From an uncultured Gammaproteobacteria bacterium (GTDB lineage: Bacteria > Patescibacteriota > Microgenomatia > 0-14-0-10-38-17): a stretch of 64,000 bases of DNA. Positions 1 through 64,000 of this stretch are shown piece after piece. A model generated the notes under the pieces. The model worked only from the letters and a program-made list of their open reading frames with translations, made no database searches and was not told where the DNA came from. The translations under genes and the position numbers were made by a program. Location of the stretch: contig CAYGEH010000001.1 in NCBI GenBank assembly GCA_964348895.1, forward strand, positions 453,586 through 517,585. Reading direction: 5' to 3'. How positions within the stretch are numbered: the first letter of the stretch is position 1; every line of letters starts with the position of its first letter.

Positions 1-1937
1 TTACCACCAGACCAGATACTCTTTGGGGAGCAACCTTTATGGTGGTAGCACCAGAACACCCATTAATAGCCTTTTTGTTAAAACTTAAATTTAAAGATCT
101 AAAAATTGAAACAAAGCTAATTGAGAAATATATCGAAGAAACAAAAAAGAAATCAGATTTAGAGAGAACGGATTTAGCTAAAGAGAAAACCGGTGTTTTT
201 ACTGGAATCTATGCAATTAATCCAGCTAATAATAAAAAAATTCCTGTTTGGATGTCTGATTTTGTTTTGGAAGGTTATGGCACTGGGGCGATTATGGCGG
301 TGCCGGCTCACGACGAGAGAGACTGGCAGTTTGCCCAAAAGTTTAATCTGCCAATTATTCCAGTAATTGAACCAAAAGAGGGATGGAATTTTGACAAGAT
401 GGCTTACATTAAAACAAAACAGGGAAGAATGATTAATTCTGGTTTTATTAATGGACTCTTTCCCGAGCAAGCTGCTGAAAAAATGTTCGTTTGGCTGGAA
501 GAGAAGGGAATAGGCAAAAGAACCAACAACTATCATCTCAGGGACTGGATATTTTCTCGTCAACACTATTGGGGGGAACCAATTCCAATGATTTACTGTC
601 AAAGATGTGCAACAAATTGTAACTTTAAGGCTCGAGAGAGGCCATTGAAATCGAACTTGTTGCAGAAAGAAAATGACAAAAATCAAGATCTAAAAAAACA
701 ACAAAGAGGGAAAGCAGAAATAGAAAGGTTAAAAAAGTACGCCAAGAAGGAAGAAATAGATATAAAGGCTTTAATCAGCAACCCAGGTTGGTTTCCGGTC
801 TCCGAAGAAAAGCTTCCAGTCAAGCTGCCTCAGGTAGAAAATTATCAACCAACCGATACTGGTGAATCTCCTTTGGCTATTATGAAAAACTGGGGAAAAA
901 CAAAGTGTCCCCTTTGTGGCAGCGAAGCGAAAAAAGAAACAGACACAATGCCTAATTGGGCGGGATCTGACTGGTACTATTTGGCCTATTGTTTTTCTGA
1001 CAAACTAAACAAATTAAAAACAAAAAAACAAAAACTAAAAAACAATAATATTTTTGAGCAAAACAAAAACATTCTTAAACAATGGCTTCCGGTTGATGTT
1101 TATATTGGCGGAGACGAGCACAATACTCTGCATCTGCTTTATTCTCGATTTATTTATCAATTTTTATATGACCTTAGAGTGGTTCCTAAACGGCATCCTG
1201 AGCCATATTATCGAAGGTTTTCTCACGGAGTCATCTTGGGAAGCGATGGACAGAAAATGAGCAAGTCGCAAGGGAATGTCGTTAATCCTGATGATAAGTG
1301 GCAAAAGTGGGGCGTTGATACTTTAAGAACCTATTTGATGTTTATGGGCCCATTCGAAGCGACAATGGCTTGGAATGAAAACGCTCTCAAGGGAATAGCA
1401 AGGTTTTTAGTTCGCTTTAAAAACTTAATTGAGGACCAGATAAAGTCTAACAAAGAAACCAGCAAAGAGGGAAAGAGGCTTCTTAATAAATTAATTTTTA
1501 AGGTTAGTCGAGACATTGATGATTTTGGTTATAACACCGCTATTGCCGCAATGATGGAAACTCTCAACAACCTTAATGACAATAAGGTGGCTCTGGGGAG
1601 GGAAGAGTTACGATCGTTAATTAAATTAATAGCACCTTTTGCTCCTTATTTGGCAGAAGAATTATGGTGTCGGAGCTTGGGAGAAACGTTTTCTGTTCAT
1701 GAACAGAATTGGCCCAAAACTCAAAGAGAATATTTAGAAACCGAAAAGAACACAATAATTGTTCAAGTCAATGGTCGTTTAAAGGGAAAAATTGATATAG
1801 AAAGAGAGATATCAATAGATAAAGATAGGGTTGTTTTGTTAGTAAAGGAAAATGCTAATGTTAAAAAGTGCCTTTTAGGAAAAGAAGTAAAAAAAACTAT
1901 TTTTGTTCCCGGTAAGCTGGTCAACTTTGTAGTTTGA
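1..1937 (+). CDS. leuS: Leucyl-tRNA synthetase, C-terminal ~645 aa; 5' end lies outside the window
   Basis: The frame is open from position 3 ('TTRPDTLWGATFMVVAPEHPL', a LeuRS signature). The KMSKS motif and anticodon-binding region are present, and the protein ends at a stop at 1935-1937. The ORF track's Met at 39 is internal. Confidence 0.9.
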   Translation, partial: TTRPDTLWGATFMVVAPEHPLIAFLLKLKFKDLKIETKLIEKYIEETKKKSDLERTDLAKEKTGVFTGIYAINPANNKKIPVWMSDFVLEGYGTGAIMAVPAHDERDWQFAQKFNLPIIPVIEPKEGWNFDKMAYIKTKQGRMINSGFINGLFPEQAAEKMFVWLEEKGIGKRTNNYHLRDWIFSRQHYWGEPIPMIYCQRCATNCNFKARERPLKSNLLQKENDKNQDLKKQQRGKAEIERLKKYAKKEEIDIKALISNPGWFPVSEEKLPVKLPQVENYQPTDTGESPLAIMKNWGKTKCPLCGSEAKKETDTMPNWAGSDWYYLAYCFSDKLNKLKTKKQKLKNNNIFEQNKNILKQWLPVDVYIGGDEHNTLHLLYSRFIYQFLYDLRVVPKRHPEPYYRRFSHGVILGSDGQKMSKSQGNVVNPDDKWQKWGVDTLRTYLMFMGPFEATMAWNENALKGIARFLVRFKNLIEDQIKSNKETSKEGKRLLNKLIFKVSRDIDDFGYNTAIAAMMETLNNLNDNKVALGREELRSLIKLIAPFAPYLAEELWCRSLGETFSVHEQNWPKTQREYLETEKNTIIVQVNGRLKGKIDIEREISIDKDRVVLLVKENANVKKCLLGKEVKKTIFVPGKLVNFVV

Positions 1938-1992
1938 TTTTTCCTCTTTTCGATTGGTTTTTTTTGTGTTTGAATGGTTTTAGTTTGAAAAC

Positions 1993-2613
1993 ATGACTGA
2001 CCATCGATCTCCCTTTGAGTTATCCAAAACAAAACTCTCTCGGACTGTTATTTTAGATTGGTTGTTAATCTCTGTAGGTTTATTTTTAATTATTTTAGCG
2101 ATTGGTCAAGGTCAGGGTTGGTTGGAAAAGAGACCAGTCGTTTCTTTAACCACCTTCGAAGCCGTTACTGAAGAAAAGAACGAAACAATTTTCGTTGATA
2201 TTGCTGGTGCAGTCGCAAATCCGGGGTTTTATCAATTATCCACAAATTCTCGGCTTAATGATTTGATTATTGTTTGTGGAGGAGTTACCCGTTGGGCAGA
2301 TCGGGACTTTTTGGAAAAGAATTTGAATAGAGCCAGGATATTAGAAGATGGAGAAAAAATTTATATTCCTTACTATCAGGAGAAAGAGCAGAACCAACAG
2401 GTCCCAGGCAATCAAGGGGGCGACAAGATTAACATTAACTCTGCAAACCACCAAGAGTTAATGAGTTTACCTGGTATCGGAGAGAAGTATGCTCAAGCAA
2501 TTATTGATCATCGCCAATCAATAGGACCCTTTAAGACACCAGAAGAAATAAAAGAGGTTAAGGGTATAGGCGAGAAAATTTTTAACAACATCAAAGATAA
2601 AATAGAAATTTAA
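1993..2613 (+). CDS. comEA: Competence protein ComEA (membrane-anchored tandem helix-hairpin-helix DNA-binding protein)
   Basis: N-terminal TM helix, SLBB-like middle region and C-terminal tandem HhH ('LMSLPGIGEKYAQAIIDHR...IKEVKGIGEKIFNNI'). ATG start. Confidence 0.8.
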   Translation: MTDHRSPFELSKTKLSRTVILDWLLISVGLFLIILAIGQGQGWLEKRPVVSLTTFEAVTEEKNETIFVDIAGAVANPGFYQLSTNSRLNDLIIVCGGVTRWADRDFLEKNLNRARILEDGEKIYIPYYQEKEQNQQVPGNQGGDKININSANHQELMSLPGIGEKYAQAIIDHRQSIGPFKTPEEIKEVKGIGEKIFNNIKDKIEI

Positions 2614-2617
2614 CAAA

Positions 2618-3841
2618 GTGGTTGATTTCTTGAAAAAAATCTTGCCTAGTCCTATTTTATCTTTTGGCTTTTTAGTTATCTTATTATTGGTATGGTTTTG
2701 GCGTTTTCAGACAATCGAAACAAAGAGTGGCGGACTAGAAGGAGAAGTTGAGGTTGAGGGGTTTATTTGGGATGAGCCAAAAGTTTTTTATTCTACTCAA
2801 AGATTTTGGTTGAAAGGCTATTTGGTAGAAACTTCGGCTGAAAGAAGAATAACAGCAGGAGACAGGGTTTCTTTAGTTGGCAGAGAAGACTGTCAACCGA
2901 CAGGAAAACATAGGGAAAGATGTTTAATTGATTATCCTGATATTTCGCTGAAAAAAGACTCTGCTGTTTCGGAGCTTATCAGAGCAGTGATTAGGTTGCG
3001 AAAAGCCTTAATTGCTAGCCTAGAACGAGTTTTGCCGTCAGAAGCCGCTTCTTTATTAACTGGCATTGTTTGGGGAAATCAAGGTCAATTTTCAAAAAGA
3101 TTTTATGAGGACATGAAGCTTTCTGGTTTACTTCATGTGGTTGTTGCTTCTGGGGCAAATGTAATGACATTGGTTAGTTTATTAAAGAGGGCTGGAGGGG
3201 TTTTGGGACGGAAAATAACGGTTTTCATTAGTCTGCTACTGATAGTTTTTTATGGCTTCTTGGTTGGTGGTGACCCTCCTATTGTCAGAGCGGTATTAAT
3301 GAGTAGCCTTGTTCTTGTTTCTGGCTTAATTGGAAGACAAGTAAAGCCGTTAAGAAGCTTGTTTTTAACTGGCGGACTAATGATGGTTTTTTCTCCCAAA
3401 ATTTTTCTGGATATTAGCTTTCAGCTTTCGTTTGGGGCGACCTTGGGAATTTTATTGTTTAGTAAGAAACTGGAAGCAATTCTTCACTGGTCTGGTTTAT
3501 CTATCGCTTTAGCCGCCCAAACCATAACGGCACCAATTTTGGCTTTTTATTTTGATCAATTGTCGCCTTTTTCTTTTATCTCAAATGCCCTTATGTTGTG
3601 GTTAATTGAACCCCTAATGATTTGGGGCCTGGTGTTGACTTTTCTGGGGCTTGTTAGCACTTTTTTAGCGAGATTAGTTGGTATTTTTTTCTGGTTTCCG
3701 TTACAGAGTTTTATTTGGGGGGGGCGTTTTTGGGCTCAAGTTTTGCCTAGTTTCACTGCCTCTTCTTTAGTAATCTTATTGACTCTTCTTTTAATTCCTT
3801 TGGTTTGGTTATTTTTAAAAACGATTAAAATTAATGAGTAG
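2618..3841 (+). CDS. comEC: ComEC/Rec2 N-terminal polytopic membrane (Competence) domain, encoded as a separate ORF
   Basis: Multi-TM protein with the ComEC 'Competence' domain pattern. GTG start directly after the comEA stop. Ends with a TAG that overlaps the next ATG. Confidence 0.7.
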   Translation: MVDFLKKILPSPILSFGFLVILLLVWFWRFQTIETKSGGLEGEVEVEGFIWDEPKVFYSTQRFWLKGYLVETSAERRITAGDRVSLVGREDCQPTGKHRERCLIDYPDISLKKDSAVSELIRAVIRLRKALIASLERVLPSEAASLLTGIVWGNQGQFSKRFYEDMKLSGLLHVVVASGANVMTLVSLLKRAGGVLGRKITVFISLLLIVFYGFLVGGDPPIVRAVLMSSLVLVSGLIGRQVKPLRSLFLTGGLMMVFSPKIFLDISFQLSFGATLGILLFSKKLEAILHWSGLSIALAAQTITAPILAFYFDQLSPFSFISNALMLWLIEPLMIWGLVLTFLGLVSTFLARLVGIFFWFPLQSFIWGGRFWAQVLPSFTASSLVILLTLLLIPLVWLFLKTIKINE

Positions 3842-4763
3842 ATTTTTTAGTTTTTTGCTTTTCCTGGGAACGGTTTTAGCTTTGGTTTGGTTTTGGCCAG
3901 ACAAAAACTTTCGAATGGTTGTTTGTGATGTAGGCCAAGGAGATGCAATTTTATTCAACTATCGGAATTATCAAGTTTTAGTTGATGGTGGAGCCAACGA
4001 CAAGGTTTTAGGGTGTTTAAACAATAATATTCCCTTTTGGGACAGAGACCTGGAAATGGTCATTTTAACTCACCCAGACAAAGATCATTATGGCGGGTTA
4101 ATTTCTGTAGCAGAAAGATATAGATTATTGTATTTTGTTTGGAGTGGATTAATGCGGAAAGATTCAAATTTTGAAAAACTATTAGCTCAGGTTGGCAATC
4201 AAAGATCAAATATGATAAGGGTAGAGCAGGGCAATGAAATAGCGGTAGACAAGATAAAAATTAAATTCTATTGGCCAAATAAAGAATGGTTGTCTGAAAA
4301 ACTATCGGATAACAACCAAAAAGAGATTAGTCTGAACCAATCAGAGAGTGATAAAGAGTATCAAAAAGAATCAATTTTGGGGACAATTAACGAAGAAGGC
4401 CAATTGTCGATTAATGATTTTTCTTTAGTTTTTAACATTGCTTTTGACGAATTTGATGTTTTAATAACTGGGGACGCTGACAGCAGAATTCAACCAGAAA
4501 TTATGAAAACCACTGACCTTGTCGACGCTGAAATTTTGAAGGTAGCTCATCATGGTTCTAGGCATGCCTTTAATGATCAGTTTCTTGATTCATTTGAGTC
4601 GGCCTTGGCAATAATTTCGGTTGGGGGCAATAACCCCTGGGGACATCCAAGCCCAGATCTACTCCGCAAACTTGATCGTTTTGGTTTAGCTGTGCTAAGA
4701 ACAGACACGGAGGGAGAAATAAAGCTAATTAGCGACGGAAGAGAGTGGTGGAGAGAAAAATAG
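3834..4763 (+). CDS. comEC: ComEC C-terminal metallo-beta-lactamase-fold domain (separate ORF with its own N-terminal TM helix)
   Basis: One TM helix, then MBL motifs ('VVCDVGQGDAILF', 'HPDKDHYGG', 'HHGS'). The ATG at 3834 overlaps the upstream stop by 8 nt, and its frame is closed by a stop at 3816. Confidence 0.75.
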   Translation: MSRFFSFLLFLGTVLALVWFWPDKNFRMVVCDVGQGDAILFNYRNYQVLVDGGANDKVLGCLNNNIPFWDRDLEMVILTHPDKDHYGGLISVAERYRLLYFVWSGLMRKDSNFEKLLAQVGNQRSNMIRVEQGNEIAVDKIKIKFYWPNKEWLSEKLSDNNQKEISLNQSESDKEYQKESILGTINEEGQLSINDFSLVFNIAFDEFDVLITGDADSRIQPEIMKTTDLVDAEILKVAHHGSRHAFNDQFLDSFESALAIISVGGNNPWGHPSPDLLRKLDRFGLAVLRTDTEGEIKLISDGREWWREK

Positions 4764-4902
4764 CGTAAAACAAAGACTGATTGTCTCTTTTGTTTGTTTG
4801 TGTAAAATAAGGCCAAGGACTAAAGCAACAAAAAATCAGTAAAATCATGTCTGGCTTTTTTGACTTTTAGGTTTTGAAAGTTAGAGTATAATTCTTTTAA
4901 CT

Positions 4903-6639
4903 ATGGTAATAGAAGCGATTCTCGAAAAGGCCATTTTGGCCAGTCTAGAAGAACTGGGGTTGTCGGAGGTAAATTTTGATTTGGAATTAAACAACGACAA
5001 ACAGAATCGAGGGGATTATGCCACCAATGTAGCTATGTCAGCTTTTTCAACAAAGAGTAATCAAATAAAAGCTAAAACCCCCTTAGGCTTGGCTCAAGCA
5101 TTGGTGAAAAATTTAAACAAAGAGCTTCTGAACAGGGGCATGGTTGATCGAATAGTGGCAGTTTCTCCAGGATTTATTAACTTTTACCTAGAGGAAGCGT
5201 TCTTGAAAAAATTTCTAATTGAGGTTATTGAAAAAGGTGACGATTTTGGACGGCAAACGATTGGAGAGGGTAAAACGGTGGTTATTGATTACTCCGCACC
5301 TAACATTGCTAAGCCATTTGGAATTGGCCATCTAAGATCAACCATTATTGGTCAAGCTCTTTATAACATTTTTTCTTTTCTTGGTTATCGGGTCATTGGC
5401 GACAATCATTTGGGGGACTGGGGAACCCAGTTTGGAGTATTGCTATATCAGATTGAAAAAGAAAACCTCAATTCCCAGGAATTAACAATTAAAAAGCTAG
5501 AGAGTCTTTACGTCAGGTTTCATCAGAAACTGGAAGAAAATCAAGAAGAACAAAGCAGGGCTAGAGAACACTTTAGGCGATTGGAGTTAGGGGAATCAAG
5601 GTCAAAAAAAATCTGGCAACAGCTGGTTAGCCTGTCTTTGGTTGAATATGAGAAGGTTTATCGTCTTTTGGGAGTAAAAATTGATTTTACTCTAGGAGAG
5701 AGCTTTTACCAAGACAAGGTGTCGGCGGTTTTGGCCGATGCCAAAAAGAAGAAAATAGCGGTTAAAAGCGAAGGTGCACTAATAATACCTCTAAACAACA
5801 ATTCTGTGCCAGCAATGCTGGTGAAATCTGACGGCGCTACTACATATTTACTGAGAGATCTGGCTACCATAAAATACAGAATTGAGCGTTGGAATCCGGA
5901 ATTGATTATTTATGAGGTTGGTGTTGATCAAGGGTTTCATTTTTCTCAAGTTTTTGAGGCGGCAGAGAAGCTTGGTTATATCAATAAAAATAAATTAATT
6001 CATGTGGCCCACGGCATGATTCGAGGAAGTTTTGGTAAACTTTCAACTAGAAGGGGAGGGGGAATATATTTAGATGAGGTTTTGGCCGAGGCAATTGATC
6101 GAGCTCGAAAAATTGCAACTTGGGCTGGCGTTACCAAGAATCTTTCTGAGAGAGAACAAAAAAGAGTAGCCAGGGCTGTTGGTGTTGGAGCAATAAAATA
6201 TAACGATCTTAAACAAAACCCTAGAACAGAAATTGTTTTTGATTGGAAAAAAGTATTAAGCCTAGAAGGAGATTCTGGTCCATATTTACAATATACTTAT
6301 GCTCGAACAAGAAGAATTATAGAAGAAGCAAAAAAGAACAAGCTTAATTTAAAAAAAACACCTAAATACAGGCTAAAAGATGAAGAGCTATCAGTAGTTA
6401 GGCTAATTTGCTATTTTTGCAAAACAATTGAGAATTCGGCCATAAAATTTTCTCCAAACTTAATTGCGACACTTCTTTATCAATTAGCTCAAAAATATAA
6501 CGCCTTCTATGATAAACATCGAGTTTTAACTAAAGACAAAGAAGCCAAAAGATTTCGCCTATTGCTTACAAAAGCAGCCGCTCAAACCATGAAAAATGGA
6601 CTAAGTCTGCTTGGAATTGAGACACTTGAGAGAATGTAG
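4903..6639 (+). CDS. argS: Arginyl-tRNA synthetase
   Basis: Class I aaRS with HIGH-like 'PNIAKPFGIGHLRSTIIG', an 'MSTRRG' element and a C-terminal DALR anticodon-binding domain. 578 aa. Confidence 0.9.
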   Translation: MVIEAILEKAILASLEELGLSEVNFDLELNNDKQNRGDYATNVAMSAFSTKSNQIKAKTPLGLAQALVKNLNKELLNRGMVDRIVAVSPGFINFYLEEAFLKKFLIEVIEKGDDFGRQTIGEGKTVVIDYSAPNIAKPFGIGHLRSTIIGQALYNIFSFLGYRVIGDNHLGDWGTQFGVLLYQIEKENLNSQELTIKKLESLYVRFHQKLEENQEEQSRAREHFRRLELGESRSKKIWQQLVSLSLVEYEKVYRLLGVKIDFTLGESFYQDKVSAVLADAKKKKIAVKSEGALIIPLNNNSVPAMLVKSDGATTYLLRDLATIKYRIERWNPELIIYEVGVDQGFHFSQVFEAAEKLGYINKNKLIHVAHGMIRGSFGKLSTRRGGGIYLDEVLAEAIDRARKIATWAGVTKNLSEREQKRVARAVGVGAIKYNDLKQNPRTEIVFDWKKVLSLEGDSGPYLQYTYARTRRIIEEAKKNKLNLKKTPKYRLKDEELSVVRLICYFCKTIENSAIKFSPNLIATLLYQLAQKYNAFYDKHRVLTKDKEAKRFRLLLTKAAAQTMKNGLSLLGIETLERM

Positions 6640-6823
6640 GGGGTTTTAAATTTGAAGAACCAAGAAAAGACAAATAAATTATTAGTGACTTGCGGTTAAC
6701 AAAAAGCGCCTGTCAAAAAAACACAAGAGAAAAAAGAGGAGCAAAAAGCCACTCCTAAAAAAACAATAATTGCACCAAAGTGCATTTTTGAATAAACGCC
6801 TAAAACGTTTTTATTCTTGGCTC

Positions 6824-8086
6824 TTATGGCAGAGGAATAGAAATGAGGGGAATTATCATTTCTTCGGCTGAAAGCCCGCCATGATGGCCGAGTTTGTCGA
6901 TTTTCTTCTCGCCATCATCGAGCCAAACAGTTCCCTCTTTTTTGGGAAGAACCAAGACATCTCCTAGTCGATCTTGAAATTTCTTAGAGCTAACCGCAGA
7001 GTTGCCAAACCAGCCCTTTTTTAAGACTTGAGAAGTGTCGTAAACATCGGCCCGAGCGTTTAACTTCTCTTTCAAATATTTAATAGTATTGTTTTTTTCT
7101 CCCTTCTTTAAGTGCAAAAAAATATCTCTAGGTCCACCAGTAGCCAAAATTGGCTTTCCGTTGGCGTTTTGGGCAAGAACTTTTTTTAATTTATAGAAAC
7201 GATTTAAATAAATAGTTTTTTGGGGGTTAACCTGAATTTGACCATGATCAGCGGTAATTAATAACAAGCTTTTACTTTGGAGGCTCTCTTTGAGGTTTTT
7301 AATTAAAAATTTGCTAATCATTAAGGCAATTTGGGCCAGCTCGGTCTCAAAGTAGGGACTTTGAGGTCCATATTTATGACCAATAAAGTCTAGAGAGTCA
7401 AGATAAACATAAGAGAAGGTTTTAGAATGTTTTTCGGTGGCCCTAATGATTGTTTTATTTAAGGTTGTTAGTAGTTCAGAAAGATTAGTAAAGGGGATTA
7501 ACTTGGCTCCATTTTGGGCGATTCTGGCGAAAGCACTTTTGTAGTAATCTTGGTGGTTAAAACTGAAGCAGGTTACTCTTTTTTTAAGAAGTTTTTGATA
7601 AATAGTTGGTTTTTTGAAAAATATTTTTTCGGGATTAAAGCCTAGGGTTTCTAGTTGATCTTGTTGACGGCTACCATCTAGACAAAAAGGAAGAGTTTTA
7701 ATTATATCGCCAACTTCAGGTAAATATAGTCGCCATTCGAACAATCCATGTTCTTGGGGGAAAAGGCCGGTGCTAAAAGATGCTAGGGCGGCGGCAGTGG
7801 TTGAGGGGAAAATGCTTGTTATTGGTGAGATTATAGTTCCTTCTGGTAAAGTAAAATATTTTTGAAATTTTTTAAAAGATAAATATCCTAGACTGTCAAC
7901 TAAAATCAAAAAAACATGAGAAAAATCTCCCTTGGGAAAAACACTTTGGGGTAATTTCTGATCACCTTTGTCGTTGGTTAACAGATTGATAATCGCTTGA
8001 TGAAGATTTGTAAAACAATAGTCTTGATATCTGGGAGCAACTATTTTTGGGCCAATAAGTGCCCTTTCGGCTTGAAGATTAATCAC
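6824..8086 (-). CDS. Alkaline-phosphatase-superfamily type I phosphodiesterase / nucleotide pyrophosphatase
   Basis: Motifs 'LVDSLGY', 'FPSTT' (nucleophile Thr), 'YLDSLDFIGHKYGP', 'ITADHGQ' and 'GHHGG', as expected for an ENPP/AlkP core. GTG start. Confidence 0.65.
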   Translation of the reverse strand: MINLQAERALIGPKIVAPRYQDYCFTNLHQAIINLLTNDKGDQKLPQSVFPKGDFSHVFLILVDSLGYLSFKKFQKYFTLPEGTIISPITSIFPSTTAAALASFSTGLFPQEHGLFEWRLYLPEVGDIIKTLPFCLDGSRQQDQLETLGFNPEKIFFKKPTIYQKLLKKRVTCFSFNHQDYYKSAFARIAQNGAKLIPFTNLSELLTTLNKTIIRATEKHSKTFSYVYLDSLDFIGHKYGPQSPYFETELAQIALMISKFLIKNLKESLQSKSLLLITADHGQIQVNPQKTIYLNRFYKLKKVLAQNANGKPILATGGPRDIFLHLKKGEKNNTIKYLKEKLNARADVYDTSQVLKKGWFGNSAVSSKKFQDRLGDVLVLPKKEGTVWLDDGEKKIDKLGHHGGLSAEEMIIPLISIPLP

Positions 8087-8259
8087 AGGAAATATTATAC
8101 CCTAAATATTGATTTTAAAATTAAGGGGGAAATTGGAGGGAGTGGAATTTTTTTGTTTAGATCTTGAGGGTTACTTTAAAACAAAAACAGAAAAACTTGA
8201 AAATTTAATTTTATTGTTAATTCTAGTAAAGAAAGAAAACGAGTGTTAAAATTAACAGA

Positions 8260-9492
8260 ATGTTGCCAGAGGAGTTTAAGCTACCAAGCGGTTTGCGCGT
8301 TTTGCTGTTACCTGATCGGAGTGAAAGCGTTACCGTTTTGGGCTTGGTAAAAACAGGATCCCGTTATGAAAAAGAAGAACAGGAGGGAATAGCCCATTTC
8401 TACGAACACATGGTTTTTAAAGGAACAAAGAAATTTCCCTTTAAAAAGGACTTAGCTTTAGCGGTTGACAAAATAGGCGCAGAATGTAATGGCGCGACAG
8501 GACAAGAATATACTTACTATTTCGTTAAAACAGCAAAAAAGGATTTGCTTATTGGGCTGGACCTAATTTGTCAACTATTAACAGAACCCTTATTATCTAA
8601 AAACGAGATCCCAGCCGAAAGGGGGGTAATCTTGGAGGAGCTGAATATGTATAATGATGTTCCTCAATATCGATCCCAAATAGAGTTAGCCAAGCTTTTG
8701 TTTCCCAATCATCCTTTGGGAAAAAGTGGTGTTGGTCAAAAGAAAACAATTAATTCTCTCGTTCAGAAAGATTTTGTTGATTTTAAAAACAATTTTTATA
8801 GTTCAGAAAAAACGGTTTTAGTAATTGCTGGAGGCATAGGAAAAACAGAAGAGATTAAAGAAGAACTGAAACGACAATTTTTTGGATTAAAAAAAGCAAA
8901 TGAGATAATGGCCATTCCATTCAAGGCAGCCGATACTTTTAAAAAGAATAAAGTTAAAAAAATTTTCAAAAAAACGGACCAAGCTCACCTGGCAATTGGG
9001 ACAAGAGCCTTGTCTCGTAACGATAAAAGACACTATGCTCAAGGTTTGTTAAATATTATTTTGGGAGGAGGAATGTCTTCTCGTCTTTTTCAGGAAATTA
9101 GAGAAAAAAGAGGCCTTTGTTATTCGGTTAATTCTTCAGTGGAAACGTTTGAAGAGGTGGGAGCCTTTGAAGTTACGGCAGGACTAAACAAAAAAAGACT
9201 GAACGAGGCAATTGAAGCAATTAAAGATCAACTCTTTCTTTTAGCGAAAAAAGCGGTTGATAAAGAAGAGTTATCCAAAGCTAAACATTTTTTTGAAGGA
9301 AAACTGGCCTTATCCCTAGAAGATTCTTACCAAAAGGCACATTTTTATGGGAAACAGGCTCTTTTAGAGCCTGCTGTCAAAGACATTAATCAATTGCTAA
9401 AAGAAGTTAATAATGTCGAATCAAAGGACATATTGTTGGTCGCTAAAGAAATATTTCTAACAGACAAAATTCAGTTGGTTTTAGTAGAATAA
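8260..9492 (+). CDS. M16 family (pitrilysin/insulinase-like) zinc peptidase
   Basis: Inverted zinc motif 'HFYEHMVFKGT' (HxxEH) near the N-terminus. About 410 aa with the two-domain M16 layout. Confidence 0.8.
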   Translation: MLPEEFKLPSGLRVLLLPDRSESVTVLGLVKTGSRYEKEEQEGIAHFYEHMVFKGTKKFPFKKDLALAVDKIGAECNGATGQEYTYYFVKTAKKDLLIGLDLICQLLTEPLLSKNEIPAERGVILEELNMYNDVPQYRSQIELAKLLFPNHPLGKSGVGQKKTINSLVQKDFVDFKNNFYSSEKTVLVIAGGIGKTEEIKEELKRQFFGLKKANEIMAIPFKAADTFKKNKVKKIFKKTDQAHLAIGTRALSRNDKRHYAQGLLNIILGGGMSSRLFQEIREKRGLCYSVNSSVETFEEVGAFEVTAGLNKKRLNEAIEAIKDQLFLLAKKAVDKEELSKAKHFFEGKLALSLEDSYQKAHFYGKQALLEPAVKDINQLLKEVNNVESKDILLVAKEIFLTDKIQLVLVE

Positions 9493-9545
9493 ATAACAAG
9501 CTTAAGGATTTTTTTAAAAAAAAGAGGAGGTGACTTATAAACTAA

Positions 9546-10112
9546 ATGGAACAATCAGTGGTTTTAATTAAGCCTGACGGTGTTAAGCGCGGGCTAATTG
9601 GAGAAATTATTGGTCGTTTTGAAAAGGCTGGGCTAAAGCCAGTCGCAGCCAAAATGGTTTTGGTAAGCGAGGAATTAGCCTTTAAACACTATGGAGCAGA
9701 AGATAGTTGGTTTGACAACGTTGGCAAAAAAATTCGTCAATTTTATGAGGAACATGGTATGGATCCCAACGAAGAATTTGGAAAAATGACTGACCATCAA
9801 ATGGGAGAAATGGTTCAAAAATGGAATGTGGTCTACTTAGCGGAAGGCCCAGTGTTAGCAATGGTTTGGGAAGGCCCATTAGGAACAGTAGAGATCATTA
9901 GAAAAATCGTTGGTTCGACATATCCCATTTCAGCTCTTCCAGGAACAATTAGGGGTGATTTTGGCCTTGATTCTCCTGATGTTACTAACGCTGAAAAAAG
10001 ATCAATCCACAACTTGATTCATGCCTCAGGAACAGTTGAAGAGGCGGCCAGAGAAAAGGAGTTGTGGTTTAGAAAGGATGAGATTTATTCCGAAGAGTCT
10101 AGCAAAAGGTAA
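9546..10112 (+). CDS. ndk: Nucleoside diphosphate kinase, long form (188 aa)
   Basis: 'VVLIKPDGVKRGLIGEIIGRFEKAGLK' and 'NLIHASG' (catalytic His) are present, plus a ~40-aa internal insertion. Confidence 0.9.
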   Translation: MEQSVVLIKPDGVKRGLIGEIIGRFEKAGLKPVAAKMVLVSEELAFKHYGAEDSWFDNVGKKIRQFYEEHGMDPNEEFGKMTDHQMGEMVQKWNVVYLAEGPVLAMVWEGPLGTVEIIRKIVGSTYPISALPGTIRGDFGLDSPDVTNAEKRSIHNLIHASGTVEEAAREKELWFRKDEIYSEESSKR

Positions 10113-11133
10113 GTCGGTTTTTAAAGGAAGCCTTTTTTTGTTTGGGGCGATTGTGGGCATTGGCATTTTTGCCATACCGCTCAGTGTTTATCGGATTGGT
10201 TTAGCTAAAGGACTTTTTGTTCTTTGTTTGGCTGGGATAATAAGCTGGCTGCTTAATATGGCTTATGCCCGGTTAATTTTGTTACAAAGAGAGAACTGTC
10301 AACTTGGAAGATATGGTCAAAAATATTGGGGAGCTCCAGGGTGGGTTTTGGGAAGCTTAGTGGTGCTGGTAAACATCAATGGAGCTTTATTGGCTTATCT
10401 AATTGGAGCGGGAGATTTTTTGCATTTTCTCTTTCCACAACTTAGCTCTTTTAAGTGGGGATTAGTGTTTTTATTCTTGGTTCTGCCGGTGGTTATTTTG
10501 GGACTAAGGTCAATTGTTAAAGTTAATGCTCTTGTTGTTTGGGCATTAGTTCTTTTGCTTGTTGTTTTTTTGGGCTGGGGAATGACCAGGATTAATCCTG
10601 GTCATTTTTGGTTCTCCTCAGAAAATGACACTGTTCGAGCGTTTTCAGTGTTTTTCTTTTCTTATGCTGGATTTGCTGTAATTCCAGAACTAGCAGAAGT
10701 GATGGAGTTTAAAAGAAAACAGCTTTTTCAAGCAACAACAATAGGAAGCCTACTTCCAGGAGTTTTATATTTTTTGTTTGCGTTAATTGGAGTAGGGGTG
10801 TTTGGAGGGCAACTATCGGAAGAATTTATTTATGGGCTAGGAAAAATATCGCTATTTTGGTCACGATTAATGGGTTTAGTTGGGTTAATGGCAATTATTA
10901 CTTCTTTTTTCGCCTTCAGCTTTGCCTTGAAAGAATTTTGGCAAAGAGATTTCGGCCTCGACAGCTTAACATCTTTAGTGTTAACTTTTTTACCAGCAGG
11001 AATATTTTATTTGGGGGGCAATCGGGATTTTTTGGGAGTGATTAGCTTTACTGGTGGGGCCTCTTGTTTGTTAATGGCAACCTTAATTTTGTCTTGTTTT
11101 TTAAAAGAAAAAATTGGTAAAAAAAGGCGATAG
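10078..11133 (+). CDS. Amino-acid permease-like transporter (HAAAP/Trp-Tyr permease-like, ~11 TM)
   Basis: Polytopic membrane protein with the 'FLFGAIVGIGIFAIP' pattern typical of amino-acid permeases. The ORF track starts at 10021 inside ndk; the internal ATG at 10078 is the more likely start. It still overlaps the ndk 3' end in another frame. Confidence 0.45.
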   Translation: MRFIPKSLAKGKSVFKGSLFLFGAIVGIGIFAIPLSVYRIGLAKGLFVLCLAGIISWLLNMAYARLILLQRENCQLGRYGQKYWGAPGWVLGSLVVLVNINGALLAYLIGAGDFLHFLFPQLSSFKWGLVFLFLVLPVVILGLRSIVKVNALVVWALVLLLVVFLGWGMTRINPGHFWFSSENDTVRAFSVFFFSYAGFAVIPELAEVMEFKRKQLFQATTIGSLLPGVLYFLFALIGVGVFGGQLSEEFIYGLGKISLFWSRLMGLVGLMAIITSFFAFSFALKEFWQRDFGLDSLTSLVLTFLPAGIFYLGGNRDFLGVISFTGGASCLLMATLILSCFLKEKIGKKRR

Positions 11134-11209
11134 TTGAAAAATTATTGCAAATTTAAGCTCGGAATAACAAGGGTAATCTTTTAGATTAAAAAGACTTGAT
11201 TTGAATTTG

Positions 11210-11283
11210 TCGGAGAGCCGGGATTTGAACCCGGGACCTCTAGCTCCCGAAGCTAGCGCGCTAAGCCTCTGCGCCACTCTCCG
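11210..11283 (-). tRNA. tRNA-Pro (anticodon CGG)
   Basis: Manual cloverleaf: acceptor CGGAGAG/CTCTCCG, D-stem GCGC/GCGC, anticodon stem CTAGC/GCTAG with loop TTCGGGA, T-arm CCGGG-TTCAAAT-CCCGG, discriminator A. Confidence 0.85.
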
Positions 11284-11369
11284 TTTTTTTAATTTTTGTC
11301 ACAAAACATCTTGGCACACGGTTTATTTTAGCCCGAACTATGCTAAAATTCAAACTGTTAAAAATATTG

Positions 11370-11441
<72 letters not shown>

Positions 11442-11457
11442 CTTTACTTTAAAAAAA

Positions 11458-12762
11458 CTATTCCAGCGAGACAGAGTAGAGGTCTGGTGGTTGGTTTTTG
11501 TTTAATGAGGCTAAAATTAATAGTTGTCTTCCAGAAGGAAAAGGAAAAACATAATTGTTTACAAATGGGCCAGAATAAATGGCTGTTTGGTTATGTCCGT
11601 CGTATTCGATAGCCTCAATCGAAACGCTATCTTTGATTAAAAGAAGGTGTCGAGAAGTGGGGAGCCAATTAATTTTAATTTCTTGATTGTCTGAGATTAA
11701 AAAGTTTTTATCCTCCTTATTATTATAAACATACCAATATCCAGGTTTAAGCTGACGAGACTCTTTTTGTGTTGAGGCGCTGATAATCTCTCTGGTGATA
11801 AATCTTTCGGGTAAAAAAACCTCTTCCTTGGCCTGATAGAGAATCCTGGTTTCGTCAGGAGAAAAACTTAAGCTAATAGTTTTGTTGGCTAAGACATCTT
11901 GAAGTTTTTCTGGTAGTTTTTCGAAAGCCTGTTGAAATGACAATTCTTCTTGTTTTTGCCAATCAGCTAAAACTGCCATTGCCCGATCTTCTTTTTCTCC
12001 AATTAAAGGTGGAGTGGTAAAATCATAAGCCTGATTAGTGTCAAAAAGAAAATAGCTATTTGTTTTTTCAGTTTTAGGAACAATCATCATTATCTTTCTA
12101 GAATCTGGAGACCAGCGGACAACAGCTTTTTCAAAGTCAAAACCTGGTGTTAATTCAACCAAAACTCTGGGTTGAAAAGATCGGCTAAGAGGTCTTTCTG
12201 CTAAATTGATAAGCCACAATCCAGTTTTGGTTTCTGTTAATGTCGCTGTATTGGTGGTTTGATTTTCTTGATTTATTGGCAGGGGAGTGTTTTGCGTCTC
12301 CGCTTGTTTACTAGTGGAGTTGGTTAGTTGTTCTCGGGGGGGAACAAAGTAAACCAACCTAGTTCCATCAGGAGAAATTTGCGGTTGACTAGCACCAGTA
12401 AAACTCAGGGCCCTAAGGTCTGGGGCAATGGGAAATAGACGGACATTAATTTCAGTAACAACCTCTCTTTTTATTGTTATTTCTTTCCTCCAGCTGGTGA
12501 AACCAGGCTTCTTTATTTCTATTTGATAGTTATCTGGAGATAAAACCACTGTTTCGTTAGTGGCAGTTTTTAATTTGTCGTTAACCCAAACCTGAGCTCC
12601 CTCGGGGATTGAGGTTGTGGCCAAAAGGCCTGTTGGTTGAAAGATTTGGTTATTAATATCAAGACGATAGCCCCTGACAAAAAATCCAATTATGAAGGTT
12701 AGGGCGGTAATTAAAATTAGGCTTCCAAGAGTAATTAAGTTTCTTTTTTTCTCTCGGTTCAT
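11458..12762 (-). CDS. Membrane-anchored PEGA-domain / PD40 (TolB-like) beta-propeller repeat protein
   Basis: TM helix, then a PEGA-like segment ('IPEGAQVWVND...PGFTSWRKEITI') and several 'SPDGTRLVYF'/'WSPDSRKIMM'/'SPDETRILYQ' PD40-type repeats. I place the start at the internal ATG (12762) because the track start would overlap the mreB promoter and start. Confidence 0.5.
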   Translation of the reverse strand: MNREKKRNLITLGSLILITALTFIIGFFVRGYRLDINNQIFQPTGLLATTSIPEGAQVWVNDKLKTATNETVVLSPDNYQIEIKKPGFTSWRKEITIKREVVTEINVRLFPIAPDLRALSFTGASQPQISPDGTRLVYFVPPREQLTNSTSKQAETQNTPLPINQENQTTNTATLTETKTGLWLINLAERPLSRSFQPRVLVELTPGFDFEKAVVRWSPDSRKIMMIVPKTEKTNSYFLFDTNQAYDFTTPPLIGEKEDRAMAVLADWQKQEELSFQQAFEKLPEKLQDVLANKTISLSFSPDETRILYQAKEEVFLPERFITREIISASTQKESRQLKPGYWYVYNNKEDKNFLISDNQEIKINWLPTSRHLLLIKDSVSIEAIEYDGHNQTAIYSGPFVNNYVFPFPSGRQLLILASLNKNQPPDLYSVSLE

Positions 12763-12839
12763 ATTTAATATGATACCACACGAAAACAGGATTGTTTGCA
12801 GTGCTATAATTGGTTTAGAGGGATTTTTGAAACTTTTTA

Positions 12840-13874
12840 GTGAGCAAAAAAATATCAAACATTATCAAAAGACTATCGCCTCCACGGATAGGGATTGACC
12901 TTGGAACTGCCAACTCTTTGGTTTATTTAGAAGGAAGGGGAGTGGTTCTTAATGAGCCAACGGTCGTGGCTGTTGCCTTTGACGAAAACAGGGTGGTGGC
13001 AGTTGGCCAAAGGGCAAAAAAAATGCTCGGTCGGACCCCAGAAAATATTGTCGCTTCAAGACCGCTTAGAGAAGGGGTAATTGCCAATTATAGAATTACA
13101 GAAGCAATGATTCGTTATTTTATTCGCCAGGCGTTGGGTCCCCACCTCTTAAAACCAGAAGTAATGATTTGTATTCCGGCTGGAGCAACTCAAGTAGAAA
13201 GGAGGGCCGTTATGGAAGCCACTCTTCAGGCTGGGGCTAGGGTGGTTTATTTAATTGATGAACCCTTAGCTGCTGCCATTGGGGCCCAGATGCCAATTGC
13301 CGAAGCCTCTGGGAATATGATTGTTGACATTGGGGGAGGCTCAACAGAAATCGCCGTTATTGCTTTAGGAGGAGTAGTTGCCCATGATTCGCTTCGGGTG
13401 GGGGGGGATAAGATTGATGAAGCAATTATTTCTTTTTTAAGAAGAAACTATAATTTAATGATTGGCGACCAAACTGCCGAGGAAGTAAAATTTAATATCG
13501 GATCGGCAGTTAAGCTTAAAAAAGAAGTCAAGATGGAAATCAAGGGCAGAGACTCTCTGTTGGGACTACCTCGGTCAATTGAGCTTAACAGCACTCAAAT
13601 AAACGAAGCGATTAGTCCTGTTCTCGACCAGATAGTTGGAGCGGTTAAGGGTGTTTTGGAGGGAACTCCGCCAGAGCTAGTCCGAGACATTATCGACAAA
13701 GGAATTGTTTTATCTGGGGGAACAAGTCTGTTGAACAACCTGGATCGACTAATGACGGAAGAAATTGGCGTTCCGTGTTTTGTTGCCCCTGACCCCATCC
13801 TTTGTGTCGTTAAGGGAACAGGCGTTGCAATTGAAAATATTGATCTTTATAAGCGGGCAGTTAGAAGGCAGTAG
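12840..13874 (+). CDS. mreB: Rod-shape-determining actin homolog MreB (paralog 1, solitary)
   Basis: 'GIDLGTANSLVY', 'DIGGGSTEIAVI' and 'LSGGTSLL' actin-fold motifs. GTG start preceded by an extended -10 TGcTATAAT at 12802-12810. Confidence 0.85.
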   Translation: MSKKISNIIKRLSPPRIGIDLGTANSLVYLEGRGVVLNEPTVVAVAFDENRVVAVGQRAKKMLGRTPENIVASRPLREGVIANYRITEAMIRYFIRQALGPHLLKPEVMICIPAGATQVERRAVMEATLQAGARVVYLIDEPLAAAIGAQMPIAEASGNMIVDIGGGSTEIAVIALGGVVAHDSLRVGGDKIDEAIISFLRRNYNLMIGDQTAEEVKFNIGSAVKLKKEVKMEIKGRDSLLGLPRSIELNSTQINEAISPVLDQIVGAVKGVLEGTPPELVRDIIDKGIVLSGGTSLLNNLDRLMTEEIGVPCFVAPDPILCVVKGTGVAIENIDLYKRAVRRQ

Positions 13875-13921
13875 GAATACAGAGGTTTAGCCTTAAAAGA
13901 GAATATTTGATTTTTTAATCT

Positions 13922-14674
13922 ATGACAAAAATTGATGTTTTGGGGGTTAAATTTAACAAACAAAACAAAGAAGAGATTTTAGAAGAAATAGCTAGACTGG
14001 TAGGCAGGGGAGAAAGACACTATGTTGTTACGCCAAATCCAGAATTTGTTGTTTTGGCTCGGAAAGACAAACAGTTTCTTAAGATTTTAAACAACGCCAG
14101 TTTTTCGATTCCTGATGGCATTGGAATTGTTTTAGCTTCAAAGATTCTTTACGGACCAAGGGGTTTACGGGGAAGAATAACTGGCGTTGATTTAATGGTA
14201 GATATTTGTAGGTTAGCCGCCAAGAAAAACTGGTCTATTTTCTTGTTGGGAGCTGGTGATGGGGTGGCGGAAAAATGCGCCCTAAAGCTTAAAGAAAAAT
14301 ACGGAGTAAATATTTTGGGAACTTATTCTGGTTGGGCTGATTCGGCTGGAGATATAAAAACTAGGAGAACCATTAAGAATAAGGTTGGTCAAAAAAAATG
14401 TCAATTTATTTTTGTCGCTTATGGCGCTGGGAAACAAGAAAAGTGGATTAAGCGAAACTTGGAAAAAATTCCGGTTGAAATAGCCATGGGAGTGGGTGGG
14501 TCGTTTGACTTTCTAAGCGGTAAGATTAAGCGAGCCCCAGGAGTAGTTAGAAAAATAGGATTAGAATGGCTATGGCGTTTGATGAAAGAGCCTTGGCGAT
14601 GGCGGAGGCAGTTGACCTTACCAGAATTTACTTTTCTGGTTCTTAAAAAGAAGCTAAAAAAGAGAAACTGTTAA
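13922..14674 (+). CDS. WecB/TagA/CpsF-family glycosyltransferase
   Basis: Size (250 aa) and 'HYVVTPNPEFVV...IPDGIGIV' pattern match the WecG/TagA family. Confidence 0.7.
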   Translation: MTKIDVLGVKFNKQNKEEILEEIARLVGRGERHYVVTPNPEFVVLARKDKQFLKILNNASFSIPDGIGIVLASKILYGPRGLRGRITGVDLMVDICRLAAKKNWSIFLLGAGDGVAEKCALKLKEKYGVNILGTYSGWADSAGDIKTRRTIKNKVGQKKCQFIFVAYGAGKQEKWIKRNLEKIPVEIAMGVGGSFDFLSGKIKRAPGVVRKIGLEWLWRLMKEPWRWRRQLTLPEFTFLVLKKKLKKRNC

Positions 14675-14892
14675 TCTTTTTTATCCTGAATACCAAGAAG
14701 CCACAAAACTTGTTCTTTGCGATAGCGTCGATCTCCCCGAGAGTTAATTCTGATTGCTGGAAGCTTTCCTCTTTTCCCCCAACGCTTTATGGTTAATGGC
14801 GAAACTCTTAACAATTCAGCCACTTCTCTTACGGTTAACAGGTCAGGAAGACTATCGAGAGTTAGTTTTTTAGAGGCTTTTTCAATATTCAT
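14671..14892 (-). CDS. Excisionase-family helix-turn-helix DNA-binding protein (MerR-superfamily HTH_17-like)
   Basis: 'LLTVREVAELLRVSPLTIKRWGKRGKLPAIRIN...RRYRKEQV', about 73 aa from the internal ATG. The track's TTG start at 14907 is less likely. Confidence 0.55.
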   Translation of the reverse strand: MNIEKASKKLTLDSLPDLLTVREVAELLRVSPLTIKRWGKRGKLPAIRINSRGDRRYRKEQVLWLLGIQDKKD

Positions 14893-15279
14893 GGCACTAT
14901 AGGACAATAAATTATGTTTTCTAGCAGTAAATATATCAAAGTACTAATTATTTTGTCAAGGGAAAAAACATCTTTTTCTAAAAAATAGCCACAAAAGATA
15001 TTATTTGACATATTCTTTAATAAAAAGGTAAGGTTTTAAGAACTAGGTCAGTTTTTAGTGCCTAAAATTTAAATTAAAAAAAGAGAATAAAGTGATTATT
15101 TATTGATGATTTAATTAATAAGGGTTTTGGCGAGTGGTCACAATAAAAATCTTCTGGTTGACTTTAAGATTCTCTTGTGATAAAAATTAGTTTGCTTACC
15201 GAAGACAGCAGGAGCTTTTCTATTTTTAAGACTAACTTTCATTTTTTCAAAAAGGGGTCAAGAAAAGCTTAATTTCCCG

Positions 15280-15345
15280 CCGAGGTATATGTTTGTTATT
15301 GCGCTTAGTTATTAACAACACCTCGGAAAGAGGTGTTTTTTTTTT
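15280..15345 (+). promoter_or_regulatory. rplJ (L10) leader: intrinsic terminator hairpin with a competing upstream antiterminator pairing, i.e. an attenuator
   Basis: Terminator CACCUC-GGAAA-GAGGUG at 15319-15335 followed by a U10 run (15336-15345), 7 nt before the rplJ ATG. The upstream CCGAGGU (15280-15286) can pair with ACCUCGG (15320-15326), which excludes the terminator stem. Confidence 0.5.
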
Positions 15346-15351
15346 GAGACG

Positions 15352-15882
15352 ATGGTTAAACAAACAAAGCTTTACGAAGTTGACAATTTAAGGGCAAAGA
15401 TTAATGACTCGAAAGGGTTTTTTTTGGTGGGCTATCAAGGTTGGGACGCTAATTTATTTAATTTGTTGCGCCATACAGTTAGCCAAAAAGGCGGTCACTT
15501 AAAGGTGGTCAGAAACAATCTTTTTAGCAGGGCAATTAAAGATCTAACTGGTAGAGAAGAAAAAATAACTGGTCCAACCGCCTGCCTTTTCAGTCTGGTT
15601 GATGAGGTGACTCCCCTGTCTGTTCTGTGTAATTTCTTGAAAGAAAATAATCTTGATCCAGATCTAAAATTAGGTTTTTTAACAAAAACAGAACAACCCC
15701 TAGACAGCCAAGAAGCGTTTCGATTAGCCAAACTGCCTTCGGTAGACAACTTGAGGGCAATGTTAGTTGGGGGATTATCGGCAAACTTGAGCAAGCTAGT
15801 AATAACCCTTAACTCTCCGATTAGAAGTTTTACTTTGTTACTCAAAGTGTTACAAGAAAACAAGGGGGTGAATAAACAGTGA
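15352..15882 (+). CDS. rplJ: 50S ribosomal protein L10
   Basis: Typical L10 N-terminus ('KLYEVDNLRAKINDSKGFFLVGYQG'); 176 aa; immediately precedes rplL. Confidence 0.9.
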   Translation: MVKQTKLYEVDNLRAKINDSKGFFLVGYQGWDANLFNLLRHTVSQKGGHLKVVRNNLFSRAIKDLTGREEKITGPTACLFSLVDEVTPLSVLCNFLKENNLDPDLKLGFLTKTEQPLDSQEAFRLAKLPSVDNLRAMLVGGLSANLSKLVITLNSPIRSFTLLLKVLQENKGVNKQ

Positions 15883-16295
15883 CTGATGATAAGAAAAAAG
15901 ACCAAAAAACATCAAAGAAAGTTTCTTTGTTAATCGAAGAAATTGGTTCTCTTTCTGTTTTAGAGCTGGCAGACTTGGTTAGCGCCTTAGAAGAAAAATT
16001 TGGGGTTTCTGCCGCCGCTGCGATTACTCCGGTTGCCGCTGGGGCGACTGCGGTTAGCGAAGCTGGTGCGACAGAAGAAAAATCAACCTACACGGTGATT
16101 CTTCAAGAAATTGGCGGAAACAAGGTAGGGTTAATTAAGGCTGTTAGAGAAATCAATCAAAATTTGGGAATAAAAGAAGCCAAAGACTTAGTAGAAAGTG
16201 CTCCTGCCGAAATTTTAAAAGAGGTTAAGAAAGAAGAGGCAGAAGTGGCAGCCAAAAAGCTACAAGAAGCAGGAGGAAAGGTGGAGTTAAAGTAA
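15879..16295 (+). CDS. rplL: 50S ribosomal protein L7/L12
   Basis: 'LELADLVSALEEKFGVSAAAA', an Ala-rich hinge and the C-terminal 'GLIKAVREI...LGIKEAKDLVESAP' domain. GTG start overlapping the rplJ stop. Confidence 0.9.
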   Translation: MTDDKKKDQKTSKKVSLLIEEIGSLSVLELADLVSALEEKFGVSAAAAITPVAAGATAVSEAGATEEKSTYTVILQEIGGNKVGLIKAVREINQNLGIKEAKDLVESAPAEILKEVKKEEAEVAAKKLQEAGGKVELK

Positions 16296-16322
16296 GTTCA
16301 CAATCGTGATAGAATAAGGCCT

Positions 16323-16511
16323 ATGGTGGCAAGAGTTGTCAAATTTTTAATAGAAGCACAGGGTGAGCTCAAAAAAGTTGTTTGGCCAACCCAAAAAGAG
16401 ATTGTGAACTTAACCATTGTGGTGTTAGCCGTTTCTTTGGCTGTAGGCCTTTTCTTAACTGGAGCAGACTTTGTTTTTAGTTGGCTAATCAAGTTAATAA
16501 TTGATTATTAA
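16323..16511 (+). CDS. secE: Preprotein translocase subunit SecE
   Basis: 62 aa, with 'ELKKVVWPTQKEIVNLTIVVLAVSLAVGLFL' (single TM). Located upstream of nusG. Confidence 0.8.
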   Translation: MVARVVKFLIEAQGELKKVVWPTQKEIVNLTIVVLAVSLAVGLFLTGADFVFSWLIKLIIDY

Positions 16512-16521
16512 ATTTATTTTT

Positions 16522-17103
16522 ATGGTAGAGGAAAAGAAAAAAACTAAAAATCATTGGGTTATTAGCGAAGGCAATAATCCTGAAGCTAAATGGTATATTC
16601 TTCATACCTATTCTGGTCAAGAGTCTAGGGTGGCTAAGATTTTGCAACAACGAATCCAGTCTTTAAAATTAGAAGGCAGATTTTTCGAGATCTTAATACC
16701 AACAGAAGACAGAATGAAGATAAGAGCAGGGAAGCGCTTCACTAAAGAAGAAATGCTTTTTCCTGGTTATGTTTTTGTCAAAATGATTCTCGACGACAAC
16801 TCTTGGGCGGCCGCAAGGGGAAGCGAAGGGGTGACTGGATTTGTTGGTTCTGGCGATCAACCCACTGCGGTAGCGGAAAAAGAGATTAAGGCGATTGAAA
16901 ACTATTTAGCAACAGAAAAACCTAAATATACCGTTAAATTTTCGACTGGAGAGGCAGTTAAAATTGTTGATGGGCCGTTTACTGGCTTTTTGGGGACAAT
17001 TGACAACATAGACAAAGAGAGGGGGAAGTTACGAGTAATGGTTTCTGTTTTTGGAAGAGAAACCCCAGTAGAATTAGACTTTTTACAAGCAAAGAAAATA
17101 TAA
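16522..17103 (+). CDS. nusG: Transcription termination/antitermination factor NusG
   Basis: NGN domain 'WYILHTYSGQESRVAKIL' and C-terminal KOW 'GEAVKIVDGPFTGFLGTI'. I prefer the ATG at 16522 (just after the secE stop) over the track's TTG at 16501. Confidence 0.85.
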   Translation: MVEEKKKTKNHWVISEGNNPEAKWYILHTYSGQESRVAKILQQRIQSLKLEGRFFEILIPTEDRMKIRAGKRFTKEEMLFPGYVFVKMILDDNSWAAARGSEGVTGFVGSGDQPTAVAEKEIKAIENYLATEKPKYTVKFSTGEAVKIVDGPFTGFLGTIDNIDKERGKLRVMVSVFGRETPVELDFLQAKKI

Positions 17104-17125
17104 GCGAATTGAATGTTGAATAAAT

Positions 17126-17551
17126 ATGGCAAAAAAAATTGTTTCAAAAATTAAATTAAACTTACCAGCAGGAGAGGCGACACCAGCCCCTCCAGTTGGT
17201 CCGGTTTTGGGCCAACATGGAATTCCAATTATGGATTTTGTTAAGCAATATAATGCCGAAACGGCAGAAAAAAAAGGAAGCGTTATTCCAGTTGAAATTA
17301 CTGTTTATGAGGATCGTAGTTTTGACTTTATTACCAAACTACCGCCAGTGGCAGACCTTATCAAGAAAGCACTTAAGTTAGAAAAAGGGTCGGCAGAACC
17401 GGGACGTAATTCAGCGGGAAAGTTAACACAGGAACAAATATCCAATATCGCTAAAGAGAAAATGATTGACTTTAACACCAGCGATTTAGAGTCTGCCCGA
17501 AAAATTATTATAGGAGCAGCCAAGAGCATGGGAGTGGAGGTGGAAAAATAA
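17126..17551 (+). CDS. rplK: 50S ribosomal protein L11
   Basis: '[30 protein letters not shown]' is the diagnostic L11 N-terminus. Confidence 0.95.
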
Positions 17552-18315
17552 TGGGAAGAAAAAAAACGATTGAGATTAGCAAGGATAGCGTGAAAACTAA
17601 AAGCAGGCTTCCTGAAACAAAAGAAGAACTAGTCTCGCCTAAAGAAAAAGAAAATCTGGAAAAGCCCGCTAAAGAAAAAAAGAAAGCTAGGGGGAAAAGT
17701 GAAAAAAAAGTGCTAAAAAAGTCAAAGAAAGGAGTAAACTACCTAAAGGCTCTAAAACAGATAGAAAAGAAAAAAATATATTCTCCAGAAGAAGCGATGT
17801 CTTTGTTAAAGAAGATAGCTTGGGCTAATTTCAATGAGGCGGTTGAGGCACACCTGGTGGTTAAGAGAGAGGGGATTTCGGTTAAGGTTAATTTTCCCCA
17901 TGATCAAGGCAAAAGAAAAACGATTGCCATCGCAGACAATAAAGAAACGATGGCCAAAATAGAAACAGGAAAAATTGATTTTGACATATTATTGGCAAGT
18001 CCCAAAATGATGCCCAAACTAATTCCCTATGCTCGTTTCTTGGGGCCTCGAGGATTAATGCCAAACCCCAAGGAGGGAACGGTTAGTGCCGACCCAGCTA
18101 AGAAAGCAAAAGAACTTCTTGCGGCAGGAGTTATAATTAAAACAGAGAAAAAAATACCCCTAATTCATGTTGTTTTTGGTAGGATTAGTCAAGAATCAGC
18201 TCAGCTAAAAGCAAATCTTGAGGCTGTTGTTAAAGCAGTTGGAAAACAAAACATTAAGAGCTTGGCTGTTTCTACCACCATGAGCCCTGGAATTAAAGTT
18301 GAAATTAGTGATTAG
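17551..18315 (+). CDS. rplA: 50S ribosomal protein L1 with a ~55-aa Lys/Glu-rich N-terminal extension
   Basis: Core 'FLGPRGLMPNPKEGTV' and the following sequence match L1. The N-terminal K/E-rich tail has no counterpart in model-organism L1. Confidence 0.9.
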   Translation: MGRKKTIEISKDSVKTKSRLPETKEELVSPKEKENLEKPAKEKKKARGKSEKKVLKKSKKGVNYLKALKQIEKKKIYSPEEAMSLLKKIAWANFNEAVEAHLVVKREGISVKVNFPHDQGKRKTIAIADNKETMAKIETGKIDFDILLASPKMMPKLIPYARFLGPRGLMPNPKEGTVSADPAKKAKELLAAGVIIKTEKKIPLIHVVFGRISQESAQLKANLEAVVKAVGKQNIKSLAVSTTMSPGIKVEISD

Positions 18316-18591
18316 ATTTTAATAAACACTTTTTTTGTCCGCTAGTGTCATTATAAAACCCCTTTCTTTGTATTCTTTCGAGAAAACAATGCGGTCTTTT
18401 GATTGAAACTATGATTTTGGTTTTCCTAATCTTTTCAGCCAAATTAAATCGCTGTTAAGATTTTATTTCTTGTTATTTTAAGTTGACTGGGAATTAAAAA
18501 GAATAGACCTGAAAGGTCAAAAAGACAAGAAATAAGATAATGAAAAAAACTGAAAGTATAGCTTAAGCTAGCCTAGATTTGATTGCTTTGG

Positions 18592-18625
18592 TTGACACAA
18601 CTGCTTAATTTTGCTACTATTATTT
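18592..18625 (+). promoter_or_regulatory. Sigma-70-like promoter (TTGACA-17 nt-TACTAT) driving the noncoding candidate downstream
   Basis: TTGACA at 18592-18597, a 17-nt spacer and TACTAT at 18615-18620. No ORF follows on this strand for about 900 nt. Confidence 0.4.
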
Positions 18626-18631
18626 TAGTCC

Positions 18632-18795
18632 TGCCATTGAGGGGTAAGACTGCACGAGAGTCTTCCTCACCAAGCAAAAGTGTACGGGATCCGAAAGTTT
18701 CTGGCCCTAAAAAGTCGGAATAGGAACCCACCTGGGCAAACCGGGGAACACTTCTGCAGCAACCTCAGGGGCGGGACTTTTGGTGCTTTTTGTCT
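18632..18795 (+). ncRNA. Candidate structured small RNA (~165 nt, unclassified)
   Basis: A GC-richer island in AT-rich intergenic DNA. It contains a clean hairpin GAGG-GUAAGACU-GCACGAG-AGUCUUCC-CUC (18651-18680). The 5' UGAGGGG can pair with the 3' CCUCAGGGG, closing a ~135-nt multi-stem domain. It has no coding potential. Possible identities are 4.5S/SRP, 6S or RNase P-related RNA; I could not verify any of these by eye. Confidence 0.3.
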
Positions 18796-18834
18796 TGTAA
18801 AAACCTCGTTTCAATAACTAGAAAAAGAAGGGTC

Positions 18835-19491
18835 TCAAAGTATTCCTGTCGCAGAGGGGAGGCTAATAAAAACAAACTCAAAAAAACTAACCGCTGGAAC
18901 CAAAACAAGAGAAACAAGAGATCTTCCGAAAAAGACAGGCAATAGGGCAAAAATTAACAAAAAAACTCCATATCTTTTTAAAACTAAGTCAACAGCTTGG
19001 GCGGTTTTTTCTGGCAAGACACCGATCAAAATTTTGCTACCATCAAGAGGATAAATGGGTAAAAGGTTGAAAACCCCTAAAATTATGTTGAGTCTAATTA
19101 GACTCAACATAAGCCCGCTAATGACAAGGCTGTTTAGTCCCAGAAAATAAACAGGCAAACGAAAAAGACCAATAAAAAGAGCGACAACTAAGTTAACCGC
19201 TGGGCCAGCAAGGGCAATTAGGGCATTGTCTCGGCGAGGCTTGTTAAGATTGAACTCGTCAACAGGAACGGGTTTCCCCCAGCCGAAGCCAAAGAAAAAA
19301 AGCATAATCGTACCGATTGGATCAAGGTGGGCAAGAGGATTAAGGGTTAGTCGACCAGAAAACTTAGCGGTGGGATCACCTAATCGGTTAGCGGCCCAAG
19401 CATGAGCAGCCTCATGAACAGTTAAGGCAAAAAGCAAACTAATAACAAAGAGTAGCACGGAAAAGGGATCAGAGAAGATATTGGCAAACAT
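18835..19491 (-). CDS. M50-family site-2-protease-like zinc metalloprotease (SpoIVFB-like)
   Basis: 'LTVHEAAHAWAANRLGD' (HExxH in a TM helix); polytopic; 218 aa. Confidence 0.75.
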   Translation of the reverse strand: MFANIFSDPFSVLLFVISLLFALTVHEAAHAWAANRLGDPTAKFSGRLTLNPLAHLDPIGTIMLFFFGFGWGKPVPVDEFNLNKPRRDNALIALAGPAVNLVVALFIGLFRLPVYFLGLNSLVISGLMLSLIRLNIILGVFNLLPIYPLDGSKILIGVLPEKTAQAVDLVLKRYGVFLLIFALLPVFFGRSLVSLVLVPAVSFFEFVFISLPSATGIL

Positions 19492-19550
19492 AAATTGAAA
19501 AACTAGCGCTATTGTGTTAGTATAACATAGATAAATTTCTATTTTTAAAA

Positions 19551-19778
19551 ATGCACTGTCAATCTTGTACTAAAAGACCAGTTATGGGTGGCAAAATGAT
19601 TAGGACAGGAACCGGGAAGTGGATAAAAAAACGAGTTAAAGTAAAAAGAAGTCCTAATTTACAAAAGACTACCCTGGTGATTTCTGGTCAAGAAAAAGAA
19701 AAAATTATTTGCACCTCTTGTCTTAAAAAATTTAAGAAAGAAGGGAAGGTGAAGGTGGCCTATTTTGTTGGTCAATAG
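19551..19778 (+). CDS. rpmB: 50S ribosomal protein L28
   Basis: 'CQSCTKRPVMGG...' N-terminus and 'SPNLQKTTLVISGQEKEKIICTSCLKKFKKEGKV' align to L28 ('[29 protein letters not shown]'). Confidence 0.65.
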   Translation: MHCQSCTKRPVMGGKMIRTGTGKWIKKRVKVKRSPNLQKTTLVISGQEKEKIICTSCLKKFKKEGKVKVAYFVGQ

Positions 19779-20159
19779 CTTAAGGCTTCTTTGTTTCCCC
19801 CAAGTTTCCCCAAAAAATATTATTTGTTTCAAGGAAATTCTTCGGTCTGTTTTAATTAAATCTAAGAAAAAAATACTTCAAGTTCTTGGCTTGTTTCGTT
19901 GTTGAGTTGACGACAACACCAAGCCATAAAGATGTTTCCTTTTAAGAACAAAGCTTATTTTTGATCAAAAGAAGTAATTGGCTTGGTGTTTTTGACGGGA
20001 ACAACAGGGCTTATTTTTTTTAATTATTAACTTAACCATATTCTAACTTTATAAAAAAAGAAAAAGATAAATTAAAAAGAAGCGAACCAAAAGCCTTTTT
20101 CTGTGATGCTGGCAATATACCACAATGATTGACAAGGAAGGCAAAAACAGGATCTAGGC

Positions 20160-21056
20160 CTATGACCAAGGAAGCAAGAAAGACTTAGCTAAATCTTTGT
20201 TCCAGGGGATTGGTTTGCCTCCAGATAATTGAACTAAATCAAGTCTAAGACAATTATCTTCCTGGTGAGCCTTAATAATTTTTAACCTTTGGTTTTTAAC
20301 AAAAGTAAAAGTTCCTGGCCAAGAAAAAAAAGCCCTTATTTTTCGGTCAATTTTGTCTGCCAAGCCCTGGTCTCCCAAGAGAGCTCTTTTTAGGTGGTTA
20401 GGCTCAATATAGCCGTCTTGTCGAGAAAGTAATTTGGTGAAAGAGGCTTTTTGGTGTTCTTGGGGTTGGGGGGTAATTTTTTCCTCTAAATAGTCAAAGA
20501 GTTTTTTTTCAAGCAACCTGGCCCCAAGACAGAAAAGCTTTTCAGTTAAGGATTCTTGGGTGTCATTATTTTTAATTAAGGTTTTTTCTTGAGCAATAAT
20601 AGGGCCATGGTCAACTTTTTTGTCTATTAAAAACAAAGAGACACCAGTGGTTTTTTTGCCGCCGAGAATAGCAGAGGCGACGGGAGTTGCTCCTCTTAGT
20701 TTGGGTAAAAGAGAGGGGTGAACATTGATAATTCCTTTAGGAAAAACATTGATTAATTCTTGAGGAACTATTTGACCATAAGCAGCCAAAACGGCAACCT
20801 CTGGCTTAGTTTGGGCGATCTTTTGACAAAGCTGATGGTTTAATTCCTGGGGGGTCAGCAAGGGAAGAGAATTATTTTTAGCAAACTGTCCAACTGGAGT
20901 GGGGGTTAGTATTTGATTTCTGCCCGCAGGCCTTGGAGGTTTAGTAATAACAAGTGTTGTTTTCAGAGAAGAAAGAGAAAGAACTTTTTTTAAAATGATG
21001 ACCGAGGCTTCTTCTGAACCAAAAAAAACAATTGGGATAGCGATTCTTTTTTTCAT
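20160..21056 (-). CDS. fmt: Methionyl-tRNA formyltransferase
   Basis: N-terminal formyltransferase domain ('IVFFGSEEASVIILKKVL', 'VHPSLLPKLRGATPV') plus a C-terminal domain. Located upstream of def. Confidence 0.85.
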   Translation of the reverse strand: MKKRIAIPIVFFGSEEASVIILKKVLSLSSLKTTLVITKPPRPAGRNQILTPTPVGQFAKNNSLPLLTPQELNHQLCQKIAQTKPEVAVLAAYGQIVPQELINVFPKGIINVHPSLLPKLRGATPVASAILGGKKTTGVSLFLIDKKVDHGPIIAQEKTLIKNNDTQESLTEKLFCLGARLLEKKLFDYLEEKITPQPQEHQKASFTKLLSRQDGYIEPNHLKRALLGDQGLADKIDRKIRAFFSWPGTFTFVKNQRLKIIKAHQEDNCLRLDLVQLSGGKPIPWNKDLAKSFLLPWS

Positions 21057-21059
21057 ATT

Positions 21060-21617
21060 TCATAAGGGAAATCCTAGTTTTTGAGGACTAATCTTTTTTA
21101 GTTGATTATCCTCGTTACAGAAAAGCTGGCCCTTTTCTCTAATAACTCTTTGAATAAAAAGCCTTCCGTTTAGGTGGTCTAGTTCGTGTTGAAAAACAAT
21201 CGCCTCTAATCCAGTTAGAACTTTTTTTGTTTTTTTACCATTAAGGCTAAATCGTTGAATTTTGATAGTGGGCCAGCGCTTAACAGCACCATACAAATTA
21301 GGCAAAGACAAACAGCCCTCTAGAAACGGTTGAAGAGAATGGTCTGAATCATGGTCGTTTTCTTCAAGAAGAAAATGTTGTTTTGGGGAAGAATAATCAA
21401 GTATGGCTGGATTAATAAAAATTTCAGGTTGCCTTTGAGGGAGACTCAAAACAAAAACGGCTTGGTCATAGCCAATTTGAGGGGCGGCTAAACCAATACC
21501 CTTATTTGCCAAAGCGTTAATAAGCCTGTTTCCTAGAGATTTAATTTTATGATTAATTTCTAGGACTGGCAAGGCTGGTGTTGTCAAAATTGGATTAGGG
21601 GCGACAATAATTTTCAT
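21060..21617 (-). CDS. def: Peptide deformylase
   Basis: 'EGCLSLP' and 'QHELDHLNG' are the PDF motifs 2 and 3; motif 1 'GLAAPQIG' is also present. Confidence 0.9.
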   Translation of the reverse strand: MKIIVAPNPILTTPALPVLEINHKIKSLGNRLINALANKGIGLAAPQIGYDQAVFVLSLPQRQPEIFINPAILDYSSPKQHFLLEENDHDSDHSLQPFLEGCLSLPNLYGAVKRWPTIKIQRFSLNGKKTKKVLTGLEAIVFQHELDHLNGRLFIQRVIREKGQLFCNEDNQLKKISPQKLGFPL

Positions 21618-21653
21618 TTGAATTTAGTCAACACATTATAGCATTTGGCCAAA

Positions 21654-23705
21654 TCAGAGCTGCTTTAGTAGCTCTTGTGCTTCCCCATGATCGGGGTTTA
21701 AGTATTTAAGCAAAAAAACTAGTGCCCCTCTGGCTTCATCAATTTGATTGTTCTCTTGATAGAATCTGGCTATCCAGTAGTATGCATCTTGATAGTCGGG
21801 CTTTAGATTGATAGAGGTTTTTAGCCAAGCAATTCCTTGATCAAGATTTGTCTGTTGATGGGCCAAAACAGCCAAATTGTAAGTAATTTTAGGATTCATT
21901 GGCGCCAATTTATGAGCCGCCAAAAGAAGCTGATATGAGTCGACCAAATACTGAGGATTAATTCTAGAGAGAAGAAAATATGTTTGTGATTGTTGACGGT
22001 AGAAACCAACCTGATAAGGGCTTAAGTCGATGGTTTTTTTAGCCAAAATCTTAGCCTTATTAGTAAAGTTTTCTGCTTCTTGATTGTTTTGATTTTGACT
22101 AAAAACAACCGCCAGGTGAGCAGAAATAAAAGCAAGCTTGTTGCTATATAGCGGTTCTTTGGGGTTAAGTTGTTTGGCTTTTCGATAATGAAGATAAGAC
22201 TGAAGGAGGCTTCCCTGTTGTAATTCTTTTTCACCACGAGCAAAGTGGTAGTCTGCTAGCCAGTATCGACTTAGAGCTAAAATTAAATTAAGACCAACAA
22301 GAATTATTATAATTAGGGCAAATTTTTGCTGCCCTGACAGGGGGTTAGTGGAGGTCAAAAATGATGATTTTATTTGATTGTTAGAAGTGAAAACAAGGGC
22401 TGGAATTAAAAAGAATAACAGATTAACGGCCACGACTGAAAATCCAAAAAAATTGGTGATTAAGATTGTTAAGTAACCGGCAAAAAGACCCAAAAGAAAA
22501 AAATTTTTTGGGTCTTTTTTGATTGAGGCGAAAAGGAAAACAAGAGTGGCAATAATTAAGATAAAGTAAGCCCCGAAACCAACAAGGCCGGTGTTGGCAA
22601 GATAATTAAGATATTCGTTATGAGCCTTGTTATAGAGAAAATCCCACTCTGATAAAAGGTTGTGGTCTTTGGGTTGATGCCAGTAGTATGAATGAGCGAA
22701 AGTTTCTGGCCCTGTTCCTAAAAAAGGATGATTTTTAAAGACTTGAATCGCCCCTTGCCAAACAACCTTTCTTATGTCGGCAGTAGCACTGCCCAAATCT
22801 GGAGTAGCGCTATCAGCTGTTTCCCATTGGGGTAAAGATTGGGGGCTAATTAACGAAAAGCGTTTAAAGTGACGATTAATTTGCTCAAAGGGAGAAAGAA
22901 ACAAAACAGTTAAAATAAAACTAAAACCCCCAAATAAAACCAAAACTTTTTGATAACTTGATTTAAAAATAGGTCTGATGAGAATCGACAAGAACAGAAT
23001 AAAAAAATAAACTAGCCCAAAAGCTAGAAAACCAGAGCGAGAGCGAGTGAAAATAAGAGCCAAAAAAGCAACCAAGAAAACAAAAATAAAAAAGAAGCGA
23101 CCCTTTGATTTTTTTTGAGTGAAAAAAGCGGGAATCAAAAAGATCAAGCTGCTGATCCAAGCGGCTAACCAATTTGGTTGGCCTAGGCTAGAGAAAATTC
23201 GAGCAGAAACATCTTGGACCCAGAAACGATCATCGATACCTAGTCTTTGTAAAAGACCGTAAATCGAGACAACAATTAGAGCCGCCAAAGAAGCCTTAAG
23301 AAGATTAATGTTTGTTTTTGGAGAGTTAAGGTTACTAACAAGAGCAAAGTAAAGCAGAATATAGGCAGTAACAGACAAAAGACCGCCGTTTTGTCGAGTA
23401 TAATAACCCCAAAAAGAAATGTGAGGATCAATCGAGGTAATGGTGGTAATAATTTGACTTAGAAGAAAAACCATCAAGGGCCAAAAAAGAAAAGTCTTTT
23501 GAAAAATAATTTTTTTTTGAATAATCATTTTAATTATCCAAAACGTCAAGATAACAACAACTACAAGATAAACAAAAACCATTTTATTAAATTCAAACAA
23601 TTCGTGGTTAATAGTGGTAAAAATTAAAGGAGTAAGAAAAAAAAGAAGAAAGAAAGATTTTTCTAAAACTTTTTGACAAATCAGATCAAGTTTCAATGGA
23701 GTCAT
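21654..23705 (-). CDS. Polytopic membrane protein with O-antigen-ligase/polymerase-like (Wzy_C-like) region and C-terminal TPR repeats
   Basis: At least 10 TM helices in the N-terminal 450 aa and TPR-like repeats in the C-terminal ~200 aa ('AYYWIARFYQENNQIDEA'). Confidence 0.5.
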   Translation of the reverse strand: MTPLKLDLICQKVLEKSFFLLFFLTPLIFTTINHELFEFNKMVFVYLVVVVILTFWIIKMIIQKKIIFQKTFLFWPLMVFLLSQIITTITSIDPHISFWGYYTRQNGGLLSVTAYILLYFALVSNLNSPKTNINLLKASLAALIVVSIYGLLQRLGIDDRFWVQDVSARIFSSLGQPNWLAAWISSLIFLIPAFFTQKKSKGRFFFIFVFLVAFLALIFTRSRSGFLAFGLVYFFILFLSILIRPIFKSSYQKVLVLFGGFSFILTVLFLSPFEQINRHFKRFSLISPQSLPQWETADSATPDLGSATADIRKVVWQGAIQVFKNHPFLGTGPETFAHSYYWHQPKDHNLLSEWDFLYNKAHNEYLNYLANTGLVGFGAYFILIIATLVFLFASIKKDPKNFFLLGLFAGYLTILITNFFGFSVVAVNLLFFLIPALVFTSNNQIKSSFLTSTNPLSGQQKFALIIIILVGLNLILALSRYWLADYHFARGEKELQQGSLLQSYLHYRKAKQLNPKEPLYSNKLAFISAHLAVVFSQNQNNQEAENFTNKAKILAKKTIDLSPYQVGFYRQQSQTYFLLSRINPQYLVDSYQLLLAAHKLAPMNPKITYNLAVLAHQQTNLDQGIAWLKTSINLKPDYQDAYYWIARFYQENNQIDEARGALVFLLKYLNPDHGEAQELLKQL

Positions 23706-23770
23706 ATTAACAAACAGTATATAAGTTTTTTAAAGAAAAAGGAGGTATTTTTGGAGATACTAATTCAATT

Positions 23771-23844
23771 TGGTGGACCCGAGGGGAATTGAACCCCTAC
23801 TTTCGCTATGCCATAGCGATGTTCTACCATTAGACTACGGGCCC
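23771..23844 (-). tRNA. tRNA-Ala (anticodon GGC), CCA encoded
   Basis: Acceptor GGGCCCG/CGGGUCC with the G3:U70 alanine identity pair; anticodon stem UCGCU/AGCGA with loop AUGGCAU; T-arm AGGGG-UUCAAUU-CCCCU; 3' ACCA encoded. Confidence 0.85.
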
Positions 23845-23936
23845 CTAACAAGCTCTATTTTATTAGAGGAAGGTGTTTTTGGCAAGAAAGTAGGCTTTTG
23901 TGCTAAAATTAGCCCTGTTAGTTAGGCCTAAATTGG

Positions 23937-24010
23937 GCCACCTTAGCTCAGTTGGTTAGAGCAACTGTTTTGTAAACAGTAGGTCCTCGGTTCAAATCCG
24001 AGAGGTGGCT
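23937..24010 (+). tRNA. tRNA-Thr (anticodon UGU)
   Basis: Acceptor GCCACCU/AGGUGGC; D-arm GCUC-AGUUGGUUA-GAGC; anticodon stem ACUGU/ACAGU with loop UUUGUAA; T-arm CUCGG-UUCAAAU-CCGAG. Confidence 0.85.
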
Positions 24011-24023
24011 CTTGAACTCTTTT

Positions 24024-24095
24024 GCCGATGTGGCTCAGTGGCAGAGCACGTCTTTGGTAAAGACGGGGTCATGGGTTCGATTCCCATCATCGGCT
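24024..24095 (+). tRNA. tRNA-Thr (anticodon GGU)
   Basis: Acceptor GCCGAUG/CAUCGGC; anticodon stem CGUCU/AGACG with loop UUGGUAA; T-arm AUGGG-UUCGAUU-CCCAU. Confidence 0.85.
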
Positions 24096-24327
24096 CTAGT
24101 TATTTAAATGTAACAGCAGAGGAAAGATTATTTAAAAAAATTAAGAAATTTAAAACAGATTAGCCTTATTTATTTTTATTTTCTTTGTCTGCTGATTGAA
24201 AGTTGGTTTGTTTTTAGGAAAATTGTAAGATTAACATCTTTTGAGTACTCTAATTACTCTTTAAAATTAGCCGACACTTCGGTTATAAACCTCAATTTTC
24301 TTCTTTTAGAAGCGAATTTTATTTGTT

Positions 24328-24363
24328 ACTTGACATTGATATATTTTTATCGATATAGTTAAG
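24328..24363 (+). promoter_or_regulatory. Sigma-70-like promoter (TTGACA-18 nt-TATAGT) upstream of the small HTH gene
   Basis: 'cTTGACAttgatatatttttatcgaTATAGTtaagagaaggaaag', followed by the RBS AAGGAAAG and the ATG at 24390. Confidence 0.4.
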
Positions 24364-24389
24364 AGAAGGAAAGAAAAATTGAAAATTTT

Positions 24390-24569
24390 ATGGAAGAATT
24401 AAAAACAACCCTTTATACTGTTTCTGAGGCGGCTAAGATTTTGCGTTTCTCTCCAGTAACCCTATATCGCTGGATTGCTCAGGGGAAAATAAAGGTAGCA
24501 AAGCTTGGAACCAGAAGCTATAGAATTAAAAAAAGACATCTGGAAGAGCTGATGGAAAATAAAAAGTAA
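24390..24569 (+). CDS. Small excisionase/AlpA-family HTH DNA-binding protein (59 aa, below the ORF-track cutoff)
   Basis: Hand translation: MEELKTTLYTVSEAAKILRFSPVTLYRWIAQGKIKVAKLGTRSYRIKKRHLEELMENKK. HTH_17-type pattern 'LxTVxEAAxxLxxSxxTLYRWIxxGKI', good RBS, and a stop 5 nt before the giant-gene ATG. Confidence 0.6.
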   Translation: MEELKTTLYTVSEAAKILRFSPVTLYRWIAQGKIKVAKLGTRSYRIKKRHLEELMENKK

Positions 24570-24574
24570 AAGAC

Positions 24575-27394
24575 ATGCTCTGCCCAAAAAACTTCAACAA
24601 TGTAGTTTTAAAAATAAAAAAGCTATTGTCTGGGAACAGGAGCATTTTATTGAAAATAAAACCACAAACAAAGAAAAGAAAAAGAAGCTGTCTAGAGAAC
24701 AAGGGAAGCCTTAAAAAGATATCCTTGATTTTTTCGATTAAGACCTTTAAAAAGAAAAGTTTTACTAGAAAAAAAGTTGATTGCTTTTTTTTACGTGCCC
24801 ACGAGGTCTTTGATCTACTTGGGCGACATTTTGTTATTAAACATAAAACACTAAGACATTCCTCTTGTAATCGCAGAAACAACACTGTTTATAGAAACTT
24901 AAAAAAAAGAAACAACTGGCTGTTTAGTCTTAAAGAAAAAACCCTAAAGGGTTTAAAAATATTTTTGTTGACAACAAAGAATGTTTTTAAAAAATTATTT
25001 CACCTCGCTGTCAACAAGAGTAAGTCTTTATACTATTATATAAAAGAGGGGCGCTTTCGAGAAATTACTCCAGCTTTTGTAGCACACTCGGTACGACGAC
25101 ACTTGCCACTTTTTTTAGCTGTCTTGTTTATTACGCCTGCGGCGATTTTTTTGGGAATTTTTATTTATTCTAGATTAAACCAGCCACCTGCTTATGCGAC
25201 CCCTTTTACTGGTGCAATCAAGATTTCTCGGCAGTCTACTACTCTGTCTACCGACGGTGACTGGCTTACTTCGTTGGCACATTCAGGAGATGGGGTGACT
25301 GGTGACGCCGAGTCAGGAACCTTTAATCCAATTCATCCAGGTGGAACCTCAGATGGCACAGCAGGATCGGGCTTGGCGATTGGCTATATGACGGCTGGGG
25401 CGACAACCTATGCCACTACTGAGTTTATTGGTTTTAGGCCTAGTGCCAACGGAAACTTGACTGGCATAATGCTAGTTTTAGAGAACACCCTGTCTGCTTC
25501 TCGATCGGATGTGGACATAGTGGTTGAATTATTACGTTTTCCTTCAGCCGTTTGCACCACTACTTGCTCTAACTATGTGACTGGCTCTTTAAACTCTTTT
25601 ACCTTTCCAGCAGATACAGAGGTTTTAAGAAGAACTGTCTGGCAGTTTAATCAAGGTTTGTCGGGGGAAAACATGGCACCAGGAAACTTTGGTAGAGCAA
25701 CTTTTGATTTCCGTTTTGATTCGCCGGTAGCAGTAAACACTAGTAGTCATTATGGAATTAGGATTATTAACATGGGGTCAGGAGCACCAGTGTTTGGTGC
25801 GTGGGCAGCCAATGCCCCTTTTGCCAATTTTCCTATAATTAATGGTGCTTTTCGTACAATTGGGGTAAAAAGTATTGACAACGTCAATGCACCAACAGTT
25901 AACATGCCATTGGCTTTGTCTGGTAATAGCGTGATTATTTTAGGAACTTCACCTACACAAAGCTCTGGTATGGTAGCCGGAAATTCACTTGCTGGCGTGG
26001 GCTTGCCGACAATTAGAAGAACGGAGAACGAACATTGGACAGCAACCTATTCTTTAACCAATAACAACTGGACAATTGGGGGTTCAGTTTCTGGAGTTCA
26101 AAACAGAAGATTAACTACAGCGACGACTGGTGGTACAGGGCCGTCTTGGGTTAATGATGGAGTGGCAATAACACCACTGGCTGTTGACTCGGCCGCCTCT
26201 AATCGACTCTGTGTTACTTCAAGCGCTGGTTTTGCTGTTAATCAAACCATTGATCTTTGGGATTCGGACACAGCCACGCTGGGATACACTATTGCCTCAG
26301 TTAATGCTTCAGATGGTAGTTGTCCAGGAAATGGGCCATCAATTATTACCACCGCTGCGACCGTTGTTGGTTACACTGTTAATAAAAATGCCACTGTGGC
26401 CCAGGCGGTTTGGAAACAAAGAATTATCCAGGGGGCGGAAACAGCCTTTTCTCAAAACATGCCAACAACTAGCAAAATCTGTGTAGTTGACGCCTCGCAG
26501 TTTTCTGTTCGGCAGGGGGCAGCAGCTAATTTAGCTATTTGGGACAATAATTCGGTTATTTTGGCAACCAACGCCATTACTGCCATTACCGTTGATGATA
26601 TAGCCTGTGTTAATCCAACTCACGATGGCTTAACCTTAGCCTCTACGATTACCGCCGGAACCTATACAATTGACCAAAACGCTAGAGTAGCAGAAATTTC
26701 TACAACGCTTTCTAATATCGGAACGCCAGCTAATAATGCAACTATGCGCTGGACAACCTTTAATCATACCCAAAACCCAACCGCTTCTCCTCATCTTGCC
26801 AGAACCAGCTCGGTGATGATTGGTTTAGCAAAAAACTTGGCACCGGCCCAATCGGGCGTCAATTACCCCTTTCTTTCTAACAATCATATATTTTTTACAG
26901 CCTACGGCGACGCCAATACCCTGGCTCCAGCCGACGGCGACATTGTTGTTGTGGGAAATGGCAGGCCCGATCCAGACAGTGCTGATTCTCCGAATTTAAT
27001 AGATGATTTAAATTGGTCAGGGAAACAGGAACATGTGATTACTATTGATCGACATTGGAGTGCACCCCTGGTTTATACTGGTTCGTATGGCAGTGCAGTT
27101 TTAGATGGTGCCGGCGCTAGGGCTGATTTTTCCGCTTATTCGCAAAACGCAGGCTGGATTTCGGCGGTGATTGCTCCGAGTTCGCAGTTGCTTTTTGGCA
27201 ATGCCCTAACACTCATTATCGGATTACCATTCCCGGAAAAATTGTTATTGACTCTGATGCCTCTTTGGCTTTTGGGAAACAAGGAGCGGCTATTCCCGAC
27301 TCTTCATTTCAAAACATTTATTTTGACAACGTCAGCCCGGCGGTTTCCACCACGCTTACTACCAACTCTGACACTGGTACGGTGCTTACCGTAA
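24575..27394 (+). CDS. Giant surface protein, N-terminal ORF (frame A). The real reading leaves this frame at ~27.21 kb; sequence after that is out-of-frame read-through
   Basis: Only one in-frame ATG (24575), followed by a ~170-aa K/R-rich stretch over AT-rich DNA, so the true start is uncertain. A TM anchor 'LPLFLAVLFITPAAIFLGIFIY' lies at about 25.10-25.17 kb. T/S/G/A/N-rich ectodomain with repeated 'IWDNNSV...GYTIDQNA' modules that recur in the next ORF. Confidence 0.6.
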   Translation: MLCPKNFNNVVLKIKKLLSGNRSILLKIKPQTKKRKRSCLENKGSLKKISLIFSIKTFKKKSFTRKKVDCFFLRAHEVFDLLGRHFVIKHKTLRHSSCNRRNNTVYRNLKKRNNWLFSLKEKTLKGLKIFLLTTKNVFKKLFHLAVNKSKSLYYYIKEGRFREITPAFVAHSVRRHLPLFLAVLFITPAAIFLGIFIYSRLNQPPAYATPFTGAIKISRQSTTLSTDGDWLTSLAHSGDGVTGDAESGTFNPIHPGGTSDGTAGSGLAIGYMTAGATTYATTEFIGFRPSANGNLTGIMLVLENTLSASRSDVDIVVELLRFPSAVCTTTCSNYVTGSLNSFTFPADTEVLRRTVWQFNQGLSGENMAPGNFGRATFDFRFDSPVAVNTSSHYGIRIINMGSGAPVFGAWAANAPFANFPIINGAFRTIGVKSIDNVNAPTVNMPLALSGNSVIILGTSPTQSSGMVAGNSLAGVGLPTIRRTENEHWTATYSLTNNNWTIGGSVSGVQNRRLTTATTGGTGPSWVNDGVAITPLAVDSAASNRLCVTSSAGFAVNQTIDLWDSDTATLGYTIASVNASDGSCPGNGPSIITTAATVVGYTVNKNATVAQAVWKQRIIQGAETAFSQNMPTTSKICVVDASQFSVRQGAAANLAIWDNNSVILATNAITAITVDDIACVNPTHDGLTLASTITAGTYTIDQNARVAEISTTLSNIGTPANNATMRWTTFNHTQNPTASPHLARTSSVMIGLAKNLAPAQSGVNYPFLSNNHIFFTAYGDANTLAPADGDIVVVGNGRPDPDSADSPNLIDDLNWSGKQEHVITIDRHWSAPLVYTGSYGSAVLDGAGARADFSAYSQNAGWISAVIAPSSQLLFGNALTLIIGLPFPEKLLLTLMPLWLLGNKERLFPTLHFKTFILTTSARRFPPRLLPTLTLVRCLP
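27127..27394 (+). other. -1 frameshift junction between the two ORFs of the giant gene
   Basis: Frame B (codons at position 1 mod 3) opens after a TGA at 27124-27126. Frame A (2 mod 3) runs to a TAA at 27392-27394. Protein-like composition switches from A ('...APSSQLLFGNALT') to B ('HYRITIPGKIVIDSDASLAFGKQGAAIPDSS...') near 27205-27215. Local landmarks are a T5 run at 27192-27196 and, in frame A, the heptamer G_GGA_AAC at 27274-27280, whose -1 slip enters frame B. Confidence 0.6.
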
Positions 27395-30300
27395 CTTCCA
27401 CCTCTGGTTTTAATGTCGGCGATACCATTGTTATTCGCGATAACAACTCGGTAGCGATAACTAGATTGGTTGCTGCGATTGAAAATGCTACCCAGATTAG
27501 GGTAACAGCCGCGTTGGTTGCTGGCTATACGATAGATCAGAGTGCTTTTGTTGCCAAGGGCCCAACCACAGAATTACCTACTGGTGCTGATCGTCGAGCC
27601 GGAGTTTATACTATGACCGGCTTAATTGGAACAACACAAACCAACTTTCGGGTTGGTCGAGTAAGCTTGTATGGTCAGGGTTCAGATAGTTTTAGGACAA
27701 TGAAAAGTAATTTAGCAGTTGATGTTGAGGGTGATATTAATACTGGTTTCTTGGGAAACAATCTAACTGACTCTGGTAACACTTGGGTTGATGTTAAAGA
27801 CAATGTGGTGGGGAATTGGCAACCCCTAGATAGCATTGCTGTAGGTGGTGCCACTAATCAACTAGCGGACAACGAATTTTCTTCGATGAGAATGGGGGGA
27901 ACAGATGATGCTAACCAAATGCCAGTTTGGACTGGTCTTTTAACTGCTGGAGGCAGAAACGCCCTGCCAACCCCCAACATGGAGGTGGCAGAAATTGGAA
28001 CAATTCCCCTAACCGATATTTATAATAGTAATTTTAATGCTGGTTCGTCACTTTTTTCTTCTAATTACAACAATTCTAGTGTCTGGACGATTTTTGGCGA
28101 TGGTGCTAATAACGAAGTTAGCGATATGGTTTATTTTGGTGATCGGGGAAACAACATGTTTTATTCTTTAGAATTTAATCTTGGTATAACCATGGTGGCC
28201 AACGCTTCTTATGTTTGGGAATTTTGGAACGGAAGCGCTTGGCAAGGATTTACTCCTCGAGATGCTTATAGATATGAACCAAGAACGGACTACTGCATGC
28301 CACTTTCTGCTAATACAATTAGAAATTCTTTTACTCTGACTGTTCCCGAAGGTGGCACAAATTTTGGCTTAGATCAAATTGTGGCTATTAGCGACAATGA
28401 TTCGCCGAGAATTTTTCGAAGATTGGGAACTAGCGCTCCTTCTTCCACCACTTTGACTTTTTCTGAACCCCTGCCGGCTGGTTATGACACTGCTCAAGGT
28501 GCTCGAGTTTGTCGTTTAAGTGGCGGTCGCTGGATCGCCTTTGATCCAGCGAATATTTTTACAGCCAACACTGGTCGAAGAATTTTGAGTTGGACGCCAT
28601 CAAATTTGGGTAACGCGCCAGCTAGAACAACAGTTAATGGTGTGAACGCTTTTTGGGTAAGAGCGAGAATATCTACCCTTACTTCTTGGGAAGTCAATCC
28701 GGCTAATCAAACCACTCCAGTTAGCATGAGTGGATTAGAAAGAATTTCTTCTGGAGCTATTACGATGAGCTCTGGAGTACAAGAAGCTAAAATTACCGAA
28801 ATCACCCCTGGTTCGCTTTATAATCCCAACGAACAGTGGACCCTGGAATATGGCAATTCACCGGGATGGATAGAAACTATTCGTGGGGCTGCGGTTGGAC
28901 CACTTTCAGCCCCCTACCTTCATCGTGTTTCTGGAGGAGTTCTTAATTTTAGTCCTACCAACGTTCAAAACTGGTCAGTTCACAATAGCAATGTCCCTTT
29001 GGGCACAACAGACTATACAATGAGTGCTTTGGTTAGAATGGATATGCCAGCAGACGCCACTAGTCGTCGCTTAGGGCTTTTAATGCGTCAAAGCCTAGAC
29101 GGTGATGGCTATGCTGCTTTAATTACAAAAACTGCTTCTGTTAACACCGTTCAGTGGTGGACAACGTTAGCTGGTGTTCCCACCGCCATTGGTTCAGCAA
29201 CTTCTAAAACCTTTGATGTTGACACTTGGTATTGTTTAAAGGCAGAGGTTATCGGAACAACATTAAGAGCTAAATTTTGGGCAACAACGGATTGTGCTGT
29301 TGGAGAGCCAGGACCCTGGGATGTAACCGTTATCAATACTACTTATACTAATGGTCGAATTGGCCTTTATACTGGTTCGGCGACAGCCTCTCAGGGGGCA
29401 AGGGCAATGTTTGATCAGGTTTCTGTTATTGGCGGGGCTAATTTTTCTGATAACTTTAGTGATACTCAAACTTGGAGGGTAGAGGGTTCTATCCAGGGTT
29501 TAATTGGTGCAGCCACTCCGGGGACACCGTTTGCCAGCAATTTTATTAATTTTACTATAAAACATAGGGGCGGCTGGAATGGAGTGGTCAGCCCAGAAAT
29601 TGGCGATAAGATTTATTTAACTTCAACCGCTATTCGTAGTTATAGAGGACTAGATCCTTCGGTGCCGATTGTCACCAATAACAATAACACTAAATATGAG
29701 GTTTGGGATTTTGAATGGACTGGTTCGGCTTATGCGGTTACAGGGAGTGCTTCTGGCGCAGCAGGGACAGCTATCCCAGGCTTGACTTACACTGCTCCCA
29801 ACAATCAAATTTCTTTAAGAATAAACCCAGGAGCCCCCACGGCAACAAGGTTTGGCAACAGAATGCTTTTATTACAAGACAACCTTTTGCGCAGCAATGG
29901 CTCTTGGACTGGAGTAAATGGGATAGGAAGTGCGGCCTTGTTTTACCCTAGTTATACTTTAACAGGCAGTCCGGTTGCTACCCGCTACAACATTGAGGGA
30001 CAGAGTGGTACAGCCAATGCTCGACAACGAGGCACGATTGATTTTTGGTTTAAAACTAACTACGAGGGTAGCCCTTCTTCTGTAACTAATTCAGAAGGAA
30101 TGTATTTAATTGATTATGCTAATCAGGGTAACACTGACCGCCTGTTTGTTAGACACACCTCCGAAGGCTTTTTAGAAGCATCAATTTGGGCAGGTGCCAC
30201 TCAGGGACCGATTTTACGACAAAGCTTTTCTGCTGAGGCTGGTCGCTGGTATCATTTTCGCTTAGTGTGGTCCGAAGACGCCACTCCAACAATCCACAGA

Positions 30301-33300
30301 AGAGCTTGGCTTGATGGAACACCCTTTTCTATAAACCAAGGAAGCTCTCTTGCGGCGCGTGGTATTAATGCAGGGTTAATAAGAATAGGCAATAACTGGA
30401 CTTATAATGCGGCTTTTGATGGCGCCATTGACGAATTGGCTATTTTTGATGAAGATCTTGACACTTCTGGCGCTTGTAACTGGGGATCGTTTACTGTTCC
30501 TGCTTCGCCCTGGCTTGGGGCTGAAACCATTGGCTGTGCTGCCGACAGAAGCGGAATTAATATTTTTCGGGCTAGTTTTGATTCTGCCATGAACCCGCAG
30601 GAAGGGTTTATTTGGGCCGACTATGCATATGGGAACCCAGCTGTGATTTTTACCAATGGTGCAGATACAGGAAACGAGAGATTTAGAATAATTACTTATC
30701 CCGAAAGAACCCGTGTTTGGATAGATAATACTGGTGAAAAGTATACGCCTTCAGCCAGAATTAAATATGGTTCTGGTCATCTTGAAAACAATGCCCTGAC
30801 AACATTAGCTGGCTGGTCTCATAATTTTACTTTCCACCACAAGGCGGCCCGTGATTCAGAAACTAATCCGACTCATTCGCCAGTTTTAAATTTGAGGCGT
30901 AGTATTCATATTTGGTCTGAGGAAAACTTTACTTATACTGGGGCTACGACTGGTGCGCCGATCAATTCTGGTTTAGGTTTTGGTTTAACCGCAGTCGGTC
31001 TTTCTGGTTTGGCCAACATGAACATTAGCCATTTGTCGATGGAGAATCAGTTTAGTAATTTTTCCATTATGACGAACCCCTTTACTTCGATCAGACCATT
31101 TCCCAGCCAAGTTATATCTAAATCAGTTTTTTACAATTACTTTGATCGGGCTTACACGGTTTCTGCCAAAACCCAGGGTTCTAATTATGTTGGTGCCTAT
31201 TTTGTGACGACTAACTTTGCTGCAGCCAACATTGGTACAGGTTATAATGCTTCCGCCTCGCAAAACGTTGGCATTGATGGGAGTATTTTTATGGGTCACC
31301 GAAACAGTTTTGTCACTGTGCCCCCAGCAGCGGCAAATGGTGCGGCAGCGTTTTTCTCTGGCCGTCTTTACACTATTCGTAATAGCGAATTTCATAATAA
31401 TGGTATTTCTGGTTCAGGCACCACAGGGGCACTGAACTTCAGTGCTGGTGTAGCGAAATTGACCATTGAAAATAACATTTTTTCTATCAATACCAATGGA
31501 GTTCGGCTTTATGGTAATTCTTTTGTTGATCTTGCCAATAATGTCTTTGACGGTCATGTTTCTGACGATGTAATCACTGTTGCTGGTGGATATGGTTCTG
31601 GTATCCGTTCCGCCCAATCTTTCTCCTCGGTGTTTGTTAGAGACACTGGGAGTGTTTTGGGTCGAGGATTATGGAATGAGGCTGATATTAATTTACCTCC
31701 TAATACCGCCACTTTTGAGGCAGAATCAATGTTGCAGTTTATTGGTGAGGGCACATCTTTGTTTAGTCCGATTTTGTTTGGAACAGTGGATTATTTGAAT
31801 ATGGGACGAGTGCCAGAAGAATATTTTCACACGACAATTCCAGGAACAGAGATTCGGCTTGGTTCTGGCAAAGATATTGTTAATTTGACGACTTTCGGCA
31901 ACATGCGCACCACTGGCGGAGGCTTATCGGACACAACTGTTCGCACAAGTGGTGGTTATGCTTGGCGACTAGACCCTCGAAGTTCTGATGTTGCCCTAGA
32001 TTATACCGCTAAAGTAGTAGGCGTAGCTGGAAAGCCCCTGGCTGTTACTGGCTATTTACGAATTAACGAGGACTATGGATCTTCTGGTTTACCAACAGTA
32101 ACGCTTTCTGGATTGGGAATGGCAGGGCCAAATTTGACTTGGACGGCCCAAGCTTCTTCTAATGTTTGGCAGCAATTTGTGGTTTCTGGTACGCCAACAG
32201 AATCAGCCCTAGCCGAAGTGAAAATAAGCGTTAGTCTCGAGGGTGTGGTGGTGGCCGATTCTGGTACAAGTCAAATTATTGCTAATCCGATAGGTAATTA
32301 TTTGCCAGCCTTAGTTGAAGATGTTAATAAATCTTGGAGACCAAACCAGTGGGTTGGATTTTTAATGAGAGACAGCAACGGTAAGATTTTTGAAATTGTT
32401 AGAAACACCGGTCAGCTTTTGTATGTGAAGGGGATTGTAGCACCACACCTTTTAAGTACTACTTTTACTGCGGCAACTCCGGGAGACTATATTATTTTTC
32501 GTCAACCAATGGTTTATTTAGACGATGTTTCAGTTTTGTCTGGAACGGTTGACACAGGCACCCTAGACTTACATATTGCTGGTCAACCGGTTTCACCTTG
32601 GCTTGCGACTGGTCTGACTGCCGAATCAGTTTGGAGTGCTCAATATGGTGTTTTTGCTGATATTACTGGCTCTTTTGGTCAACTTATGCAAGATGCCCTG
32701 GTTGCTCGGTATGCCAATGTGCTTGATCCCTCGCCAACCACAATTTCTTTTAACACCAACTTAACGGCCTCTGCTGATGATTTTTATAATGAAGGAGTAA
32801 TTATATTCACTGAAGGTCAAAACAGGGGAGTGGTAAGGCGCATTTCTGCTTACGGTGGTGCCAGTAAAACCATTACCATTGCTCCGCCTCTTCCTTTTGC
32901 TCCGAAAAATGGGGACAGATTTGCCGTTTTGGCCGCAACTAGCTTTTCGGCCGGTGGTACTGGTGGGGCCAGTGCGGCGGAAATTTGGAACTATGCTGTT
33001 AGATCTCTAACGGACGCCACCCTAAACTCTGGCAGTTTAGCAACGAGTTTTGACATAGCAGCGATTCAATCTAGTCTAACTACAATTTTGTCCCAAACCA
33101 ATAACATTGTGGCAATAAAAACAAAAACAGACACGATTAATTGGGCCGACATAATCGGACTTATAACTACCACAGGTCAAATTAGGGCCAAGACCGACAC
33201 AATAAATTGGAGCGACATTTCCGCTGTTAAAACCAGAACTGACACAATAAACTGGAACGATGTTACTGGTATCAAATTAAACACAGACACAATTGTTTGG

Positions 33301-36300
33301 GGAGATATTACAGCAATCAGAAATAATGTTGCCACTCTAATTAGCGAAATAGGTGTTGGCAATATTGCAGCAATCAGAACCAAAGCCGAGACCATTTCTT
33401 GGGGAGATATTACTGGGCTAGTAACGACATCAGGGCAAATTAAAGAGAAAACTGACACCATTAATTGGGCAAATGTGGTAGCAATAAAAACAAAAACAGA
33501 CACGATCGCTTGGGATGATGTTACTGGTATTAAGGTTAAGACAGACACGATCGCTTGGGGCGATATTGGTGTTTTACAATCTTCAATAAATTCTTTAAAT
33601 AATATTTCTGCCACTGACATTTGGGCTTATGCGACAAGAACCATAACTGGCGAAGTGGTGCTAACCGCGGATTCAAGACGAGCTATTTGGGACACAGCCT
33701 GTGCCATTCTGAATACCTCTGGTAGTGTTGGAAAACAAGTTTGTGACAATCTTGACACAACTATTTCTTCTCGCTCAACTTTAACCGCGGCCCAAGTTTG
33801 GGCTGAGGCAACCAGAACTATCACTGCCCTAGAAAGCCCAGCCCTAGCTGCAATTGCTAACAATGTTTGGAGTAACGCCACAAGAGCTCTGACTTATTAT
33901 GGCAACGATATAACAGCCCAGCAGGTTTGGAGTGTTTTGACTTCTTCTTTAACAACGATTGACTCTATTGGTAAGCTTTTGGTAACCAATGTTGACGAGA
34001 CGATCTCTTCTCGTTCCAGCCAGGAAAGCTTGGATGTTTTATCAGAAAATGTTGCAACCACCTCTGCTTTAATTGATGCTCCAATATCTTCTCGAGCCGC
34101 TCAGTCGAGCTTGGACGACCATGAAGCGGCAGAGTCAGCTTTTAGAACTCAAACGACCAATACCTTAGGATCAATGACCATTAATATTGCCGCTATCTTG
34201 ACCCAGCTTTCAAATATTGAAACTAAAATTAATACAATTCAATCAACTTTAGCCGTTATGGACGGCAAGTTAAACATTATTGACGCCAATGTAACTAGCG
34301 TCAAAACAACGATTGAAGACACTAATATTAAGGTTACGGCGATGCAAACGGTAACCAACAATATTTTAGCTAAGTGGGGAAGCTATAACGCAACAACGAT
34401 TCTTGGCTATGTTGATGCTTTAGAGGCCAACTTGGGGGATCCCAATGACCCAACGTCTTCGGCCACGGTTTTTGGCAAACTTAATTATCTTAAACAAAGT
34501 GGTGCTGGTGGCGGCGCTGGTGGCGGTGGCGGCGGCATGATCGATTTAGTTTATGCTCAAGCCCAGTCAACCCACACTAAACTTTTAGAGGTTCAAACAG
34601 AGCTTGGATTCAATGGTAAATCCACAAACGCCTATGATGAAATGATTGCTGTTAAGGGTTATGTTAATGAGATTGAACTATCCTTGTCGACACTAGATTT
34701 AAATACTTCCGCAATTACCGCTTCTGTTACTAATGTTTCTAACGACCTAAGAGCTGTTACTAATAAAATTGGCAAGGTTAATGTTGACTCTCTCGCCCCT
34801 CTTTTTGAGGTGCAAAGAATGGACATTGACTATTTGAAAACTAAAATGGTTGAACTAAAAACAGTTGCGGACATTAATCGTCAGCTTTTGGAAAAAACAG
34901 TTAATCAGCCGATTGTTAAGGTGATTATGGAATGGGGGTCGGTAATTATTAAGTTTGTCATCGTTAACCCTTCGGACTCAGTTACCCAAACAATTCCGTT
35001 TAAGGCCTTTTTACCCAAAGAAGTCAGACAAGAGTACATTATAGACCTTGGTGGGTTGATGCTCAACTATGATGCGACAACAGAACAGTATTATGTAACA
35101 GCAGAAATTACTCTAGAAAAGGGCGAATCAGTTATTAGAAGTGTGAAAATTAAAGACATTTGGGTTATTTCTGAAGATGAAATTGCCTCTTTGCGTCAAC
35201 AGGCGGAAGATCTATATGAAGGATTAAAAAAGACCCCCTATAGCGCTCAGGCCTTGATTTTAAGAACTGATATTAACACCAGATTGGACAGAGTCGTTAG
35301 AAAACAGAAAGATGGCAGATCTACTCCACAGGAGCATATTTTGGCTTATCGAGAAAACGCTGAAGATATGAAAGCAATTAATGAAAACATTAAGGGTCTT
35401 AAGGATTTGGTTTTAACCTCTGGGGTTGGGAGTAACTTTTTGGCCTCAATTGGTGGTATTCAAACATTTGCGACATGGGGTATTGTTTTAGTTTTAATTT
35501 TTGGTATGGGAACTTTAGGAATGTTTTATTATCAATTGTGGCGAAGAAAGGTAGTTACTGTGAGTAGCGAAACTAGAAAAAAAACAAAAAAAATAGAAAT
35601 ATCAACACCATCGCCATTTATGCTTCCTGGATTTGACTTAGCTTGGTTGAAAAAAATTCTTTTCGGTTGGTTAATTTTAATAAGAGATATTTTTGCCAAT
35701 TTGATTCGACTGATCAAGCTCTTTAATTTTCAAACAAAATCAACGACCACCAAAGCAAAAATAACACAGAAAACACTAATTGTTTTTTTAATGATGGGGG
35801 GAACTGTGGTTGCAATTATCAGCGGAATAGTGGTAACGCGAAACTTTTTGAAAAAAAATCAAGACCAGAACACAGAGACAAGGGTGACGACTTCGATGCC
35901 TAATTCAACCTTAGTTGCCACCAGAGAGGAAAGAGTCGAAGTCCTAGTTGCGGAAATGATCGAAAGGGCAACTGAAAAAAAAGAAACCCACGAAAGGATT
36001 GAGGAGCTGACAAAAGAGTCAGAAGAGGAAGGAGTTTTGAGGGCTACTTTTGAATATCAACAATTACTGGTAATTAAGCAAACACCGAACGGTTGGGTTG
36101 ATGTTCGACAAGAACCCTCTTTGTCAGCAGAAATAATTACCAAGGTTTATCCTGGGGAAAGTTATCCTTTCTCTGAAACAGAAGGAGAATGGTATAAGAT
36201 ACTACTCAAAGACTTGACTGAGGGATGGATTCCGGCCAAGTTTGTAAAACCGGAAGAGAAAATAACAAATGCTGTTGGCGATATCTTTGTGGAAATTATT

Positions 36301-36486
36301 CCTCCGGAAGGAGGCGGAGTTAATATTCGCCAGTCGGCTGATAAGGAAAGCAAAATTATTAAGACTGTTTATGTCAAGAACAAATATCTCAAGCTGGGAG
36401 AAGAGGGTGATTGGATAAAAATTGAGCTATTAGGTGGAAAGGCAGGCTTTGTTTTTAAAGAATTTATTCAAACGATAAGCGAATAA
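27265..36486 (+). CDS. Giant surface protein, main ORF (frame B, 3,073 aa from an in-frame TTG; the frame is open from 27127). Contains lectin-like jelly-roll domains, a parallel beta-helix, tandem repeats, coiled-coil-like sequence, poly-Gly, TM helices and two SH3b domains
   Basis: DUF1080/ConA-like region at about 28.9-29.4 kb ('YTMSALVRMD...GYAALI...DTWYCLKAEVIGTTLRAKFW...GRIGLYTG'). LamG-like region at about 29.97-30.45 kb ('GTIDFWFKT...RWYHFRLVW...FDGAIDELAIFDEDL'). Parallel beta-helix at about 31.37-31.68 kb ('LTIENNIFSINTNGVRLYGNSFVDLANNVFDG'). A 15-aa repeat array at 33.11-33.58 kb, poly-Gly at 34498-34536, TM helices at ~35.45 kb and ~35.8 kb, and two SH3b-like domains at 36.08-36.47 kb. 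Confidence 0.7.
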   Translation: MAFGKQGAAIPDSSFQNIYFDNVSPAVSTTLTTNSDTGTVLTVTSTSGFNVGDTIVIRDNNSVAITRLVAAIENATQIRVTAALVAGYTIDQSAFVAKGPTTELPTGADRRAGVYTMTGLIGTTQTNFRVGRVSLYGQGSDSFRTMKSNLAVDVEGDINTGFLGNNLTDSGNTWVDVKDNVVGNWQPLDSIAVGGATNQLADNEFSSMRMGGTDDANQMPVWTGLLTAGGRNALPTPNMEVAEIGTIPLTDIYNSNFNAGSSLFSSNYNNSSVWTIFGDGANNEVSDMVYFGDRGNNMFYSLEFNLGITMVANASYVWEFWNGSAWQGFTPRDAYRYEPRTDYCMPLSANTIRNSFTLTVPEGGTNFGLDQIVAISDNDSPRIFRRLGTSAPSSTTLTFSEPLPAGYDTAQGARVCRLSGGRWIAFDPANIFTANTGRRILSWTPSNLGNAPARTTVNGVNAFWVRARISTLTSWEVNPANQTTPVSMSGLERISSGAITMSSGVQEAKITEITPGSLYNPNEQWTLEYGNSPGWIETIRGAAVGPLSAPYLHRVSGGVLNFSPTNVQNWSVHNSNVPLGTTDYTMSALVRMDMPADATSRRLGLLMRQSLDGDGYAALITKTASVNTVQWWTTLAGVPTAIGSATSKTFDVDTWYCLKAEVIGTTLRAKFWATTDCAVGEPGPWDVTVINTTYTNGRIGLYTGSATASQGARAMFDQVSVIGGANFSDNFSDTQTWRVEGSIQGLIGAATPGTPFASNFINFTIKHRGGWNGVVSPEIGDKIYLTSTAIRSYRGLDPSVPIVTNNNNTKYEVWDFEWTGSAYAVTGSASGAAGTAIPGLTYTAPNNQISLRINPGAPTATRFGNRMLLLQDNLLRSNGSWTGVNGIGSAALFYPSYTLTGSPVATRYNIEGQSGTANARQRGTIDFWFKTNYEGSPSSVTNSEGMYLIDYANQGNTDRLFVRHTSEGFLEASIWAGATQGPILRQSFSAEAGRWYHFRLVWSEDATPTIHRRAWLDGTPFSINQGSSLAARGINAGLIRIGNNWTYNAAFDGAIDELAIFDEDLDTSGACNWGSFTVPASPWLGAETIGCAADRSGINIFRASFDSAMNPQEGFIWADYAYGNPAVIFTNGADTGNERFRIITYPERTRVWIDNTGEKYTPSARIKYGSGHLENNALTTLAGWSHNFTFHHKAARDSETNPTHSPVLNLRRSIHIWSEENFTYTGATTGAPINSGLGFGLTAVGLSGLANMNISHLSMENQFSNFSIMTNPFTSIRPFPSQVISKSVFYNYFDRAYTVSAKTQGSNYVGAYFVTTNFAAANIGTGYNASASQNVGIDGSIFMGHRNSFVTVPPAAANGAAAFFSGRLYTIRNSEFHNNGISGSGTTGALNFSAGVAKLTIENNIFSINTNGVRLYGNSFVDLANNVFDGHVSDDVITVAGGYGSGIRSAQSFSSVFVRDTGSVLGRGLWNEADINLPPNTATFEAESMLQFIGEGTSLFSPILFGTVDYLNMGRVPEEYFHTTIPGTEIRLGSGKDIVNLTTFGNMRTTGGGLSDTTVRTSGGYAWRLDPRSSDVALDYTAKVVGVAGKPLAVTGYLRINEDYGSSGLPTVTLSGLGMAGPNLTWTAQASSNVWQQFVVSGTPTESALAEVKISVSLEGVVVADSGTSQIIANPIGNYLPALVEDVNKSWRPNQWVGFLMRDSNGKIFEIVRNTGQLLYVKGIVAPHLLSTTFTAATPGDYIIFRQPMVYLDDVSVLSGTVDTGTLDLHIAGQPVSPWLATGLTAESVWSAQYGVFADITGSFGQLMQDALVARYANVLDPSPTTISFNTNLTASADDFYNEGVIIFTEGQNRGVVRRISAYGGASKTITIAPPLPFAPKNGDRFAVLAATSFSAGGTGGASAAEIWNYAVRSLTDATLNSGSLATSFDIAAIQSSLTTILSQTNNIVAIKTKTDTINWADIIGLITTTGQIRAKTDTINWSDISAVKTRTDTINWNDVTGIKLNTDTIVWGDITAIRNNVATLISEIGVGNIAAIRTKAETISWGDITGLVTTSGQIKEKTDTINWANVVAIKTKTDTIAWDDVTGIKVKTDTIAWGDIGVLQSSINSLNNISATDIWAYATRTITGEVVLTADSRRAIWDTACAILNTSGSVGKQVCDNLDTTISSRSTLTAAQVWAEATRTITALESPALAAIANNVWSNATRALTYYGNDITAQQVWSVLTSSLTTIDSIGKLLVTNVDETISSRSSQESLDVLSENVATTSALIDAPISSRAAQSSLDDHEAAESAFRTQTTNTLGSMTINIAAILTQLSNIETKINTIQSTLAVMDGKLNIIDANVTSVKTTIEDTNIKVTAMQTVTNNILAKWGSYNATTILGYVDALEANLGDPNDPTSSATVFGKLNYLKQSGAGGGAGGGGGGMIDLVYAQAQSTHTKLLEVQTELGFNGKSTNAYDEMIAVKGYVNEIELSLSTLDLNTSAITASVTNVSNDLRAVTNKIGKVNVDSLAPLFEVQRMDIDYLKTKMVELKTVADINRQLLEKTVNQPIVKVIMEWGSVIIKFVIVNPSDSVTQTIPFKAFLPKEVRQEYIIDLGGLMLNYDATTEQYYVTAEITLEKGESVIRSVKIKDIWVISEDEIASLRQQAEDLYEGLKKTPYSAQALILRTDINTRLDRVVRKQKDGRSTPQEHILAYRENAEDMKAINENIKGLKDLVLTSGVGSNFLASIGGIQTFATWGIVLVLIFGMGTLGMFYYQLWRRKVVTVSSETRKKTKKIEISTPSPFMLPGFDLAWLKKILFGWLILIRDIFANLIRLIKLFNFQTKSTTTKAKITQKTLIVFLMMGGTVVAIISGIVVTRNFLKKNQDQNTETRVTTSMPNSTLVATREERVEVLVAEMIERATEKKETHERIEELTKESEEEGVLRATFEYQQLLVIKQTPNGWVDVRQEPSLSAEIITKVYPGESYPFSETEGEWYKILLKDLTEGWIPAKFVKPEEKITNAVGDIFVEIIPPEGGGVNIRQSADKESKIIKTVYVKNKYLKLGEEGDWIKIELLGGKAGFVFKEFIQTISE
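33112..33580 (+). repeat. In-frame tandem repeat array (about 9 copies of a ~45-nt / 15-aa unit 'KTDTINWxDVTGIKx', with occasional longer spacers)
   Basis: 'gcaataaaaacaaaaacagacacgat' recurs at 33112 and 33481, and 'acagacacgatcgcttgggg' at 33497 and 33541. Protein: KTDTINWADI.../KTDTINWSDISAVKT/RTDTINWNDVTGIKL/NTDTIVWGDITAIR.../KTDTINWANVVAIKT/KTDTIAWDDVTGIKV/KTDTIAWGDIGVL. Confidence 0.8.
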
Positions 36487-36980
36487 ACAACCTGGTTATA
36501 TAAGAAATGAACAAACATCGCCAAAAAGGTTGCTGGAAAGACTAACTGCTGGTTTTGTCGACTAGGCAGAAAAATAATTAATCCTGTTAAGGCATGTAGG
36601 GTTGTAGTCAAAATAAATCTTTGCCAAAAACTGTAAAGAATGCCGTCAGCAATGAAGTTTGTCAGATAAAACATGTTCTCAGAAAAAGCAAAGAGAAACA
36701 ACATCATTAATGTTATCTTTAATTGATTTTTTCTTGAGGAAAACTTGAGAATTTGTAAAATAAGGATTGCTTTAACAATTTCTTCAATTATAAAAAAATG
36801 AGAAACAACTCTTCCCAGAGGAATAAGAACAAGGGGTAGGACTAGAGCTATAAGGCAAACTAAAAAGAGAACTGACGATTCATGGTTTTCTTTCTCCATG
36901 AATTTAATATACCAAAAATAAACAAATAATTTTTCAAAATAAGCGTTTTGTTCGTCTTTGTTTTTTGTAATTATACTCAT
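36468..36980 (-). CDS. CPBP/PrsW-superfamily intramembrane metalloprotease-like membrane protein (CAAX-protease/Abi-like)
   Basis: 170 aa, 4-5 TM, with a motif-1-like 'IIEEIVKAIL', 'TTLHALTG' and 'FVHFLYNQ' (HxxxN). Convergent with the giant gene, overlapping its end by 19 nt. Confidence 0.4.
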   Translation of the reverse strand: MSIITKNKDEQNAYFEKLFVYFWYIKFMEKENHESSVLFLVCLIALVLPLVLIPLGRVVSHFFIIEEIVKAILILQILKFSSRKNQLKITLMMLFLFAFSENMFYLTNFIADGILYSFWQRFILTTTLHALTGLIIFLPSRQNQQLVFPATFLAMFVHFLYNQVVYSLIV

Positions 36981-37202
36981 TCAAAAATAAAAATGAGGAA
37001 GAAAAATAAGGGTGGAAACGACAGGAGATAGAAGGGAGTGATAATTACTTTTTTTCCATAATTCCGTTGCTAACAATTTTTGAAAGTTTTTGATAAAATA
37101 AGTGCGAGCTGTTTTTTTTGTAGTTTGTAGTTCTTGTAATTAAAAAAAACATAAACAGCAAGCGGTAAATAAATAATATTTTTTTCAAAGGAGGGGATTA
37201 TT

Positions 37203-37376
37203 ATGGCTAAAAAAGGCAATAGAGTTTTAATTGGGCTGGTTTGTCCTGCCTGCAAAAACAGAAACTATATTACTCAAAAGAATAAAGTTAACTTGCCAGA
37301 AAAGTTAACAATAAAAAAATACTGCCCCAAATGTGTCAAGGCGACTGTTCATAAAGAAACGAGCAAGTTAAAATAA
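37203..37376 (+). CDS. rpmG: 50S ribosomal protein L33 (57 aa, below the ORF-track cutoff)
   Basis: Hand translation: [57 protein letters not shown]. Zinc-ribbon CxxC...CxxC and 'RNYI..KNK.N.PE...KKYCP' match L33. The RBS AGGAGGGG sits 6 nt upstream. Confidence 0.8.
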
Positions 37377-37415
37377 TCAAAGAAAGAGAGCCATTTTAAG
37401 GTTTGGGGAAAAAAT

Positions 37416-37487
37416 AGGGCTGTCGGTTAATTGGTAAACCACGGGTCTCCAAAACCCGGACTGAGAGTTCGAGCCTCTCCAGCCCTG
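37416..37487 (+). tRNA. tRNA-Trp (anticodon CCA)
   Basis: Acceptor AGGGCUG/CAGCCCU; D-arm GGUU-AAUUGGUA-AACC; anticodon stem CGGGU/ACCCG with loop CUCCAAA; T-arm GAGAG-UUCGAGC-CUCUC; discriminator G. Confidence 0.85.
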
Positions 37488-37575
37488 CAAGCATCTTATT
37501 TATTTAGAGGAAAAATATTTTTATTAAGAAAGAAGAAAACTATTTTTTTGAAAATATTTACTTTGTTGAACCCTG

Positions 37576-38256
37576 TTACGGATTTTGTTGCTGATAAAGA
37601 GCCCAGTCTTGGCTGTTGACAATGCCATCTTTGTTTAGGTCAAACTCAGGATTAGAGGTACCAAATTTTTCCACGAAATCTCCAATGGTTTTCCTTGGTT
37701 TTTCTGATAAAACATTTTGAGGGGGGGGAGAGACAATTGGAGTTGGTGTAATTCTTAGCGGCTCTTCTTGCTCTTCCCGTTCTTCTTGAATCAAGTCTGG
37801 ACCTAGAGTTGTTTGCTGGGGGGGTTGTTGGTTTTGGGTAAGTGGTGTTGTTTGGCTTGTTTCAGCCAGGGATTTGGTTGTAAAAGAATAGGGAGCCCCA
37901 TTATTATCGTAGACTTGATCACCGACTCGAATTCTAAAGTAATAAATTGTTTCTGGAAGAAGAGGAGATAAGGTTAGGCTGTGATTGGTGGTTTGATTGT
38001 TTCCGGTGTTGCGTAGCAGAAAACTTCCAGGAGTAGTTCCATATTCAATTTGGCCAATAACCGGAGTAGTTGTTTGCCAGACAACGGTAACGGAATTGGC
38101 GGTAATATTGGTGGTTCTAACCCCTTGGGGTTGTTGTTGACCGGCAGCTTGACCAAACAAAGCTCTGACTCTATCTAGTCCTAAAACCAAACCAGCAATT
38201 AAGGCTAGGGCCAAGACTGAAGAAACAGCAACAATAACAATCTTTTTGTGTTTCAC
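37576..38256 (-). CDS. Membrane-anchored fibronectin-type-III-like domain protein with a Pro/Gln-rich linker and a C-terminal dockerin-like calcium-binding repeat
   Basis: N-terminal TM helix, FN3-like 'TNITANSVTVVWQTTTP...YYFRIRV', then a P/Q/T-rich linker. The C-terminal 'DLNKDGIVNSQDWALY' matches the dockerin loop consensus DxNxDGxVNxxD. GTG start. Confidence 0.5.
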   Translation of the reverse strand: MKHKKIVIVAVSSVLALALIAGLVLGLDRVRALFGQAAGQQQPQGVRTTNITANSVTVVWQTTTPVIGQIEYGTTPGSFLLRNTGNNQTTNHSLTLSPLLPETIYYFRIRVGDQVYDNNGAPYSFTTKSLAETSQTTPLTQNQQPPQQTTLGPDLIQEEREEQEEPLRITPTPIVSPPPQNVLSEKPRKTIGDFVEKFGTSNPEFDLNKDGIVNSQDWALYQQQNP

Positions 38257-38270
38257 ACCGAGAGGTTATT

Positions 38271-38948
38271 TTAATTAAACTTAAAAATGAAAGTTAACCC
38301 AAGAAACATTAAAATCATGCCTCCGCCGAATATCAAGGTGGTTGGTTCTAAGAAGCCAGTTTTGGGAAGATCCTCACCGGTTAAATTTGCTGCAGGAGTA
38401 GCTGCTTGTCCGCCAATAACATAAGAAGCGTTGATATTGCTAGGACAAACGATAATGTCAGTATTGTTGGTGGAGTTTATATTTGAGTCGTTAGTGCCAC
38501 CAGGCTGACAAAGAAAGCCTACTGAGGCCGTTCCTGGTGCCCTTCCCCTAAAGGTAATAGTTGCCAAGGTTCCTGTTCCTGTTTTGGGGCTACCAGTATC
38601 AGCTACACCATAAATTTCTATTTTTCCTGCGGTTGTTGTTATCGTGGTGATGGTAGGAAAAAATGTTCCCTCGGTGACGTTAACCACCTCTAATAAGGTT
38701 GAATTATATTGGACAATAGCGTCAACCCCATTTGTAGACTGACCGCCAGTGTTAACAGAAACAGTAACATTGAAAATGAAACCAGCATCAACCTCTCTAA
38801 CGGTAGGATTTAAGCTCAGGTGAGGAGAAGCTGTTTGGGCCAGAAGAGAAGAGAACGGAGCCAAGAGAAAAAACAAAACAAGTAACAAAGAGGTTACTAC
38901 ATTATATTGATGACCAATAGGAGGCTGTTTTTGTACCATTAAATTCAT
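38271..38948 (-). CDS. Secreted cohesin-domain protein with an LPXTG sortase cell-wall anchor
   Basis: Signal peptide, then a cohesin-like beta-sandwich pattern ('FIFNVTVSVNTGGQSTNGVDAIVQYNSTLLEVVNV...GKIEIYGV...TGTLATITFRG'). The C-terminal 'LPKTG' is followed by a hydrophobic segment and a basic tail. Confidence 0.55.
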   Translation of the reverse strand: MNLMVQKQPPIGHQYNVVTSLLLVLFFLLAPFSSLLAQTASPHLSLNPTVREVDAGFIFNVTVSVNTGGQSTNGVDAIVQYNSTLLEVVNVTEGTFFPTITTITTTAGKIEIYGVADTGSPKTGTGTLATITFRGRAPGTASVGFLCQPGGTNDSNINSTNNTDIIVCPSNINASYVIGGQAATPAANLTGEDLPKTGFLEPTTLIFGGGMILMFLGLTFIFKFN

Positions 38949-39079
38949 AATAACTTAAAATTTCCAAGTCGTCAAGAGAGGATTTTTAGATAAATATTTG
39001 GGGAAAATTTGAGTGTTTATTATTTTAAATTCGATGTTAATTAAACGATGATTGATTTAAAAGCCACCAAGAGGGGCTG

Positions 39080-40150
39080 GTGTTATACTATTTGTTAATG
39101 CTAACAACATGGAGACGTTTTTTTTCTAAAGTTTCTCCGGGGATTGCGATAGACCTGGGAACGGCCAATACTTTTGTGTACCAAAGAGGCCGGGGATTGG
39201 TTTTTCGAGAGCCGTCGGTGGTAGCCAGACAAAAAAAGTCTAAAAAAGTGCTGGCAATTGGTTCTAGGGCAAAAAAAATGATCGGCAAAACCCCAGAAGC
39301 AATTGAAGCTTTTTACCCGCTTCACAATGGGGTTATTGCTGATTTTGACGCTGCCCGAGCAATTTTGACTTATTTTTTAGATAAACTAGCTGAAACAAAC
39401 TCTTTTTGGGGTAAATTCTTAAAAGAAACCGTTATTATTGGAACTCCTTCTGGGTCAACGGAAGTAGAAAGAAAGGCAGTTTTTGATGCGGCCATTGAGG
39501 CTGGAGCGGGGAATTGTTTTTTAGTTGAAGAGCCGATGGCTGCTGCTATTGGGGCAGGGCTACCAGTTGACAGTCCCAGCGGAAGCTTAATTTGTGACAT
39601 TGGCGGAGGGACAACAGAAATTGCGGTTATTTCTTTAGGAGGAATAGTCTTGAATCGCTCTCTGAAGCTAGCTGGTCATAAAATGGATGAAGTAATTGTT
39701 AATTTTTTAAGATTAAAATATTCTCTTCTTGTCGGCTTATCAACGGCAGAAGAAATTAAAATGGAAATAGGCAGTGCCTTACCAGAAAAGAAAGAGCCAG
39801 AGATGGTTGTTCGGGGTAGAGGATTGGAAAAAGGTTTGCCAATTACTGTCAAGATTGCCGCTCCAGAGATAAGGGAGGCAATTGCTCCGATCTTGAATCA
39901 AATTATTCGTGCCGTTAACGAGATGATCGAAGAAGCACCCCCTGAATTGGTTAATGATTTTCTAGAGAGGGGAATAACCTTGTGTGGTGGTGGAGCAAAG
40001 CTGCCTGGAATTGATAGGCTTTTTTCTCAAGAAACTAAAATGCCGGTTTTTATTGCCGAAGACCCTCAGGCGGCAGTGGCCCTAGGGTGTGGGCGCTTAC
40101 TAGAAAACGTCGACTTGCGAGATCGAGTAAAAATTGTCGGTATTAGCTAG
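39080..40150 (+). CDS. mreB: Rod-shape-determining protein MreB (paralog 2, first gene of an mreBCD-PBP2 operon)
   Basis: 'GIAIDLGTANTFVY', 'DIGGGTTEIAVISL' and 'LCGGGAKL' motifs. The start is ambiguous: GTG at 39080 or ATG at 39098. Confidence 0.85.
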   Translation: MLYYLLMLTTWRRFFSKVSPGIAIDLGTANTFVYQRGRGLVFREPSVVARQKKSKKVLAIGSRAKKMIGKTPEAIEAFYPLHNGVIADFDAARAILTYFLDKLAETNSFWGKFLKETVIIGTPSGSTEVERKAVFDAAIEAGAGNCFLVEEPMAAAIGAGLPVDSPSGSLICDIGGGTTEIAVISLGGIVLNRSLKLAGHKMDEVIVNFLRLKYSLLVGLSTAEEIKMEIGSALPEKKEPEMVVRGRGLEKGLPITVKIAAPEIREAIAPILNQIIRAVNEMIEEAPPELVNDFLERGITLCGGGAKLPGIDRLFSQETKMPVFIAEDPQAAVALGCGRLLENVDLRDRVKIVGIS

Positions 40151-40167
40151 TCAGTTGGTTTTTTGTT

Positions 40168-40974
40168 ATGAAAATGAGTTTTTTGGCAAAGTTTAACAAA
40201 AAAGGATTTAGTAGTTATTTTCTGATAGCCTTAATAATCTTTTTCTTAGACTTTTGGTTAATATTTAATCCACTAAGGAATGTTTTTGCTTGGGCTCTTC
40301 GTCCACTGAGAGGCTCAACCTACTATTTGCTCGGACAGATTGACTTTGAGGATATTTTTTTATCTAAAAGATTAAAGCAATTGAAAGACGAAAATTGGGA
40401 GTTAAGGAAGAGAATGGTGGAAACAACAGGAGATAGAGTTAGAATACAGCTTCTTCACAGGGAAAATGAGAGGCTAAAAACCTTAATAGATTTTTTTCCC
40501 AAAGAAACAAGTCTTATTCCAGCCAAAGTTCTTGGTCGTCGAGACAACTATTTGATTATCAACAAAGGAGAAGAAGATGGGGTTATTGTTGGTCAAACAG
40601 TGGTCGAAGGGCAGCACCTTGTTGGAAAAATTGTTGCTGTTTATGATCACGAGTCAAGGGTTGTTAAGTTGGGGAGCGCTTCCTTGGATTTGCCAGTGCT
40701 AGTTTTCTCTGATCAACAGGAGTGTTTTAAAGAGCCTCTTTCTTGCCAGAAGGGGAGGGGAATAATTGTTGGAGAAACAGTGAAAGAAATATTAAGAGAA
40801 GAGGAGGTTTTAGCTGGGGACCTAGTTGCTCTTCTTGACGAACCAACGGGAATCTTAGTGGGCAGAATAAGGGAGGTTCGAGAAAGTCAAGATGAGCTCT
40901 ATAAACAAGCCCAAATAGAGAAGTTAATTGATTTTAATCGATTAATTGAAGTTTTTTTGATTGTTGAAGAATGA
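40168..40974 (+). CDS. mreC: Rod-shape-determining protein MreC
   Basis: N-terminal TM helix, a coiled-coil segment ('LKQLKDENWELRKRMVE...ENERLK') and a C-terminal beta-rich domain. Sits between mreB and an mreD-like ORF. Confidence 0.7.
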   Translation: MKMSFLAKFNKKGFSSYFLIALIIFFLDFWLIFNPLRNVFAWALRPLRGSTYYLLGQIDFEDIFLSKRLKQLKDENWELRKRMVETTGDRVRIQLLHRENERLKTLIDFFPKETSLIPAKVLGRRDNYLIINKGEEDGVIVGQTVVEGQHLVGKIVAVYDHESRVVKLGSASLDLPVLVFSDQQECFKEPLSCQKGRGIIVGETVKEILREEEVLAGDLVALLDEPTGILVGRIREVRESQDELYKQAQIEKLIDFNRLIEVFLIVEE

Positions 40975-41270
40975 AAACAAGCCCAATTTTTAAAATATTG
41001 CTGATTTTAGCTTTATTTTTTGTTGCTTTTTTAGAAGCAATTTTTATTTCCCTGCCCTTGACACTGATCTTCATAATAGTACTGGCTTTTCGTTGGGAAG
41101 AAGGAGTTTTTCCTTGGGCTTTTGCTGTTGGTTTGTGGTTAGATTTGCTTCTTTGGCGTCATCTAGGATTATGGTCAATGATTTTCTTGTTAATCGCTTT
41201 TTTGACCGTTCGAGCGATTAAAGGTAGGATCTTTGGATTAGAGCGGGGAAAATTGAGTTTACCAGAATAG
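40971..41270 (+). CDS. mreD: MreD-like small polytopic membrane protein
   Basis: 99 aa with 3 TM helices. Overlaps the mreC stop and sits just before PBP2. The call rests on position and hydrophobicity only. Confidence 0.45.
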   Translation: MKTSPIFKILLILALFFVAFLEAIFISLPLTLIFIIVLAFRWEEGVFPWAFAVGLWLDLLLWRHLGLWSMIFLLIAFLTVRAIKGRIFGLERGKLSLPE

Positions 41271-41272
41271 AG

Positions 41273-42835
41273 ATGGCAAAATTTTATCGTTTAATCCTAC
41301 TGATTTGTTTTTTTCTTTTATTGCTACGCTTAGCTTTTTTAACAATCGTTCAAGGAGAAGAATTTCGTTTTCAGGCGGAACAAAACCGAGTAGTCAAAGA
41401 AAGACTGGCTTCTGCTCGGGGGACAATTTTTGATCGTAATGGTGAACCACTAGCAATTGATGTTCCTTACTGTCTTTACTTGGGAGAAGAGAAAGAAAGA
41501 GAAGAGTGTTTGAGACTAAGGTCTGCTGGAGAAAAAGTTGATAATTTTTTCCGCCGTTATTATCCCCTAAAAGAAGCTGCGGCTCATGTTGTTGGTTATT
41601 TAGGCCAAACCTCTGAAGAAGAAGTTAAAAGCAAACAGTATCAGCCAGGACAGCTGGTTGGTCGAGGAGGGATAGAGGAATACTATCAAGACCTTCTTTT
41701 TGGTCAGGACGGTTATCGATTAAGCGAAACCAACATTAGGGGAGAAACAGTTCGTGATGTCGGTGAAATAACAGGCCGGGATGGAAAAAGCGTTGTTCTT
41801 TTTCTTGATAATCGAATTCAAAAAAAAGCTTTTGAGCTTATTTCGGAAAGAACAGGGGCCGTTATAGTTAGTAATCCCCAGAACGGAGAAGTTTTAGCCT
41901 TAGCTTCTTCACCCTCTTTTGACCCCAATCTTTTTATTCTTAATCAAGATAATCAGCTGATTAGCAGTTTACTGATTAGCCCAAATCAACCCTTTCTAAA
42001 CCGAGCAATATCGGCCCGATTTCCTCCAGGATCAATTTTTAAGCTTGTTTCTGGTTTAGCTGGCTTAGAAGAGGGAGTTATTGATTCTAAAACGGAAATA
42101 GAAGACACTGGTTTTATTGAGGTTAATAATTATCGATATAATAATTGGCTGTATACCCTACACGGGAGAAAAGATGAGAATGTGAATATTGTTGAGGCAG
42201 TTAAAAGGTCAAACGACATCTTCTTTTATCGGCTAGGAGAGAAATTAGGTCCCGATAAAATGGCCGAATGGTCTAAAAAGTTTTTTTTAGATAAACTTTC
42301 GGGGATTGACTTGCCAACCGAAGCCCTTGGTTTTGTCCCGACTGCCGAATGGAAAGAGGAGGTGCTTGGTGAGCCTTGGTTTTTAGGAAATAGCTTTCAT
42401 TTTGCTATCGGTCAAGGAGACCTGGCTATTACTCCCTTAATGGCCAACTTAATGACAAGTTATTTTGCTAACGACGGTTATTTTTGTCGACCAAGGTTAG
42501 CCAAAAGCGTTGAGCCAGACTGTAAAAAAATTGTTTCAAGCAAAGATAATCGTAGGCTAATTCTTGATGGATTGCTGGCAGCCTGTCAACCGGGAGGAAC
42601 AGCTTCAGTTTTTTTTGATTTTGAAATTAATGGTAAAAAAAACCAAGTCGCTTGTAAAACTGGAACAGCAGAGTTTGATGCCTACAATGAGGAGACTCAT
42701 GCCTGGTTTACCGTCTTTGCTCCTGTTGTCGACCCAGTTATTTCAGTGGCAGTTTTTTTACAAGCTGGTGGAGGTGGGGGTAGAGATGCCGCTCCTATCG
42801 CTAAGGCAATTTTAGAGGAATTTTTTAATAATTGA
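41273..42835 (+). CDS. mrdA: Penicillin-binding protein 2-like D,D-transpeptidase
   Basis: N-terminal TM helix and dimerisation region, then transpeptidase motifs 'GSIFK' (SxxK), 'SND' and 'KTGTAE'. Ends with a TGA overlapping the dprA TTG. Confidence 0.85.
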   Translation: MAKFYRLILLICFFLLLLRLAFLTIVQGEEFRFQAEQNRVVKERLASARGTIFDRNGEPLAIDVPYCLYLGEEKEREECLRLRSAGEKVDNFFRRYYPLKEAAAHVVGYLGQTSEEEVKSKQYQPGQLVGRGGIEEYYQDLLFGQDGYRLSETNIRGETVRDVGEITGRDGKSVVLFLDNRIQKKAFELISERTGAVIVSNPQNGEVLALASSPSFDPNLFILNQDNQLISSLLISPNQPFLNRAISARFPPGSIFKLVSGLAGLEEGVIDSKTEIEDTGFIEVNNYRYNNWLYTLHGRKDENVNIVEAVKRSNDIFFYRLGEKLGPDKMAEWSKKFFLDKLSGIDLPTEALGFVPTAEWKEEVLGEPWFLGNSFHFAIGQGDLAITPLMANLMTSYFANDGYFCRPRLAKSVEPDCKKIVSSKDNRRLILDGLLAACQPGGTASVFFDFEINGKKNQVACKTGTAEFDAYNEETHAWFTVFAPVVDPVISVAVFLQAGGGGGRDAAPIAKAILEEFFNN

Positions 42836-43980
42836 CAACCACAATCAAACAGCAGCGAAGCCCTGATCGGGAAAGACCATTTTGGTTAGCTTTTAGTTTT
42901 TTGAAAATTAGCCCCAAGCGCTTTGGCCAAATTATAGATTTTTTTGGTTCAGCTGAAAAGGCTTGGCAGGCTTCTGATCAAGACTGGAAAGAATTAACCC
43001 ATTGGAACAGTGAAGTGCTTGCTGGTTTTCTTGCCCGCAAAAAAAAGATTTGTCCCCAAGTTTTCCTAGACGGATTGGTAAAAAATTATCAACCGCTAAT
43101 TTGGCCGATTACTAAACTTGATAGCTACTATCCAGCCAACCTGTTGGTAATCGAGGATGCTCCACCAGTTCTGTATGCTCGAGGAAGAATTGTTGACACT
43201 CTGGTTAAGGGCAATTCTACCCTCTGGGACTCTTTTTGGTCTAGTCAGATTTTAGCTGTGGTGGGAACAAGAAGACCAACCGCTTACGGCTGCCAAGTTG
43301 TCAGAAGACTGGTTGAAGCTTTGGGTCAGAACGGGCTAATAATTGTTTCGGGACTAGCAAAGGGAATCGACGCGCTGGCTCATCAATCAGCTCTTGAGGT
43401 TGGAGGAAAAACAGTAGCCGTTTTAGGTAGCGGAGTAGACGTAGCTTATCCAATTAGAAACAAGCATTTATATCAAGAAATTTTACTTAAGGGGGTTGTT
43501 TTTTCTGAATTACCCCCCGGAACTAACCCTCTTCCAGCACATTTTCCAGCTAGAAACAGAATTATTGCTGGGCTGTCGATGGCAGTTTTGGTAATTGAAG
43601 GAAGTATAAAGTCTGGCTCTTTAATTACGGCTTCTTTGGCTGCTGACCAGGGCCGGGAGGTTTTGGCAGTTCCAGGAGATATTACCAGCCAGTCTTCTTC
43701 CGGAACTAATTATTTGATTAAAAATGGGGCAGGAGTGGTTACTGAAGTAGCTGATGTTTTGGCGGAGCTTGGCTTAAGCCATCAAGGAAAAAGCCCAGCC
43801 CTCGATCTTGATGGTGATGAAAAACTGGTCACAGATTTACTATCCGGACACAATTTTACCGTTGATGAAATTAGTTTTCGTTTAAAAATTGAAATAAATA
43901 GAGTAAATATTGCCCTAACTAAATTAGAAATTAAGGGGGTGGCAACAAATTTGGGGTTAGGAGAATGGGGACTAAAATAG
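42832..43980 (+). CDS. dprA: DNA-processing protein DprA (Smf)
   Basis: Rossmann-like core 'VVGTRRPTAYGCQVVRRLVEAL...IIVSGLAKGIDALAHQSAL...TVAVLGSGVDVAYP'. TTG start. Confidence 0.85.
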   Translation: MTTTIKQQRSPDRERPFWLAFSFLKISPKRFGQIIDFFGSAEKAWQASDQDWKELTHWNSEVLAGFLARKKKICPQVFLDGLVKNYQPLIWPITKLDSYYPANLLVIEDAPPVLYARGRIVDTLVKGNSTLWDSFWSSQILAVVGTRRPTAYGCQVVRRLVEALGQNGLIIVSGLAKGIDALAHQSALEVGGKTVAVLGSGVDVAYPIRNKHLYQEILLKGVVFSELPPGTNPLPAHFPARNRIIAGLSMAVLVIEGSIKSGSLITASLAADQGREVLAVPGDITSQSSSGTNYLIKNGAGVVTEVADVLAELGLSHQGKSPALDLDGDEKLVTDLLSGHNFTVDEISFRLKIEINRVNIALTKLEIKGVATNLGLGEWGLK

Positions 43981-44175
43981 AAAGAAAGCTTTGTGGTTAA
44001 GAAGTTTCAAAATAAAACATTTTTTCTAGTGACTGTTTTTCATGAAAAAAAACAAAGAGATCTATATCTATTTAAGAAAGAAAAATAAATTATTAAATGA
44101 CAGTTTTTTGCTGAGAGAACTTAAAAAGACTGTTTTTCTCTTGGCAAAAAAAAGAGTTTCTGTTACCCTAATACC

Positions 44176-46149
44176 ATGAAGCTGATTATTGTTGAGTCGC
44201 CAACCAAGGCTCGAACGCTAGAGCGTTTTTTAGGCAAAGACTATCAAGTTTTGGCGACAATGGGTCACATCAGGGACTTACCTAAAAGCAAGCTGGGTAT
44301 TGATGTTGACAATCAATTTGAACCTCAATACGAGCTTGGGTCCGGTCGAGAAAAAGTAATTACCAAAATTAAAAAATCGGCTTTAGTGGCCGAAGACATT
44401 TTTTTAGCAACAGATCCGGATAGAGAAGGAGAGGCAATTGCTCATCATGTTTTAGCGGCGATTATCTCTGATAACAAGAAAGCTTTACGAGTTAATAGAA
44501 TTATCTTTCATGAAATTACTAAACAAGCGATAACTTCAGCCCTAAGTCATCCAGGAAAAATAGATGATGACTTGGTTTTTGCTCAAACTGCTCGTAGAGT
44601 TTTAGATCGTCTAGTGGGTTATAAGTTATCACCAGTACTTTGGAAAAAAATTCGTCGTGGGCTGTCTGCTGGTCGAGTTCAGTCAGCGGCAGTTCGTTTG
44701 ATAGTGGAAAGGGAAAAAGAAATAGAGAAATTTGCTGTTAGCAAATATTGGCGAATTTGGGGAGAATTTATTAAGAACAAAGAAGCCTTTAGGGCCGAAC
44801 TGGTCTCTTGGAAAGGAAAAAAATACGAAACCAGAGAAAAAAAATCTCTTTTTGCTGGTGAATATGTTTCAACCAAGACAAGCATTGATAGTGTCGACAA
44901 GGCAAGAGAGATTATTGACAACCTAAAGCCCCCCTATCAAGTTGAAGGAGTCGACAAAAAAACCTCTAGTCTTCATCCCTATCCGCCGTTTGTAACTTCA
45001 ACACTACAACAAGCGGCTTATCGAACACTAAGGTTCTCTTCTAAAAGAACAATGAGAGCAGCTCAAAAATTATATGAAGAGGGGTTAATTACCTATCATC
45101 GGACCGACTCTACTGTCTTAGCCAAAGAGGCGATTAGTGGGGCAAGAAGTTTAATTATTGAAAAGTTTGGTCAAGAATTTATTCCAGAAAAACCAAACTT
45201 TTACAAAACAACAACTAGAGTGGCCCAAGAGGCCCACGAAGCCATTAGGCCAACTGATTTCAGAAAAGAAGGGGTTCAAATAGATCGTGACGCTGATCGA
45301 CTTTATCAGTTAATTTGGCAAAGAGCCTTGTCTAGTCAAGCCGCTAGCGCCAAGACAGAAGTGGTTACCGCAGAAATAAGCTCTGGTGATTATCAATTTG
45401 TCGCCCGAGGAAGAAGATTAGTTTTTGCCGGGTTTACTAAAATTTTGAAAGTTAATCAGGAAGACGAAAGGCTTCCTGATTTAATTTCTGGTGATAAATT
45501 AAACTCAGTCGGGTTTGATAAAGAAGAATTGTCGACCAATCCTCCTCCTCGCTATTCGGAAGCAAGTTTAATTTCTGTTTTAGAAAAAAAGGGAATTGGG
45601 CGACCCTCAACTTATGCTCCAACTATTTCTACGATTCAAGATCGTCATTATGTTCAAAAACAGGAAGGTAAATTTGAGCCAACAACCCTCGGCCGAACAA
45701 CCAATGATTTTTTAGTAGAACACTTTCCTTTAGTTTTAGACTTACCGTTTACAGCTAAAATGGAAGAGGACTTGGATGAAATTGCCAATGGCCGAAAAGA
45801 ATGGCGCAAGACAATAGAGGGGTTCTATCGCCCTTTTATTATTCAAGTTGAGGGAGTTGAAAAAAATGCTGCTCGAGTTAAGGTTCCTGTTGAAGAAACC
45901 GACATGAGTTGCCCAGAGTGTCAAAAAGGAAAGCTGGTGATTAGAACTGGACGATTTGGAAAATTTCTTTCCTGTTCTCTTTTCCCTGATTGTCGATACA
46001 CGGCTGCGCATATTGAAAAAATTAAGAATGTGGTTTGTCCAACTTGCGGTGGCGAAGTGGTTGTAAAAAGAACAAAAAAAGGAAGACAGTTTTATGGTTG
46101 CGGTAAATACCCCAAGTGTCAGTGGGCATCATGGCGAAAACCCAAATAA
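44176..46149 (+). CDS. topA: DNA topoisomerase I with C-terminal zinc ribbons
   Basis: TOPRIM 'LIIVESPTKARTLERFLG', the active-site region 'ITYHRTDS' (catalytic Tyr) and at least two C4 zinc-ribbon motifs at the C-terminus. Confidence 0.9.
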   Translation: MKLIIVESPTKARTLERFLGKDYQVLATMGHIRDLPKSKLGIDVDNQFEPQYELGSGREKVITKIKKSALVAEDIFLATDPDREGEAIAHHVLAAIISDNKKALRVNRIIFHEITKQAITSALSHPGKIDDDLVFAQTARRVLDRLVGYKLSPVLWKKIRRGLSAGRVQSAAVRLIVEREKEIEKFAVSKYWRIWGEFIKNKEAFRAELVSWKGKKYETREKKSLFAGEYVSTKTSIDSVDKAREIIDNLKPPYQVEGVDKKTSSLHPYPPFVTSTLQQAAYRTLRFSSKRTMRAAQKLYEEGLITYHRTDSTVLAKEAISGARSLIIEKFGQEFIPEKPNFYKTTTRVAQEAHEAIRPTDFRKEGVQIDRDADRLYQLIWQRALSSQAASAKTEVVTAEISSGDYQFVARGRRLVFAGFTKILKVNQEDERLPDLISGDKLNSVGFDKEELSTNPPPRYSEASLISVLEKKGIGRPSTYAPTISTIQDRHYVQKQEGKFEPTTLGRTTNDFLVEHFPLVLDLPFTAKMEEDLDEIANGRKEWRKTIEGFYRPFIIQVEGVEKNAARVKVPVEETDMSCPECQKGKLVIRTGRFGKFLSCSLFPDCRYTAAHIEKIKNVVCPTCGGEVVVKRTKKGRQFYGCGKYPKCQWASWRKPK

Positions 46150-46248
46150 ACAAATCAATTTTGTTAACAGTAGTAGGCTTTTTAGTAAAAAACCAAGACT
46201 GGTTGACAAAAAAATAAAATCTGCCTAAGATTAATTTTAAGTTTTTTA

Positions 46249-47919
46249 ATGACGACACGTTATGTTTTTGTCTCTGGTGGTGTTATTTCTGGTCTAGGTA
46301 AAGGAATTACTGCCGCCTCTTTGGGTTTGTTACTCAAATCTTCTGGTTTTAAGGTGGGAATAATGAAGGCCGACATGTATCTTAATCAAGACGCTGGGAC
46401 CATGAATCCCCTAGAACACGGCGAAGTTTATGTTACCACTGATGGGGTTGAAACCGATCAAGATGTTGGTCATTATGAGCGGTTTTTGGGGAACGGTTTA
46501 ACCGCCAAGAATTATCTTACTGCTGGCCAAGTTTATCAGACAGTCTTAGATAAAGAAAGGCGCTTGGATTATGGGGGCAAGTGTGTTGAGGTTTACCTTG
46601 CTTTCCCTCAAGAAATTATTAGAAGAATTAAAAAAGCAGGAGAAGACAAGGACTTTTTAATTATTGAGTATGGTGGAACGGTAGGGGAATATCAAAACAT
46701 TCTTTTCTTTGAAGCCCTAAGAAGAATGAAAATTGAAGCTCCCAATAAAATTTTTCTCATTCACGTCGTCTATGTTCCGATACCAGATTTTTTAGGAGAA
46801 ATGAAGACTAAGCCAGCCCAGCAGTCAATCAGTCAATTAAACAGCCTGGGTCTTTCTCCAGATATTATTGTTTGTCGTTCTTCTAAAGCTTTGGATGAGC
46901 CTCGTAAAGAAAAGTTAGCCTTGTCAGCGGCGATTTTGTCAGAAAGAATTTTTTCTAATATTGATGTTAAAACAATTTATCAGGTTCCTCTAATGTTGGA
47001 AGAACAAGGCTTTAGTCGAGTTTTTTTCAAAACAGTGGGCGTTAAAGGAAGAGTTTCTTTAAATAAACACAGAAAATTACTGGAAAAGATTAACCTAGTG
47101 ATTAACTCTGACAGAACAATTAAAATCGGAATTGCCGGCAAATACTATAACAGTGGACATTTTTATTTAAGTGATGCCTATGTTTCAGTGATAGAATCAA
47201 TTAAGCATGCCGCCTGGGACCAGGGCTTAAACCCAGAGATTGTTTGGCTGGACAGCGAAAAATTAACAGAAAATCGATATTTATCGAAAAAAATGGCTAA
47301 AGTTGATGCACTAATAGTTCCTGGCGGATTTGGTCATCGAGGAGTAGAGGGAAAAATTGTCGCAATAAAATTCGCTCGAGAGAATGGAATTCCTTTTTTG
47401 GGATTGTGTTACGGTATGCAGTTGGCAGTAGTAGAGTTTGCCCAGAATGTTCTAGGCAAAAAAAAGGCTAACAGTGCTGAAATTGACAAAAAAGCAAGTG
47501 ATCTGGTTGTTCATTTGATGCCGGATCAGGAGAAAAAAATGCTTGAGAAAAGCTATGGTGGTACGATGAGATTGGGGGAGTGGACCTGTTGCCTTGAGAA
47601 AGGGACTCACAGCTATCGGTTATATCAAAAAAAGCATTGGGGGGTAGGCAATAAATTAAGACTAATCAAAGAGCGTCATCGCCATCGTTTTGAGTTTAAC
47701 AATGAATACCGCCAAGAATTAAAAAAAGCTGGTTTGATAATTGCTGGAACTACCACCGATGGAGCCTTAGTGGAAATTATCGAACTTTCTGAAAAAAGAC
47801 ACCCCTTTTTTGTTGGAGTTCAATTTCATCCAGAATTTTTATCTAGACCAGATAGGCCCCATCCGCTTTTTTGTGGACTGATAGAAGCGGCCCAGCAAAA
47901 ATTAATTAACAATGAATAG
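46249..47919 (+). CDS. pyrG: CTP synthase
   Basis: '[21 protein letters not shown]' N-terminus and the C-terminal GATase 'GLCYGMQ' (catalytic Cys) and '[10 protein letters not shown]'. Confidence 0.95.
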
Positions 47920-48391
47920 GACTATTAACGAACAGCGACCATCTTGGGATGATTATTTTATGAAGTTGGCCCAACTAGTCGCCACCAGAAGCACTTGTAT
48001 TAGGGAGGGAAGAAAAATTGGAGCAGTATTGGTAAGAGATAAACACATCCTTGCGACTGGTTTTAACGGGGCTCCAGCAGGAATGGTTCATTGCGAAAAG
48101 ATTGGTTGTATTCGCAATCAACTAAAGATTCCCTCTGGTACTCGTCAAGAAATTTGTCGAGCTATTCATGCAGAGCAAAATGCCATCATTCAGTGTGCCC
48201 TACACGGAGTCTCTTCTCAAAACAGCACTCTATATGTAACCCATCAGCCCTGTACCATTTGTACCAAGATTTTAATTAATGCGGGAGTAAAGAAAATAGT
48301 TTACTATGAACCATATCCAGATAAATTTGCTCAAAGCTTAATTAATGAGGCGGGGCTTAAACTAGAACAATGGCAACCAAAAAAAAATTAA
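47912..48391 (+). CDS. comEB: dCMP deaminase (ComEB-type cytidine/deoxycytidylate deaminase)
   Basis: Zinc motifs 'HAEQNAI' and 'PCTICTKIL'; 159 aa. Confidence 0.8.
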
Positions 48392-48951
48392 TCATCGGCC
48401 TCGTTAGTCCAATTAGTGCTGGAAAAGGAACAGTAATCGAGTTTTTGCAAAACAGAGAATTTTCCTGTTTTTCTCTTTCTGATCGAATAAGAGAAGAAAT
48501 TATTAATAGAGGAGAAGAAATAACAAGAGAAAGGTTGTTGGTGGTTGCTGATCAATTAAGACAGAGTTTCGGACCAGATGTTTTGGCAAAAAGAACCTGG
48601 GATCTCGTTTTGGGAAACGACAGCCCCAAAATTGCCATAGACTCCATTAGGGGAATTGCCGAAGTTAGTTTCTTTAAAAACAAACCTGGATTTTACCTGA
48701 TTGGTATTACCGCTCCCCAAAAACTACGTTTTATTTGGGCCAAAAAGAGGGCTCGAGAAAGGGAGCCGTTGACCTGGGAAGAATTTGTCAGAGTTGACAA
48801 GCAAGACTTTTTTAGCCAAGATGGGCAAATAGGGCGAAACATTTCTGCTTGTTTAGAAAAAAGTGATTTCTTAATTGAAAACAAAGGGACAATTGATGAA
48901 TTAGAACAAAAAGTGATCGAAGTTTTAAGAAAGATTTCACTAAATGGCTAA
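48370..48951 (+). CDS. P-loop NTPase, putative (deoxy)nucleotide kinase
   Basis: Walker-A-like '[13 protein letters not shown]'. Located between dCMP deaminase and thyX. The family is not resolved. Confidence 0.35.
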
Positions 48952-49678
48952 AGAAGCAAGACTTAAGGTTAAACTAATTTCTTTTACCAAAGAAGCCGAG
49001 GAGACGGTTAGTGCAGCGATTCGTCAATGTTATTCTTCAATTGGAGCAAATCAATTATTAAAGAAAGCAGATCAGGCCACCAAAAAAAAGCTAATTAACC
49101 TGGTTATGTTTTCAGGCCACACTTCAACAATAGAGCACGCTTCTTTCACTTTTGCAATTGAGGGTATTTCTCGGACCTGCTCTCATCAGCTAGTCAGACA
49201 TCGAATTGCTTCATTTTCTCAACAATCGCAGCGCTATGTTGATCTCTCAAAAAAGGAAATAGCCTATATTATTCCTCCTGAAATATCTCATAGTAAGAGA
49301 AATAGCTTAAAATTTAGAAAAATGATGTTTGAGGTAGAAAAGAGCTATCGGGATTTAGTTAGCAATGGGACTGCACCAGAAGACGCTCGTTTTATTTTAC
49401 CTAATGCTTGTGAAACAAAAATTGTGGTAACGATGAACGCTCGATCGTTAGTTAACTTTTTTCGGCTTAGAACCTGTATGCGGGCTCAATGGGAAATTAG
49501 AGCTTTGGCCAACCAAATGATGGTTTTGGTTAAATCGGAGGCGCCACTGCTGTTTGCCAACATCGGTCCAAGCTGTCAAACAGAAAAAATTTGTTGGGAG
49601 GGGAAGCTTTCCTGTGGTTTGTGGAAAAAAATCTCCCAAGCTCAACTAAAAACAAGAGAGGGGAATGATTCTTTTTAA
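48944..49678 (+). CDS. thyX: Flavin-dependent thymidylate synthase ThyX
   Basis: The ThyX signature 'RHRIASFSQQSQRY' (RHRxxSxxxxSxR). Confidence 0.85.
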   Translation: MAKEARLKVKLISFTKEAEETVSAAIRQCYSSIGANQLLKKADQATKKKLINLVMFSGHTSTIEHASFTFAIEGISRTCSHQLVRHRIASFSQQSQRYVDLSKKEIAYIIPPEISHSKRNSLKFRKMMFEVEKSYRDLVSNGTAPEDARFILPNACETKIVVTMNARSLVNFFRLRTCMRAQWEIRALANQMMVLVKSEAPLLFANIGPSCQTEKICWEGKLSCGLWKKISQAQLKTREGNDSF

Positions 49679-49701
49679 AATTAATAGTTTTTGTGTAAAA
49701 A

Positions 49702-50331
49702 ATGAAAAAAAATAAGTTTTTAGGTAAACTTTTGGTAATCGAAGGACTAGATGGGAGCGGAAAGTCAACCCAAATTCGTCTTTTAGGAGAAGAGCTTGCA
49801 AAGAGAAAAGTTAGGCACTATCTAACCAGAGAACACACCCGAGAGGGAATGATTGGGAAAGTGATCGAGAGGGTGGTTAGCGGCCAAGAAAAGTTGGACC
49901 CAATCGCTTTGCAACTTCTTTTTGTCGTCGACAGACTAGATCATTTAAGAAGAGAAATTGAGCCGGAGTTAAAAAAAGGAAAACTAGTTGTTTGTGATCG
50001 CTATTATTGGACTACTGTTGCCTACGGTTCTTTGGTGGCTGAAAAGAATTGGTTTATTAAAGTTAACCGATACTGTCTTGAGCCCGACCTAATAATTTAT
50101 CTTGACATTAATCCCAAGGAGGCTGTTCTTAGGTTGAAGACAAGAGGAGAGAAAATGACAATTTTTGAAAAGCTGTCCCATTTAAAATATTTTAAAAAAA
50201 TTTATGATTGGCTTTTGGAGAAATTTCCTGAAAAAAGCGTTAGGGTTGATGGAAAAAGATCGCCAAAGAAAATCACAAGAGATATAATAAAGATATTAGA
50301 GGAAAGGGGCTTGTTTATTTATGAACGATAA
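49702..50331 (+). CDS. tmk: Thymidylate kinase
   Basis: P-loop 'LLVIEGLDGSGKSTQ' and the 'DRYYWTTVAY' region. Confidence 0.85.
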   Translation: MKKNKFLGKLLVIEGLDGSGKSTQIRLLGEELAKRKVRHYLTREHTREGMIGKVIERVVSGQEKLDPIALQLLFVVDRLDHLRREIEPELKKGKLVVCDRYYWTTVAYGSLVAEKNWFIKVNRYCLEPDLIIYLDINPKEAVLRLKTRGEKMTIFEKLSHLKYFKKIYDWLLEKFPEKSVRVDGKRSPKKITRDIIKILEERGLFIYER

Positions 50332-51550
50332 AATAATTTTTTCCTTAATAGAAAAAGAGGCCAAACGGCAGAAAGAAACCTTAATGATGATTCCGTCGGA
50401 AAACTATGCCTCAAGGGAGGTTTTATTGGCTTTAGGTTCGATTTTGCAAAATAAGTATGCCGAAGGATATCCTGGTCGGCGCTATTATCAGGGTCAAGAA
50501 TTTATTGATAAGATTGAAAGGCTGGCGATTGAGCGAGCCAAGAAATTGTTTAAGGTTCCCCATGCCAATGTTCAACCCTATTCTGGTTCTCCAGCAAACG
50601 CGGCGGTTTACTTTGCTCTGTTAAACAGAGGCGACAAAATTATGGGATTGGGGCTTAGTTCTGGAGGACATCTAACTCACGGTCACCCTAAAATTACTTT
50701 TTCTGGTAAGTACTTTGAAAGTTGTCATTATCAGGTTGACCAAAATGGCCTAATTAACTATGATCAGGTTGAAGAGTTGGCGGTTAAAATAAAACCAAAA
50801 ATTATCGTGGCTGGAACAACTTCTTATTCACGCCTTTTAGATTTTGCTCGTTTTAGTAGAATTGCCGATAAGGTTGGAGCTTATCTTTTGGCAGACATTG
50901 CCCACATTGTTGGCTTAGTGATAGCGGGGGTTCATCCTTCTCCAGTTTTTGACGCTGACATTATTACCACCACCACCCATAAATCTCTTCGAGGACCAAG
51001 GGGGGCGATAATTATGGTTACCAATAAAGGGTTGGCCAAAGACAGAGATTTGTCTGTCAAAATTGATCGGGCCGTTTTTCCTGGTCTTCAAGGTGGACCT
51101 CATGAAAATAATATTGCTGCGATTGCGGTTGCCTTGAGTGAAGCTAACAAAGAAGCTTTTAGGCGATATGGTCGTCAAGTTGTCGCCAATGCTTATTGTT
51201 TAGCTCAAGGCTTAATTAAGCAGGGATTTAATTTAGTTTCCGGTGGAACAGATAACCACTTAATGGTGATTAACCTAAGAAACAAGCAAATTAGCGGAAA
51301 AGAGGCGGCAAGACTTTTAGAAAACGCTGGCATTACTGTTAATGCTAACAGTATTCCTTTTGATCCTAATCCGCCACTAACTCCATCTGGGATCAGACTG
51401 GGAACACCAGCCCTAACCAGTCGGGGGATGGGCAAAAAAGAAATGGAACAAATTGCTCAATGGATTAAAATAGTAATTACTGAACCAAACAGGGCTCTTG
51501 AAATAAAGCAGGCAACTAAAAAACTAGCCAAAAGCTTCCCCCTGCCGTGA
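50321..51550 (+). CDS. glyA: Serine hydroxymethyltransferase
   Basis: The PLP-lysine motif 'TTTTHKSLRGPRGAII' and the overall SHMT pattern; 409 aa. Confidence 0.95.
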   Translation: MNDKIIFSLIEKEAKRQKETLMMIPSENYASREVLLALGSILQNKYAEGYPGRRYYQGQEFIDKIERLAIERAKKLFKVPHANVQPYSGSPANAAVYFALLNRGDKIMGLGLSSGGHLTHGHPKITFSGKYFESCHYQVDQNGLINYDQVEELAVKIKPKIIVAGTTSYSRLLDFARFSRIADKVGAYLLADIAHIVGLVIAGVHPSPVFDADIITTTTHKSLRGPRGAIIMVTNKGLAKDRDLSVKIDRAVFPGLQGGPHENNIAAIAVALSEANKEAFRRYGRQVVANAYCLAQGLIKQGFNLVSGGTDNHLMVINLRNKQISGKEAARLLENAGITVNANSIPFDPNPPLTPSGIRLGTPALTSRGMGKKEMEQIAQWIKIVITEPNRALEIKQATKKLAKSFPLP

Positions 51551-51595
51551 AACAAAAAACCGCTATAAGACCCTATTAATTATTTTCATATTAAG

Positions 51596-52447
51596 ATGGT
51601 TAAAATTTTTACTGGAAATGCATTTGCCAAAACAAAAGAGCAACAATTGATCAAAGATTTTGCTCAACTACCAATCGAGTGGCAACGATTAAAACTAGTT
51701 GACATTCTAGAGGGAAATGATCAAGCTGCTCGGCTCTATGTTAATCTAAAAAAACAAGCGGCCCAAAGAGTTGGAATTAACTTTGAAACAATTGAAATTG
51801 AGCGGAATTATTCTAAAAAAAACATAATTTCTTTAATTAAAAAGCTTAATCAAGATCGGAAGATAGGGGGAATAATGATTCAACTACCCTTGTCAGAGAC
51901 TTTCAGGAAAGAGCAAGCAGAAATAGTTGAGGCAATTACAGCAGAGAAAGATGTTGATTGTTTGGTTAGCAAAAATTTAAACAAAATTATTACTGACGCT
52001 TCACCGCTTTTGCCAGCTACAGTAAGAGCGATAATTTGGATACTAGAACAGGCAGGATTAAGACAAGTTGATCTTATCAATAAAAGAGTTGTTATCGTTG
52101 GCCGATCTAGAATTGTTGGAAAACCACTGGCTGATTTTTTAAACAAGACAGGAGCCTTAGTAACGATTTGTCATCGGCAAACTCAACGACTATCGGATCA
52201 AACCAAGAAGGCTCAAATTTTAATTTCAGCGACTGGTCAGCCGAACTTAATTAAAAAAAACATGGTTTCCTTGGGGGCAGTTGTGATTGATGTTGGTTCT
52301 CCTAGGGGAGATGTTGATTTTGATCAAGTTAAAAGCAGGGCTAGTTTTATTACTCCAGTTCCTGGTGGGGTTGGTCCAATAACCGTCATTAGCCTGTTAG
52401 AAAACTTTAAACAAATTTTGTTGCAAAAAAGAAAGAATGAAAGTTGA
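51596..52447 (+). CDS. folD: Bifunctional methylene-THF dehydrogenase/methenyl-THF cyclohydrolase
   Basis: 'VVIVGRSRIVGKPLADFL' (NADP Rossmann) and the C-terminal 'TPVPGGVGPITV'. Confidence 0.85.
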   Translation: MVKIFTGNAFAKTKEQQLIKDFAQLPIEWQRLKLVDILEGNDQAARLYVNLKKQAAQRVGINFETIEIERNYSKKNIISLIKKLNQDRKIGGIMIQLPLSETFRKEQAEIVEAITAEKDVDCLVSKNLNKIITDASPLLPATVRAIIWILEQAGLRQVDLINKRVVIVGRSRIVGKPLADFLNKTGALVTICHRQTQRLSDQTKKAQILISATGQPNLIKKNMVSLGAVVIDVGSPRGDVDFDQVKSRASFITPVPGGVGPITVISLLENFKQILLQKRKNES

Positions 52448-52610
52448 CTCTGCTTTTTATTGGAATAAAAAAGATTTGTGTTTTAAACCGTTTCGGGTTA
52501 AAATAGTCATTTGAAGGTTTATATTAGAAATAAAAATCACACACATTCGAATTATCTCCTGGCTTTTATAAAAATAAAAGCGGGTCGAATGGAGGCTAAA
52601 AGGAGATTCT

Positions 52611-53375
52611 ATGGTTAAATCGGCGACTAAAAAAACTACAACCAAATCCGCTATTAAAAAAACTACTTTTAGGGACAAACCTAAAAAAGTAATTAACAGT
52701 CTTGATATTTCTTTAGAGGAACTACTTGGGGCTGGCTGTCATTTTGGTCATCTGGTTTCTAAGGTTAACCCCAAGATGCAGGAATACATTTTTGCCGTTA
52801 GAGAGGGGGTTCATATTTTTGACTTAGTAAAGACAAAAAATCAGCTGGAGGAAGCGATTAACTTTTTAGCGGAAATAGTTGCCAGTGGCGGAAAAATTAT
52901 CTTTTTAGGCACTAAAAGACAGGCGGCTGAAGCAGTGAAAGAGGCGGCGATAAAAATGGGAATGTTTTATGTTAACACTCGTTGGATTGGTGGTTTATTG
53001 ACTAATTGGCCAGAGGTAAAGAAAAACTTAACTCGACTAGAGGAATTAAAACAAAGATTGGCGGAAAAGGAAACCTCGCTAACAAAATATGAGATTAGTG
53101 TTTTAAAAAGAGAACAGCGAAGACTGGAAGATCTTTACGGAGGCCTAATTGGCCTTGAAGAATTGCCACAAAACTTGTTCATTGTTGATCCCAAAAAGGA
53201 GCGAACAGCGGTCAGGGAAGCTAAAATAATGGGAATTAAAGTGGCTGGTATTGCCGATACCAATGCTGATCCCGATGATATCGACTATATTATTCCAGCC
53301 AACGATGACGCTAAGGCTAGTGTTGAGTTTATTTTTAGCAAAATAACCGCAGGAGTTAAAAAAGCTCAAAAATGA
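52611..53375 (+). CDS. rpsB: 30S ribosomal protein S2
   Basis: 'LLGAGCHFGHLVSKVNPKMQEYIFAVREGVHIFDL' is diagnostic of S2. Confidence 0.9.
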   Translation: MVKSATKKTTTKSAIKKTTFRDKPKKVINSLDISLEELLGAGCHFGHLVSKVNPKMQEYIFAVREGVHIFDLVKTKNQLEEAINFLAEIVASGGKIIFLGTKRQAAEAVKEAAIKMGMFYVNTRWIGGLLTNWPEVKKNLTRLEELKQRLAEKETSLTKYEISVLKREQRRLEDLYGGLIGLEELPQNLFIVDPKKERTAVREAKIMGIKVAGIADTNADPDDIDYIIPANDDAKASVEFIFSKITAGVKKAQK

Positions 53376-53836
53376 TCAAAAAAAGCAATCCTTCTTTAGA
53401 AATTGTTAAAAAGATCAGAGAACAAACTGGGGCTGGGATTATGGACTGTCAATGGGCTCTCAGGGAAGCAAAGGGAAACTACGAAAAGGCAATCGAAAAA
53501 CTTGGGGTTCGTCACCAGAAAGCAGCCGTCAAAAAAGTCAGCAGAACAACAAGTGAGGGAAGAGTATTTGCTTATATTCACAACAATGGTCGAGTGGGAG
53601 CGATGGTTTTCTTGCTCTGCGAAACAGACTTTGTCGCTCGCACCGATGGGTTTCAGAGCTTAGGGAAGGAGCTGGCAATGCAAATAGCGGCGATGAGTCC
53701 GACTTCTTCAATTGAACTTTTGAAACAAGAATATATTCGCGATCCCAAAATTACAGTGAAAGAATTAATTAATAAAGTTATTGCTCAAACTGGAGAAAAC
53801 ATTCGCATTGGGGAAATTAGTCGCCTGGGGCTTTAA
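53372..53836 (+). CDS. tsf: Elongation factor Ts, short form (154 aa)
   Basis: N-terminal UBA-like 'IVKKIREQTGAGIMDCQWALREAKGNYEKAIEKL', then 'GRVGAMVFLLCETDFVAR'. Lacks the long duplicated core of EF-Ts from model organisms. Confidence 0.8.
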   Translation: MIKKSNPSLEIVKKIREQTGAGIMDCQWALREAKGNYEKAIEKLGVRHQKAAVKKVSRTTSEGRVFAYIHNNGRVGAMVFLLCETDFVARTDGFQSLGKELAMQIAAMSPTSSIELLKQEYIRDPKITVKELINKVIAQTGENIRIGEISRLGL

Positions 53837-53877
53837 TTTAACTTTTTTTTATTGTATAGTCTTAGGATAAGAAACTA

Positions 53878-54429
53878 ATGTTTGAGGAAGCTAGGGATAA
53901 AATGGAGAAGGTCCTTGACTTGCTCAAGGAGGACCTTGCCTCAATTAGAACTTCAAGAGCCAATCCGGCTTTGATTGAAAACATTGGCGTCTTGGCTTAT
54001 GAAGGGGCAGGGAAAATGAGAATAAAAGAACTGGCCTCGATTACTATTGAGGGTGCTAGTGTTTTGCTGATTCAGCCTTGGGATTTTGGTGTTACCAAAA
54101 ATATAATTCGAGCCCTAGAGGAATCAGAAATTGGGTTGTCAGTAACTGTTAGTAAAGAAACAGTTAGAGCTACTCTGCCACCTCTTTCAGCTCAAAGAAG
54201 AGAGGAATATGTTCGGCTTTTAAAAAAGAAACTGGAGGCGGCCCGAGTAATGATTAGACAAATTAGAGCGGAAGAAAGAAGCCAGATTTTAGAACAAAAA
54301 GAAGAGGGTAAAATTAGTCAAGACGAGTCTTTTCGTTTGGAAGAAAAGCTTCAGGAATTAACTGACAGCAAGATTAGCCAGGTAGAGCAGTTGGGCGATA
54401 AAAAAATCGCGGAGCTAGAATCGCTTTAA
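53878..54429 (+). CDS. frr: Ribosome recycling factor
   Basis: 183 aa with an 'ASIRTSRANPALIENIGV' start typical of RRF. Confidence 0.9.
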   Translation: MFEEARDKMEKVLDLLKEDLASIRTSRANPALIENIGVLAYEGAGKMRIKELASITIEGASVLLIQPWDFGVTKNIIRALEESEIGLSVTVSKETVRATLPPLSAQRREEYVRLLKKKLEAARVMIRQIRAEERSQILEQKEEGKISQDESFRLEEKLQELTDSKISQVEQLGDKKIAELESL

Positions 54430-54534
54430 AGAAAAAAAGGATGATCTTTTTCTTAAAGCTAAAAGCCTCTTTATCGGATTTTTTTTAAAATTTCTCTTGC
54501 TCTTCTCTATAGGAAAAACAAGCTTTAAAAAGCG

Positions 54535-55656
54535 ATGACGATATTATATTTTTTTCTTATACTATCTTTGTTGATTTTGGTTCATGAGGGGGGACATTTT
54601 CTGTTAGCCAAAAAAGCAGGAATTCGAGTGGAGGAGTTTGGTTTTGGTATTCCGCCAAGAATTTGGGGAAAAAAAATCGGTGAAACAGTCTACTCAATCA
54701 ATCTTTTTCCCTTTGGAGGCTTTGTTCGCCTTTGGGGAGAAGAGTCTGGCGTTAAAAAAGACTCGCAACGCTCCTTTTCAGCGAAAAATAAAAGAACTAG
54801 GGTTGGAATTCTGTTAGCAGGGGCGATTATGAATTTTCTTCTGGGAGTGGGTTTGTTTTGCTTAGTTTATTCTTTTTTAGGAATACCGGAAAAAACAGAC
54901 AGAGTTAGGGTGGTGGGAGTTATGCCAAATTCGCCAGCCGAGAAAGCAGGATTGATCGAAAACGATCAAATTGCCTTAGTTAACGATAGTGTTATTGTTG
55001 ACACCCAGAACTTCACTCGCTTAATTAACGAAAACCTAGGAAGAGAAGTCATTTTGACAATTAAGCGGGAACCCAATCCCTGCCTCGATCAAGAAGGTGT
55101 TATTAGAAAGAATGAAGAAGTTTCTCAATATTGTCAGGACGGTCACTTAATATCAAGATTGACACCAAGAGAAACTCCTCCCGAGGGAGAGGGGGCAGCT
55201 GGAGTAGTTATTTCTCAAACAGAAAATCGCTTTTATCCGTTTTACAAAATGATACCTAAAGCGATTTATAATGGAGTTCGAGAAGCTCTTTTTTGGGTTG
55301 AACAAATGGTAATAGCTCTTGGTCAAATATTAACGGGAATTATTTCCGGACAAGGAGTTCCCAAAGAAATTGCTGGGCCGATTGGTATTTATCAGGCAAC
55401 GGGTGAAGTTTCTCGTTCTGGGTTTTGGGCTTTGGCGTATTTTACTGGAATTTTATCGATTAATTTAGCAATTTTTAACTTAATTCCCTTTCCAGCTCTT
55501 GATGGTGGGCGAGTTTTTTTTGTTTTGTCGGAAAGCTTGATCGGAATAAAAAAAAGAGAGAGAATCGAGGGATGGGTTAATCAAATAGGTTTAATTTTAT
55601 TAATTGGTTTGTTAATTTTTGTGACAATAAACGACCTAAAGAGATCTTTTGGTTAA
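54535..55656 (+). CDS. rseP: RIP zinc metalloprotease RseP (M50 family, with PDZ domain)
   Basis: 'LVHEGGHFLLAKKAG' (HExxH) in TM1, a central PDZ region ('GVMPNSPAEKAGLIENDQI') and a C-terminal 'LIPFPALDGG' motif. Confidence 0.85.
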   Translation: MTILYFFLILSLLILVHEGGHFLLAKKAGIRVEEFGFGIPPRIWGKKIGETVYSINLFPFGGFVRLWGEESGVKKDSQRSFSAKNKRTRVGILLAGAIMNFLLGVGLFCLVYSFLGIPEKTDRVRVVGVMPNSPAEKAGLIENDQIALVNDSVIVDTQNFTRLINENLGREVILTIKREPNPCLDQEGVIRKNEEVSQYCQDGHLISRLTPRETPPEGEGAAGVVISQTENRFYPFYKMIPKAIYNGVREALFWVEQMVIALGQILTGIISGQGVPKEIAGPIGIYQATGEVSRSGFWALAYFTGILSINLAIFNLIPFPALDGGRVFFVLSESLIGIKKRERIEGWVNQIGLILLIGLLIFVTINDLKRSFG

Positions 55657-55657
55657 T

Positions 55658-55686
55658 TTGTCAAGGGTTTTATCTTAAAGTATAAT
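55658..55686 (+). promoter_or_regulatory. Consensus-like sigma-70 promoter (TTGTCA-17 nt-TATAAT) for rpsU-yqeY
   Basis: TTGTCA at 55658-55663, a 17-nt spacer and TATAAT at 55681-55686, followed by the RBS AAGGAGG at about 55728. Confidence 0.5.
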
Positions 55687-55758
55687 CACCAGTAGTGAAA
55701 TTAAGGTTTATTTTTTTAAAATAATTTAAGGAGGTGTTCATTTTAGTATAGTAAAAAT

Positions 55759-55938
55759 ATGGCGGTAATAGTTAAAAAAAAACCAGGAGAATCCAGTGAT
55801 CAGCTTATTTCTTCTTTTCGAAGGAAAACAGCCGATATTATAATTAATGTAAAAAAACGAGCGCGCTATACCAAGCCGTCTCAACAGCGACGAGAAGAAA
55901 AGAAACAAAAAGAAAGGGAGGCCAAAGCAAGAAGATGA
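55759..55938 (+). CDS. rpsU: 30S ribosomal protein S21 (59 aa, below the ORF-track cutoff)
   Basis: Hand translation: MAVIVKKKPGESSDQLISSFRRKTADIIINVKKRARYTKPSQQRREEKKQKEREAKARR. The 'SFRRK...R.RY.KPS..RR' pattern matches S21. Its stop overlaps the yqeY ATG. Confidence 0.7.
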   Translation: MAVIVKKKPGESSDQLISSFRRKTADIIINVKKRARYTKPSQQRREEKKQKEREAKARR

Positions 55939-56387
55939 TAAGTCAAAAAAAACTGGAGCAGTGGCTAAGAGAAGCCATGATTGGTCGAGATAAAATTAGA
56001 GTTTCAGTTTTGAGATTAGTTTTATCGGTGGCTCATAACCAAGCAATCGAAAAAAAAAGAGAGTTAACCGAAGAAGAATTGGTTTTGGTGGTTAAGAAAG
56101 AAATTAAGAACCGCAAAGAGGCGATTGATATTTATCGCAAAGCTGAAAGAAAAGATTTGCTGGAGAAAGAAGAGACAGAGTTGGCGATCTTGTCTGAATT
56201 TATTCCTCAAACAATGCCAGAAGAAGAGATTGCCTTGATTGTTAGTAGGGTTATTAAAGACGGAAAGCTTTTAGATCAAGCCCACTTTGGGAAAATAATG
56301 AGCCAGGTAATGGCCAAAATTGGTAAAGAAAGGGCCGACGGATCTCTTGTAGCAAAAGTCATTAAAGAACAGCTTTCGAAAAACTAA
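55935..56387 (+). CDS. yqeY: GatB/YqeY-domain protein
   Basis: About 150 aa, an all-helical YqeY-like sequence, in the conserved rpsU-yqeY arrangement. Confidence 0.65.
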   Translation: MISQKKLEQWLREAMIGRDKIRVSVLRLVLSVAHNQAIEKKRELTEEELVLVVKKEIKNRKEAIDIYRKAERKDLLEKEETELAILSEFIPQTMPEEEIALIVSRVIKDGKLLDQAHFGKIMSQVMAKIGKERADGSLVAKVIKEQLSKN

Positions 56388-56416
56388 TTAGTTCTTATAA
56401 AAGCAAACATAGCAAA

Positions 56417-56791
56417 ATGATTTTAATAGAAATAAAGATTAATGCCAACTATCGCCTTAATAGGCCTGGATTGAAAAAAAAAATTAATCTCTATTTAAGC
56501 AGAACAGGGATAGAGGAAGTAGAGCTGAGTTTGGCTTTTGTTGGCAAGAGAAAAATGCGCCAACTAAATCAAGTCTATCGGGATTTTGATGGAGTTTCTG
56601 ATGTTTTGGCTTTTCCTCAGAAAGAGGGACGAACCCCAGAAGGAAGATTAATTTTGGGAGACATTGTGGTTTGCTATCCTTGTGCGCAAAAAGAAGCGAT
56701 TGATTATCAAGAATCAATCGACAAAGTGATTTGGGATTTTGTTGACCATGGATTAACCCGGCTAGTGGAAGAGAATGAGAAGAAAGAATAG
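56417..56791 (+). CDS. ybeY: YbeY-family rRNA maturation factor homolog with a degenerate metal-binding His triad
   Basis: 'LNQVYRDFDGVSDVLAFPQ' and 'ILGDIVVCYPCAQKEA' align to YbeY. Where the H-x3-H-x5-H motif should be, the sequence reads 'DHGLTRLVEEN', so only the first His is present. Confidence 0.65.
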   Translation: MILIEIKINANYRLNRPGLKKKINLYLSRTGIEEVELSLAFVGKRKMRQLNQVYRDFDGVSDVLAFPQKEGRTPEGRLILGDIVVCYPCAQKEAIDYQESIDKVIWDFVDHGLTRLVEENEKKE

Positions 56792-56917
56792 TTGGTTTTT
56801 TGTAAGAACCCTAAAGGTTAGATTTAACTTTTTTTCAGTATTTTCGTTTATTTGTTGATATCAATATGTTAAATGGACAAATTAAAAATTAATAAAATTT
56901 AGATTAATCCTTAGAGC

Positions 56918-58498
56918 GTGACTTTTTACTTAAAATATCGTCCCAAAAAAATAGCCGACATTGACTTGGTCGAAGCCCGAGAGGTCTTGACTAAATTTTT
57001 GGCCTCAAGCTCTTTTCCTCATGCTGTTTTACTATCTGGCCCCAAGGGAATTGGTAAAACTTCAGTTGCACGAATTATTGCCAAAAGTCTTAATTGTCAA
57101 GAAAAGGTTCAGATGCAAACAGAGCCCTGCGGCGAATGTCCATTTTGCCTAGAGATTGACAGAGGATCTTTCTTAGATGTTTTAGAAATTGATGCTGCCT
57201 CTAATCGAGGTATAGATAGCATTCGTCAGCTTAAGGAGGGAGTCAGTTTGGCGCCGGTAAAAGGAAAGATTAAAATATATATTATTGATGAAGTTCATAT
57301 GTTAACCAGTGAAGCCTTTAATGCTCTTTTAAAAACACTGGAAGAGCCACCCGAAAGAGTTGTTTTTTTGCTCTGCACCACTAATCCAGAAAAAATTCCC
57401 CAAACAATTCTGTCTCGCTGTTTGAGAATTAATTTTCGCAAAGCTAGCAACAAAGAAATCGTTCAATCTCTAAGGCGAGTGGTTGAAAGAGAAAAATTAA
57501 AAATAGAAAATAGTCAGGTTTTAGAGGTTATTGCCCAAAATGTTGATGGAAGCTTTCGCGACGGCCAAAAACTTCTTGAAGAATTGTCTTTTGGAGTAAA
57601 CAAAATTACCCTAGAGGGGGTTAACAAAATTATTGGCAGGCAGGCGTTCCTTGATCCAGCTAGGCTTTTAACCTTGCTGTCAAAGAACGAACTATTTCTA
57701 GCCCTAGAAGAAGTTAATCGCCTGGAGGAAGAGGGGGTTGATTGGTCGTTTTATTTAAAAAATCTTTTAGAACTTCTAAGAAGATTACTTCATGGAACTT
57801 GGGGTTTAGCAGATGGAGAAAAAGGAGAATTTTTGACCGATCAACTTCTTGCTTGGGTAGAAGCTTTTTCTCGGGCGGCCAGAGAGGTTAAGACCTCATC
57901 CCTACCAGTTTTGGCGATGGAGCTAGCAATCAGCAGGATGATTAGTCAAAAAACTCTTGTAGACAGCGATAGTAATTTAGGGAAAAACAAAGAAAACAGA
58001 GACCAAGACCAGGACAAAACGACTAATCCTGTTCTGACTAAAAACCTACAACAAGATAAAGAAAAAGCTGAGTCAAGCGCTATTTCCGAGGCGAAAAAAA
58101 TCAAAAAATTAAAAAAAAATTCACCTAAGCTATCAATTAGTGAAGAGCAATGGCAAATGCTTTTGAAAAAAATTAAGACTAAAAATCATTCTCTAGAAGC
58201 TTTTTTGAAAGCGGCCTATCCAATTTCTTTTGAAGCCGACAGGTTAACCCTGGGGGTTTATTATAAGTTTCACAAAGAGTGTTTGGAAAAAGAAGCTAAT
58301 CGTCGTATTGTTGAAGCAACAGCAGAGGAGATTTTGAGCTGTCAAGTTAGTCTTTTCTGTCGCCTAGAGGAAAGACCGCTGAGAGCAATTGTGAAAACAA
58401 AAGAAAACGAGAACAGCCAAGCAAATTTGTCGGAAAAATCAAAAGATGATTATGTGTACGATGCGGCCAAAGAAATTTTTGGAGGTGATGAACAATGA
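56918..58498 (+). CDS. dnaX: DNA polymerase III subunit gamma/tau
   Basis: 'KYRPKKIADI', Walker A 'GPKGIGKTSVARI', a zinc module 'CQEKVQMQTEPCGECPFC' and an SRC arginine region. GTG start. Confidence 0.85.
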   Translation: MTFYLKYRPKKIADIDLVEAREVLTKFLASSSFPHAVLLSGPKGIGKTSVARIIAKSLNCQEKVQMQTEPCGECPFCLEIDRGSFLDVLEIDAASNRGIDSIRQLKEGVSLAPVKGKIKIYIIDEVHMLTSEAFNALLKTLEEPPERVVFLLCTTNPEKIPQTILSRCLRINFRKASNKEIVQSLRRVVEREKLKIENSQVLEVIAQNVDGSFRDGQKLLEELSFGVNKITLEGVNKIIGRQAFLDPARLLTLLSKNELFLALEEVNRLEEEGVDWSFYLKNLLELLRRLLHGTWGLADGEKGEFLTDQLLAWVEAFSRAAREVKTSSLPVLAMELAISRMISQKTLVDSDSNLGKNKENRDQDQDKTTNPVLTKNLQQDKEKAESSAISEAKKIKKLKKNSPKLSISEEQWQMLLKKIKTKNHSLEAFLKAAYPISFEADRLTLGVYYKFHKECLEKEANRRIVEATAEEILSCQVSLFCRLEERPLRAIVKTKENENSQANLSEKSKDDYVYDAAKEIFGGDEQ

Positions 58499-58734
58499 TT
58501 GATATGGGTTTATTAAAACAATTGGGAGATTTAAGAAAAATGCAAAAAGAAGTGTCTCGGCAAAAAGTTACTATTGAAAGCGAGGGAGTAAAGGTGACTA
58601 TTACTGGAGAGCAAAAAATTAAAGAGTTAGACTTTGCTGAGGGTGTTGCTCCAAAAATAGTAGCAAAAGTGATTAATCAAGCCTTTGATCGGCTAAAAAA
58701 ACGTCTAGCTAAAAATTTAATGGCAAACAGATGA
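58495..58734 (+). CDS. ybaB: YbaB/EbfC nucleoid-associated protein (short, 79 aa)
   Basis: Conserved position between dnaX and recR, and a 'LKQLGDLRKMQKE...VKVTITGEQKI' pattern. Confidence 0.65.
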   Translation: MIDMGLLKQLGDLRKMQKEVSRQKVTIESEGVKVTITGEQKIKELDFAEGVAPKIVAKVINQAFDRLKKRLAKNLMANR

Positions 58735-59348
58735 AGCTACCAAAAGCCCTAGAAGAATTGATCAACTCTCTTGAACAACTGCCTGGTGTTGGTCCCAAAA
58801 CTGCTGCTCGATTAACGTTTTATCTACTCCATACTCCTCAGGAGTACCTAGATCGTTTTGGCCAGGCGGTAATTAACCTTAAAAAAAACACCAGTGAATG
58901 CTCTTTATGTCACAACATTGGGTCCAGCGATCCTTGTTCTGTTTGTCAGGACTCAAACAGAGACGGAAGGATTATTTGTGTGGTAGAACAACCAATGGAT
59001 TTGCTTTCAATTGAAAAAACGGGCCATTTTAAAGGGCTCTATCATGTTCTTCATGGGGCAATTAATCCGCTACAGTCGATTGGCCCAGAAGAAATTAACA
59101 TTGACAGCCTGTTGACAAGAGTTGTTTCTAGCCCTGAGCTTAAAGAAATAATTTTGGCTACGAACTCTGGCATGGAGGGAGAGGCAACAGCGATGTATCT
59201 TAAGCGAGAATTGATAAAAATTAATCAAAGCAGAGACTTTGGGTTTCGTTTATCTCGGATGGGTCAAGGTCTACCTGTCGGAGCTGACCTAGAGTATGCC
59301 GATGAAGCCACCTTGCGACAAGCTCTTCAGGGAAGGAGAGAGTATTAG
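58731..59348 (+). CDS. recR: Recombination protein RecR
   Basis: N-terminal HhH 'LPGVGPKTAARL', a C4 zinc finger 'CSLCHNIGSSDPCSVC', Toprim 'ICVVEQPMD' and Walker-B-like 'ILATNSGMEGEATAMY'. Confidence 0.9.
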   Translation: MKLPKALEELINSLEQLPGVGPKTAARLTFYLLHTPQEYLDRFGQAVINLKKNTSECSLCHNIGSSDPCSVCQDSNRDGRIICVVEQPMDLLSIEKTGHFKGLYHVLHGAINPLQSIGPEEINIDSLLTRVVSSPELKEIILATNSGMEGEATAMYLKRELIKINQSRDFGFRLSRMGQGLPVGADLEYADEATLRQALQGRREY

Positions 59349-59362
59349 TTTTTTATAAGCAA

Positions 59363-59836
59363 ATGAATCAACCCAGGACGAATTCAAACAAAAAGCCGAT
59401 AAGTCCAGGAAATATAGCAAGCTTTTTCCGTGAAGAATTGGAGGAGATTGCAAGAGAGGTTGGTAATCAAACTGAAATTTTAGGAAAGAGTTTGGTGACA
59501 GAACTGCCACCCTCTCCAAAAGGCGATACCAGTAATGGAGTTGAGGCAAGAGAAAGAGAAGAAGAGGAAGGTCGGAAACAAAGAATATCAAAAACCAGAG
59601 ATCTTTTATTTGGAATAAAAGAAAGAACTGCTTGTTCAAGAAAAGTCATTGAGCAAGAACGACAAGAGCAGGCTCAAAAACGAGACCCAGTTGTTGAGGG
59701 AATAGGCGAGAAAGAGTCTAGCGGAGAAATTGCTGGGGAGAGCGTGAAACCGCTTCCGCCGCCCCAAACAACTAGTCGGCCAGGAAGAGGTTTGCCGATG
59801 GCGACTGGTGAACCAGAAAAAAGACAAAAAAGATAA
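59363..59836 (+). CDS. Hypothetical charged (E/R/K-rich) low-complexity protein
   Basis: An ORF that fills the recR-cysS gap. It has no recognisable domain and may not be a real gene. Confidence 0.3.
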   Translation: MNQPRTNSNKKPISPGNIASFFREELEEIAREVGNQTEILGKSLVTELPPSPKGDTSNGVEAREREEEEGRKQRISKTRDLLFGIKERTACSRKVIEQERQEQAQKRDPVVEGIGEKESSGEIAGESVKPLPPPQTTSRPGRGLPMATGEPEKRQKR

Positions 59837-59887
59837 AAAAACACCTTCTTAGATCCCAAGCTTGATGACGATGATATACTAAAGACG

Positions 59888-61369
59888 ATGAAAAAGAAAA
59901 CAAAAAAACTTTTTTTGTTCAACAGTTTAACCAGAAAAAAAGAACTTTTTAGCCCCATTCTTTCTTCTAGAGTAAAAATCTACAGTTGTGGTCCAACCGT
60001 TTATGGGCACACTCATTTGGGACACATGCGCACCTACACTAATACTGACGTTCTCTTAAGGGTTTTAAAATATTGTGGTTATCAACCCTATCAGATAATG
60101 AACATTACCGACGTTGGTCATTTAACTGGTGATCGAGATTCTGGTGAAGACAAACTAGAGAAAGCAGCCAGAGAAGAAAAGCTAGATGCTTGGCAATTAT
60201 CAAAAAAATATGCCAAGGAATTTTTTGAAGCGATGGCAAGATTAAACATTTCAAAGCCAAAAGCAACTCCTAGGGCGACGGAAAATATTGAGGAAATGAT
60301 TCTCTTGATTAAGAAACTAGAAGATAAAGGTTTTGCCTACCGGACCGCTGATGGAATTTATTTTGATACCAGCAAGGTTTCTGGTTACGGAAGACTAGCT
60401 AATGTTTCTTTAGCTGATCTAGAAGAAGGGGCAAGGGTTGAAAAAAATCTACAAAAGAGAAACCCAACCGATTTTGCTTTATGGAAATTTAGCCCAAAAG
60501 GAAGTAATCGACAAATGGAGTGGTCTAGTCCTTGGAGCAAAAAAGGTTTTCCTGGTTGGCACTTAGAGTGTTCGGTAATGGCAATGAAATATTTATCAAA
60601 TTGTTTTTCTGGAAAAAAATTTTTGCCCAAGCGGTTTAAAACTATTGATATTCATAGTGGGGGAATAGAGCATATTAATGTTCATCACACCAACGAGATT
60701 GCCCAAACAGAGGCGTCTACCGGAAAAAAGTTTGCTAACTATTGGGTTCATTATAATTGGCTTCAGGTTGAGGGCAGAAAAATGAGCAAATCCTTGAATA
60801 ATTTTTTTTATCAAAAAGATTTAATCAAGAGGGGATATGAAGATTTTATGCCATTAAGATATCTATTTTTGGGGACTCACTATCGAAAAAAAATGAATTT
60901 TACCTGGACAGCCTTAAAACAAGCCAAGGAAAACTACTGGGGAATAATTGATCTTCTTGAAAAGAATGAAACAGAAGGGGATCAAGAAGAAAAACAAGAT
61001 CAAGAAAACAAGGTGAAAAATTATCTTAATGATTTTGAAGAGGCAATAACAACCGATCTTAATCTTCCTCAGGCCTTAGCGGTGTTTCATCAAGTTTTAA
61101 AAAACAAAAGCCTGACCAACAAAGCTCGTTGGAAATTGTTAAACTGTTTTGATCAAGTTTTTGGGCTAAGACTGAAAGAGCAAGTTGCTTTAATAAAGAA
61201 AGGAAAAAGAAACATTTCGACCGAAATTAAAAAACTAGTCGAAGACAGGGAACAAAGTCGTCGAGAAAAAAATTGGCCAAAGGCGGATGAGTTTAGAATT
61301 AGGCTCGAAAAAATGGGTTATTTAATAGAAGATACTCCTTCTGGGCCTAAGGTTATTTCCAAAAAATGA
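59888..61369 (+). CDS. cysS: Cysteinyl-tRNA synthetase
   Basis: HIGH 'GHTHLGHMRTY', zinc-site Cys residues and 'KMSKSLNN'. Confidence 0.9.
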   Translation: MKKKTKKLFLFNSLTRKKELFSPILSSRVKIYSCGPTVYGHTHLGHMRTYTNTDVLLRVLKYCGYQPYQIMNITDVGHLTGDRDSGEDKLEKAAREEKLDAWQLSKKYAKEFFEAMARLNISKPKATPRATENIEEMILLIKKLEDKGFAYRTADGIYFDTSKVSGYGRLANVSLADLEEGARVEKNLQKRNPTDFALWKFSPKGSNRQMEWSSPWSKKGFPGWHLECSVMAMKYLSNCFSGKKFLPKRFKTIDIHSGGIEHINVHHTNEIAQTEASTGKKFANYWVHYNWLQVEGRKMSKSLNNFFYQKDLIKRGYEDFMPLRYLFLGTHYRKKMNFTWTALKQAKENYWGIIDLLEKNETEGDQEEKQDQENKVKNYLNDFEEAITTDLNLPQALAVFHQVLKNKSLTNKARWKLLNCFDQVFGLRLKEQVALIKKGKRNISTEIKKLVEDREQSRREKNWPKADEFRIRLEKMGYLIEDTPSGPKVISKK

Positions 61370-62088
61370 TCACCACCCCCATCAATGGTCCAGAGTTAAT
61401 TTATCAAGATGAGGATTTGTTGGCACTCAACAAACCACCCCTTTGGATTGTTAATAGAGCTAAAACTACTTTAAAAAAAGTCACGATTCAAGACTGGTTG
61501 GAAAAAAATTTTTATTTTGAAACAATCAAAAAGAAAAACCTTAGAGCCGGCATAGTTCATCGATTAGATAAAGACACTAGTGGAATTTTACTAGTTGCCA
61601 AAACAGAAGAGGTTTTAATTAAACTTCAAGAGCAATTTTTTAATCGTCAAGTCGAAAAAAAATATTTAGCTTTAGTTCACGATATTTTACCTGAAGAAGG
61701 GGAGATTAATGCTCCAGTTAGTCGATTGCCTTGGGATCGGGAAAAATTTGGAGTAACCCTCGGGGGTAAAAAGTCACAAACAAGCTTTTGTCGAAAGGGA
61801 GTTTACCAAAAAGGAGGAGAGAAATATTCTTTAGTTTTGGTTTTCCCTAAAACTGGTCGAACCCATCAAATTAGAGTCCATTTTCGCTATTTAGGCTATC
61901 CAATTGTGGCTGATCAAGCTTATGTTGGTCGAAAACGTTTTAAAAAAGACCAGGCCTGGTGTTCAAGAATTTTTCTTCATGCCGCAGCGCTTTCTTTTAT
62001 TCATCCCAGAAGAAAAGAAAGGATGGAGCTTGAAGTTCCTCTTCCTAAAGACCTTTCTTCCGCTTTAGAAACAATGAAAAAGATTTAA
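61366..62088 (+). CDS. RluA-family pseudouridine synthase
   Basis: Catalytic 'HRLDKDTSGILLVAK'; 240 aa. Confidence 0.85.
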   Translation: MITTPINGPELIYQDEDLLALNKPPLWIVNRAKTTLKKVTIQDWLEKNFYFETIKKKNLRAGIVHRLDKDTSGILLVAKTEEVLIKLQEQFFNRQVEKKYLALVHDILPEEGEINAPVSRLPWDREKFGVTLGGKKSQTSFCRKGVYQKGGEKYSLVLVFPKTGRTHQIRVHFRYLGYPIVADQAYVGRKRFKKDQAWCSRIFLHAAALSFIHPRRKERMELEVPLPKDLSSALETMKKI

Positions 62089-62304
62089 GGGTCTTATTTT
62101 GTTGTTTAAAAGTTAGTCTTCTTAAAAAGTGTATCGGAAAAGATAAACAGGAAAAAACAGAAGAAAGAAATTAATTAAAACAAGAAATTGATTTTTTTAA
62201 TATTTAGCCTGCTTAGTGATAAAATAAAGACAATAACAATGTGAGTAGCAATCCTGTGACAAGCACGAACAGCAACAAATATGGTAAAAAATTAACCCTA
62301 TAAT

Positions 62305-63063
62305 ATGTCGGGACACTCAAAGTGGTCAACCATAAAACATCAGAAAGAAGCCAATGATAAGGCTCGTGGACAAATTTTTTCTAAATTATCTCGAGCAATA
62401 ACTATTGCTATTAGGGAGGGTGGGGGAGAGGTAGACCCCAGTATTAACTATAGATTAAAAGTGGCAATCGATCGAGCCAGAGAGGCTAATATGCCCAAAA
62501 ATAATGTAGATAGGGCAATCGAAAAAGCAACCGGCAAAGAGGCCGATCTACTAAAATCAATTCGCTTTGAAGGTTATGGCCCGTTTGGGGTGGGGCTAAT
62601 TATTGAGGCTATTACTGATAATCGACAAAGAACAGTCCAAGAGATTAAAAATTTAATTGAAAAAGGGGGAGGGTCAATTGCTTCGCCCGGGGCGGTAATT
62701 TACAACTTTTCTCCCAGGGGAAAAATTTTGATTAAAAAAACTTCTGACTATTCAGAGGGTCAGTTGTTGACCTTGATGGACATAGATGGAGTAGAGGATT
62801 TTTTAGAGGAAGAGGGGAGAATCGAAGTTTTTGTCGATAAAGACAAGCTGGTCTCTGTTACCAGTCTAATAAAGGAAAGCGCCCTCGAGGTGGAGTCGTC
62901 TTCTTTAGTGATGGTTCCGAAAACGAAAGTGCCAATTACTAATATTGACCAAGCGACAAGAATTATTAGTTTTATTGAAAAACTAGAGGACCATGACGAT
63001 ATTCAGGCTGTTTTTGCCAATTTTGATGTTCCAATTGAGATTCTAAAACAAGTATCTGATTAA
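62305..63063 (+). CDS. yebC: YebC/PmpR-family transcriptional regulator
   Basis: 'MSGHSKWSTIKHQKEANDKARGQIFSKL' is the family's signature N-terminus. Confidence 0.9.
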   Translation: MSGHSKWSTIKHQKEANDKARGQIFSKLSRAITIAIREGGGEVDPSINYRLKVAIDRAREANMPKNNVDRAIEKATGKEADLLKSIRFEGYGPFGVGLIIEAITDNRQRTVQEIKNLIEKGGGSIASPGAVIYNFSPRGKILIKKTSDYSEGQLLTLMDIDGVEDFLEEEGRIEVFVDKDKLVSVTSLIKESALEVESSSLVMVPKTKVPITNIDQATRIISFIEKLEDHDDIQAVFANFDVPIEILKQVSD

Positions 63064-63078
63064 AATTTCTTCTCTTTT

Positions 63079-63888
63079 ATGACCAATTTGAAAAAAACAG
63101 TCTTATCTCTTTGGTATAACAAAAGGGCCAGATTCTTAGTCAGTGCGGTTATTTTGACAGGCTCATTGCTTTTAACCCAACTAGTTCCTTTTTCTTGGCG
63201 CTATTTTTCTATTTTTGGCTTGTTCTTTTTATCTTTTCTGTTTTCTTTTTGGTCGCTATCAGAGGGAACAGACAGCTGGCCAATAAGGATAATTACAGCA
63301 ATTTTGCCAGGATTCTTTAGTGTTGGAGTAGCAATGTTTTACTTTTTGTTTCCGGAATCACCGGTTTATCAGATTTTTTTGTTGATCTTTTTTGCTTTAG
63401 CTATTTATGTGATTTTTTTAACGGAAAACATTTTTGCTGTTGCTTCAATTAGAACTATTGCCTTGTCACGGGCTGCCCAGACGATTGGTTTTTTAATTAC
63501 TCTACTAACCGCCTTTTTCTGCTATAACACCATTTTTTCTTTTCGCCTTTTGGGTTGGTGGAATGCTTTGTTAGTATTATTAGTTTCCTTTCCTTTATTT
63601 TTTCAGGCCTTTTGGTCAATGAAGTTAACTGAAAAAATAGAAAGTAATATTTTACTCTTTTCTGTAATTTCATCGCTAGTGGTTGGACAATTAGCCTTGA
63701 TAGTGTCTTTTTTTCCGGTTAATGTTTTAACGGGGTCACTTTTTATAACCTGTGCCGCCTATATTTTGATTGGCCTGATTAGTGCTTATTTGGTTGGTCG
63801 TCTTTTCAGGCAAACAATTGGAGAGTACTTGATTGTTGGCGGTCTGATGTTTTTATTTATTTTGCTTACAACTTCTTGGCGAGGTTAG
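63079..63888 (+). CDS. Hypothetical polytopic membrane protein (~8 TM)
   Basis: Hydrophobicity pattern only. Confidence 0.4.
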   Translation: MTNLKKTVLSLWYNKRARFLVSAVILTGSLLLTQLVPFSWRYFSIFGLFFLSFLFSFWSLSEGTDSWPIRIITAILPGFFSVGVAMFYFLFPESPVYQIFLLIFFALAIYVIFLTENIFAVASIRTIALSRAAQTIGFLITLLTAFFCYNTIFSFRLLGWWNALLVLLVSFPLFFQAFWSMKLTEKIESNILLFSVISSLVVGQLALIVSFFPVNVLTGSLFITCAAYILIGLISAYLVGRLFRQTIGEYLIVGGLMFLFILLTTSWRG

Positions 63889-64000
63889 GAAGTAGTGGAT
63901 AATCAAAGCGAAAAGCACTTTGTTTTTTATTTTTTACCAGCTAAAGAGGTTGTTAGTTGACAGACCAAAGAGGGCTTTTTAGACACGGTGTTGTTTGTAT

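Follow-up and report, generated by a model that had tools for sequence, protein, structure and literature searches.

Which RNA, if any, is encoded in the 520-nt gap that follows rplA at this locus, and to which family does it belong? The window, that is the whole stretch of 64 kb analyzed here, carries an L10 leader, rplJ, rplL, secE, nusG, rplK and rplA as the local gene order upstream of the gap. Judging by the best matches to its L1 protein, the window derives from a Microgenomates (CPR) bacterium close to Candidatus Shapirobacteria. A preliminary description, made by reading the sequence, had placed in the gap a structured RNA of about 165 nt that might be a 4.5S/SRP RNA, a 6S RNA or a reduced RNase P-like RNA. 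We consider it likely that the gap holds a lineage-specific 6S-type RNA gene of the Microgenomates (CPR), an assignment based on 64 kb of a genome of ~0.69 Mb. The locus comprises the following features:

17551–18315, forward strand: rplA, followed by the 520-nt gap.
18592–18597, forward strand: −35 box TTGACA (promoter scan).
18612–18620, forward strand: extended −10 element TGcTACTAT, with TG at 18612–13 and TACTAT at 18615–18620.
18627–18781, forward strand: predicted 6S-type RNA, 155 nt, matched by covariance models R1, R2 and R3; the Rfam 6S alignment spans 18625–18781.
18835–19491, reverse strand: M50 protease gene, convergent with and downstream of the RNA.
19551–19778, forward strand: rpmB, beyond the M50 gene.

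Homologues were collected by L1-alignment scans of genome and metagenome collections, followed by covariance models. This yielded 18 distinct homologues in Microgenomates (CPR) contigs, nearly all of them adjoining the 3' end of the corresponding M50 gene. Twelve distinct close homologues came from the L1-based scans and the covariance models. Another four (L177–L180) were found via M50 homologues of 53–58% identity and scored E values of 2e-13 to 4e-11 with a model built without these four sequences. L021 is a distant homologue (24.8 bits, E 1.4e-4) and L060 a tentative distant one. Models R1 to R3 recovered no more members in ~150 other Microgenomates L1 loci, in whose genomes the RNA gene is presumably located elsewhere, and a regular expression built on CCCACC and a following hairpin, run over all loci, returned family members only. 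A weak match in L119 and L121 (12 bits) was discarded for lying inside a coding region, and those at 40762–40860 of the window (13.4 bits), in L059 and in L058 were judged spurious.

The near-consensus TTGACA-17-TACTAT promoter that had been pointed out in the gap was recovered by the promoter scan, with 10 of 12 consensus positions, a spacer of 17 nt and an extended −10 element; the neighbors are likewise those described, with rplA upstream and M50 on the opposite strand, then rpmB. The TTGACA box is invariant in 8 of 8 close homologues, in which the promoter spacer varies, and their alignment keeps the −10 element as TGCTAnTAT. A TTGACT −35 box lies upstream of the RNA in L177, L178 and L180, a differently spaced −35 candidate, TTGTTA, is found in L179, and all four have an extended −10 element of the form TG(C/T)TA. 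The predicted promoter is sigma-70-type and is conserved across the inspected homologues. In 8 close relatives, hardly any change is seen in the −35 box, the extended −10 element or the RNA body; the spacer and the L1 protein (46–67% identity) diverge, and the sequence 3' of the U-tract is unconserved in the gap alignment. The RNA is far better conserved than the adjacent ribosomal protein L1.

We placed the 5' end of the RNA at A18627 or G18628 from the spacing to the −10 element, and the 3' end from the U-tract after the closing stem, so that the RNA measures ~155 nt (18627–18781) and not the ~165 nt first proposed. The UUUU tract at the 3' end of the closing stem is the probable termination point. 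Of the 18 distinct homologues, 17 have a U-rich tract after the closing stem, the exception being L060, where GGGGGUUAAGA replaces it and a separate terminator hairpin lies farther downstream. Homologue lengths range from 147 to 170 nt; at 155 nt the window RNA is marginally under the 160–200 nt quoted for 6S RNA, and we took its length and non-coding character to agree with that class. The segment had been called GC-richer than its surroundings, and its G+C content is indeed 0.53 over 18650–18800 versus 0.26–0.32 in the flanks. The folding z-score of the RNA segment of the window is −2.9.

The earlier statement that there is no open reading frame has to be narrowed: mechanical ORFs of 45–52 aa overlap the RNA region, none of them credible. 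Coding is unlikely because the indels among the homologues are not multiples of three and the base changes are compensatory. The view of the locus as a structured non-coding RNA that is not a riboswitch stands, with the promoter, RNA body and U-tract conserved and the helices covarying, and a promoter-driven, non-coding, structured RNA is thus supported by comparison of the sequences.

The fold that we propose for this RNA is a rod with a central bubble, made up of the following parts:

18627–18642, forward strand: 5' strand of the closing stem P1, AGUCCUGCC.UUGAGG, pairing with 18763–18778.
18650–18654, forward strand: 5' strand of P2a, CUGCA, pairing with UGCAG at 18755–18759.
18658–18668, forward strand: 5' strand of P2, GAGUCUUCCUC, RNA nt 32–42, pairing with 18743–18753.
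18669–18685, forward strand: 5' strand of the central bubble, ACCAAGCAAAAGUGUAC, 17 nt, unpaired in the rod.
18686–18729, forward strand: apical stem-loop, with the base GGGAUCC/GGAACCC and a variable hairpin UUCUGGC/GUCGGAA.
18730–18742, forward strand: 3' strand of the central bubble, ACCUGGGCAAACC, 13 nt.
18743–18753, forward strand: 3' strand of P2, GGGGAACACUU.
18763–18781, forward strand: 3' strand of P1, CCUCAG.GGCGGGACU, entering the UUUU tract.

The long-range complementarity between the ends of the RNA, already remarked upon, amounts to a stem of 15 bp (18627–18642 with 18763–18778). In the 18-sequence alignment, helix 1 of P1 is 100% paired with compensatory changes at 8 of its 9 pairs, and helix 2 has them at 5 of 6. 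All five pairs of P2a are compensatory, the stem being swapped to AAACAA/UUGUUU in L018 and L019 and to UUUGA/UCAAG in L178 and L180. P2, which holds one C.C mismatch, is invariant in the 12 close homologues and hence uninformative on covariation there; across the 18 sequences 6 of its 10 pairs are compensatory and 96.6% of the cells are paired, a covariation that rests on distant sequences aligned by a model already containing the rod. In the apical stem-loop the GGG/CCC base is near-invariant, the other pairs covary, and the length varies by 1–10 nt.

Over the rod as a whole, 34 of 43 pairs changed on both sides among the 18 distinct sequences and 94.2% of the cells are paired, versus 75.0% for shuffled sequences and 44–57% with the 3' partners slid, in an alignment that was fitted to the rod model and in which four sequences (L177–L180) are independent of the model. 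The covariation check against related intergenic regions, advised in the preliminary description, therefore came out in favor of a maintained structure: the predicted rod fold is upheld by compensatory substitutions across the 18 distinct homologues. The universally conserved positions ring the bubble, with UUCC.UC/GGGGAA atop P2, the apical GGG/CCC and the AC with which the 3' bubble begins; 17 of the 18 distinct sequences carry CCCAC unchanged. Folding without constraints also gives the rod as the minimum free energy (MFE) fold of L021 and L060 (z −6.3 and −5.2), and it is the MFE fold of L177, L178 and L180, hence of five of the six more distant homologues; the MFE fold of the sixth, L179, contains no clean rod. 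For window-type RNAs, the rod is predicted to be 3–7.5 kcal/mol less stable than a collapsed MFE fold, which is built on two elements of its own:

18674–18683, forward strand: 5' strand of the collapse helix, GCAAAAGUGU, pairing with ACACUUCUGC at 18748–18757.
18731–18735, forward strand: CCUGG of the 3'-bubble hairpin, pairing with CCGGG at 18741–18745.

The collapse helix (GCA.AAGUGU with ACACUU.UGC) is an inverted repeat of 90% complementarity that forms part of the MFE fold and excludes P2 and P2a. It is 96% paired and shows two compensatory pairs, both in L018 and L019, where the strands are altered to CAAUGAGUGU/ACACUUCUUG. Pairing in the 3'-bubble hairpin is complete (100%); in L020 and L096 a G-C pair is replaced by A-U, and in L018 and L019 the hairpin is longer. 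In L178 the 3'-bubble segment GGAUUUU complements AAAAUCC of the P2 3' strand; the constrained fold formed no such hairpin. Together with a local 5' hairpin, the collapse helix and the 3'-bubble hairpin make up the fold that both MFE prediction and RNAalifold give for window-type RNAs. That local hairpin is what remains of the perfect hairpin previously drawn at 18651–18680: the real one has 6 bp (AAGACU at 18646–51 with AGUCUU at 18659–64) and was not retained as a conserved element, being broken in L018 and L019 with no compensatory change.

Among the 12 close sequences, the rod and the collapsed fold are each ~95% paired. When the putative template for a product RNA (see below) was blocked in ViennaRNA, the collapse helix and the 3'-bubble hairpin formed in most of 10 window-type homologues, and the 3'-bubble hairpin alone in L007; the same blocking in silico reproduces the known 9-bp hairpin of E. 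coli 6S RNA. A second predicted fold, mutually exclusive with the rod, is thus also maintained by covariation. The near-frozen state of 18656–18673 and 18743–18753 in the close set would be explained by dual pairing, joined in one case by template duty.

To what family does such an RNA belong? Rfam at gathering thresholds returned nothing at the RNA locus. At permissive settings its best family was RF00013 (6S/SsrS), with a full-length match of 20.0 bits (E 0.067); the cmscan search recommended at the outset thus put 6S first among families, at a score below the gathering threshold of 46.4 bits, which L001 (20.6 bits) likewise did not reach. Fifteen other members, including L021, L060 and L177–L180, gave no 6S match at E<=10 in Rfam, the family model R3 gave no match to E. 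coli ssrS, and the window RNA had no match to RF01685 (6S-Flavo) at E<=10 in cmscan. The RF00013 threshold is an operational sequence criterion and not a biological one, and we claim no formal membership of RF00013. The likeness to 6S RNA lies in a strong housekeeping promoter of its own, in conservation focused on the bubble and in the rod architecture. Of the identities offered at first, 6S is the one that survives, on the best Rfam family, the fold and the motifs.

Other readings of the same locus were weighed. The invariant, pyrimidine-rich 18-nt stretch at 18656–18673 (GAGAGUCUUCCUCACCAA) is left largely single-stranded by the MFE/RNAalifold fold of the window-type RNAs and could pair with a GGAGG-like purine run, as can the seeds of some regulatory RNAs. 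The locus might accordingly encode a Microgenomates-specific small RNA with a non-6S function, exerted through this stretch by base-pairing in trans or by protein binding, and the Rfam threshold, which does not place the family in 6S, leaves room for such a reading. We regard it as rather unlikely. The sequence of the stretch is unconserved in L021, L060 and L179, yet its pairing with the opposite strand is kept there, and besides the RNA locus itself the 64-kb window holds no target complementary to it. A function of this kind also sits poorly with the rod being the MFE fold of all the more distant homologues but L179, and with an architecture and bubble-flanking motifs that match 6S RNA.

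It is also conceivable that the RNA is a CPR-specific two-state riboregulator and not a conventional 6S RNA, with the collapsed fold as its resting state and the pyrimidine-rich segment as an invariant single-stranded element. Both folds would then be under purifying selection for a role as yet undescribed, for instance another mode of polymerase binding or another partner in these episymbionts of reduced genome. We give little credence to such a regulator.

The surroundings of the RNA bear on whether it is instead a cis element, namely a large terminator or 3'-UTR structure of rplA or of the M50 gene, or a regulator acting antisense to the 3' end of M50. The order rplA–gap–M50 is kept in contigs whose L1 proteins are 46–67% identical, and the element lies 14–19 nt past the L1 stop codon in relatives, a position that would suit a cis element, as would the terminator-like closing stem with its U-tract. 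In L011, L018 and L019, insertions part rplA from M50 and the RNA remains at the M50 3' end; in L018 and L019 it abuts the M50 stop codon, again as a cis element of M50 might. Against this, the structure is kept whether the RNA is convergent or co-directional with M50 (the latter in L177–L180, where tRNA genes follow), and also away from rplA, and in L021 and L060 the neighbors are unrelated. Its own promoter is conserved in the inspected lineages, and ~155 nt with five covarying helices far exceed what a terminator needs. We therefore hold a cis element to be very improbable: as predicted from these comparisons, the RNA is an independent transcription unit and not an appendage of either neighboring gene.

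An SRP (4.5S) RNA, a reduced RNase P RNA or a tmRNA, favored by short string likenesses seen by eye (AAAGUCGG..AUAGG and CAAACCGGGGAAC), is effectively refuted, since none of these families gave a match at E<=10 with permissive Rfam filters, the RNase P P4-like string AAAGUCGG, with its AUAGG, falls in the variable, unconserved apical hairpin, CCGGGGAAC is accounted for by the 3'-bubble hairpin and the P2 3' strand, and the apical loop varies in sequence and length, with no conserved GNRA loop and flanking SRP domain IV motifs.

Returning to the 6S-type RNA that we favor, its rod would, like E. coli 6S and B. subtilis 6S-1, mimic an open promoter and occupy the housekeeping sigma–RNA polymerase holoenzyme. 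Sequestration of the holoenzyme would lower transcription when nucleotides are scarce. Upon the return of NTPs, the polymerase would transcribe a short product RNA, starting in the 5' bubble and running into the invariant P2 5' strand, which is predicted to template the body of this RNA. The hybrid of product RNA and 6S RNA would then unwind P2, and the freed P2 3' strand would refold to form the collapse helix together with the 3'-bubble hairpin, leading to release of the polymerase. We infer both holoenzyme binding and product RNA templating by the window RNA from this analogy.

The candidate product RNAs would be 5'-GCUUGGUGAGGAAG from C18675 or 5'-GGUGAGGAAGAC from C18671. Both candidate starts are pyrimidines followed by an A (A18676 and A18672, respectively), and the product predicted from C18675 has GG at positions 5/6. 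These two features, the adjoining A and the GG, are hallmarks of experimentally mapped product RNAs (PMC8414754). Their presence at the 5' bubble is compatible with templating and does not count as evidence for it.

Almost all bacteria are believed to have a 6S RNA. A bacterial 6S RNA is in itself unsurprising, and finding one in the Microgenomates extends a well-known system and adds no new principle. Automatic annotation by Rfam thresholds would leave the RNA locus blank, and our literature search, of incomplete coverage, turned up no paper on 6S RNA together with CPR, Patescibacteria, Microgenomates or candidate divisions. If the assignment is true, ultra-small, host-dependent bacteria with minimal regulation would still regulate RNA polymerase globally through an RNA decoy. 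The 18 sequences, of at least five sequence types, would then serve as the seed alignment for a new covariance model, and the family would offer a natural case in which covariation reveals the polymerase-binding rod and the release conformation alike.

Known 6S RNAs are rods of 160–200 nt in which an outer closing stem and an apical stem accompany an enlarged internal loop, and a hairpin faces the 5' bulge (PMC8414754). The correspondence with E. coli ssrS is close in several places: the P2 5' strand occupies nt 32–41 in ssrS and nt 32–42 in the window RNA, P2 contains one internal mismatch in each, and the 3' bubble has 13 nt in both (131–143 in ssrS), starting with A131CCUUG in E. coli and with ACCUGG here. 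E. coli 6S nt 131–136 form the '-10-like' region, and nt 132–136 pair in the release hairpin (PMC8876501); in both RNAs this 3'-bubble segment could pair with the first nucleotides of the P2 3' strand. The window RNA is shorter than E. coli 6S (155 versus 183 nt), with an apical arm of ~44 versus ~72 nt, and the rod is the MFE fold in E. coli 6S, whereas for the window-type RNAs predictions favor the collapsed fold.

In B. subtilis 6S-1 and A. aeolicus 6S, a collapse helix between the distal 5' bubble and the P2 3' strand forms along with a small 3'-bubble hairpin (PMC8876501), and the window RNA resembles them in being able to form a central bubble collapse helix. It is set apart from E. coli ssrS and B. 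subtilis 6S-1 by a terminal closing stem with a U-tract, and its neighborhood of M50 protease, rplA and tRNA genes differs from that of the 6S genes studied. Ms1 RNA of Actinobacteria is described as rod-like, related to 6S in structure and able to interact with RNA polymerase (PMC9130861). The window RNA is likened to it by architecture; Ms1 differs in being longer, restricted to Actinobacteria and a binder of core polymerase, not of the holoenzyme.

A precedent for the predicted gene is 6S-Flavo, from which it differs in sequence and in host phylum. 6S-Flavo is a phylum-specific RNA of 6S-like architecture, too diverged for RF00013, that was given an Rfam family of its own (RF01685). The window RNA is useful for annotation and for the evolution of 6S RNA, and its position resembles the split of 6S-Flavo from RF00013.

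The 6S-type RNA predicted in the window (about 155 nt; 18627-18781, plus strand) is preceded by a ribosomal protein operon and a spacer:

15181-18315, L10 leader, rplJ, rplL, secE, nusG, rplK and rplA, in this order
17551-18315, rplA, ribosomal protein L1 (254 aa) with a Lys-rich N-terminal extension
18316-18591, AT-rich spacer of 276 nt, from the rplA stop codon to the RNA promoter

The rplJL pair sits ahead of secE-nusG-rplKA, an order that is common to all close relatives and is the opposite of the usual bacterial one. An insertion of 47 nt interrupts the match to the L10 leader. The Pfam L1 domain match starts only at residue 128 of the window protein, and the L1 homologues of the relatives have comparable N-terminal extensions of varying length.

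The spacer was found in the window genome alone; five relatives have a -35 box that begins only 14-19 nt past the L1 stop codon. No similarity to it was detected in any compared locus or in the remainder of the window. Within the spacer, a hairpin resembling a terminator lies on the minus strand (18518-18506), and there is a DUF805b-like match, which is weak (16 bits).

Microgenomates-type L1 operons were also present in many species-representative MAG records (L020, L026, L027, L031, L035, L038, L040-L043, L060 and others; L-numbers denote loci of related contigs), of which L020 and L060 contain the RNA in addition. These records are titled 'uncultured Gammaproteobacteria/Pseudomonadales bacterium', labels that are probably wrong.

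For the M50 protease adjoining the RNA (18838-19491), an identical protein, P0121, is recorded at NCBI. Elsewhere in the window, a weak full-model match to R2, the covariance model of the 6S-like rod (40762-40860; 13.4 bits, E about 1), was dismissed as spurious.

The RNA is convergent with the M50 gene in genomes carrying close homologues of the window copy and co-directional with it in more distant Microgenomates, represented by the following regions:

L177:3247-3527
L178:3213-3589
L179:3159-4122
L180:3219-3600
L021:545-869

Here at least one tRNA gene lies 50-210 nt downstream of the RNA on the same strand, which suggests possible co-transcription or processing.

Two of these distant RNAs (L178:3213-3374 and L180:3219-3384) carry in the 3' strand of the central bubble a GGAUUUU motif complementary to the P2 3' strand, AAAAUCC. 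This complementarity resembles the extended release hairpin of the E. coli type, whereas the window-type RNAs instead have a collapse helix of the B. subtilis type, in which the distal 5' bubble pairs with the 3' strand of P2 and P2a. Both release solutions may therefore be in use within this RNA family.

Follow-up and report, generated by a model that had tools for sequence, protein, structure and literature searches.

Islands associated with tRNA genes are placed at tRNA 3' ends by an integrase, as in the P4-type and ICE-type elements. The window that we analyzed, a 64-kb stretch of DNA from an ultra-small, Shapirobacteria-like CPR bacterium of the Microgenomates group, holds a cluster of three tRNA genes followed by a gene for an excisionase-like helix-turn-helix (HTH) protein and a giant gene. 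Beyond that block lies an rpmG-tRNA-Trp pair that is 21 kb from secE and not directly upstream of it, as in the canonical secE operon. The locus raises two linked questions: whether the block is a mobile island lodged at a tRNA gene, and whether its arrival broke the rpmG-tRNA-Trp-secE-nusG synteny. The best explanation overall, which we hold to be quite probable, is that an integrase-free cassette was inserted after tRNA-Thr(GGU) in the ancestor of the species, that the cassette has moved horizontally, that its HTH protein acts as a regulator, and that the synteny break is older. The features on which the original prediction drew (tRNAs, HTH genes, ribosomal genes, and the giant-gene block) were all confirmed at their coordinates (Table 1).

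Table 1. Features of the locus, in positions of the 64-kb window.
Feature	Position	Strand	Evidence and remarks
Second HTH ORF, MerR_1 / HTH_17	14671-14907, ATG at 14892 (gene 14671-14892)	-	Pfam
L10 leader, rplJ, rplL, secE, nusG, rplK, rplA	15181-18315	+	Rfam RF00557 and Pfam
secE	16323-16511		Pfam
nusG	16501-17103		Pfam
rplK	17126-17551		Pfam
rplA	17551-18315		Pfam
tRNA-Ala(GGC)	23771-23844	-	ARAGORN and Rfam; first gene of the conserved three-tRNA cluster
tRNA-Thr(UGU)	23937-24011	+	ARAGORN and Rfam; kept in relatives
tRNA-Thr(GGU)	24024-24096	+	ARAGORN and Rfam; 3' end is the left insertion edge
Inserted lineage-specific segment	24100-37171	.	13.07 kb: leader, HTH_17 gene, giant gene, PrsW-like gene
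Leader motif TTTTGAGTACTCTAATTACTC	24237-24262	+	Upstream-region alignment of the window, L022, L023, and L024
Sigma-70-like promoter, TTGACA-18 nt-TATAGT	24330-24359	+	11/12 consensus positions; upstream of the HTH_17 gene
HTH_17 / TIGR01764 protein, 59 aa	24390-24569	+	Pfam HTH_17, E 7e-17; first cassette gene
Giant gene, N-terminal ORF	24575-27394	+	939 aa; true frame stops at 27204
One-base deletion	27205	+	Versus strain L002 (GCAATGC-CCTAAC), indel listing
Giant gene, C-terminal part	27205-36486	+	ORF 27265-36486, 3073 aa
PrsW/CPBP-like intramembrane metalloprotease	36468-36980	-	Pfam PrsW-protease (PF13367), 31.5 bits, cut-off 23.5
rpmG (ribosomal protein L33)	37203-37376	+	Ribosomal_L33, E 4e-20
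tRNA-Trp(CCA)	37416-37488	+	ARAGORN and Rfam

Relatives were identified by homologue search and then by exact look-ups, and the empty-site comparison covers three to four relatives and one outgroup (L025); a contig search with the fmt protein as the query gave a sole match, an unrelated Acidobacteriota locus. In L007, L008, and L011, relatives whose core proteins are 55 to 88% identical to those of the window, BLAST homology to the window ends at 24099 and is back at 37172, which puts the start of the insertion 0 to 3 nt past the 3' end of tRNA-Thr(GGU). The backbone shared with these genomes reads Wzy, tRNA-Ala, tRNA-Thr, tRNA-Thr, rpmG, tRNA-Trp, fn3, cohesin, MreB, and tRNA-Ala(GGC) holds the identical position in all three as well as in L010 and L012. 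At the tRNA-Thr(GGU)/rpmG site of the three relatives and the outgroup, the gene for the 59-aa HTH protein, the giant gene, and the PrsW gene are all absent. The spacer between tRNA-Thr(GGU) and rpmG measures 18 nt in L025, 205 nt in L008, 531 nt in L007, and 537 nt in L011, and it reaches 13,106 nt in the window; in strain L002, which is 96% identical, the insertion is present at this site too. Because the outgroup is compact, the compact tRNA-Thr(GGU)-rpmG state should be ancestral. At the level of gene order, these comparisons show that the 13.07-kb block is an insertion next to tRNA-Thr(GGU) with mapped boundaries, and the prediction that the tRNA cluster marks the entry point of an accessory block is borne out by a backbone that is intact without it in all three relatives.

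Right behind tRNA-Thr(GGU), both L007 and L011 carry a GIY-YIG gene, and L008 carries a perfect 58-nt direct repeat that includes the last 21 nt of the tRNA gene; on this comparative evidence, the site is shown to be an insertion hotspot. At least seven contigs from independent assemblies (L001, L002, L003, L004, L009, L010, and L012) end within ~1.2 kb of the locus, which might suggest that the block had been misjoined to the tRNA cluster at repeated tRNA sequences. Such an assembly artefact is scarcely credible, however. Over the left junction and the block, the assemblies L001, L003, and L004 match the window at 100% identity; of these, L004 covers 16553-24895 and derives from a different ENA sample, and L001 covers 23645-34569 on a 40.7-kb contig that, by its length, should extend past the right junction. 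The left junction recurs in the 96%-identical strain, and the source contig is 691 kb long.

The ancestral secE operon has the order rpmG-tRNA-Trp-secE-nusG-rplKA(-rplJL) (Brandis 2021, PMC8046335). All of these genes are kept in the window, where the tRNA-Thr-rpmG-tRNA-Trp unit and the secE-nusG-rplK-rplA unit are both intact; the difference is that the two units lie apart and that rplJ-rplL, with the L10 leader, precedes secE. The original prediction took this separation to fit insertion or rearrangement at a tRNA hotspot. L008, however, supplies the very observation that the prediction had named as refuting it: it lacks the giant gene and presents the full order rplJ-rplL-secE-nusG-rplK-rplA-M50-...-fmt-def-Wzy-tRNAs-rpmG-tRNA-Trp, in which rpmG and secE are separated just as in the window once the 13-kb block is discounted. 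Parts of this order, all consistent with it, are found in L007, L011, and L012; the contigs of L009 and L012 stop at or before the tRNA cluster and agree with L008 up to there. The non-canonical order rplJ-rplL-secE-nusG-rplK-rplA is common to L008, L009, and L012, and in L012 it is rplJ-rplL, not rpmG-tRNA-Trp, that stands in front of secE. tRNA-Trp also follows rpmG in L007, L008, L011, and L025; the window's rpmG is 72 to 74% identical to the copies in the first three, and the backbone restarts 31 nt upstream of it. In L025, neither secE nor nusG lies within 10 kb of the tRNA-Thr(GGU)-18 nt-rpmG-tRNA-Trp unit. Since rpmG-tRNA-Trp comes after rplA and is separated from it by 5.4 kb of housekeeping genes, a simple insertion could not have yielded the order of the window. 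These gene orders show that the separation predates the insertion; it is a rearrangement at the level of the family and has nothing to do with the cassette. In genome annotation, rpmG-tRNA-Trp in this odd place should be read as a family trait and not as the marker of an island.

The block shares a good deal with tRNA-associated islands: its cargo lies at a tRNA 3' end, is absent from relatives, occupies a reused site, and has homologues in distant lineages. It departs from them in having, within the window, no integrase, no att direct repeats, and no foreign composition at synonymous sites, and from mosaic tRNA islands in that its cargo is a single three-gene cassette. The ORFs of the 64-kb window include no integrase; the block holds only the HTH, giant, and PrsW genes, and the ORFs of at least 110 aa outside it are housekeeping genes, most of them scanned with Pfam and those at 1-4.8 kb and 40-46 kb identified from the annotations of relatives. 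A Moranbacteria tyrosine integrase (from L014) used as a tblastn query found no match in the window. A second copy of the tRNA-Thr 3' end (24 nt, up to 3 mismatches) is likewise absent from the window, as are visible recombination scars. The imperfect att-like repeats that were to be sought at 24.0-24.4 kb and 36.4-37.6 kb did not appear in a repeat search of 23.7-37.6 kb, which returned short chance matches only. A 26-nt inverted match was considered as an att-like repeat and rejected, its second arm lying inside the rpmG coding sequence. The original prediction had seen neither an integrase nor repeats of a tRNA 3' end, and ORF, tblastn, and mismatch-tolerant searches of the window agree.

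Codon usage across the block, proposed as another check, carries no foreign signature: the GC3 of the giant gene (0.34-0.37) is host-like, core genes having 0.28-0.39. The GC content of the block is elevated (0.42-0.46 vs ~0.38), and the excess is confined to codon position 2, where it stems from the abundance of Thr, Ser, Gly, and Ala in the encoded protein. Because the rise is one of GC2 only and the giant gene exceeds its flanks in GC in every host, we rejected composition as evidence of foreign origin. A defence system was also considered and rejected, as PADLOC gave generic HTH matches only.

The block could still be a decayed integrative island, inserted into the 3' end of tRNA-Thr(GGU) by a tyrosine integrase and equipped with the HTH_17 protein as its excisionase, whose integrase and att sites have since been lost or eroded. 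The start of the insertion immediately past the tRNA 3' end speaks for this, as do the perfect repeat of the tRNA 3' end in L008, such as an integrase would leave, and the Moranbacteria locus L014, where the cassette has a tyrosine integrase 3 kb away, together with LysM/CHAP and TrbL genes. The window, however, yields neither an integrase nor a repeat of the tRNA end, and among the four loci with Pfam-annotated flanks an integrase is near the cassette in L014 but not in the window, L013, or L015.

The HTH protein bears on both sides of this argument. In favor of an excisionase, the 59-aa protein scores 50.1 bits with NCBIfam TIGR01764 (excisionase-family DNA-binding domain, also PF12728), where the cut-off is 28.8, and among PHROG families it comes closest to 'excisionase and transcriptional regulator'. 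Only three homologues turned up among 5.8 billion proteins. The two that were looked up are each followed directly by a giant-gene homologue, and a more distant homologue, in L022, is placed in the same way. In four lineages (the window, L022, L023, and L024) the HTH_17 gene sits 5 to 23 nt upstream of the giant gene (5 nt in the window) with a conserved promoter, an operon-like arrangement that would be unexpected for an excisionase; counted over ~10 loci, an HTH gene precedes the giant gene in only 5. The promoter and the giant-gene ATG at 24575 are both kept in L023 and L024. The leader motif, which lies at about the left end of the cassette sequence common to other genomes, contains an 8-bp palindrome (GAGTACTC), a candidate operator, and AATTACT in the leader is invariant in all four genomes aligned (the window and L022 to L024). 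No cognate integrase or att site was found beside the HTH gene in the window, and the homologues in L022 to L024 adjoin the giant gene, with no integrase.

Like Xis/TIGR01764 proteins and BldC-like small MerR-type HTH proteins, the 59-aa protein consists of one winged-HTH domain and passes TIGR01764 and HTH_17; unlike Xis, it has no partner recombinase and is fixed in a promoter-proximal position in the giant-gene operon. BldC is a small MerR-type regulator, and the 59-aa protein resembles such regulators by position, not by sequence, its score against the BldC family (17.3 bits) falling short of the cut-off of 77. The second HTH gene, on the other side of the ribosomal block, had been taken for a further mobile-element flank. 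It occupies the same place (WecG / HTH / rplJ) with 87 to 91% identity in L008, L009, and L012, is divergent from the rplJ leader, and has BldC (NF033787) as its best NCBIfam match at 47.6 bits, which lies below the cut-off of 77 and is a domain-level resemblance only. By its conservation it is a core gene outside any island, which also counts against a decayed island: since a core gene has the same domain, the domain alone does not predict excision. The tight linkage to the giant gene in four lineages makes a cassette regulator the more likely role for the 59-aa protein, and, judging by linkage alone, it is probably a transcriptional regulator of the cassette and not an excisionase. Its description as excisionase-like holds for the domain family (TIGR01764) and finds no support for the mobile-element role, there being no integrase or att site in the window. 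An 'excisionase family' label in CPR genomes need not mean a mobile element, and on balance we consider a decayed island unlikely here.

The block recurs as a unit elsewhere in the CPR. In L014, L015, L017, L018, and L020, the genes behind the giant gene encode beta-lactamase-like and PrsW proteins, and L013 is arranged in the same way, with PrsW unannotated; the class-A beta-lactamase-like gene is part of the cassette in most members, whereas the window's cassette consists of the HTH, giant, and PrsW genes. These gene neighborhoods show the block to be a conserved CPR cassette comprising HTH_17, a giant, putatively membrane-anchored surface protein, and a PrsW-like protease; our literature search found no description of an HTH/giant/PrsW cassette. 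The L015 cassette sits between tRNA-Arg(CCU) and tRNA-Pro(CGG), which lie 86 nt apart in the window (11209-11442), and its flanks are syntenic with the window's 1-13 kb. The L024 cassette lies behind WecG, and elsewhere the contexts are unrelated. In four genomes (the window, L015, L022, and L024) the cassette is found inside the same ~25-kb conserved backbone, at three different points. Positional comparison thus shows that the cassette relocates, occupying different sites in different genomes.

Seven backbone proteins of the window are 26 to 37% identical to their L015 counterparts, and for the same pair of genomes the giant protein is 57 to 61% identical over >3,000 aa and PrsW 52.5%. More broadly, cassette proteins are 52 to 66% identical across hosts with core proteins 27 to 50% identical, and giant-protein identity is flat at 57 to 66% whatever the host distance, whereas core proteins range from 26% to 88%. 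Proteins of NCBI-named Moranbacteria, which belong to the Parcubacteria group, are 50 to 64% identical, the host of the window being a member of the Microgenomates group. Cassette proteins that are more alike than the core proteins of their hosts point to horizontal transfer, and by this measure the cassette has likely been transferred between CPR groups.

One could hold instead that the block is ancestral, lying between tRNA-Thr and rpmG or close by in this backbone in the common ancestor, that it was lost in the lineages of L007, L008, and L011, and that its similarity across the CPR arose from constraint, not transfer. Its presence in one backbone in the window, L015, L022, and L024 could reflect old residence with local shuffling, its GC3 is fully host-like, a dN/dS of ~0.1 indicates strong constraint, and secondary events after a deletion could account for the scars in L008 and for the GIY-YIG genes in L007 and L011. 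Yet the outgroup has tRNA-Thr(GGU) only 18 nt from rpmG, the exact position differs from one cassette genome to the next (tRNA-Thr/rpmG, tRNA-Arg/tRNA-Pro, after WecG), the flatness of giant-protein identity is set against a wide spread among core proteins, and the Moranbacteria homologues lie in unrelated contexts. An ancestral block is, in our estimate, very unlikely.

The history that we prefer, insertion of a cassette without an integrase of its own, would run as follows. Ancestrally, tRNA-Thr(GGU) would have been followed almost directly by rpmG and tRNA-Trp, with the trio already apart from secE-nusG-rplKA. In the ancestor of the species, the 13.07-kb cassette (24100-37171) would have entered 0 to 3 nt past the tRNA-Thr(GGU) 3' end, as one landing of a family that would be horizontally mobile among distant CPR groups and would use different landing sites, often adjoining tRNA genes. 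We infer that it came as passive cargo, by recombination after DNA uptake or within a larger element since lost, and not as a self-integrating island. The HTH protein would regulate the cassette operon, and a later one-base deletion would have split the giant gene in the strain of the window. A bolder proposal, which we regard as rather doubtful, makes the cassette a self-contained host-interaction or surface module that spreads integrase-free among deeply divergent CPR classes via natural transformation and recombination anchored in conserved tRNA and ribosomal-protein genes, its PrsW protease and beta-lactamase-like enzyme processing or installing the giant protein; such anchoring would explain the recurrence of the cassette at different tRNA-flanked points of one backbone.

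For CPR biology, the more useful result is a cassette that is rare, strongly conserved, and horizontally exchanged. It brings together a ~4,000-aa surface protein, an intramembrane protease, and, in most cases, a beta-lactamase-like enzyme; a function in surface or host interaction can be inferred, and, for bacteria presumed to live on host cells, the cassette is a candidate factor governing attachment or host range. Its presence or absence and its frameshift variation offer a handle for population-level tests.

The PrsW-like gene is the last of the cassette and is convergent with the giant gene, the two overlapping by 19 nt at their ends; PrsW homologues are found behind the giant gene in L013, L014, L015, L017, L018, and L020. 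The motifs EExxK and HxxxN/D are catalytic in the PrsW / CPBP family, and EExxK, SExxFY, H, and HxxxN are invariant in all seven cassette homologues, as are the individual residues E65, E66, K69, H128, H157, and N161. A search of solved structures gave no match for this protein. Its profile match and its EExxK and HxxxN motifs liken it to CPBP proteins and to Bacillus subtilis PrsW, the site-1 protease of the anti-sigma factor RsiW. Unlike B. subtilis PrsW, the cassette proteins are much shorter (142 to 170 aa), have no sigma/anti-sigma pair nearby, and are linked to the giant surface protein in every case and to a class-A beta-lactamase-like protein in most.

Compared with strain L002, the giant gene of the window's strain is split by a recent one-base deletion: the last 63 codons of the N-terminal ORF are out of frame, and with one base restored at 27205 the frame stays open for 3,970 codons. 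Because the gene is frameshifted, the cassette may not work in this strain. Against L002, dN/dS is 0.10 to 0.14 once the frame is reconstructed, with 0.10 in the C-terminal part, and exceeds 1 in the wrong frames, which indicates that the giant gene is under selection; a long-dead pseudogene was rejected, with dN/dS ~0.1 on either side of the frameshift. The ~3,970-aa protein has a predicted ectodomain of ~3,400 aa and transmembrane (TM) helices near both ends. Its N-terminal part comprises, in the predicted topology, a basic cytoplasmic head, a TM helix at residues 175-201, and the start of the ectodomain, and the single giant genes of L013, L014, and L015 match residues 109-908 collinearly in their N-terminal part. 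The C-terminal part has a Laminin_G_3 domain, a beta-helix-like region, two more TM helices, and two C-terminal SH3_3 domains, and 15-aa KTDTIxW repeats are encoded at 33.1-33.6 kb.

Only 29 homologues of the giant protein were found among 5.8 billion proteins, and those compared are 3,400 to 4,400 aa long and 42 to 64% identical. Solved structures gave only weak matches, of pentraxin/LamG-like and SH3 type. Scans of viral contigs found no relative of the giant protein and a weak match only for the HTH protein, and a Phage_BR0599 match fell below threshold; on these grounds, a phage origin was rejected. Giant surface proteins are known from predatory and episymbiotic bacteria, for example, the Omnitrophota giant genes (bioRxiv 10.1101/2023.11.21.568195). 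Like those proteins, that of the window is very large and mostly extracellular, has lectin-like and beta-helix-like parts, and comes from a lineage thought to be host dependent. It belongs to another family, with which it shares only generic annotated domains, and at ~4,000 aa it is smaller; unlike the Omnitrophota giants, it is predicted to be membrane anchored at both ends and lies within a mobile three- or four-gene cassette.

All of the features that the original prediction listed are present in the window, as confirmed by ARAGORN, Rfam, domain matches, and open reading frames, and its proposal that a block of genes was inserted at the tRNA cluster is borne out by synteny. The relatives that we compared, found by exact look-ups, were L007, L008/L009/L010, L011, and L012, and their core proteins are 55 to 88% identical to those of the window (NusG, 87%; RplK, 85%; MreB, 83 to 87%; Wzy, 57 to 61%). 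Homologues of the adjacent Wzy_C/TPR protein bear the NCBI names Microgenomates and Candidatus Shapirobacteria, and the contig from which the window comes is 691 kb long. L007, L008, and L011 keep the order Wzy, tRNA-Ala, tRNA-Thr(UGU), tRNA-Thr(GGU), rpmG, tRNA-Trp, fn3, cohesin, MreB, MreC, and none of the three carries the HTH_17, giant surface-protein, or PrsW-like gene at this site. BLAST homology to these relatives stops at 24099 and restarts at 37172, delimiting a window-specific segment of 13.07 kb (24100 to 37171). The spacer between tRNA-Thr(GGU) and rpmG is 18 nt in the more distant locus L025 (Wzy, 40%, and MreB, 55% identical to the window), 205 nt in L008, 531 nt in L007, 537 nt in L011, and 13,106 nt in the window. 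Taking L025 as the outgroup, the compact junction is ancestral and the block a gain.

Coordinates of features in the window and of split giant-gene homologues
Feature	Position	Strand	Evidence or remark
L10 leader	15181-15350		Rfam RF00557, 63 bits; followed by rplJ, rplL, ahead of secE
secE, nusG, rplK, rplA	16323-18315
tRNA-Ala(GGC)	23771-23844	-	ARAGORN + Rfam
tRNA-Thr(UGU)	23937-24011	+	ARAGORN + Rfam
tRNA-Thr(GGU)	24024-24096	+	ARAGORN + Rfam
59-aa HTH_17 protein ORF	24390-24569		HTH_17, E 7e-17
Giant-gene ORF 1	24575-27394		Overlaps ORF 2; between tRNA cluster and rpmG
Giant-gene ORF 2	27265-36486		Laminin_G_3 + two SH3_3 domains
PrsW-like gene	36468-36980		Convergent with giant gene, 3' of ORF 2
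rpmG	37203-37376
tRNA-Trp	37416-37488	+	ARAGORN + Rfam
Split giant-gene ORFs, L015	7354-8010 and 8001-19151
Split giant-gene ORFs, L019	1107-11348 and 11228-12854

The same insertion is present in L002, a 96%-identical strain, and three independent assemblies of the locus (L001, L003, and L004) are 100% identical over the left junction and the block, which rules out an assembly artefact as the source of the join. Contig ends from seven independent metagenome assemblies cluster within ~1.2 kb of the tRNA cluster (window 23645 to 24895, with equivalents in L009, L010, and L012); populations could be structurally variable at the hotspot, or the AT-rich sequence and the tRNA repeats could have hampered the assemblers.

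The original prediction also held that the insertion broke an rpmG-tRNA-Trp-secE-nusG synteny, and that a relative lacking the giant gene with rpmG-tRNA-Trp already separated from secE would speak against this. L008 is such a relative, and the claim is refuted: its order, without the block, is rplJ-rplL-secE-nusG-rplK-rplA-M50-(rpmB, S11 peptidase)-fmt-def-Wzy-tRNAs-rpmG-tRNA-Trp, which L009 and L012 share up to their contig limits. In L025, tRNA-Tyr, tRNA-Thr(GGU), rpmG, and tRNA-Trp lie in series, and neither secE nor nusG occurs within 10 kb. Taking the block out of the window would not bring rpmG upstream of secE either; it would still lie 3' of rplA, beyond 5.4 kb of housekeeping genes. 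Bacilli are documented to have rpmG and tRNA-Trp linked with the secE operon, and the same linkage is inferred for ancestral Proteobacteria (PMC8046335). The window's CPR family lost this linkage before it acquired the cassette. The L10 leader and rplJ-rplL stand upstream of secE-nusG-rplK-rplA (window 15181 to 18315) instead of downstream of rplA, a noncanonical order common to the window and its relatives. Between fmt and rpmB, L008, L011, and L012 carry a Peptidase_S11/Beta-lactamase2 gene (311 to 350 aa); at the corresponding place in the window there is just a 381-bp gap (19779 to 20159).

That this one junction has had three different occupants supports the tRNA hotspot of the original prediction. 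Immediately 3' of tRNA-Thr(GGU), L007 (9106 to 9390) and L011 (9150 to 9425) carry a GIY-YIG gene (91 to 94 aa) with palindromic repeats; beside this gene in L011, a 19-nt palindromic unit, AGCCAAGTCAGACTTGGC, is present five times in tandem (9477 to 9583). L008 carries a perfect 58-nt direct repeat, two copies 137 nt apart (9311 to 9368 and 9448 to 9505; 79 nt between), just 5' of the rpmG ribosome-binding site. Each copy joins the final 21 nt of tRNA-Thr(GGU) to 37 nt of a downstream hairpin; the arrangement resembles an att-type scar or a tandem duplication of 137 bp. The window has no repeat of the L008 type, and our search of its 64 kb, in agreement with the original prediction, found neither an integrase nor a direct repeat of a tRNA 3' end. 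The block is of an ordinary type, a genomic islet that lies next to a tRNA gene and has no integrase.

The two ORFs of the giant gene are a single frameshift-split gene. Single genes of 3,700 to 4,300 aa in other genomes (L013, L014, and L015) align collinearly with ORF 1 residues 109 to 908 and with ORF 2; relative to L002, one base is missing from the window at 27205, and restoring that base yields 3,970 stop-free codons. The predicted protein has a basic cytoplasmic head, a first TM helix (residues 175 to 201), an ectodomain of ~3,400 aa (LamG domain, beta-helix-like region, 15-aa KTDTIxW repeats, and coiled region), TM helices 2 and 3 (3632 to 3651 and 3733 to 3756), and two C-terminal SH3_3 domains. 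Relative to L002, dN/dS is 0.10 to 0.14 both before and after the frameshift, and the wrong frames give values >1; the gene has thus been under purifying selection, and its disruption is recent. Frameshifts split the gene at differing positions in four loci (window 27205; L002, at window 25020; L015; and L019), and it is unbroken in L013, L014, L017, L018, and L020; the splits could represent recent inactivation, within-population on/off variation, or assembly error. Window 25575 to 27575 is 89 to 94% identical to L002, versus 98 to 99.6% at 30.6 to 34.5 kb and full identity (100%) over the HTH gene, and dS is doubled in the N-terminal part of the ectodomain (0.215 versus 0.106), which suggests that this segment is hypervariable or recombinant. 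At window 33100 to 33570 the giant gene contains a tandem 45-nt (15-aa) repeat, KTDTIxWxDVxxI; its copy number varies across homologues, and L015 has many more.

The excisionase reading of the two HTH genes is unsupported. The 59-aa HTH_17 protein does exceed the cut-off of the NCBIfam excisionase-family domain TIGR01764 (50.1 versus 28.8 bits). The HTH gene at 14671 to 14892, however, exceeds the TIGR01764 cut-off too (its match to BldC, the family that fits it best, falls under the cut-off) and occupies the same place, between WecG and the rplJ leader, in L008, L009, and L012 at 87 to 91% identity. It is a core gene and shows that the domain by itself is no sign of excision. The 59-aa protein is instead linked to the giant gene. 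It has just three homologues among 5.8 billion proteins (71 to 78% identity), and the two looked up (L023 and L024) both lie directly 5' of a giant-gene homologue, as does a more distant one (46%) in L022. Across these loci the giant-gene ATG lies 5 nt past the HTH stop codon, a TTGACA-18-TATAGT promoter (24330 to 24359; 11/12 consensus positions) is kept, and so is an upstream motif with AATTACT, with the palindrome GAGTACTC in two loci. From the linkage, we infer that this protein is the cassette's regulator. The Moranbacteria locus L014 has a MerR_1-type HTH gene in the equivalent position.

A class A beta-lactamase-like gene (47 to 57% identical among loci) lies 3' of every giant-gene homologue with flank available, followed by the PrsW-like gene; the pair is convergent with the giant gene in L013 to L015 and codirectional in L017, L018, and L020. 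The window carries PrsW and lacks the beta-lactamase-like gene. The core Peptidase_S11/Beta-lactamase2 gene of the relatives is unrelated to the latter; BLAST between them gave no match. Cassette PrsW proteins retain the EExxK, SExxFY, H, and HxxxN motifs.

The cassette moves, probably by horizontal transfer. In L015, a distantly related locus, its flanks are syntenic with window 1 to 13 kb (LeuRS, 34% identity; ComEA, 33%; ComEC, 27%; MBL, 33%; M16, 37%; NDK, 37%; PEGA, 32%), and it lies between tRNA-Arg(CCU) and tRNA-Pro(CGG) (bracketed at 7076 to 7148 on one side and at 20986 to 21060 on the other), which are neighbours 86 nt apart at window 11209 to 11442. The backbone thus has another insertion site flanked by tRNA genes, the second one. 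The cassette adjoins M16 and NDK in L022, comes after WecG in L024, and stands in unrelated contexts in L013, L014, L017, L018, L020, and L023. Identity of the giant protein to the window's is flat (57 to 66%), and L015 PrsW is 52.5% identical, versus 26 to 37% for backbone proteins. Several giant-protein homologues (50 to 64% identical) are named Candidatus Moranbacteria, a lineage of the Parcubacteria group; the host is a member of the Microgenomates group. We found no description of an HTH-giant surface protein-(beta-lactamase-like)-PrsW cassette in the literature searched, and this rare, mobile CPR cassette thus appears undescribed there; it should be of moderate interest to researchers of CPR bacteria.

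GC content is 0.41 to 0.46 at 25 to 35 kb versus ~0.37 elsewhere in the window. This is ruled out as evidence of foreign origin, because giant-gene GC3 (0.34 to 0.37) is at the core-gene level (0.28 to 0.39), the excess lies in GC2 (0.47 to 0.53), and the giant gene exceeds its flanks by 0.03 to 0.09 in 7/7 loci examined. The GC2 excess reflects a Thr-, Ser-, Gly-, and Ala-rich composition. Either the transfer is old enough for amelioration or the donor was of similar GC.

Only L014, among four cassette loci with Pfam-annotated flanks, has an integrase nearby (with LysM/CHAP and TrbL_3 genes), which suggests that the cassette is cargo and not a self-integrating element. We favour a route in which it would have entered by recombination after DNA uptake or by delivery on a larger element since lost. 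In L014 the cassette is succeeded (23238 to 28459) by genes for a tyrosine integrase, a LysM/CHAP peptidoglycan hydrolase, and a TrbL_3 protein; this stretch may belong to an integrative or conjugative element able to carry the cassette. The window itself encodes competence-type proteins that bear on the idea of acquisition by DNA uptake: ComEA-like, ComEC-like, and MBL-fold proteins and DprA, the last assigned solely from its synteny with L007 and L008 (1993 to 4763 and 42832 to 43980).

What the first reader, a model, noticed from the sequence alone, without database searches (positions are those of the whole stretch)
24390..36980. ~13 kb accessory block: one giant (~3,800-4,000 aa) multidomain surface protein gene next to a tRNA cluster
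Everything between tRNA-Thr(GGU) (ends 24095) and rpmG (37203) is non-housekeeping. The block begins with a 59-aa excisionase-like HTH gene under a strong promoter. It is followed by one huge gene (24575..36486, two ORFs) and a convergent CPBP-type membrane protease. The giant protein is predicted to have an N-terminal TM anchor, three or more 'IWDNNSV...GYTIDQ' modules, two ConA/LamG-like jelly-roll lectin domains, a parallel beta-helix, a 15-aa tandem repeat array, a long coiled-coil-like S/T/A/N-rich region, a poly-Gly hinge, two more TM helices and two C-terminal SH3b domains. Proteins of this size and build in small-genome bacteria are typically adhesins or host-contact (episymbiosis) factors. 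The combination seen here is not a named family.
Basis: partly seen in the sequence, partly recalled or inferred. Interest (0 to 1): 0.85.

Follow-up and report, generated by a model that had tools for sequence, protein, structure and literature searches.

The report
Giant phage-fibre-like surface protein, frameshifted
A tiny-genome (Moranbacteria) bacterium spends about 12 kb on one membrane-anchored, roughly 3,970-residue surface fibre, built partly from phage tail-fibre-type modules and paired with a small membrane protease; the gene lies at different tRNA junctions in related genomes, and in this strain a one-base deletion breaks it in two.

Summary
Window 24390-36980 carries an HTH_17 gene behind a near-consensus promoter, one giant gene and a convergent small membrane protease.

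- **One gene, broken.** The two giant ORFs are a single gene split by a 1-nt deletion in a C-run (27204-27206). The repaired product is 3,970 aa.
- **Domain calls.** These are the N-terminal TM anchor, four ~70-aa modules, two LamG-like jelly rolls, a beta-helix (by homology), a 15-aa repeat array, a coiled coil, a poly-Gly hinge, two C-terminal TM helices and two SH3b domains. The "CPBP" protease scores as PrsW-like.
- **Family.** It is an uncharacterised family found only in Moranbacteria (28 further clusters, 14 GTDB species loci), 42-66% identical over its full length. That is more conserved than neighbouring housekeeping proteins.
- **Partner.** The PrsW-like gene is the constant neighbour.
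- **Phage link.** The stalk shares a Phage_BR0599-like barrel and a W-motif fibre segment with hundreds of viral-contig proteins.
- **Position.** Relatives have tRNA-Thr(ggt)-rpmG-tRNA-Trp contiguous. Another genome carries the block between tRNA-Arg and tRNA-Pro, which are adjacent here. There is no integrase and no att repeat, and the gene's GC tracks each host.

Best reading: a cell-anchored, probably trimeric, glycan-binding fibre for external contact, probably inactive in this strain.

The parts
24330..24359 (+). sigma-70-like promoter TTGACA-18-TATAGT upstream of the HTH gene
   Evidence: 11 of 12 matches. No terminator-like site was found between here and the giant gene.
24390..24569 (+). 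59-aa HTH_17 (MerR/excisionase-type) DNA-binding protein, 5 nt upstream of the giant gene
   Evidence: Pfam HTH_17, E 7e-17. PHROG excisionase/regulator families; not conserved next to the giant gene in other genomes.
24575..27205 (+). Giant gene, 5' part (rep aa 1-877). It covers the K/R-rich cytoplasmic tail, TM1 (nt 25109-25165), N-terminal beta domain, and modules m1 (26177-26410) and m2 (26450-26698). The ORF runs out of frame to a stop at 27394.
   Evidence: AF2 model: all-beta, mean pLDDT 55.6.
27204..27206 (+). Frameshift site: a CCC run where homologues require one more base (1-nt deletion)
   Evidence: the frame changes between ...FGNA and PNTHYR... The lesion is identical in independent Logan and ENA assemblies. 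One search returned no intact allele close to this strain.
27205..36486 (+). Giant gene, 3' part (rep aa 878-3970)
   Evidence: 100% identical to P0001 and 42-66% identical to 3,500-4,400-aa single-ORF homologues.
27346..28527 (+). Modules m3 (27346-27564) and m4 (28339-28527) flanking a conserved 257-aa domain with no known relatives
   Evidence: reciprocal HMM hits among m1-m4; no PDB relative; m4 against the BR0599-like barrel, hhalign P 1e-4, probability 56%.
28891..29448 (+). First LamG/ConA-like jelly roll (rep 1440-1625)
   Evidence: pLDDT 75-92; tandem LG-pair and CBM66 matches. No Pfam hit, and no hhalign similarity to the second LamG.
29941..30513 (+). Second LamG-like domain (Pfam Laminin_G_3)
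   Evidence: E 1.6e-11, 45 bits against a cut-off of 27.6..
31183..31650 (+). Probable right-handed parallel beta-helix (rep 2204-2359)
   Evidence: Pfam Beta_helix above cut-off in P0026 and P0029 at aligned positions; short-strand DSSP pattern, pLDDT 55-80. The window's own segment gives no hit.
32524..32949 (+). Most conserved stretch of the protein (rep 2651-2721, 70% mean identity) plus the Phage_BR0599-like barrel (rep 2722-2792, nt 32737-32949)
   Evidence: (BR0599 in 10 of 13 members, best E 3e-21); 5,807 distant relatives; abundant in viral contigs.
33106..33588 (+). 15-aa repeat array KTDTINWxDIxxI (7 strict copies plus degenerate ones)
   Evidence: The array length varies from 0 to 368 aa among homologues. 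There is no DNA-level tandem repeat.
33604..34053 (+). W-motif fibre segment (IWxxAxRxLT / GSxGKxL..N.D..ISSR)
   Evidence: HMM hits viral ORFs L066 (E 6e-25) and L095 (E 2e-9).
34054..34908 (+). Coiled-coil stalk with a poly-Gly hinge (34504-34536)
   Evidence: DUF7310 and FlaC-type hits; reovirus sigma-1 tail at E 3e-5, trimeric autotransporter fragments and viral HR1. Its length varies among homologues.
34909..35457 (+). Conserved membrane-proximal beta-rich and helical region (rep 3446-3628)
   Evidence: 57-63% identity and fixed length; no PDB or viral relatives for this part.
35467..35835 (+). TM2 (35467-35523), basic cytoplasmic loop, TM3 (35779-35835)
   Evidence: KD hydropathy peaks of 1.9 and 2.55. 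The loop has K+R 16 against D+E 4; the segment after TM3 is acidic.
36061..36483 (+). Two SH3b domains, predicted to be extracytoplasmic
   Evidence: SH3_3, two stretches, E 2.8e-19; matches the SH3 end of a phage amidase family. Topology.
36468..36980 (-). PrsW-like (CPBP/PrsW superfamily) small membrane protease. It is convergent, overlaps the giant gene's end by 19 nt, and is the conserved partner.
   Evidence: PrsW-protease, 31.5 bits against a cut-off of 23.5; adjacent to the giant gene in 14 distinct other loci; invariant EE..K, SEN.FY, R....H..T and H..(Y/F)N.
24024..24096 (+). tRNA-Thr(ggt), left boundary of the insertion
   Evidence: directly followed by rpmG in five related loci.
37203..37488 (+). 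rpmG and tRNA-Trp(cca), right boundary

Best explanation
The block encodes a two-gene system that appears confined to Moranbacteria (CPR/Patescibacteria). It consists of a giant cell-surface fibre and a small PrsW-type membrane protease.

**Predicted build of the fibre (inferred from sequence).**
- An N-terminal signal-anchor (TM 179-197, basic tail inside) drives export of about 3,400 residues.
- The C-terminus holds the protein on the cell through two TM helices. An acidic linker then carries two peptidoglycan-binding-type SH3b domains outside the membrane.
- Next to the membrane is a stalk whose length varies among homologues. It is made of coiled coil with a Gly hinge, W-motif fibre repeats, a 15-aa repeat array and a Phage_BR0599-like barrel. 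These are module types otherwise found in virion structural proteins of uncultured phages.
- Beyond the stalk is a ~2,600-residue all-beta head of fixed-length domains. It includes four ~70-aa barrel-type modules, two LamG-like lectin domains and a beta-helix.

**Most likely function (inferred).** It behaves as a probably trimeric head-stalk-anchor fibre that presents glycan-binding, and possibly glycan-cleaving, domains to external surfaces. For an organism of this lifestyle the likely targets are a host cell envelope or extracellular polysaccharide. The partner protease would process or release it.

**What is shown.** The architecture, the family, the conserved partner, the sharing of stalk modules with viral-contig proteins, and the variable chromosomal position at tRNA junctions.

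**State in this strain.** A 1-nt deletion splits the gene after residue 877. No nearby start codon exists for the 3' part, so the fibre is probably not made intact here.
For: - **One gene with a single lesion:**
- **Topology:**
- **Domains:**
- **Family of 3,500-4,400-aa single ORFs restricted to Moranbacteria/Patescibacteria:**
- **Head domains of fixed length at 48-70% identity, stalk variable in length:**
- **Giant protein 60% identical between the window and L002, while LeuRS, M16, NDK and WecG are 33-41% identical:**
- **PrsW-like gene adjacent in 14 distinct other loci, with invariant catalytic-type motifs:**
- **Stalk module found in 5,807 proteins and 365 IMG/VR stretches.** Examples include contigs with terminase, portal and major head genes, with the module gene inside the structural module in L053.
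- **Multi-LamG phage structural proteins are the best viral fold matches:**
- **Insertion at tRNA junctions:**
Against: - There is no expression, localisation or binding data.
- Both AF2 models are of low overall confidence (mean pLDDT 55.6 and 61.9). The N-terminal 680 residues gave no meaningful fold match.
- Trimer formation rests on weak coiled-coil profile hits, which may be compositional.
- If TM1 is not cleaved, the protein is tethered at both ends, and 'distal head' is then the wrong picture.
- Very high conservation is unusual for adhesins, which usually diverge fast. Cell-wall genes are frequent neighbours, which fits a structural envelope role equally well.
- The frameshift means the gene may have no function in this strain.
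Confidence: 0.5

Rival explanations
1. Envelope scaffold. The giant protein is a structural component of the cell's own wall or surface layer rather than a contact or adhesion device. In this picture it is a wall-spanning fibre or spacer held by SH3b domains on peptidoglycan and by the TM helices.
For: - It is more conserved than housekeeping neighbours, and its head domains have invariant lengths.
- The SH3b pair is predicted to lie outside the membrane.
- A class-A beta-lactamase/PBP-like gene accompanies the block in 11 hit loci (9 distinct genomes).
- MreB, MreC, PBP2, PBP1, FemAB and Mur ligase genes lie within a few kb in the window, L002 and L003.
Against: - The gene carries a frameshift here, and apparently in L002 too. 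That is hard to reconcile with an essential wall component.
- LamG lectin domains, a beta-helix and phage-fibre modules are typical of proteins that recognise foreign surfaces.
- The beta-lactamase-like partner is absent from this 64-kb window.
Confidence: 0.25
2. Recently inactivated pseudogene. In this strain the block is a dead gene, and the two ORFs produce no functional fibre.
For: - A single-base deletion lies at 27204-27206.
- The lesion is identical in independent assemblies, and no intact allele close to this strain was returned.
- The first Met codon in the 3' frame is about 137 codons downstream.
- A signal-less 3,000-aa N-terminal ectodomain could not be exported (inference).
Against: - Apart from this one lesion, 11.9 kb remain free of stops. 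The event is therefore very recent, or the reading frame is still under selection.
- Read-level heterogeneity was not examined.
- A low level of frame correction cannot be excluded.
Confidence: 0.5
3. Mobile island or prophage remnant. The block is a mobile genomic island or defective prophage fragment integrated at a tRNA, with the HTH_17 gene as its excisionase and the giant gene as a tail-fibre cargo.
For: - It is inserted exactly between tRNA-Thr(ggt) and rpmG, which are adjacent in five relatives.
- The same block lies between a different tRNA pair in L002.
- HTH_17 matches PHROG excisionase families.
- A 15/16-nt inverted copy of part of tRNA-Thr sits at the giant gene's start codon.
- The stalk modules are shared with phage proteins.
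Against: - The block has no integrase, recombinase or other phage gene.
- No direct repeats flank it.
- The HTH gene is not conserved with the block.
- The giant gene's GC follows host GC across 13 genomes, 0.38-0.58.
- No member of the family was found in IMG/VR or in cultured phages.
- The head domains have no viral relatives among 2,878 viral ORFs.
Confidence: 0.12
4. Deliberate frame change. The shift is a programmed -1 ribosomal frameshift or a phase-variation switch that controls production of the full-length fibre.
For: - The needed shift is -1.
- The lesion lies in a short homopolymer (CCC).
- An A5 run (GGAAAAAUU, about 27235-27243) lies 30 nt downstream within the 270-nt frame overlap.
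- A second family member (L002) also carries a 1-nt frameshift, at another position.
Against: - There is no canonical X XXY YYZ heptamer at the site.
- Runs of 3-5 nt are far too short for efficient slippage or phase variation (established knowledge).
- All the other complete homologues fetched, apart from L002's own 1-nt lesion, are single ORFs through this position, with the same number of residues.
Confidence: 0.05

Closest known systems
Phage tail-fibre / virion structural proteins carrying Phage_BR0599-type barrels (Pfam PF09356) and multi-LamG receptor-binding arrays
   Same: - The barrel module with its preceding W...GSFG..L segment recurs 2-6 times in thousands of 300-1,600-aa proteins. 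These include 365 stretches in IMG/VR contigs, some of which carry terminase, portal and capsid genes.
- The W-motif fibre segment hits viral ORFs at E 6e-25.
- The best viral fold matches are large multi-ConA/LamG phage structural proteins.
   Different: - It is chromosomal, with no phage genes around it.
- It has membrane anchors instead of a virion-attachment domain.
- Its polarity is reversed: the globular array is N-terminal and the attachment end is C-terminal.
- It is about 4,000 aa long.
- The head domains, the 15-aa repeat and the membrane-proximal domain have no viral relatives in the loci examined.
Head-stalk-anchor fibrous adhesins (trimeric autotransporter adhesins such as SadA/YadA; reovirus sigma-1 attachment fibre)
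   Same: It has a globular head, a repetitive and coiled-coil stalk of variable length, and a membrane-proximal anchor. Its coiled-coil profile hits the sigma-1 tail (E 3e-5) and trimeric autotransporter fragments.
   Different: There is no YadA-type beta-barrel translocator. The anchor consists of alpha-helical TM segments plus SH3b domains in an organism thought to lack an outer membrane. The similarity is limited to coiled-coil character.
Giant surface proteins of ultra-small or predatory bacteria (Omnitrophota giant genes, doi 10.1101/2023.11.21.568195; large surface proteins proposed for symbiont-host contact, PMC6792436)
   Same: It is a very large, membrane-anchored, multidomain extracellular protein in a reduced genome, for which contact with other cells is the usual proposal.
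   Different: It is a different lineage and a different domain set. The giant-gene preprint does not mention Moranbacteria, Patescibacteria or SH3. Here there is a defined conserved partner gene and a phage-fibre-type stalk.
PrsW / CPBP (type II CAAX) membrane protease superfamily, for the 170-aa partner
   Same: It scores above Pfam's PrsW-protease cut-off. The motifs EE..K, SEN.FY, H and H..(Y/F)N are invariant across 15 orthologues.
   Different: It is much shorter than B. subtilis PrsW: only profile positions 52-174 of 196 are matched. Its substrate is unknown, and no anti-sigma factor lies nearby.

Membership tests
Laminin_G_3 / ConA-like lectin domain (PF13385) | Pfam score above the gathering cut-off | tested here: met
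   45.0 bits against 27.6, E 1.6e-11 (rep about 1817-1962). Also found in 6 of 13 family members.
Laminin_G_3 / ConA-like lectin domain (second copy, rep 1440-1625) | Sequence or fold match to a LamG/ConA jelly roll | tested here: inconclusive
   There is no Pfam hit and no hhalign similarity to the first LamG. However, the AF2 domain has pLDDT 75-92, and Foldseek aligns the pair to laminin LG4-5 (E 4e-9) and single domains to CBM66 (TMt 0.8).
Right-handed parallel beta-helix (PF13229) | Pfam score above cut-off in this protein | tested here: not met
   the window segment gives no hit at E<=1. Homologues P0026 and P0029 pass (40-42 bits against 25.9) at positions aligned to rep 2204-2359. The assignment therefore rests on homology.
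Bacterial SH3 (SH3_3, PF08239) | Pfam score above cut-off, two copies | tested here: met
   69.5 bits against 27, two stretches. Found in 12 of 13 members.
Phage_BR0599 (PF09356) | Pfam score above cut-off | tested here: inconclusive
   The window scores 21.3 bits against 22.9. Ten of 13 family members match at E<=0.5 (best E 3e-21), and P0026 scores above the cut-off (43.6 bits). A family-derived HMM hits 85 viral ORFs.
Phage tail fibre / receptor-binding protein | Encoded within a phage structural gene module | tested here: not met
   The neighbours are tRNAs, rpmG, Wzy, MreB and the like. No family member was found in IMG/VR or in cultured phages.
Phage tail fibre / receptor-binding protein | N-terminal virion-attachment domain and C-terminal receptor-binding tip | tested here: not met
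   The N-terminus is a basic tail plus a TM helix. The C-terminus is two TM helices plus SH3b domains.
Trimeric autotransporter adhesin | C-terminal YadA-type beta-barrel anchor | tested here: not met
   There is no such Pfam hit. The C-terminal anchor is alpha-helical TM segments.
Fibrillar surface adhesin (export signal + stalk repeats + binding domain + cell anchor) | Export signal, repetitive stalk, recognised binding domain and cell-surface anchor all present | tested here: met
   All are sequence predictions.
Fibrillar surface adhesin | Demonstrated binding to a surface or ligand | not testable with these tools
   This needs recombinant domains and glycan or cell binding assays.
tRNA-associated integrative genomic island | Tyrosine or serine recombinase in the element | tested here: not met
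   Only the HTH, giant and PrsW-like genes lie between 24096 and 37203.
tRNA-associated integrative genomic island | Direct repeats (att) derived from the tRNA 3' end at both borders | tested here: not met
   the scans, run separately within each border region, found no tRNA-derived direct repeat; the two borders were not compared with each other. They found only a 15/16-nt inverted copy of an internal tRNA-Thr segment at 24569-24584.
tRNA-associated integrative genomic island | Variable presence at the locus among relatives | tested here: met
   five relatives have tRNA-Thr(ggt)-rpmG-tRNA-Trp contiguous; the block sits at the tRNA-Arg/Pro site in L002, and that site is empty in the window.
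tRNA-associated integrative genomic island | Composition foreign to the host | tested here: not met
   gene GC is 0.38-0.58 and follows flank GC of 0.32-0.59 in 13 genomes. GC3 in the window gene is 0.35.
PrsW / CPBP membrane protease | Pfam score above cut-off and conserved catalytic-type motifs | tested here: met
   31.5 bits against 23.5; invariant EE..K, SEN, H and H..(Y/F)N in 15 orthologues. Proteolytic activity was not tested.
Excisionase (Xis) function for the HTH_17 gene | HTH_17 fold plus a cognate integrase | tested here: not met
   HTH_17 is met (61.8 bits). No integrase is present in the block. A second HTH_17 gene in the window (14686-14874) also stands alone.

The most novel reading that the evidence does not exclude
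Moranbacteria may have permanently domesticated a phage fibre / receptor-binding apparatus as a cell-anchored organelle for recognising and breaching the surface of a host cell. On this reading it is a 12-13 kb two-gene cassette (fibre plus a dedicated PrsW-type processing protease). It is kept under stronger constraint than housekeeping proteins, relocates between tRNA junctions without a recombinase of its own, and is switched off in some populations by single-base frameshifts.
Probability: 0.2. Interest if true: 0.8.

Novelty: new variant of a known kind. Interest (0 to 1): 0.55.

Why it matters
How CPR/Patescibacteria with sub-megabase genomes find and hold on to other cells is largely unknown outside Saccharibacteria. 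This gene takes up an estimated 1.3-1.7% of such a genome, based on contigs of 691 kb and a 945-kb chromosome.

- It is conserved across a whole lineage more tightly than aminoacyl-tRNA synthetase neighbours, and it has a constant protease partner.
- It reuses stalk modules that are otherwise abundant in virion proteins of uncultured phages.
- That makes it a concrete, testable candidate for the contact machinery of Moranbacteria. It is also an example of exchange of fibre parts between phages and cells.
- The natural frameshift alleles offer built-in loss-of-function comparisons.

If it turns out instead to be a wall scaffold, it would be an unusual envelope component for a lineage whose envelope is poorly understood.

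Tried and rejected
- **Tandem Repeats Finder at DNA level** found only the poly-Gly tract. The 15-aa array is old and diverged.
- **PDB profile searches** of rep 200-480, 1000-1440, 1430-1780 and 2140-2560 gave nothing usable.
- **Single-sequence PDB search of the fibre region** gave only sub-threshold coiled-coil hits.
- **PHROGs on the giant protein** gave only weak 'tail assembly' (E 1.6e-4) and amidase-SH3 hits.
- **tblastn against 50,697 cultured phage records** found nothing, whether with the fibre region or with two distant module proteins.
- **The whole-family scan of IMG/VR** found no member.
- **The AF2 model of rep 200-877** was too poor (mean pLDDT 55.6). Its Foldseek matches are not meaningful (top E about 1e-3, TM about 0.1).
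- **hhalign tests** for internal duplication among the large head domains, and for LamG#1 against LamG#2, were negative.
- **Apparent frameshifts in L009 and L013** turned out to be scaffold N-gaps; L013 also has a G7-run artefact.
- **Cluster names** of distant module proteins were uninformative.
- **Literature searches** for this family, for BR0599 biology and for CPR giant proteins found nothing specific. One broad search was wasted.
- **Raised GC as a sign of horizontal transfer** was considered and rejected, because it follows host GC.

Full report
**1. What is in the window**

Between tRNA-Thr(ggt) (24024-24096) and rpmG (37203-37376) there are only three genes.
- A 59-aa HTH_17 protein at 24390-24569 (Pfam E 7e-17). 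It sits behind a near-consensus promoter, TTGACA-18-TATAGT, at 24330-24359.
- Two long same-strand ORFs, 24575-27394 and 27265-36486.
- A convergent 170-aa membrane protein at 36468-36980. It scores as PrsW-protease (31.5 bits against a cut-off of 23.5), not as a CPBP model.

GC rises to 0.43-0.46 over 26-34 kb against about 0.38 for the rest of the window.

**2. The two ORFs are one gene with one lesion**

- ORF1 residues ~100-900 align to the N-terminal parts of homologues that are single ORFs of 3,500-4,400 aa.
- blastx across the junction shows the frame changing between ...SSQLLFGNA and PNTHYRITIPGK....
- At 27204-27206 the sequence reads CCC. One more C restores a junction with exactly the number of residues seen in the homologues.
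- The repaired product ('rep') is 3,970 aa with no other stop.
- The lesion is not an assembly accident of one data set. Contigs from a Logan assembly of ERR3094288 and from ENA ERZ27247794 are 100% identical to the window over 12 kb, including the shift.
- The protein search returned the truncated product at 100% identity. The next hit is only 59% identical, so no intact allele close to this strain was returned.
- The first Met in the 3' frame is ~137 codons downstream.
- There is no canonical slippery heptamer at the site.
- I therefore read this as a recent inactivating mutation.
- Frame correction or phase variation remains a low-probability alternative.
- One other genome (L002) also has a genuine 1-nt frameshift, near residue 215. 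The apparent breaks in L009 and L013 are runs of N.

**3. Architecture of the repaired protein**

*Membrane topology, from hydropathy and charge*
- A K/R-rich tail covers residues 1-175 (47 K+R against 7 D+E).
- A strong TM helix follows at 179-197.
- Moderate and strong TM helices lie at 3632-3650 and 3736-3754.
- These two helices are separated by a basic loop (16 K+R against 4 D+E).
- An acidic linker follows TM3.
- This predicts that residues ~198-3631 and the two C-terminal SH3b domains (SH3_3, E 2.8e-19) are outside the membrane.
- A conserved A-x-A motif just before the first conserved ectodomain residues (…PAYA|TPFTG; invariant A9/F12) could be a signal-peptidase site. This is inference only.

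*The head*
- There are four mutually homologous ~70-aa modules: 535-612, 626-708, 925-997 and 1256-1318.
- Several conserved domains have no Pfam or PDB sequence relatives.
- A Laminin_G_3 domain scores 45 bits.
- A beta-helix region passes Pfam's cut-off in two homologues at aligned positions, rep 2204-2359. It does not pass in the window's own sequence.

*Structure prediction*
- An AF2 model of rep 1430-2560 has mean pLDDT 61.9, with domains at 75-92.
- It gives confident jelly rolls for both 1440-1625 and the Pfam LamG region.
- Foldseek aligns the pair to laminin LG4-5 (E 4e-9) and single domains to CBM66 (TMt ~0.8).
- In the viral structure library, the best matches are large multi-ConA/LamG proteins of uncultured Caudovirales and cyanophages.
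- The model of rep 200-877 was poor (pLDDT 55.6), and its fold matches are not meaningful.

*The stalk*
- The most conserved stretch of the protein is 2651-2721, at 70% mean identity.
- Next comes a Phage_BR0599-like barrel at 2722-2792.
- Then a 15-aa repeat array with 7 strict copies of KTDTINWxDI.
- Then W-motif repeats, then coiled coil with a Gly12-type hinge.
- A conserved membrane-proximal region completes it.
- A profile of 3330-3640 hits trimeric coiled coils in the PDB: reovirus sigma-1 tail at E 3e-5, trimeric autotransporter fragments and viral HR1. This is suggestive of a trimer but may be compositional.

*Conservation pattern across the family*
- The head domains keep almost invariant lengths, at 48-70% identity.
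- The repeat array (0-368 aa) and the coiled coil (139-482 aa) vary in length, as expected of a spacer.

**4. The family and its partner**

- The search found 28 further clusters, all giant. Where sources give a name, it is Candidatus Moranbacteria.
- A pattern scan of GTDB species genomes found 14 loci. The Moranbacteria/Patescibacteria names are plausible. Some depositor names, such as 'Gammaproteobacteria', look like pipeline defaults.
- Members have been in GenBank for years (for example KKQ13942.1), named 'hypothetical', 'SH3 domain-containing' or 'NLP/P60'. I found no paper on them.
- The upstream context differs in every genome.
- The HTH_17 gene accompanies the giant gene only in the window.
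- The PrsW-like gene lies at the 3' end in 14 distinct other loci. A Beta-lactamase2 (class-A/PBP-like) gene joins it in 11 hit loci (9 distinct genomes) but is absent from this window.
- The PrsW-like proteins share invariant EE..K, SEN.FY, R....H..T and H..(Y/F)N. These are the motif types of the PrsW/CPBP glutamate-zinc protease superfamily (my knowledge of that superfamily). A catalytically competent processing enzyme is therefore plausible, but it is untested.

**5. The phage connection**

- An exhaustive profile search with rep 2550-2800 found 5,807 proteins at E<=1e-3.
- Beyond the family itself, the matched part is a ~115-aa unit. It consists of a 'VWDE..SGH..GSFGK.LRQ' segment followed by the BR0599-like barrel. 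It is repeated 2-6 times in proteins of 300-1,600 aa.
- A pattern scan of IMG/VR confirmed 365 stretches.
- L024 carries terminase, portal and major head genes.
- In L053 the module gene lies between the major head gene and a 1,326-aa virion structural protein.
- HMMs built from the family hit 85 viral ORFs with the barrel and two viral ORFs with the W-motif fibre segment (E 6e-25 and 2e-9). The head domains, the 15-aa repeat and the membrane-proximal domain hit none of 2,878 viral ORFs.
- hhalign gives a weak in-register link between head module m4 and the barrel (P 1e-4, probability 56%).
- So part of the stalk is built from parts shared with phage virion proteins.
- The giant protein itself is cellular. 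No family member occurs in IMG/VR or in cultured phages, and there are no phage genes nearby.

**6. Is it an island?**

*For a mobile or inserted block*
- In five related metagenome loci found through the neighbouring Wzy/TPR gene, tRNA-Thr(ggt) is followed within 5-650 nt by rpmG and then tRNA-Trp. In the window they are 13.1 kb apart.
- The flanks of the giant gene in L002 are syntenic with window 1-14.9 kb: LeuRS, ComEA, a Lactamase_B protein, M16, NDK ... PEGA protein, MreB-like, WecG, HTH.
- In L002 the block sits between tRNA-Arg(cct) and tRNA-Pro(cgg). Those tRNAs are 86 nt apart, with nothing between them, at window 11209-11442.

*Against a classical island*
- There is no recombinase.
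- There are no tRNA-derived direct repeats. The only trace is a 15/16-nt inverted copy of an internal tRNA-Thr segment across the giant gene's ATG.
- The gene's GC follows its host's over the range 0.38-0.58.

*Conservation*
- The giant protein is 60% identical between the window and L002, and PrsW is 52%. The syntenic housekeeping proteins are only 33-41% identical.
- With ameliorated composition, this points to strong purifying selection rather than recent transfer.
- The region also shows an inversion of fmt-def-Wzy relative to the relatives.

My reading is a long-resident, lineage-typical cassette that has been moved by recombination at tRNA clusters.

**7. Mechanism and rivals**

*Preferred model (confidence ~0.5)*
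- It is a head-stalk-anchor surface fibre.
- The anchor is two TM helices plus wall-binding SH3b domains.
- The stalk is probably trimeric, of phage-fibre type, and adjustable in length.
- The large head presents lectin-like and beta-helix domains to foreign surfaces.
- The PrsW-like protease processes it.
- Architecture, family, partner and module sharing are shown. Oligomeric state, ligand, cleavage and biological role are inferred.

*Main rival (0.25): an envelope scaffold*
- For: extreme conservation, the SH3b domains, the beta-lactamase-like partner, and neighbouring cell-wall genes.
- Against: the natural frameshifts.

*Other readings*
- A classical island or prophage remnant (0.12) and a programmed frameshift (0.05) are unlikely, for the reasons above.
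- Independently of these, the copy in this window is probably non-functional (~0.5).

**8. Verdict**

- Its 'accessory island' reading is half right. The position is variable and the block is inserted at tRNA junctions, but the gene is lineage-conserved and ameliorated.
- The function remains a hypothesis.
- It is an uncharacterised family and a new variant of the known kind 'giant fibrillar surface protein of reduced-genome bacteria'. Three features are new here: a phage-fibre-type stalk, a constant PrsW-like partner, and conservation exceeding that of housekeeping neighbours.
- Interest is moderate to good (0.55).

Noticed in passing
window 24569-24584 versus 24040-24055: The 16 nt spanning the giant gene's start codon (AAAGACATGCTCTGCC) are a 15/16 inverted copy of an internal segment of the adjacent tRNA-Thr(ggt). 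My rough estimate is about 0.005 such matches by chance in this 900-nt region. It may be a scar of recombination at the tRNA.
   Followed up: no
window 20160-23705 and 39080-40150; loci L101, L107, L108, L127, L128: Five relatives have the order MreB(-), Wzy/TPR, def, fmt ... tRNA-Thr, rpmG, tRNA-Trp. Relative to them, the window has fmt-def-Wzy inverted and MreB on the far side of the block. The neighbourhood is a rearrangement hot spot.
   Followed up: partly
window 14686-14874 (-) and L002 30464-30736: A second small HTH_17/MerR-like gene is 82% identical between two genomes whose neighbouring housekeeping proteins are only 33-41% identical. It is 40% identical to the HTH gene upstream of the giant gene.
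   Followed up: no
window 37576-38948 (-): Two ~225-aa proteins lie directly after tRNA-Trp, one with fn3 / purple-acid-phosphatase-N domains and one with a cohesin domain. They are further candidate surface proteins next to the block.
   Followed up: no
L005 25238-32459: In another Moranbacteria genome, a tyrosine integrase, a LysM/CHAP hydrolase, TrbL and a T4SS pilin gene lie 3-10 kb downstream of the giant gene / PrsW / beta-lactamase-like block. This may be a conjugative element beside it.
   Followed up: no
L002 9354-10010 / 10001-21151: The giant gene of this genome is also split by a 1-nt frameshift, at a different position (near residue 215, not in a homopolymer). It could be a real lesion or an assembly error.
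   Followed up: partly
Loci L001, L002, L004, L005, L009, L012, L015, L016, L021: A Beta-lactamase2 (class-A/PBP-like) gene travels with the giant gene and the PrsW-like gene in most genomes. It is missing from the whole 64-kb window.
   Followed up: partly
P0029 residues 2649-2718: One family member ends in a Peptidase_M32 fragment (E 1.6e-26). This is probably a chimeric or truncated contig rather than a real fusion.
   Followed up: no
P0126/P0178: A protein made of the same W-segment + barrel modules is deposited from a Candidatus Hodarchaeales (Asgard archaeon) MAG. The module is therefore spread far beyond bacteria, or beyond their phages.
   Followed up: no
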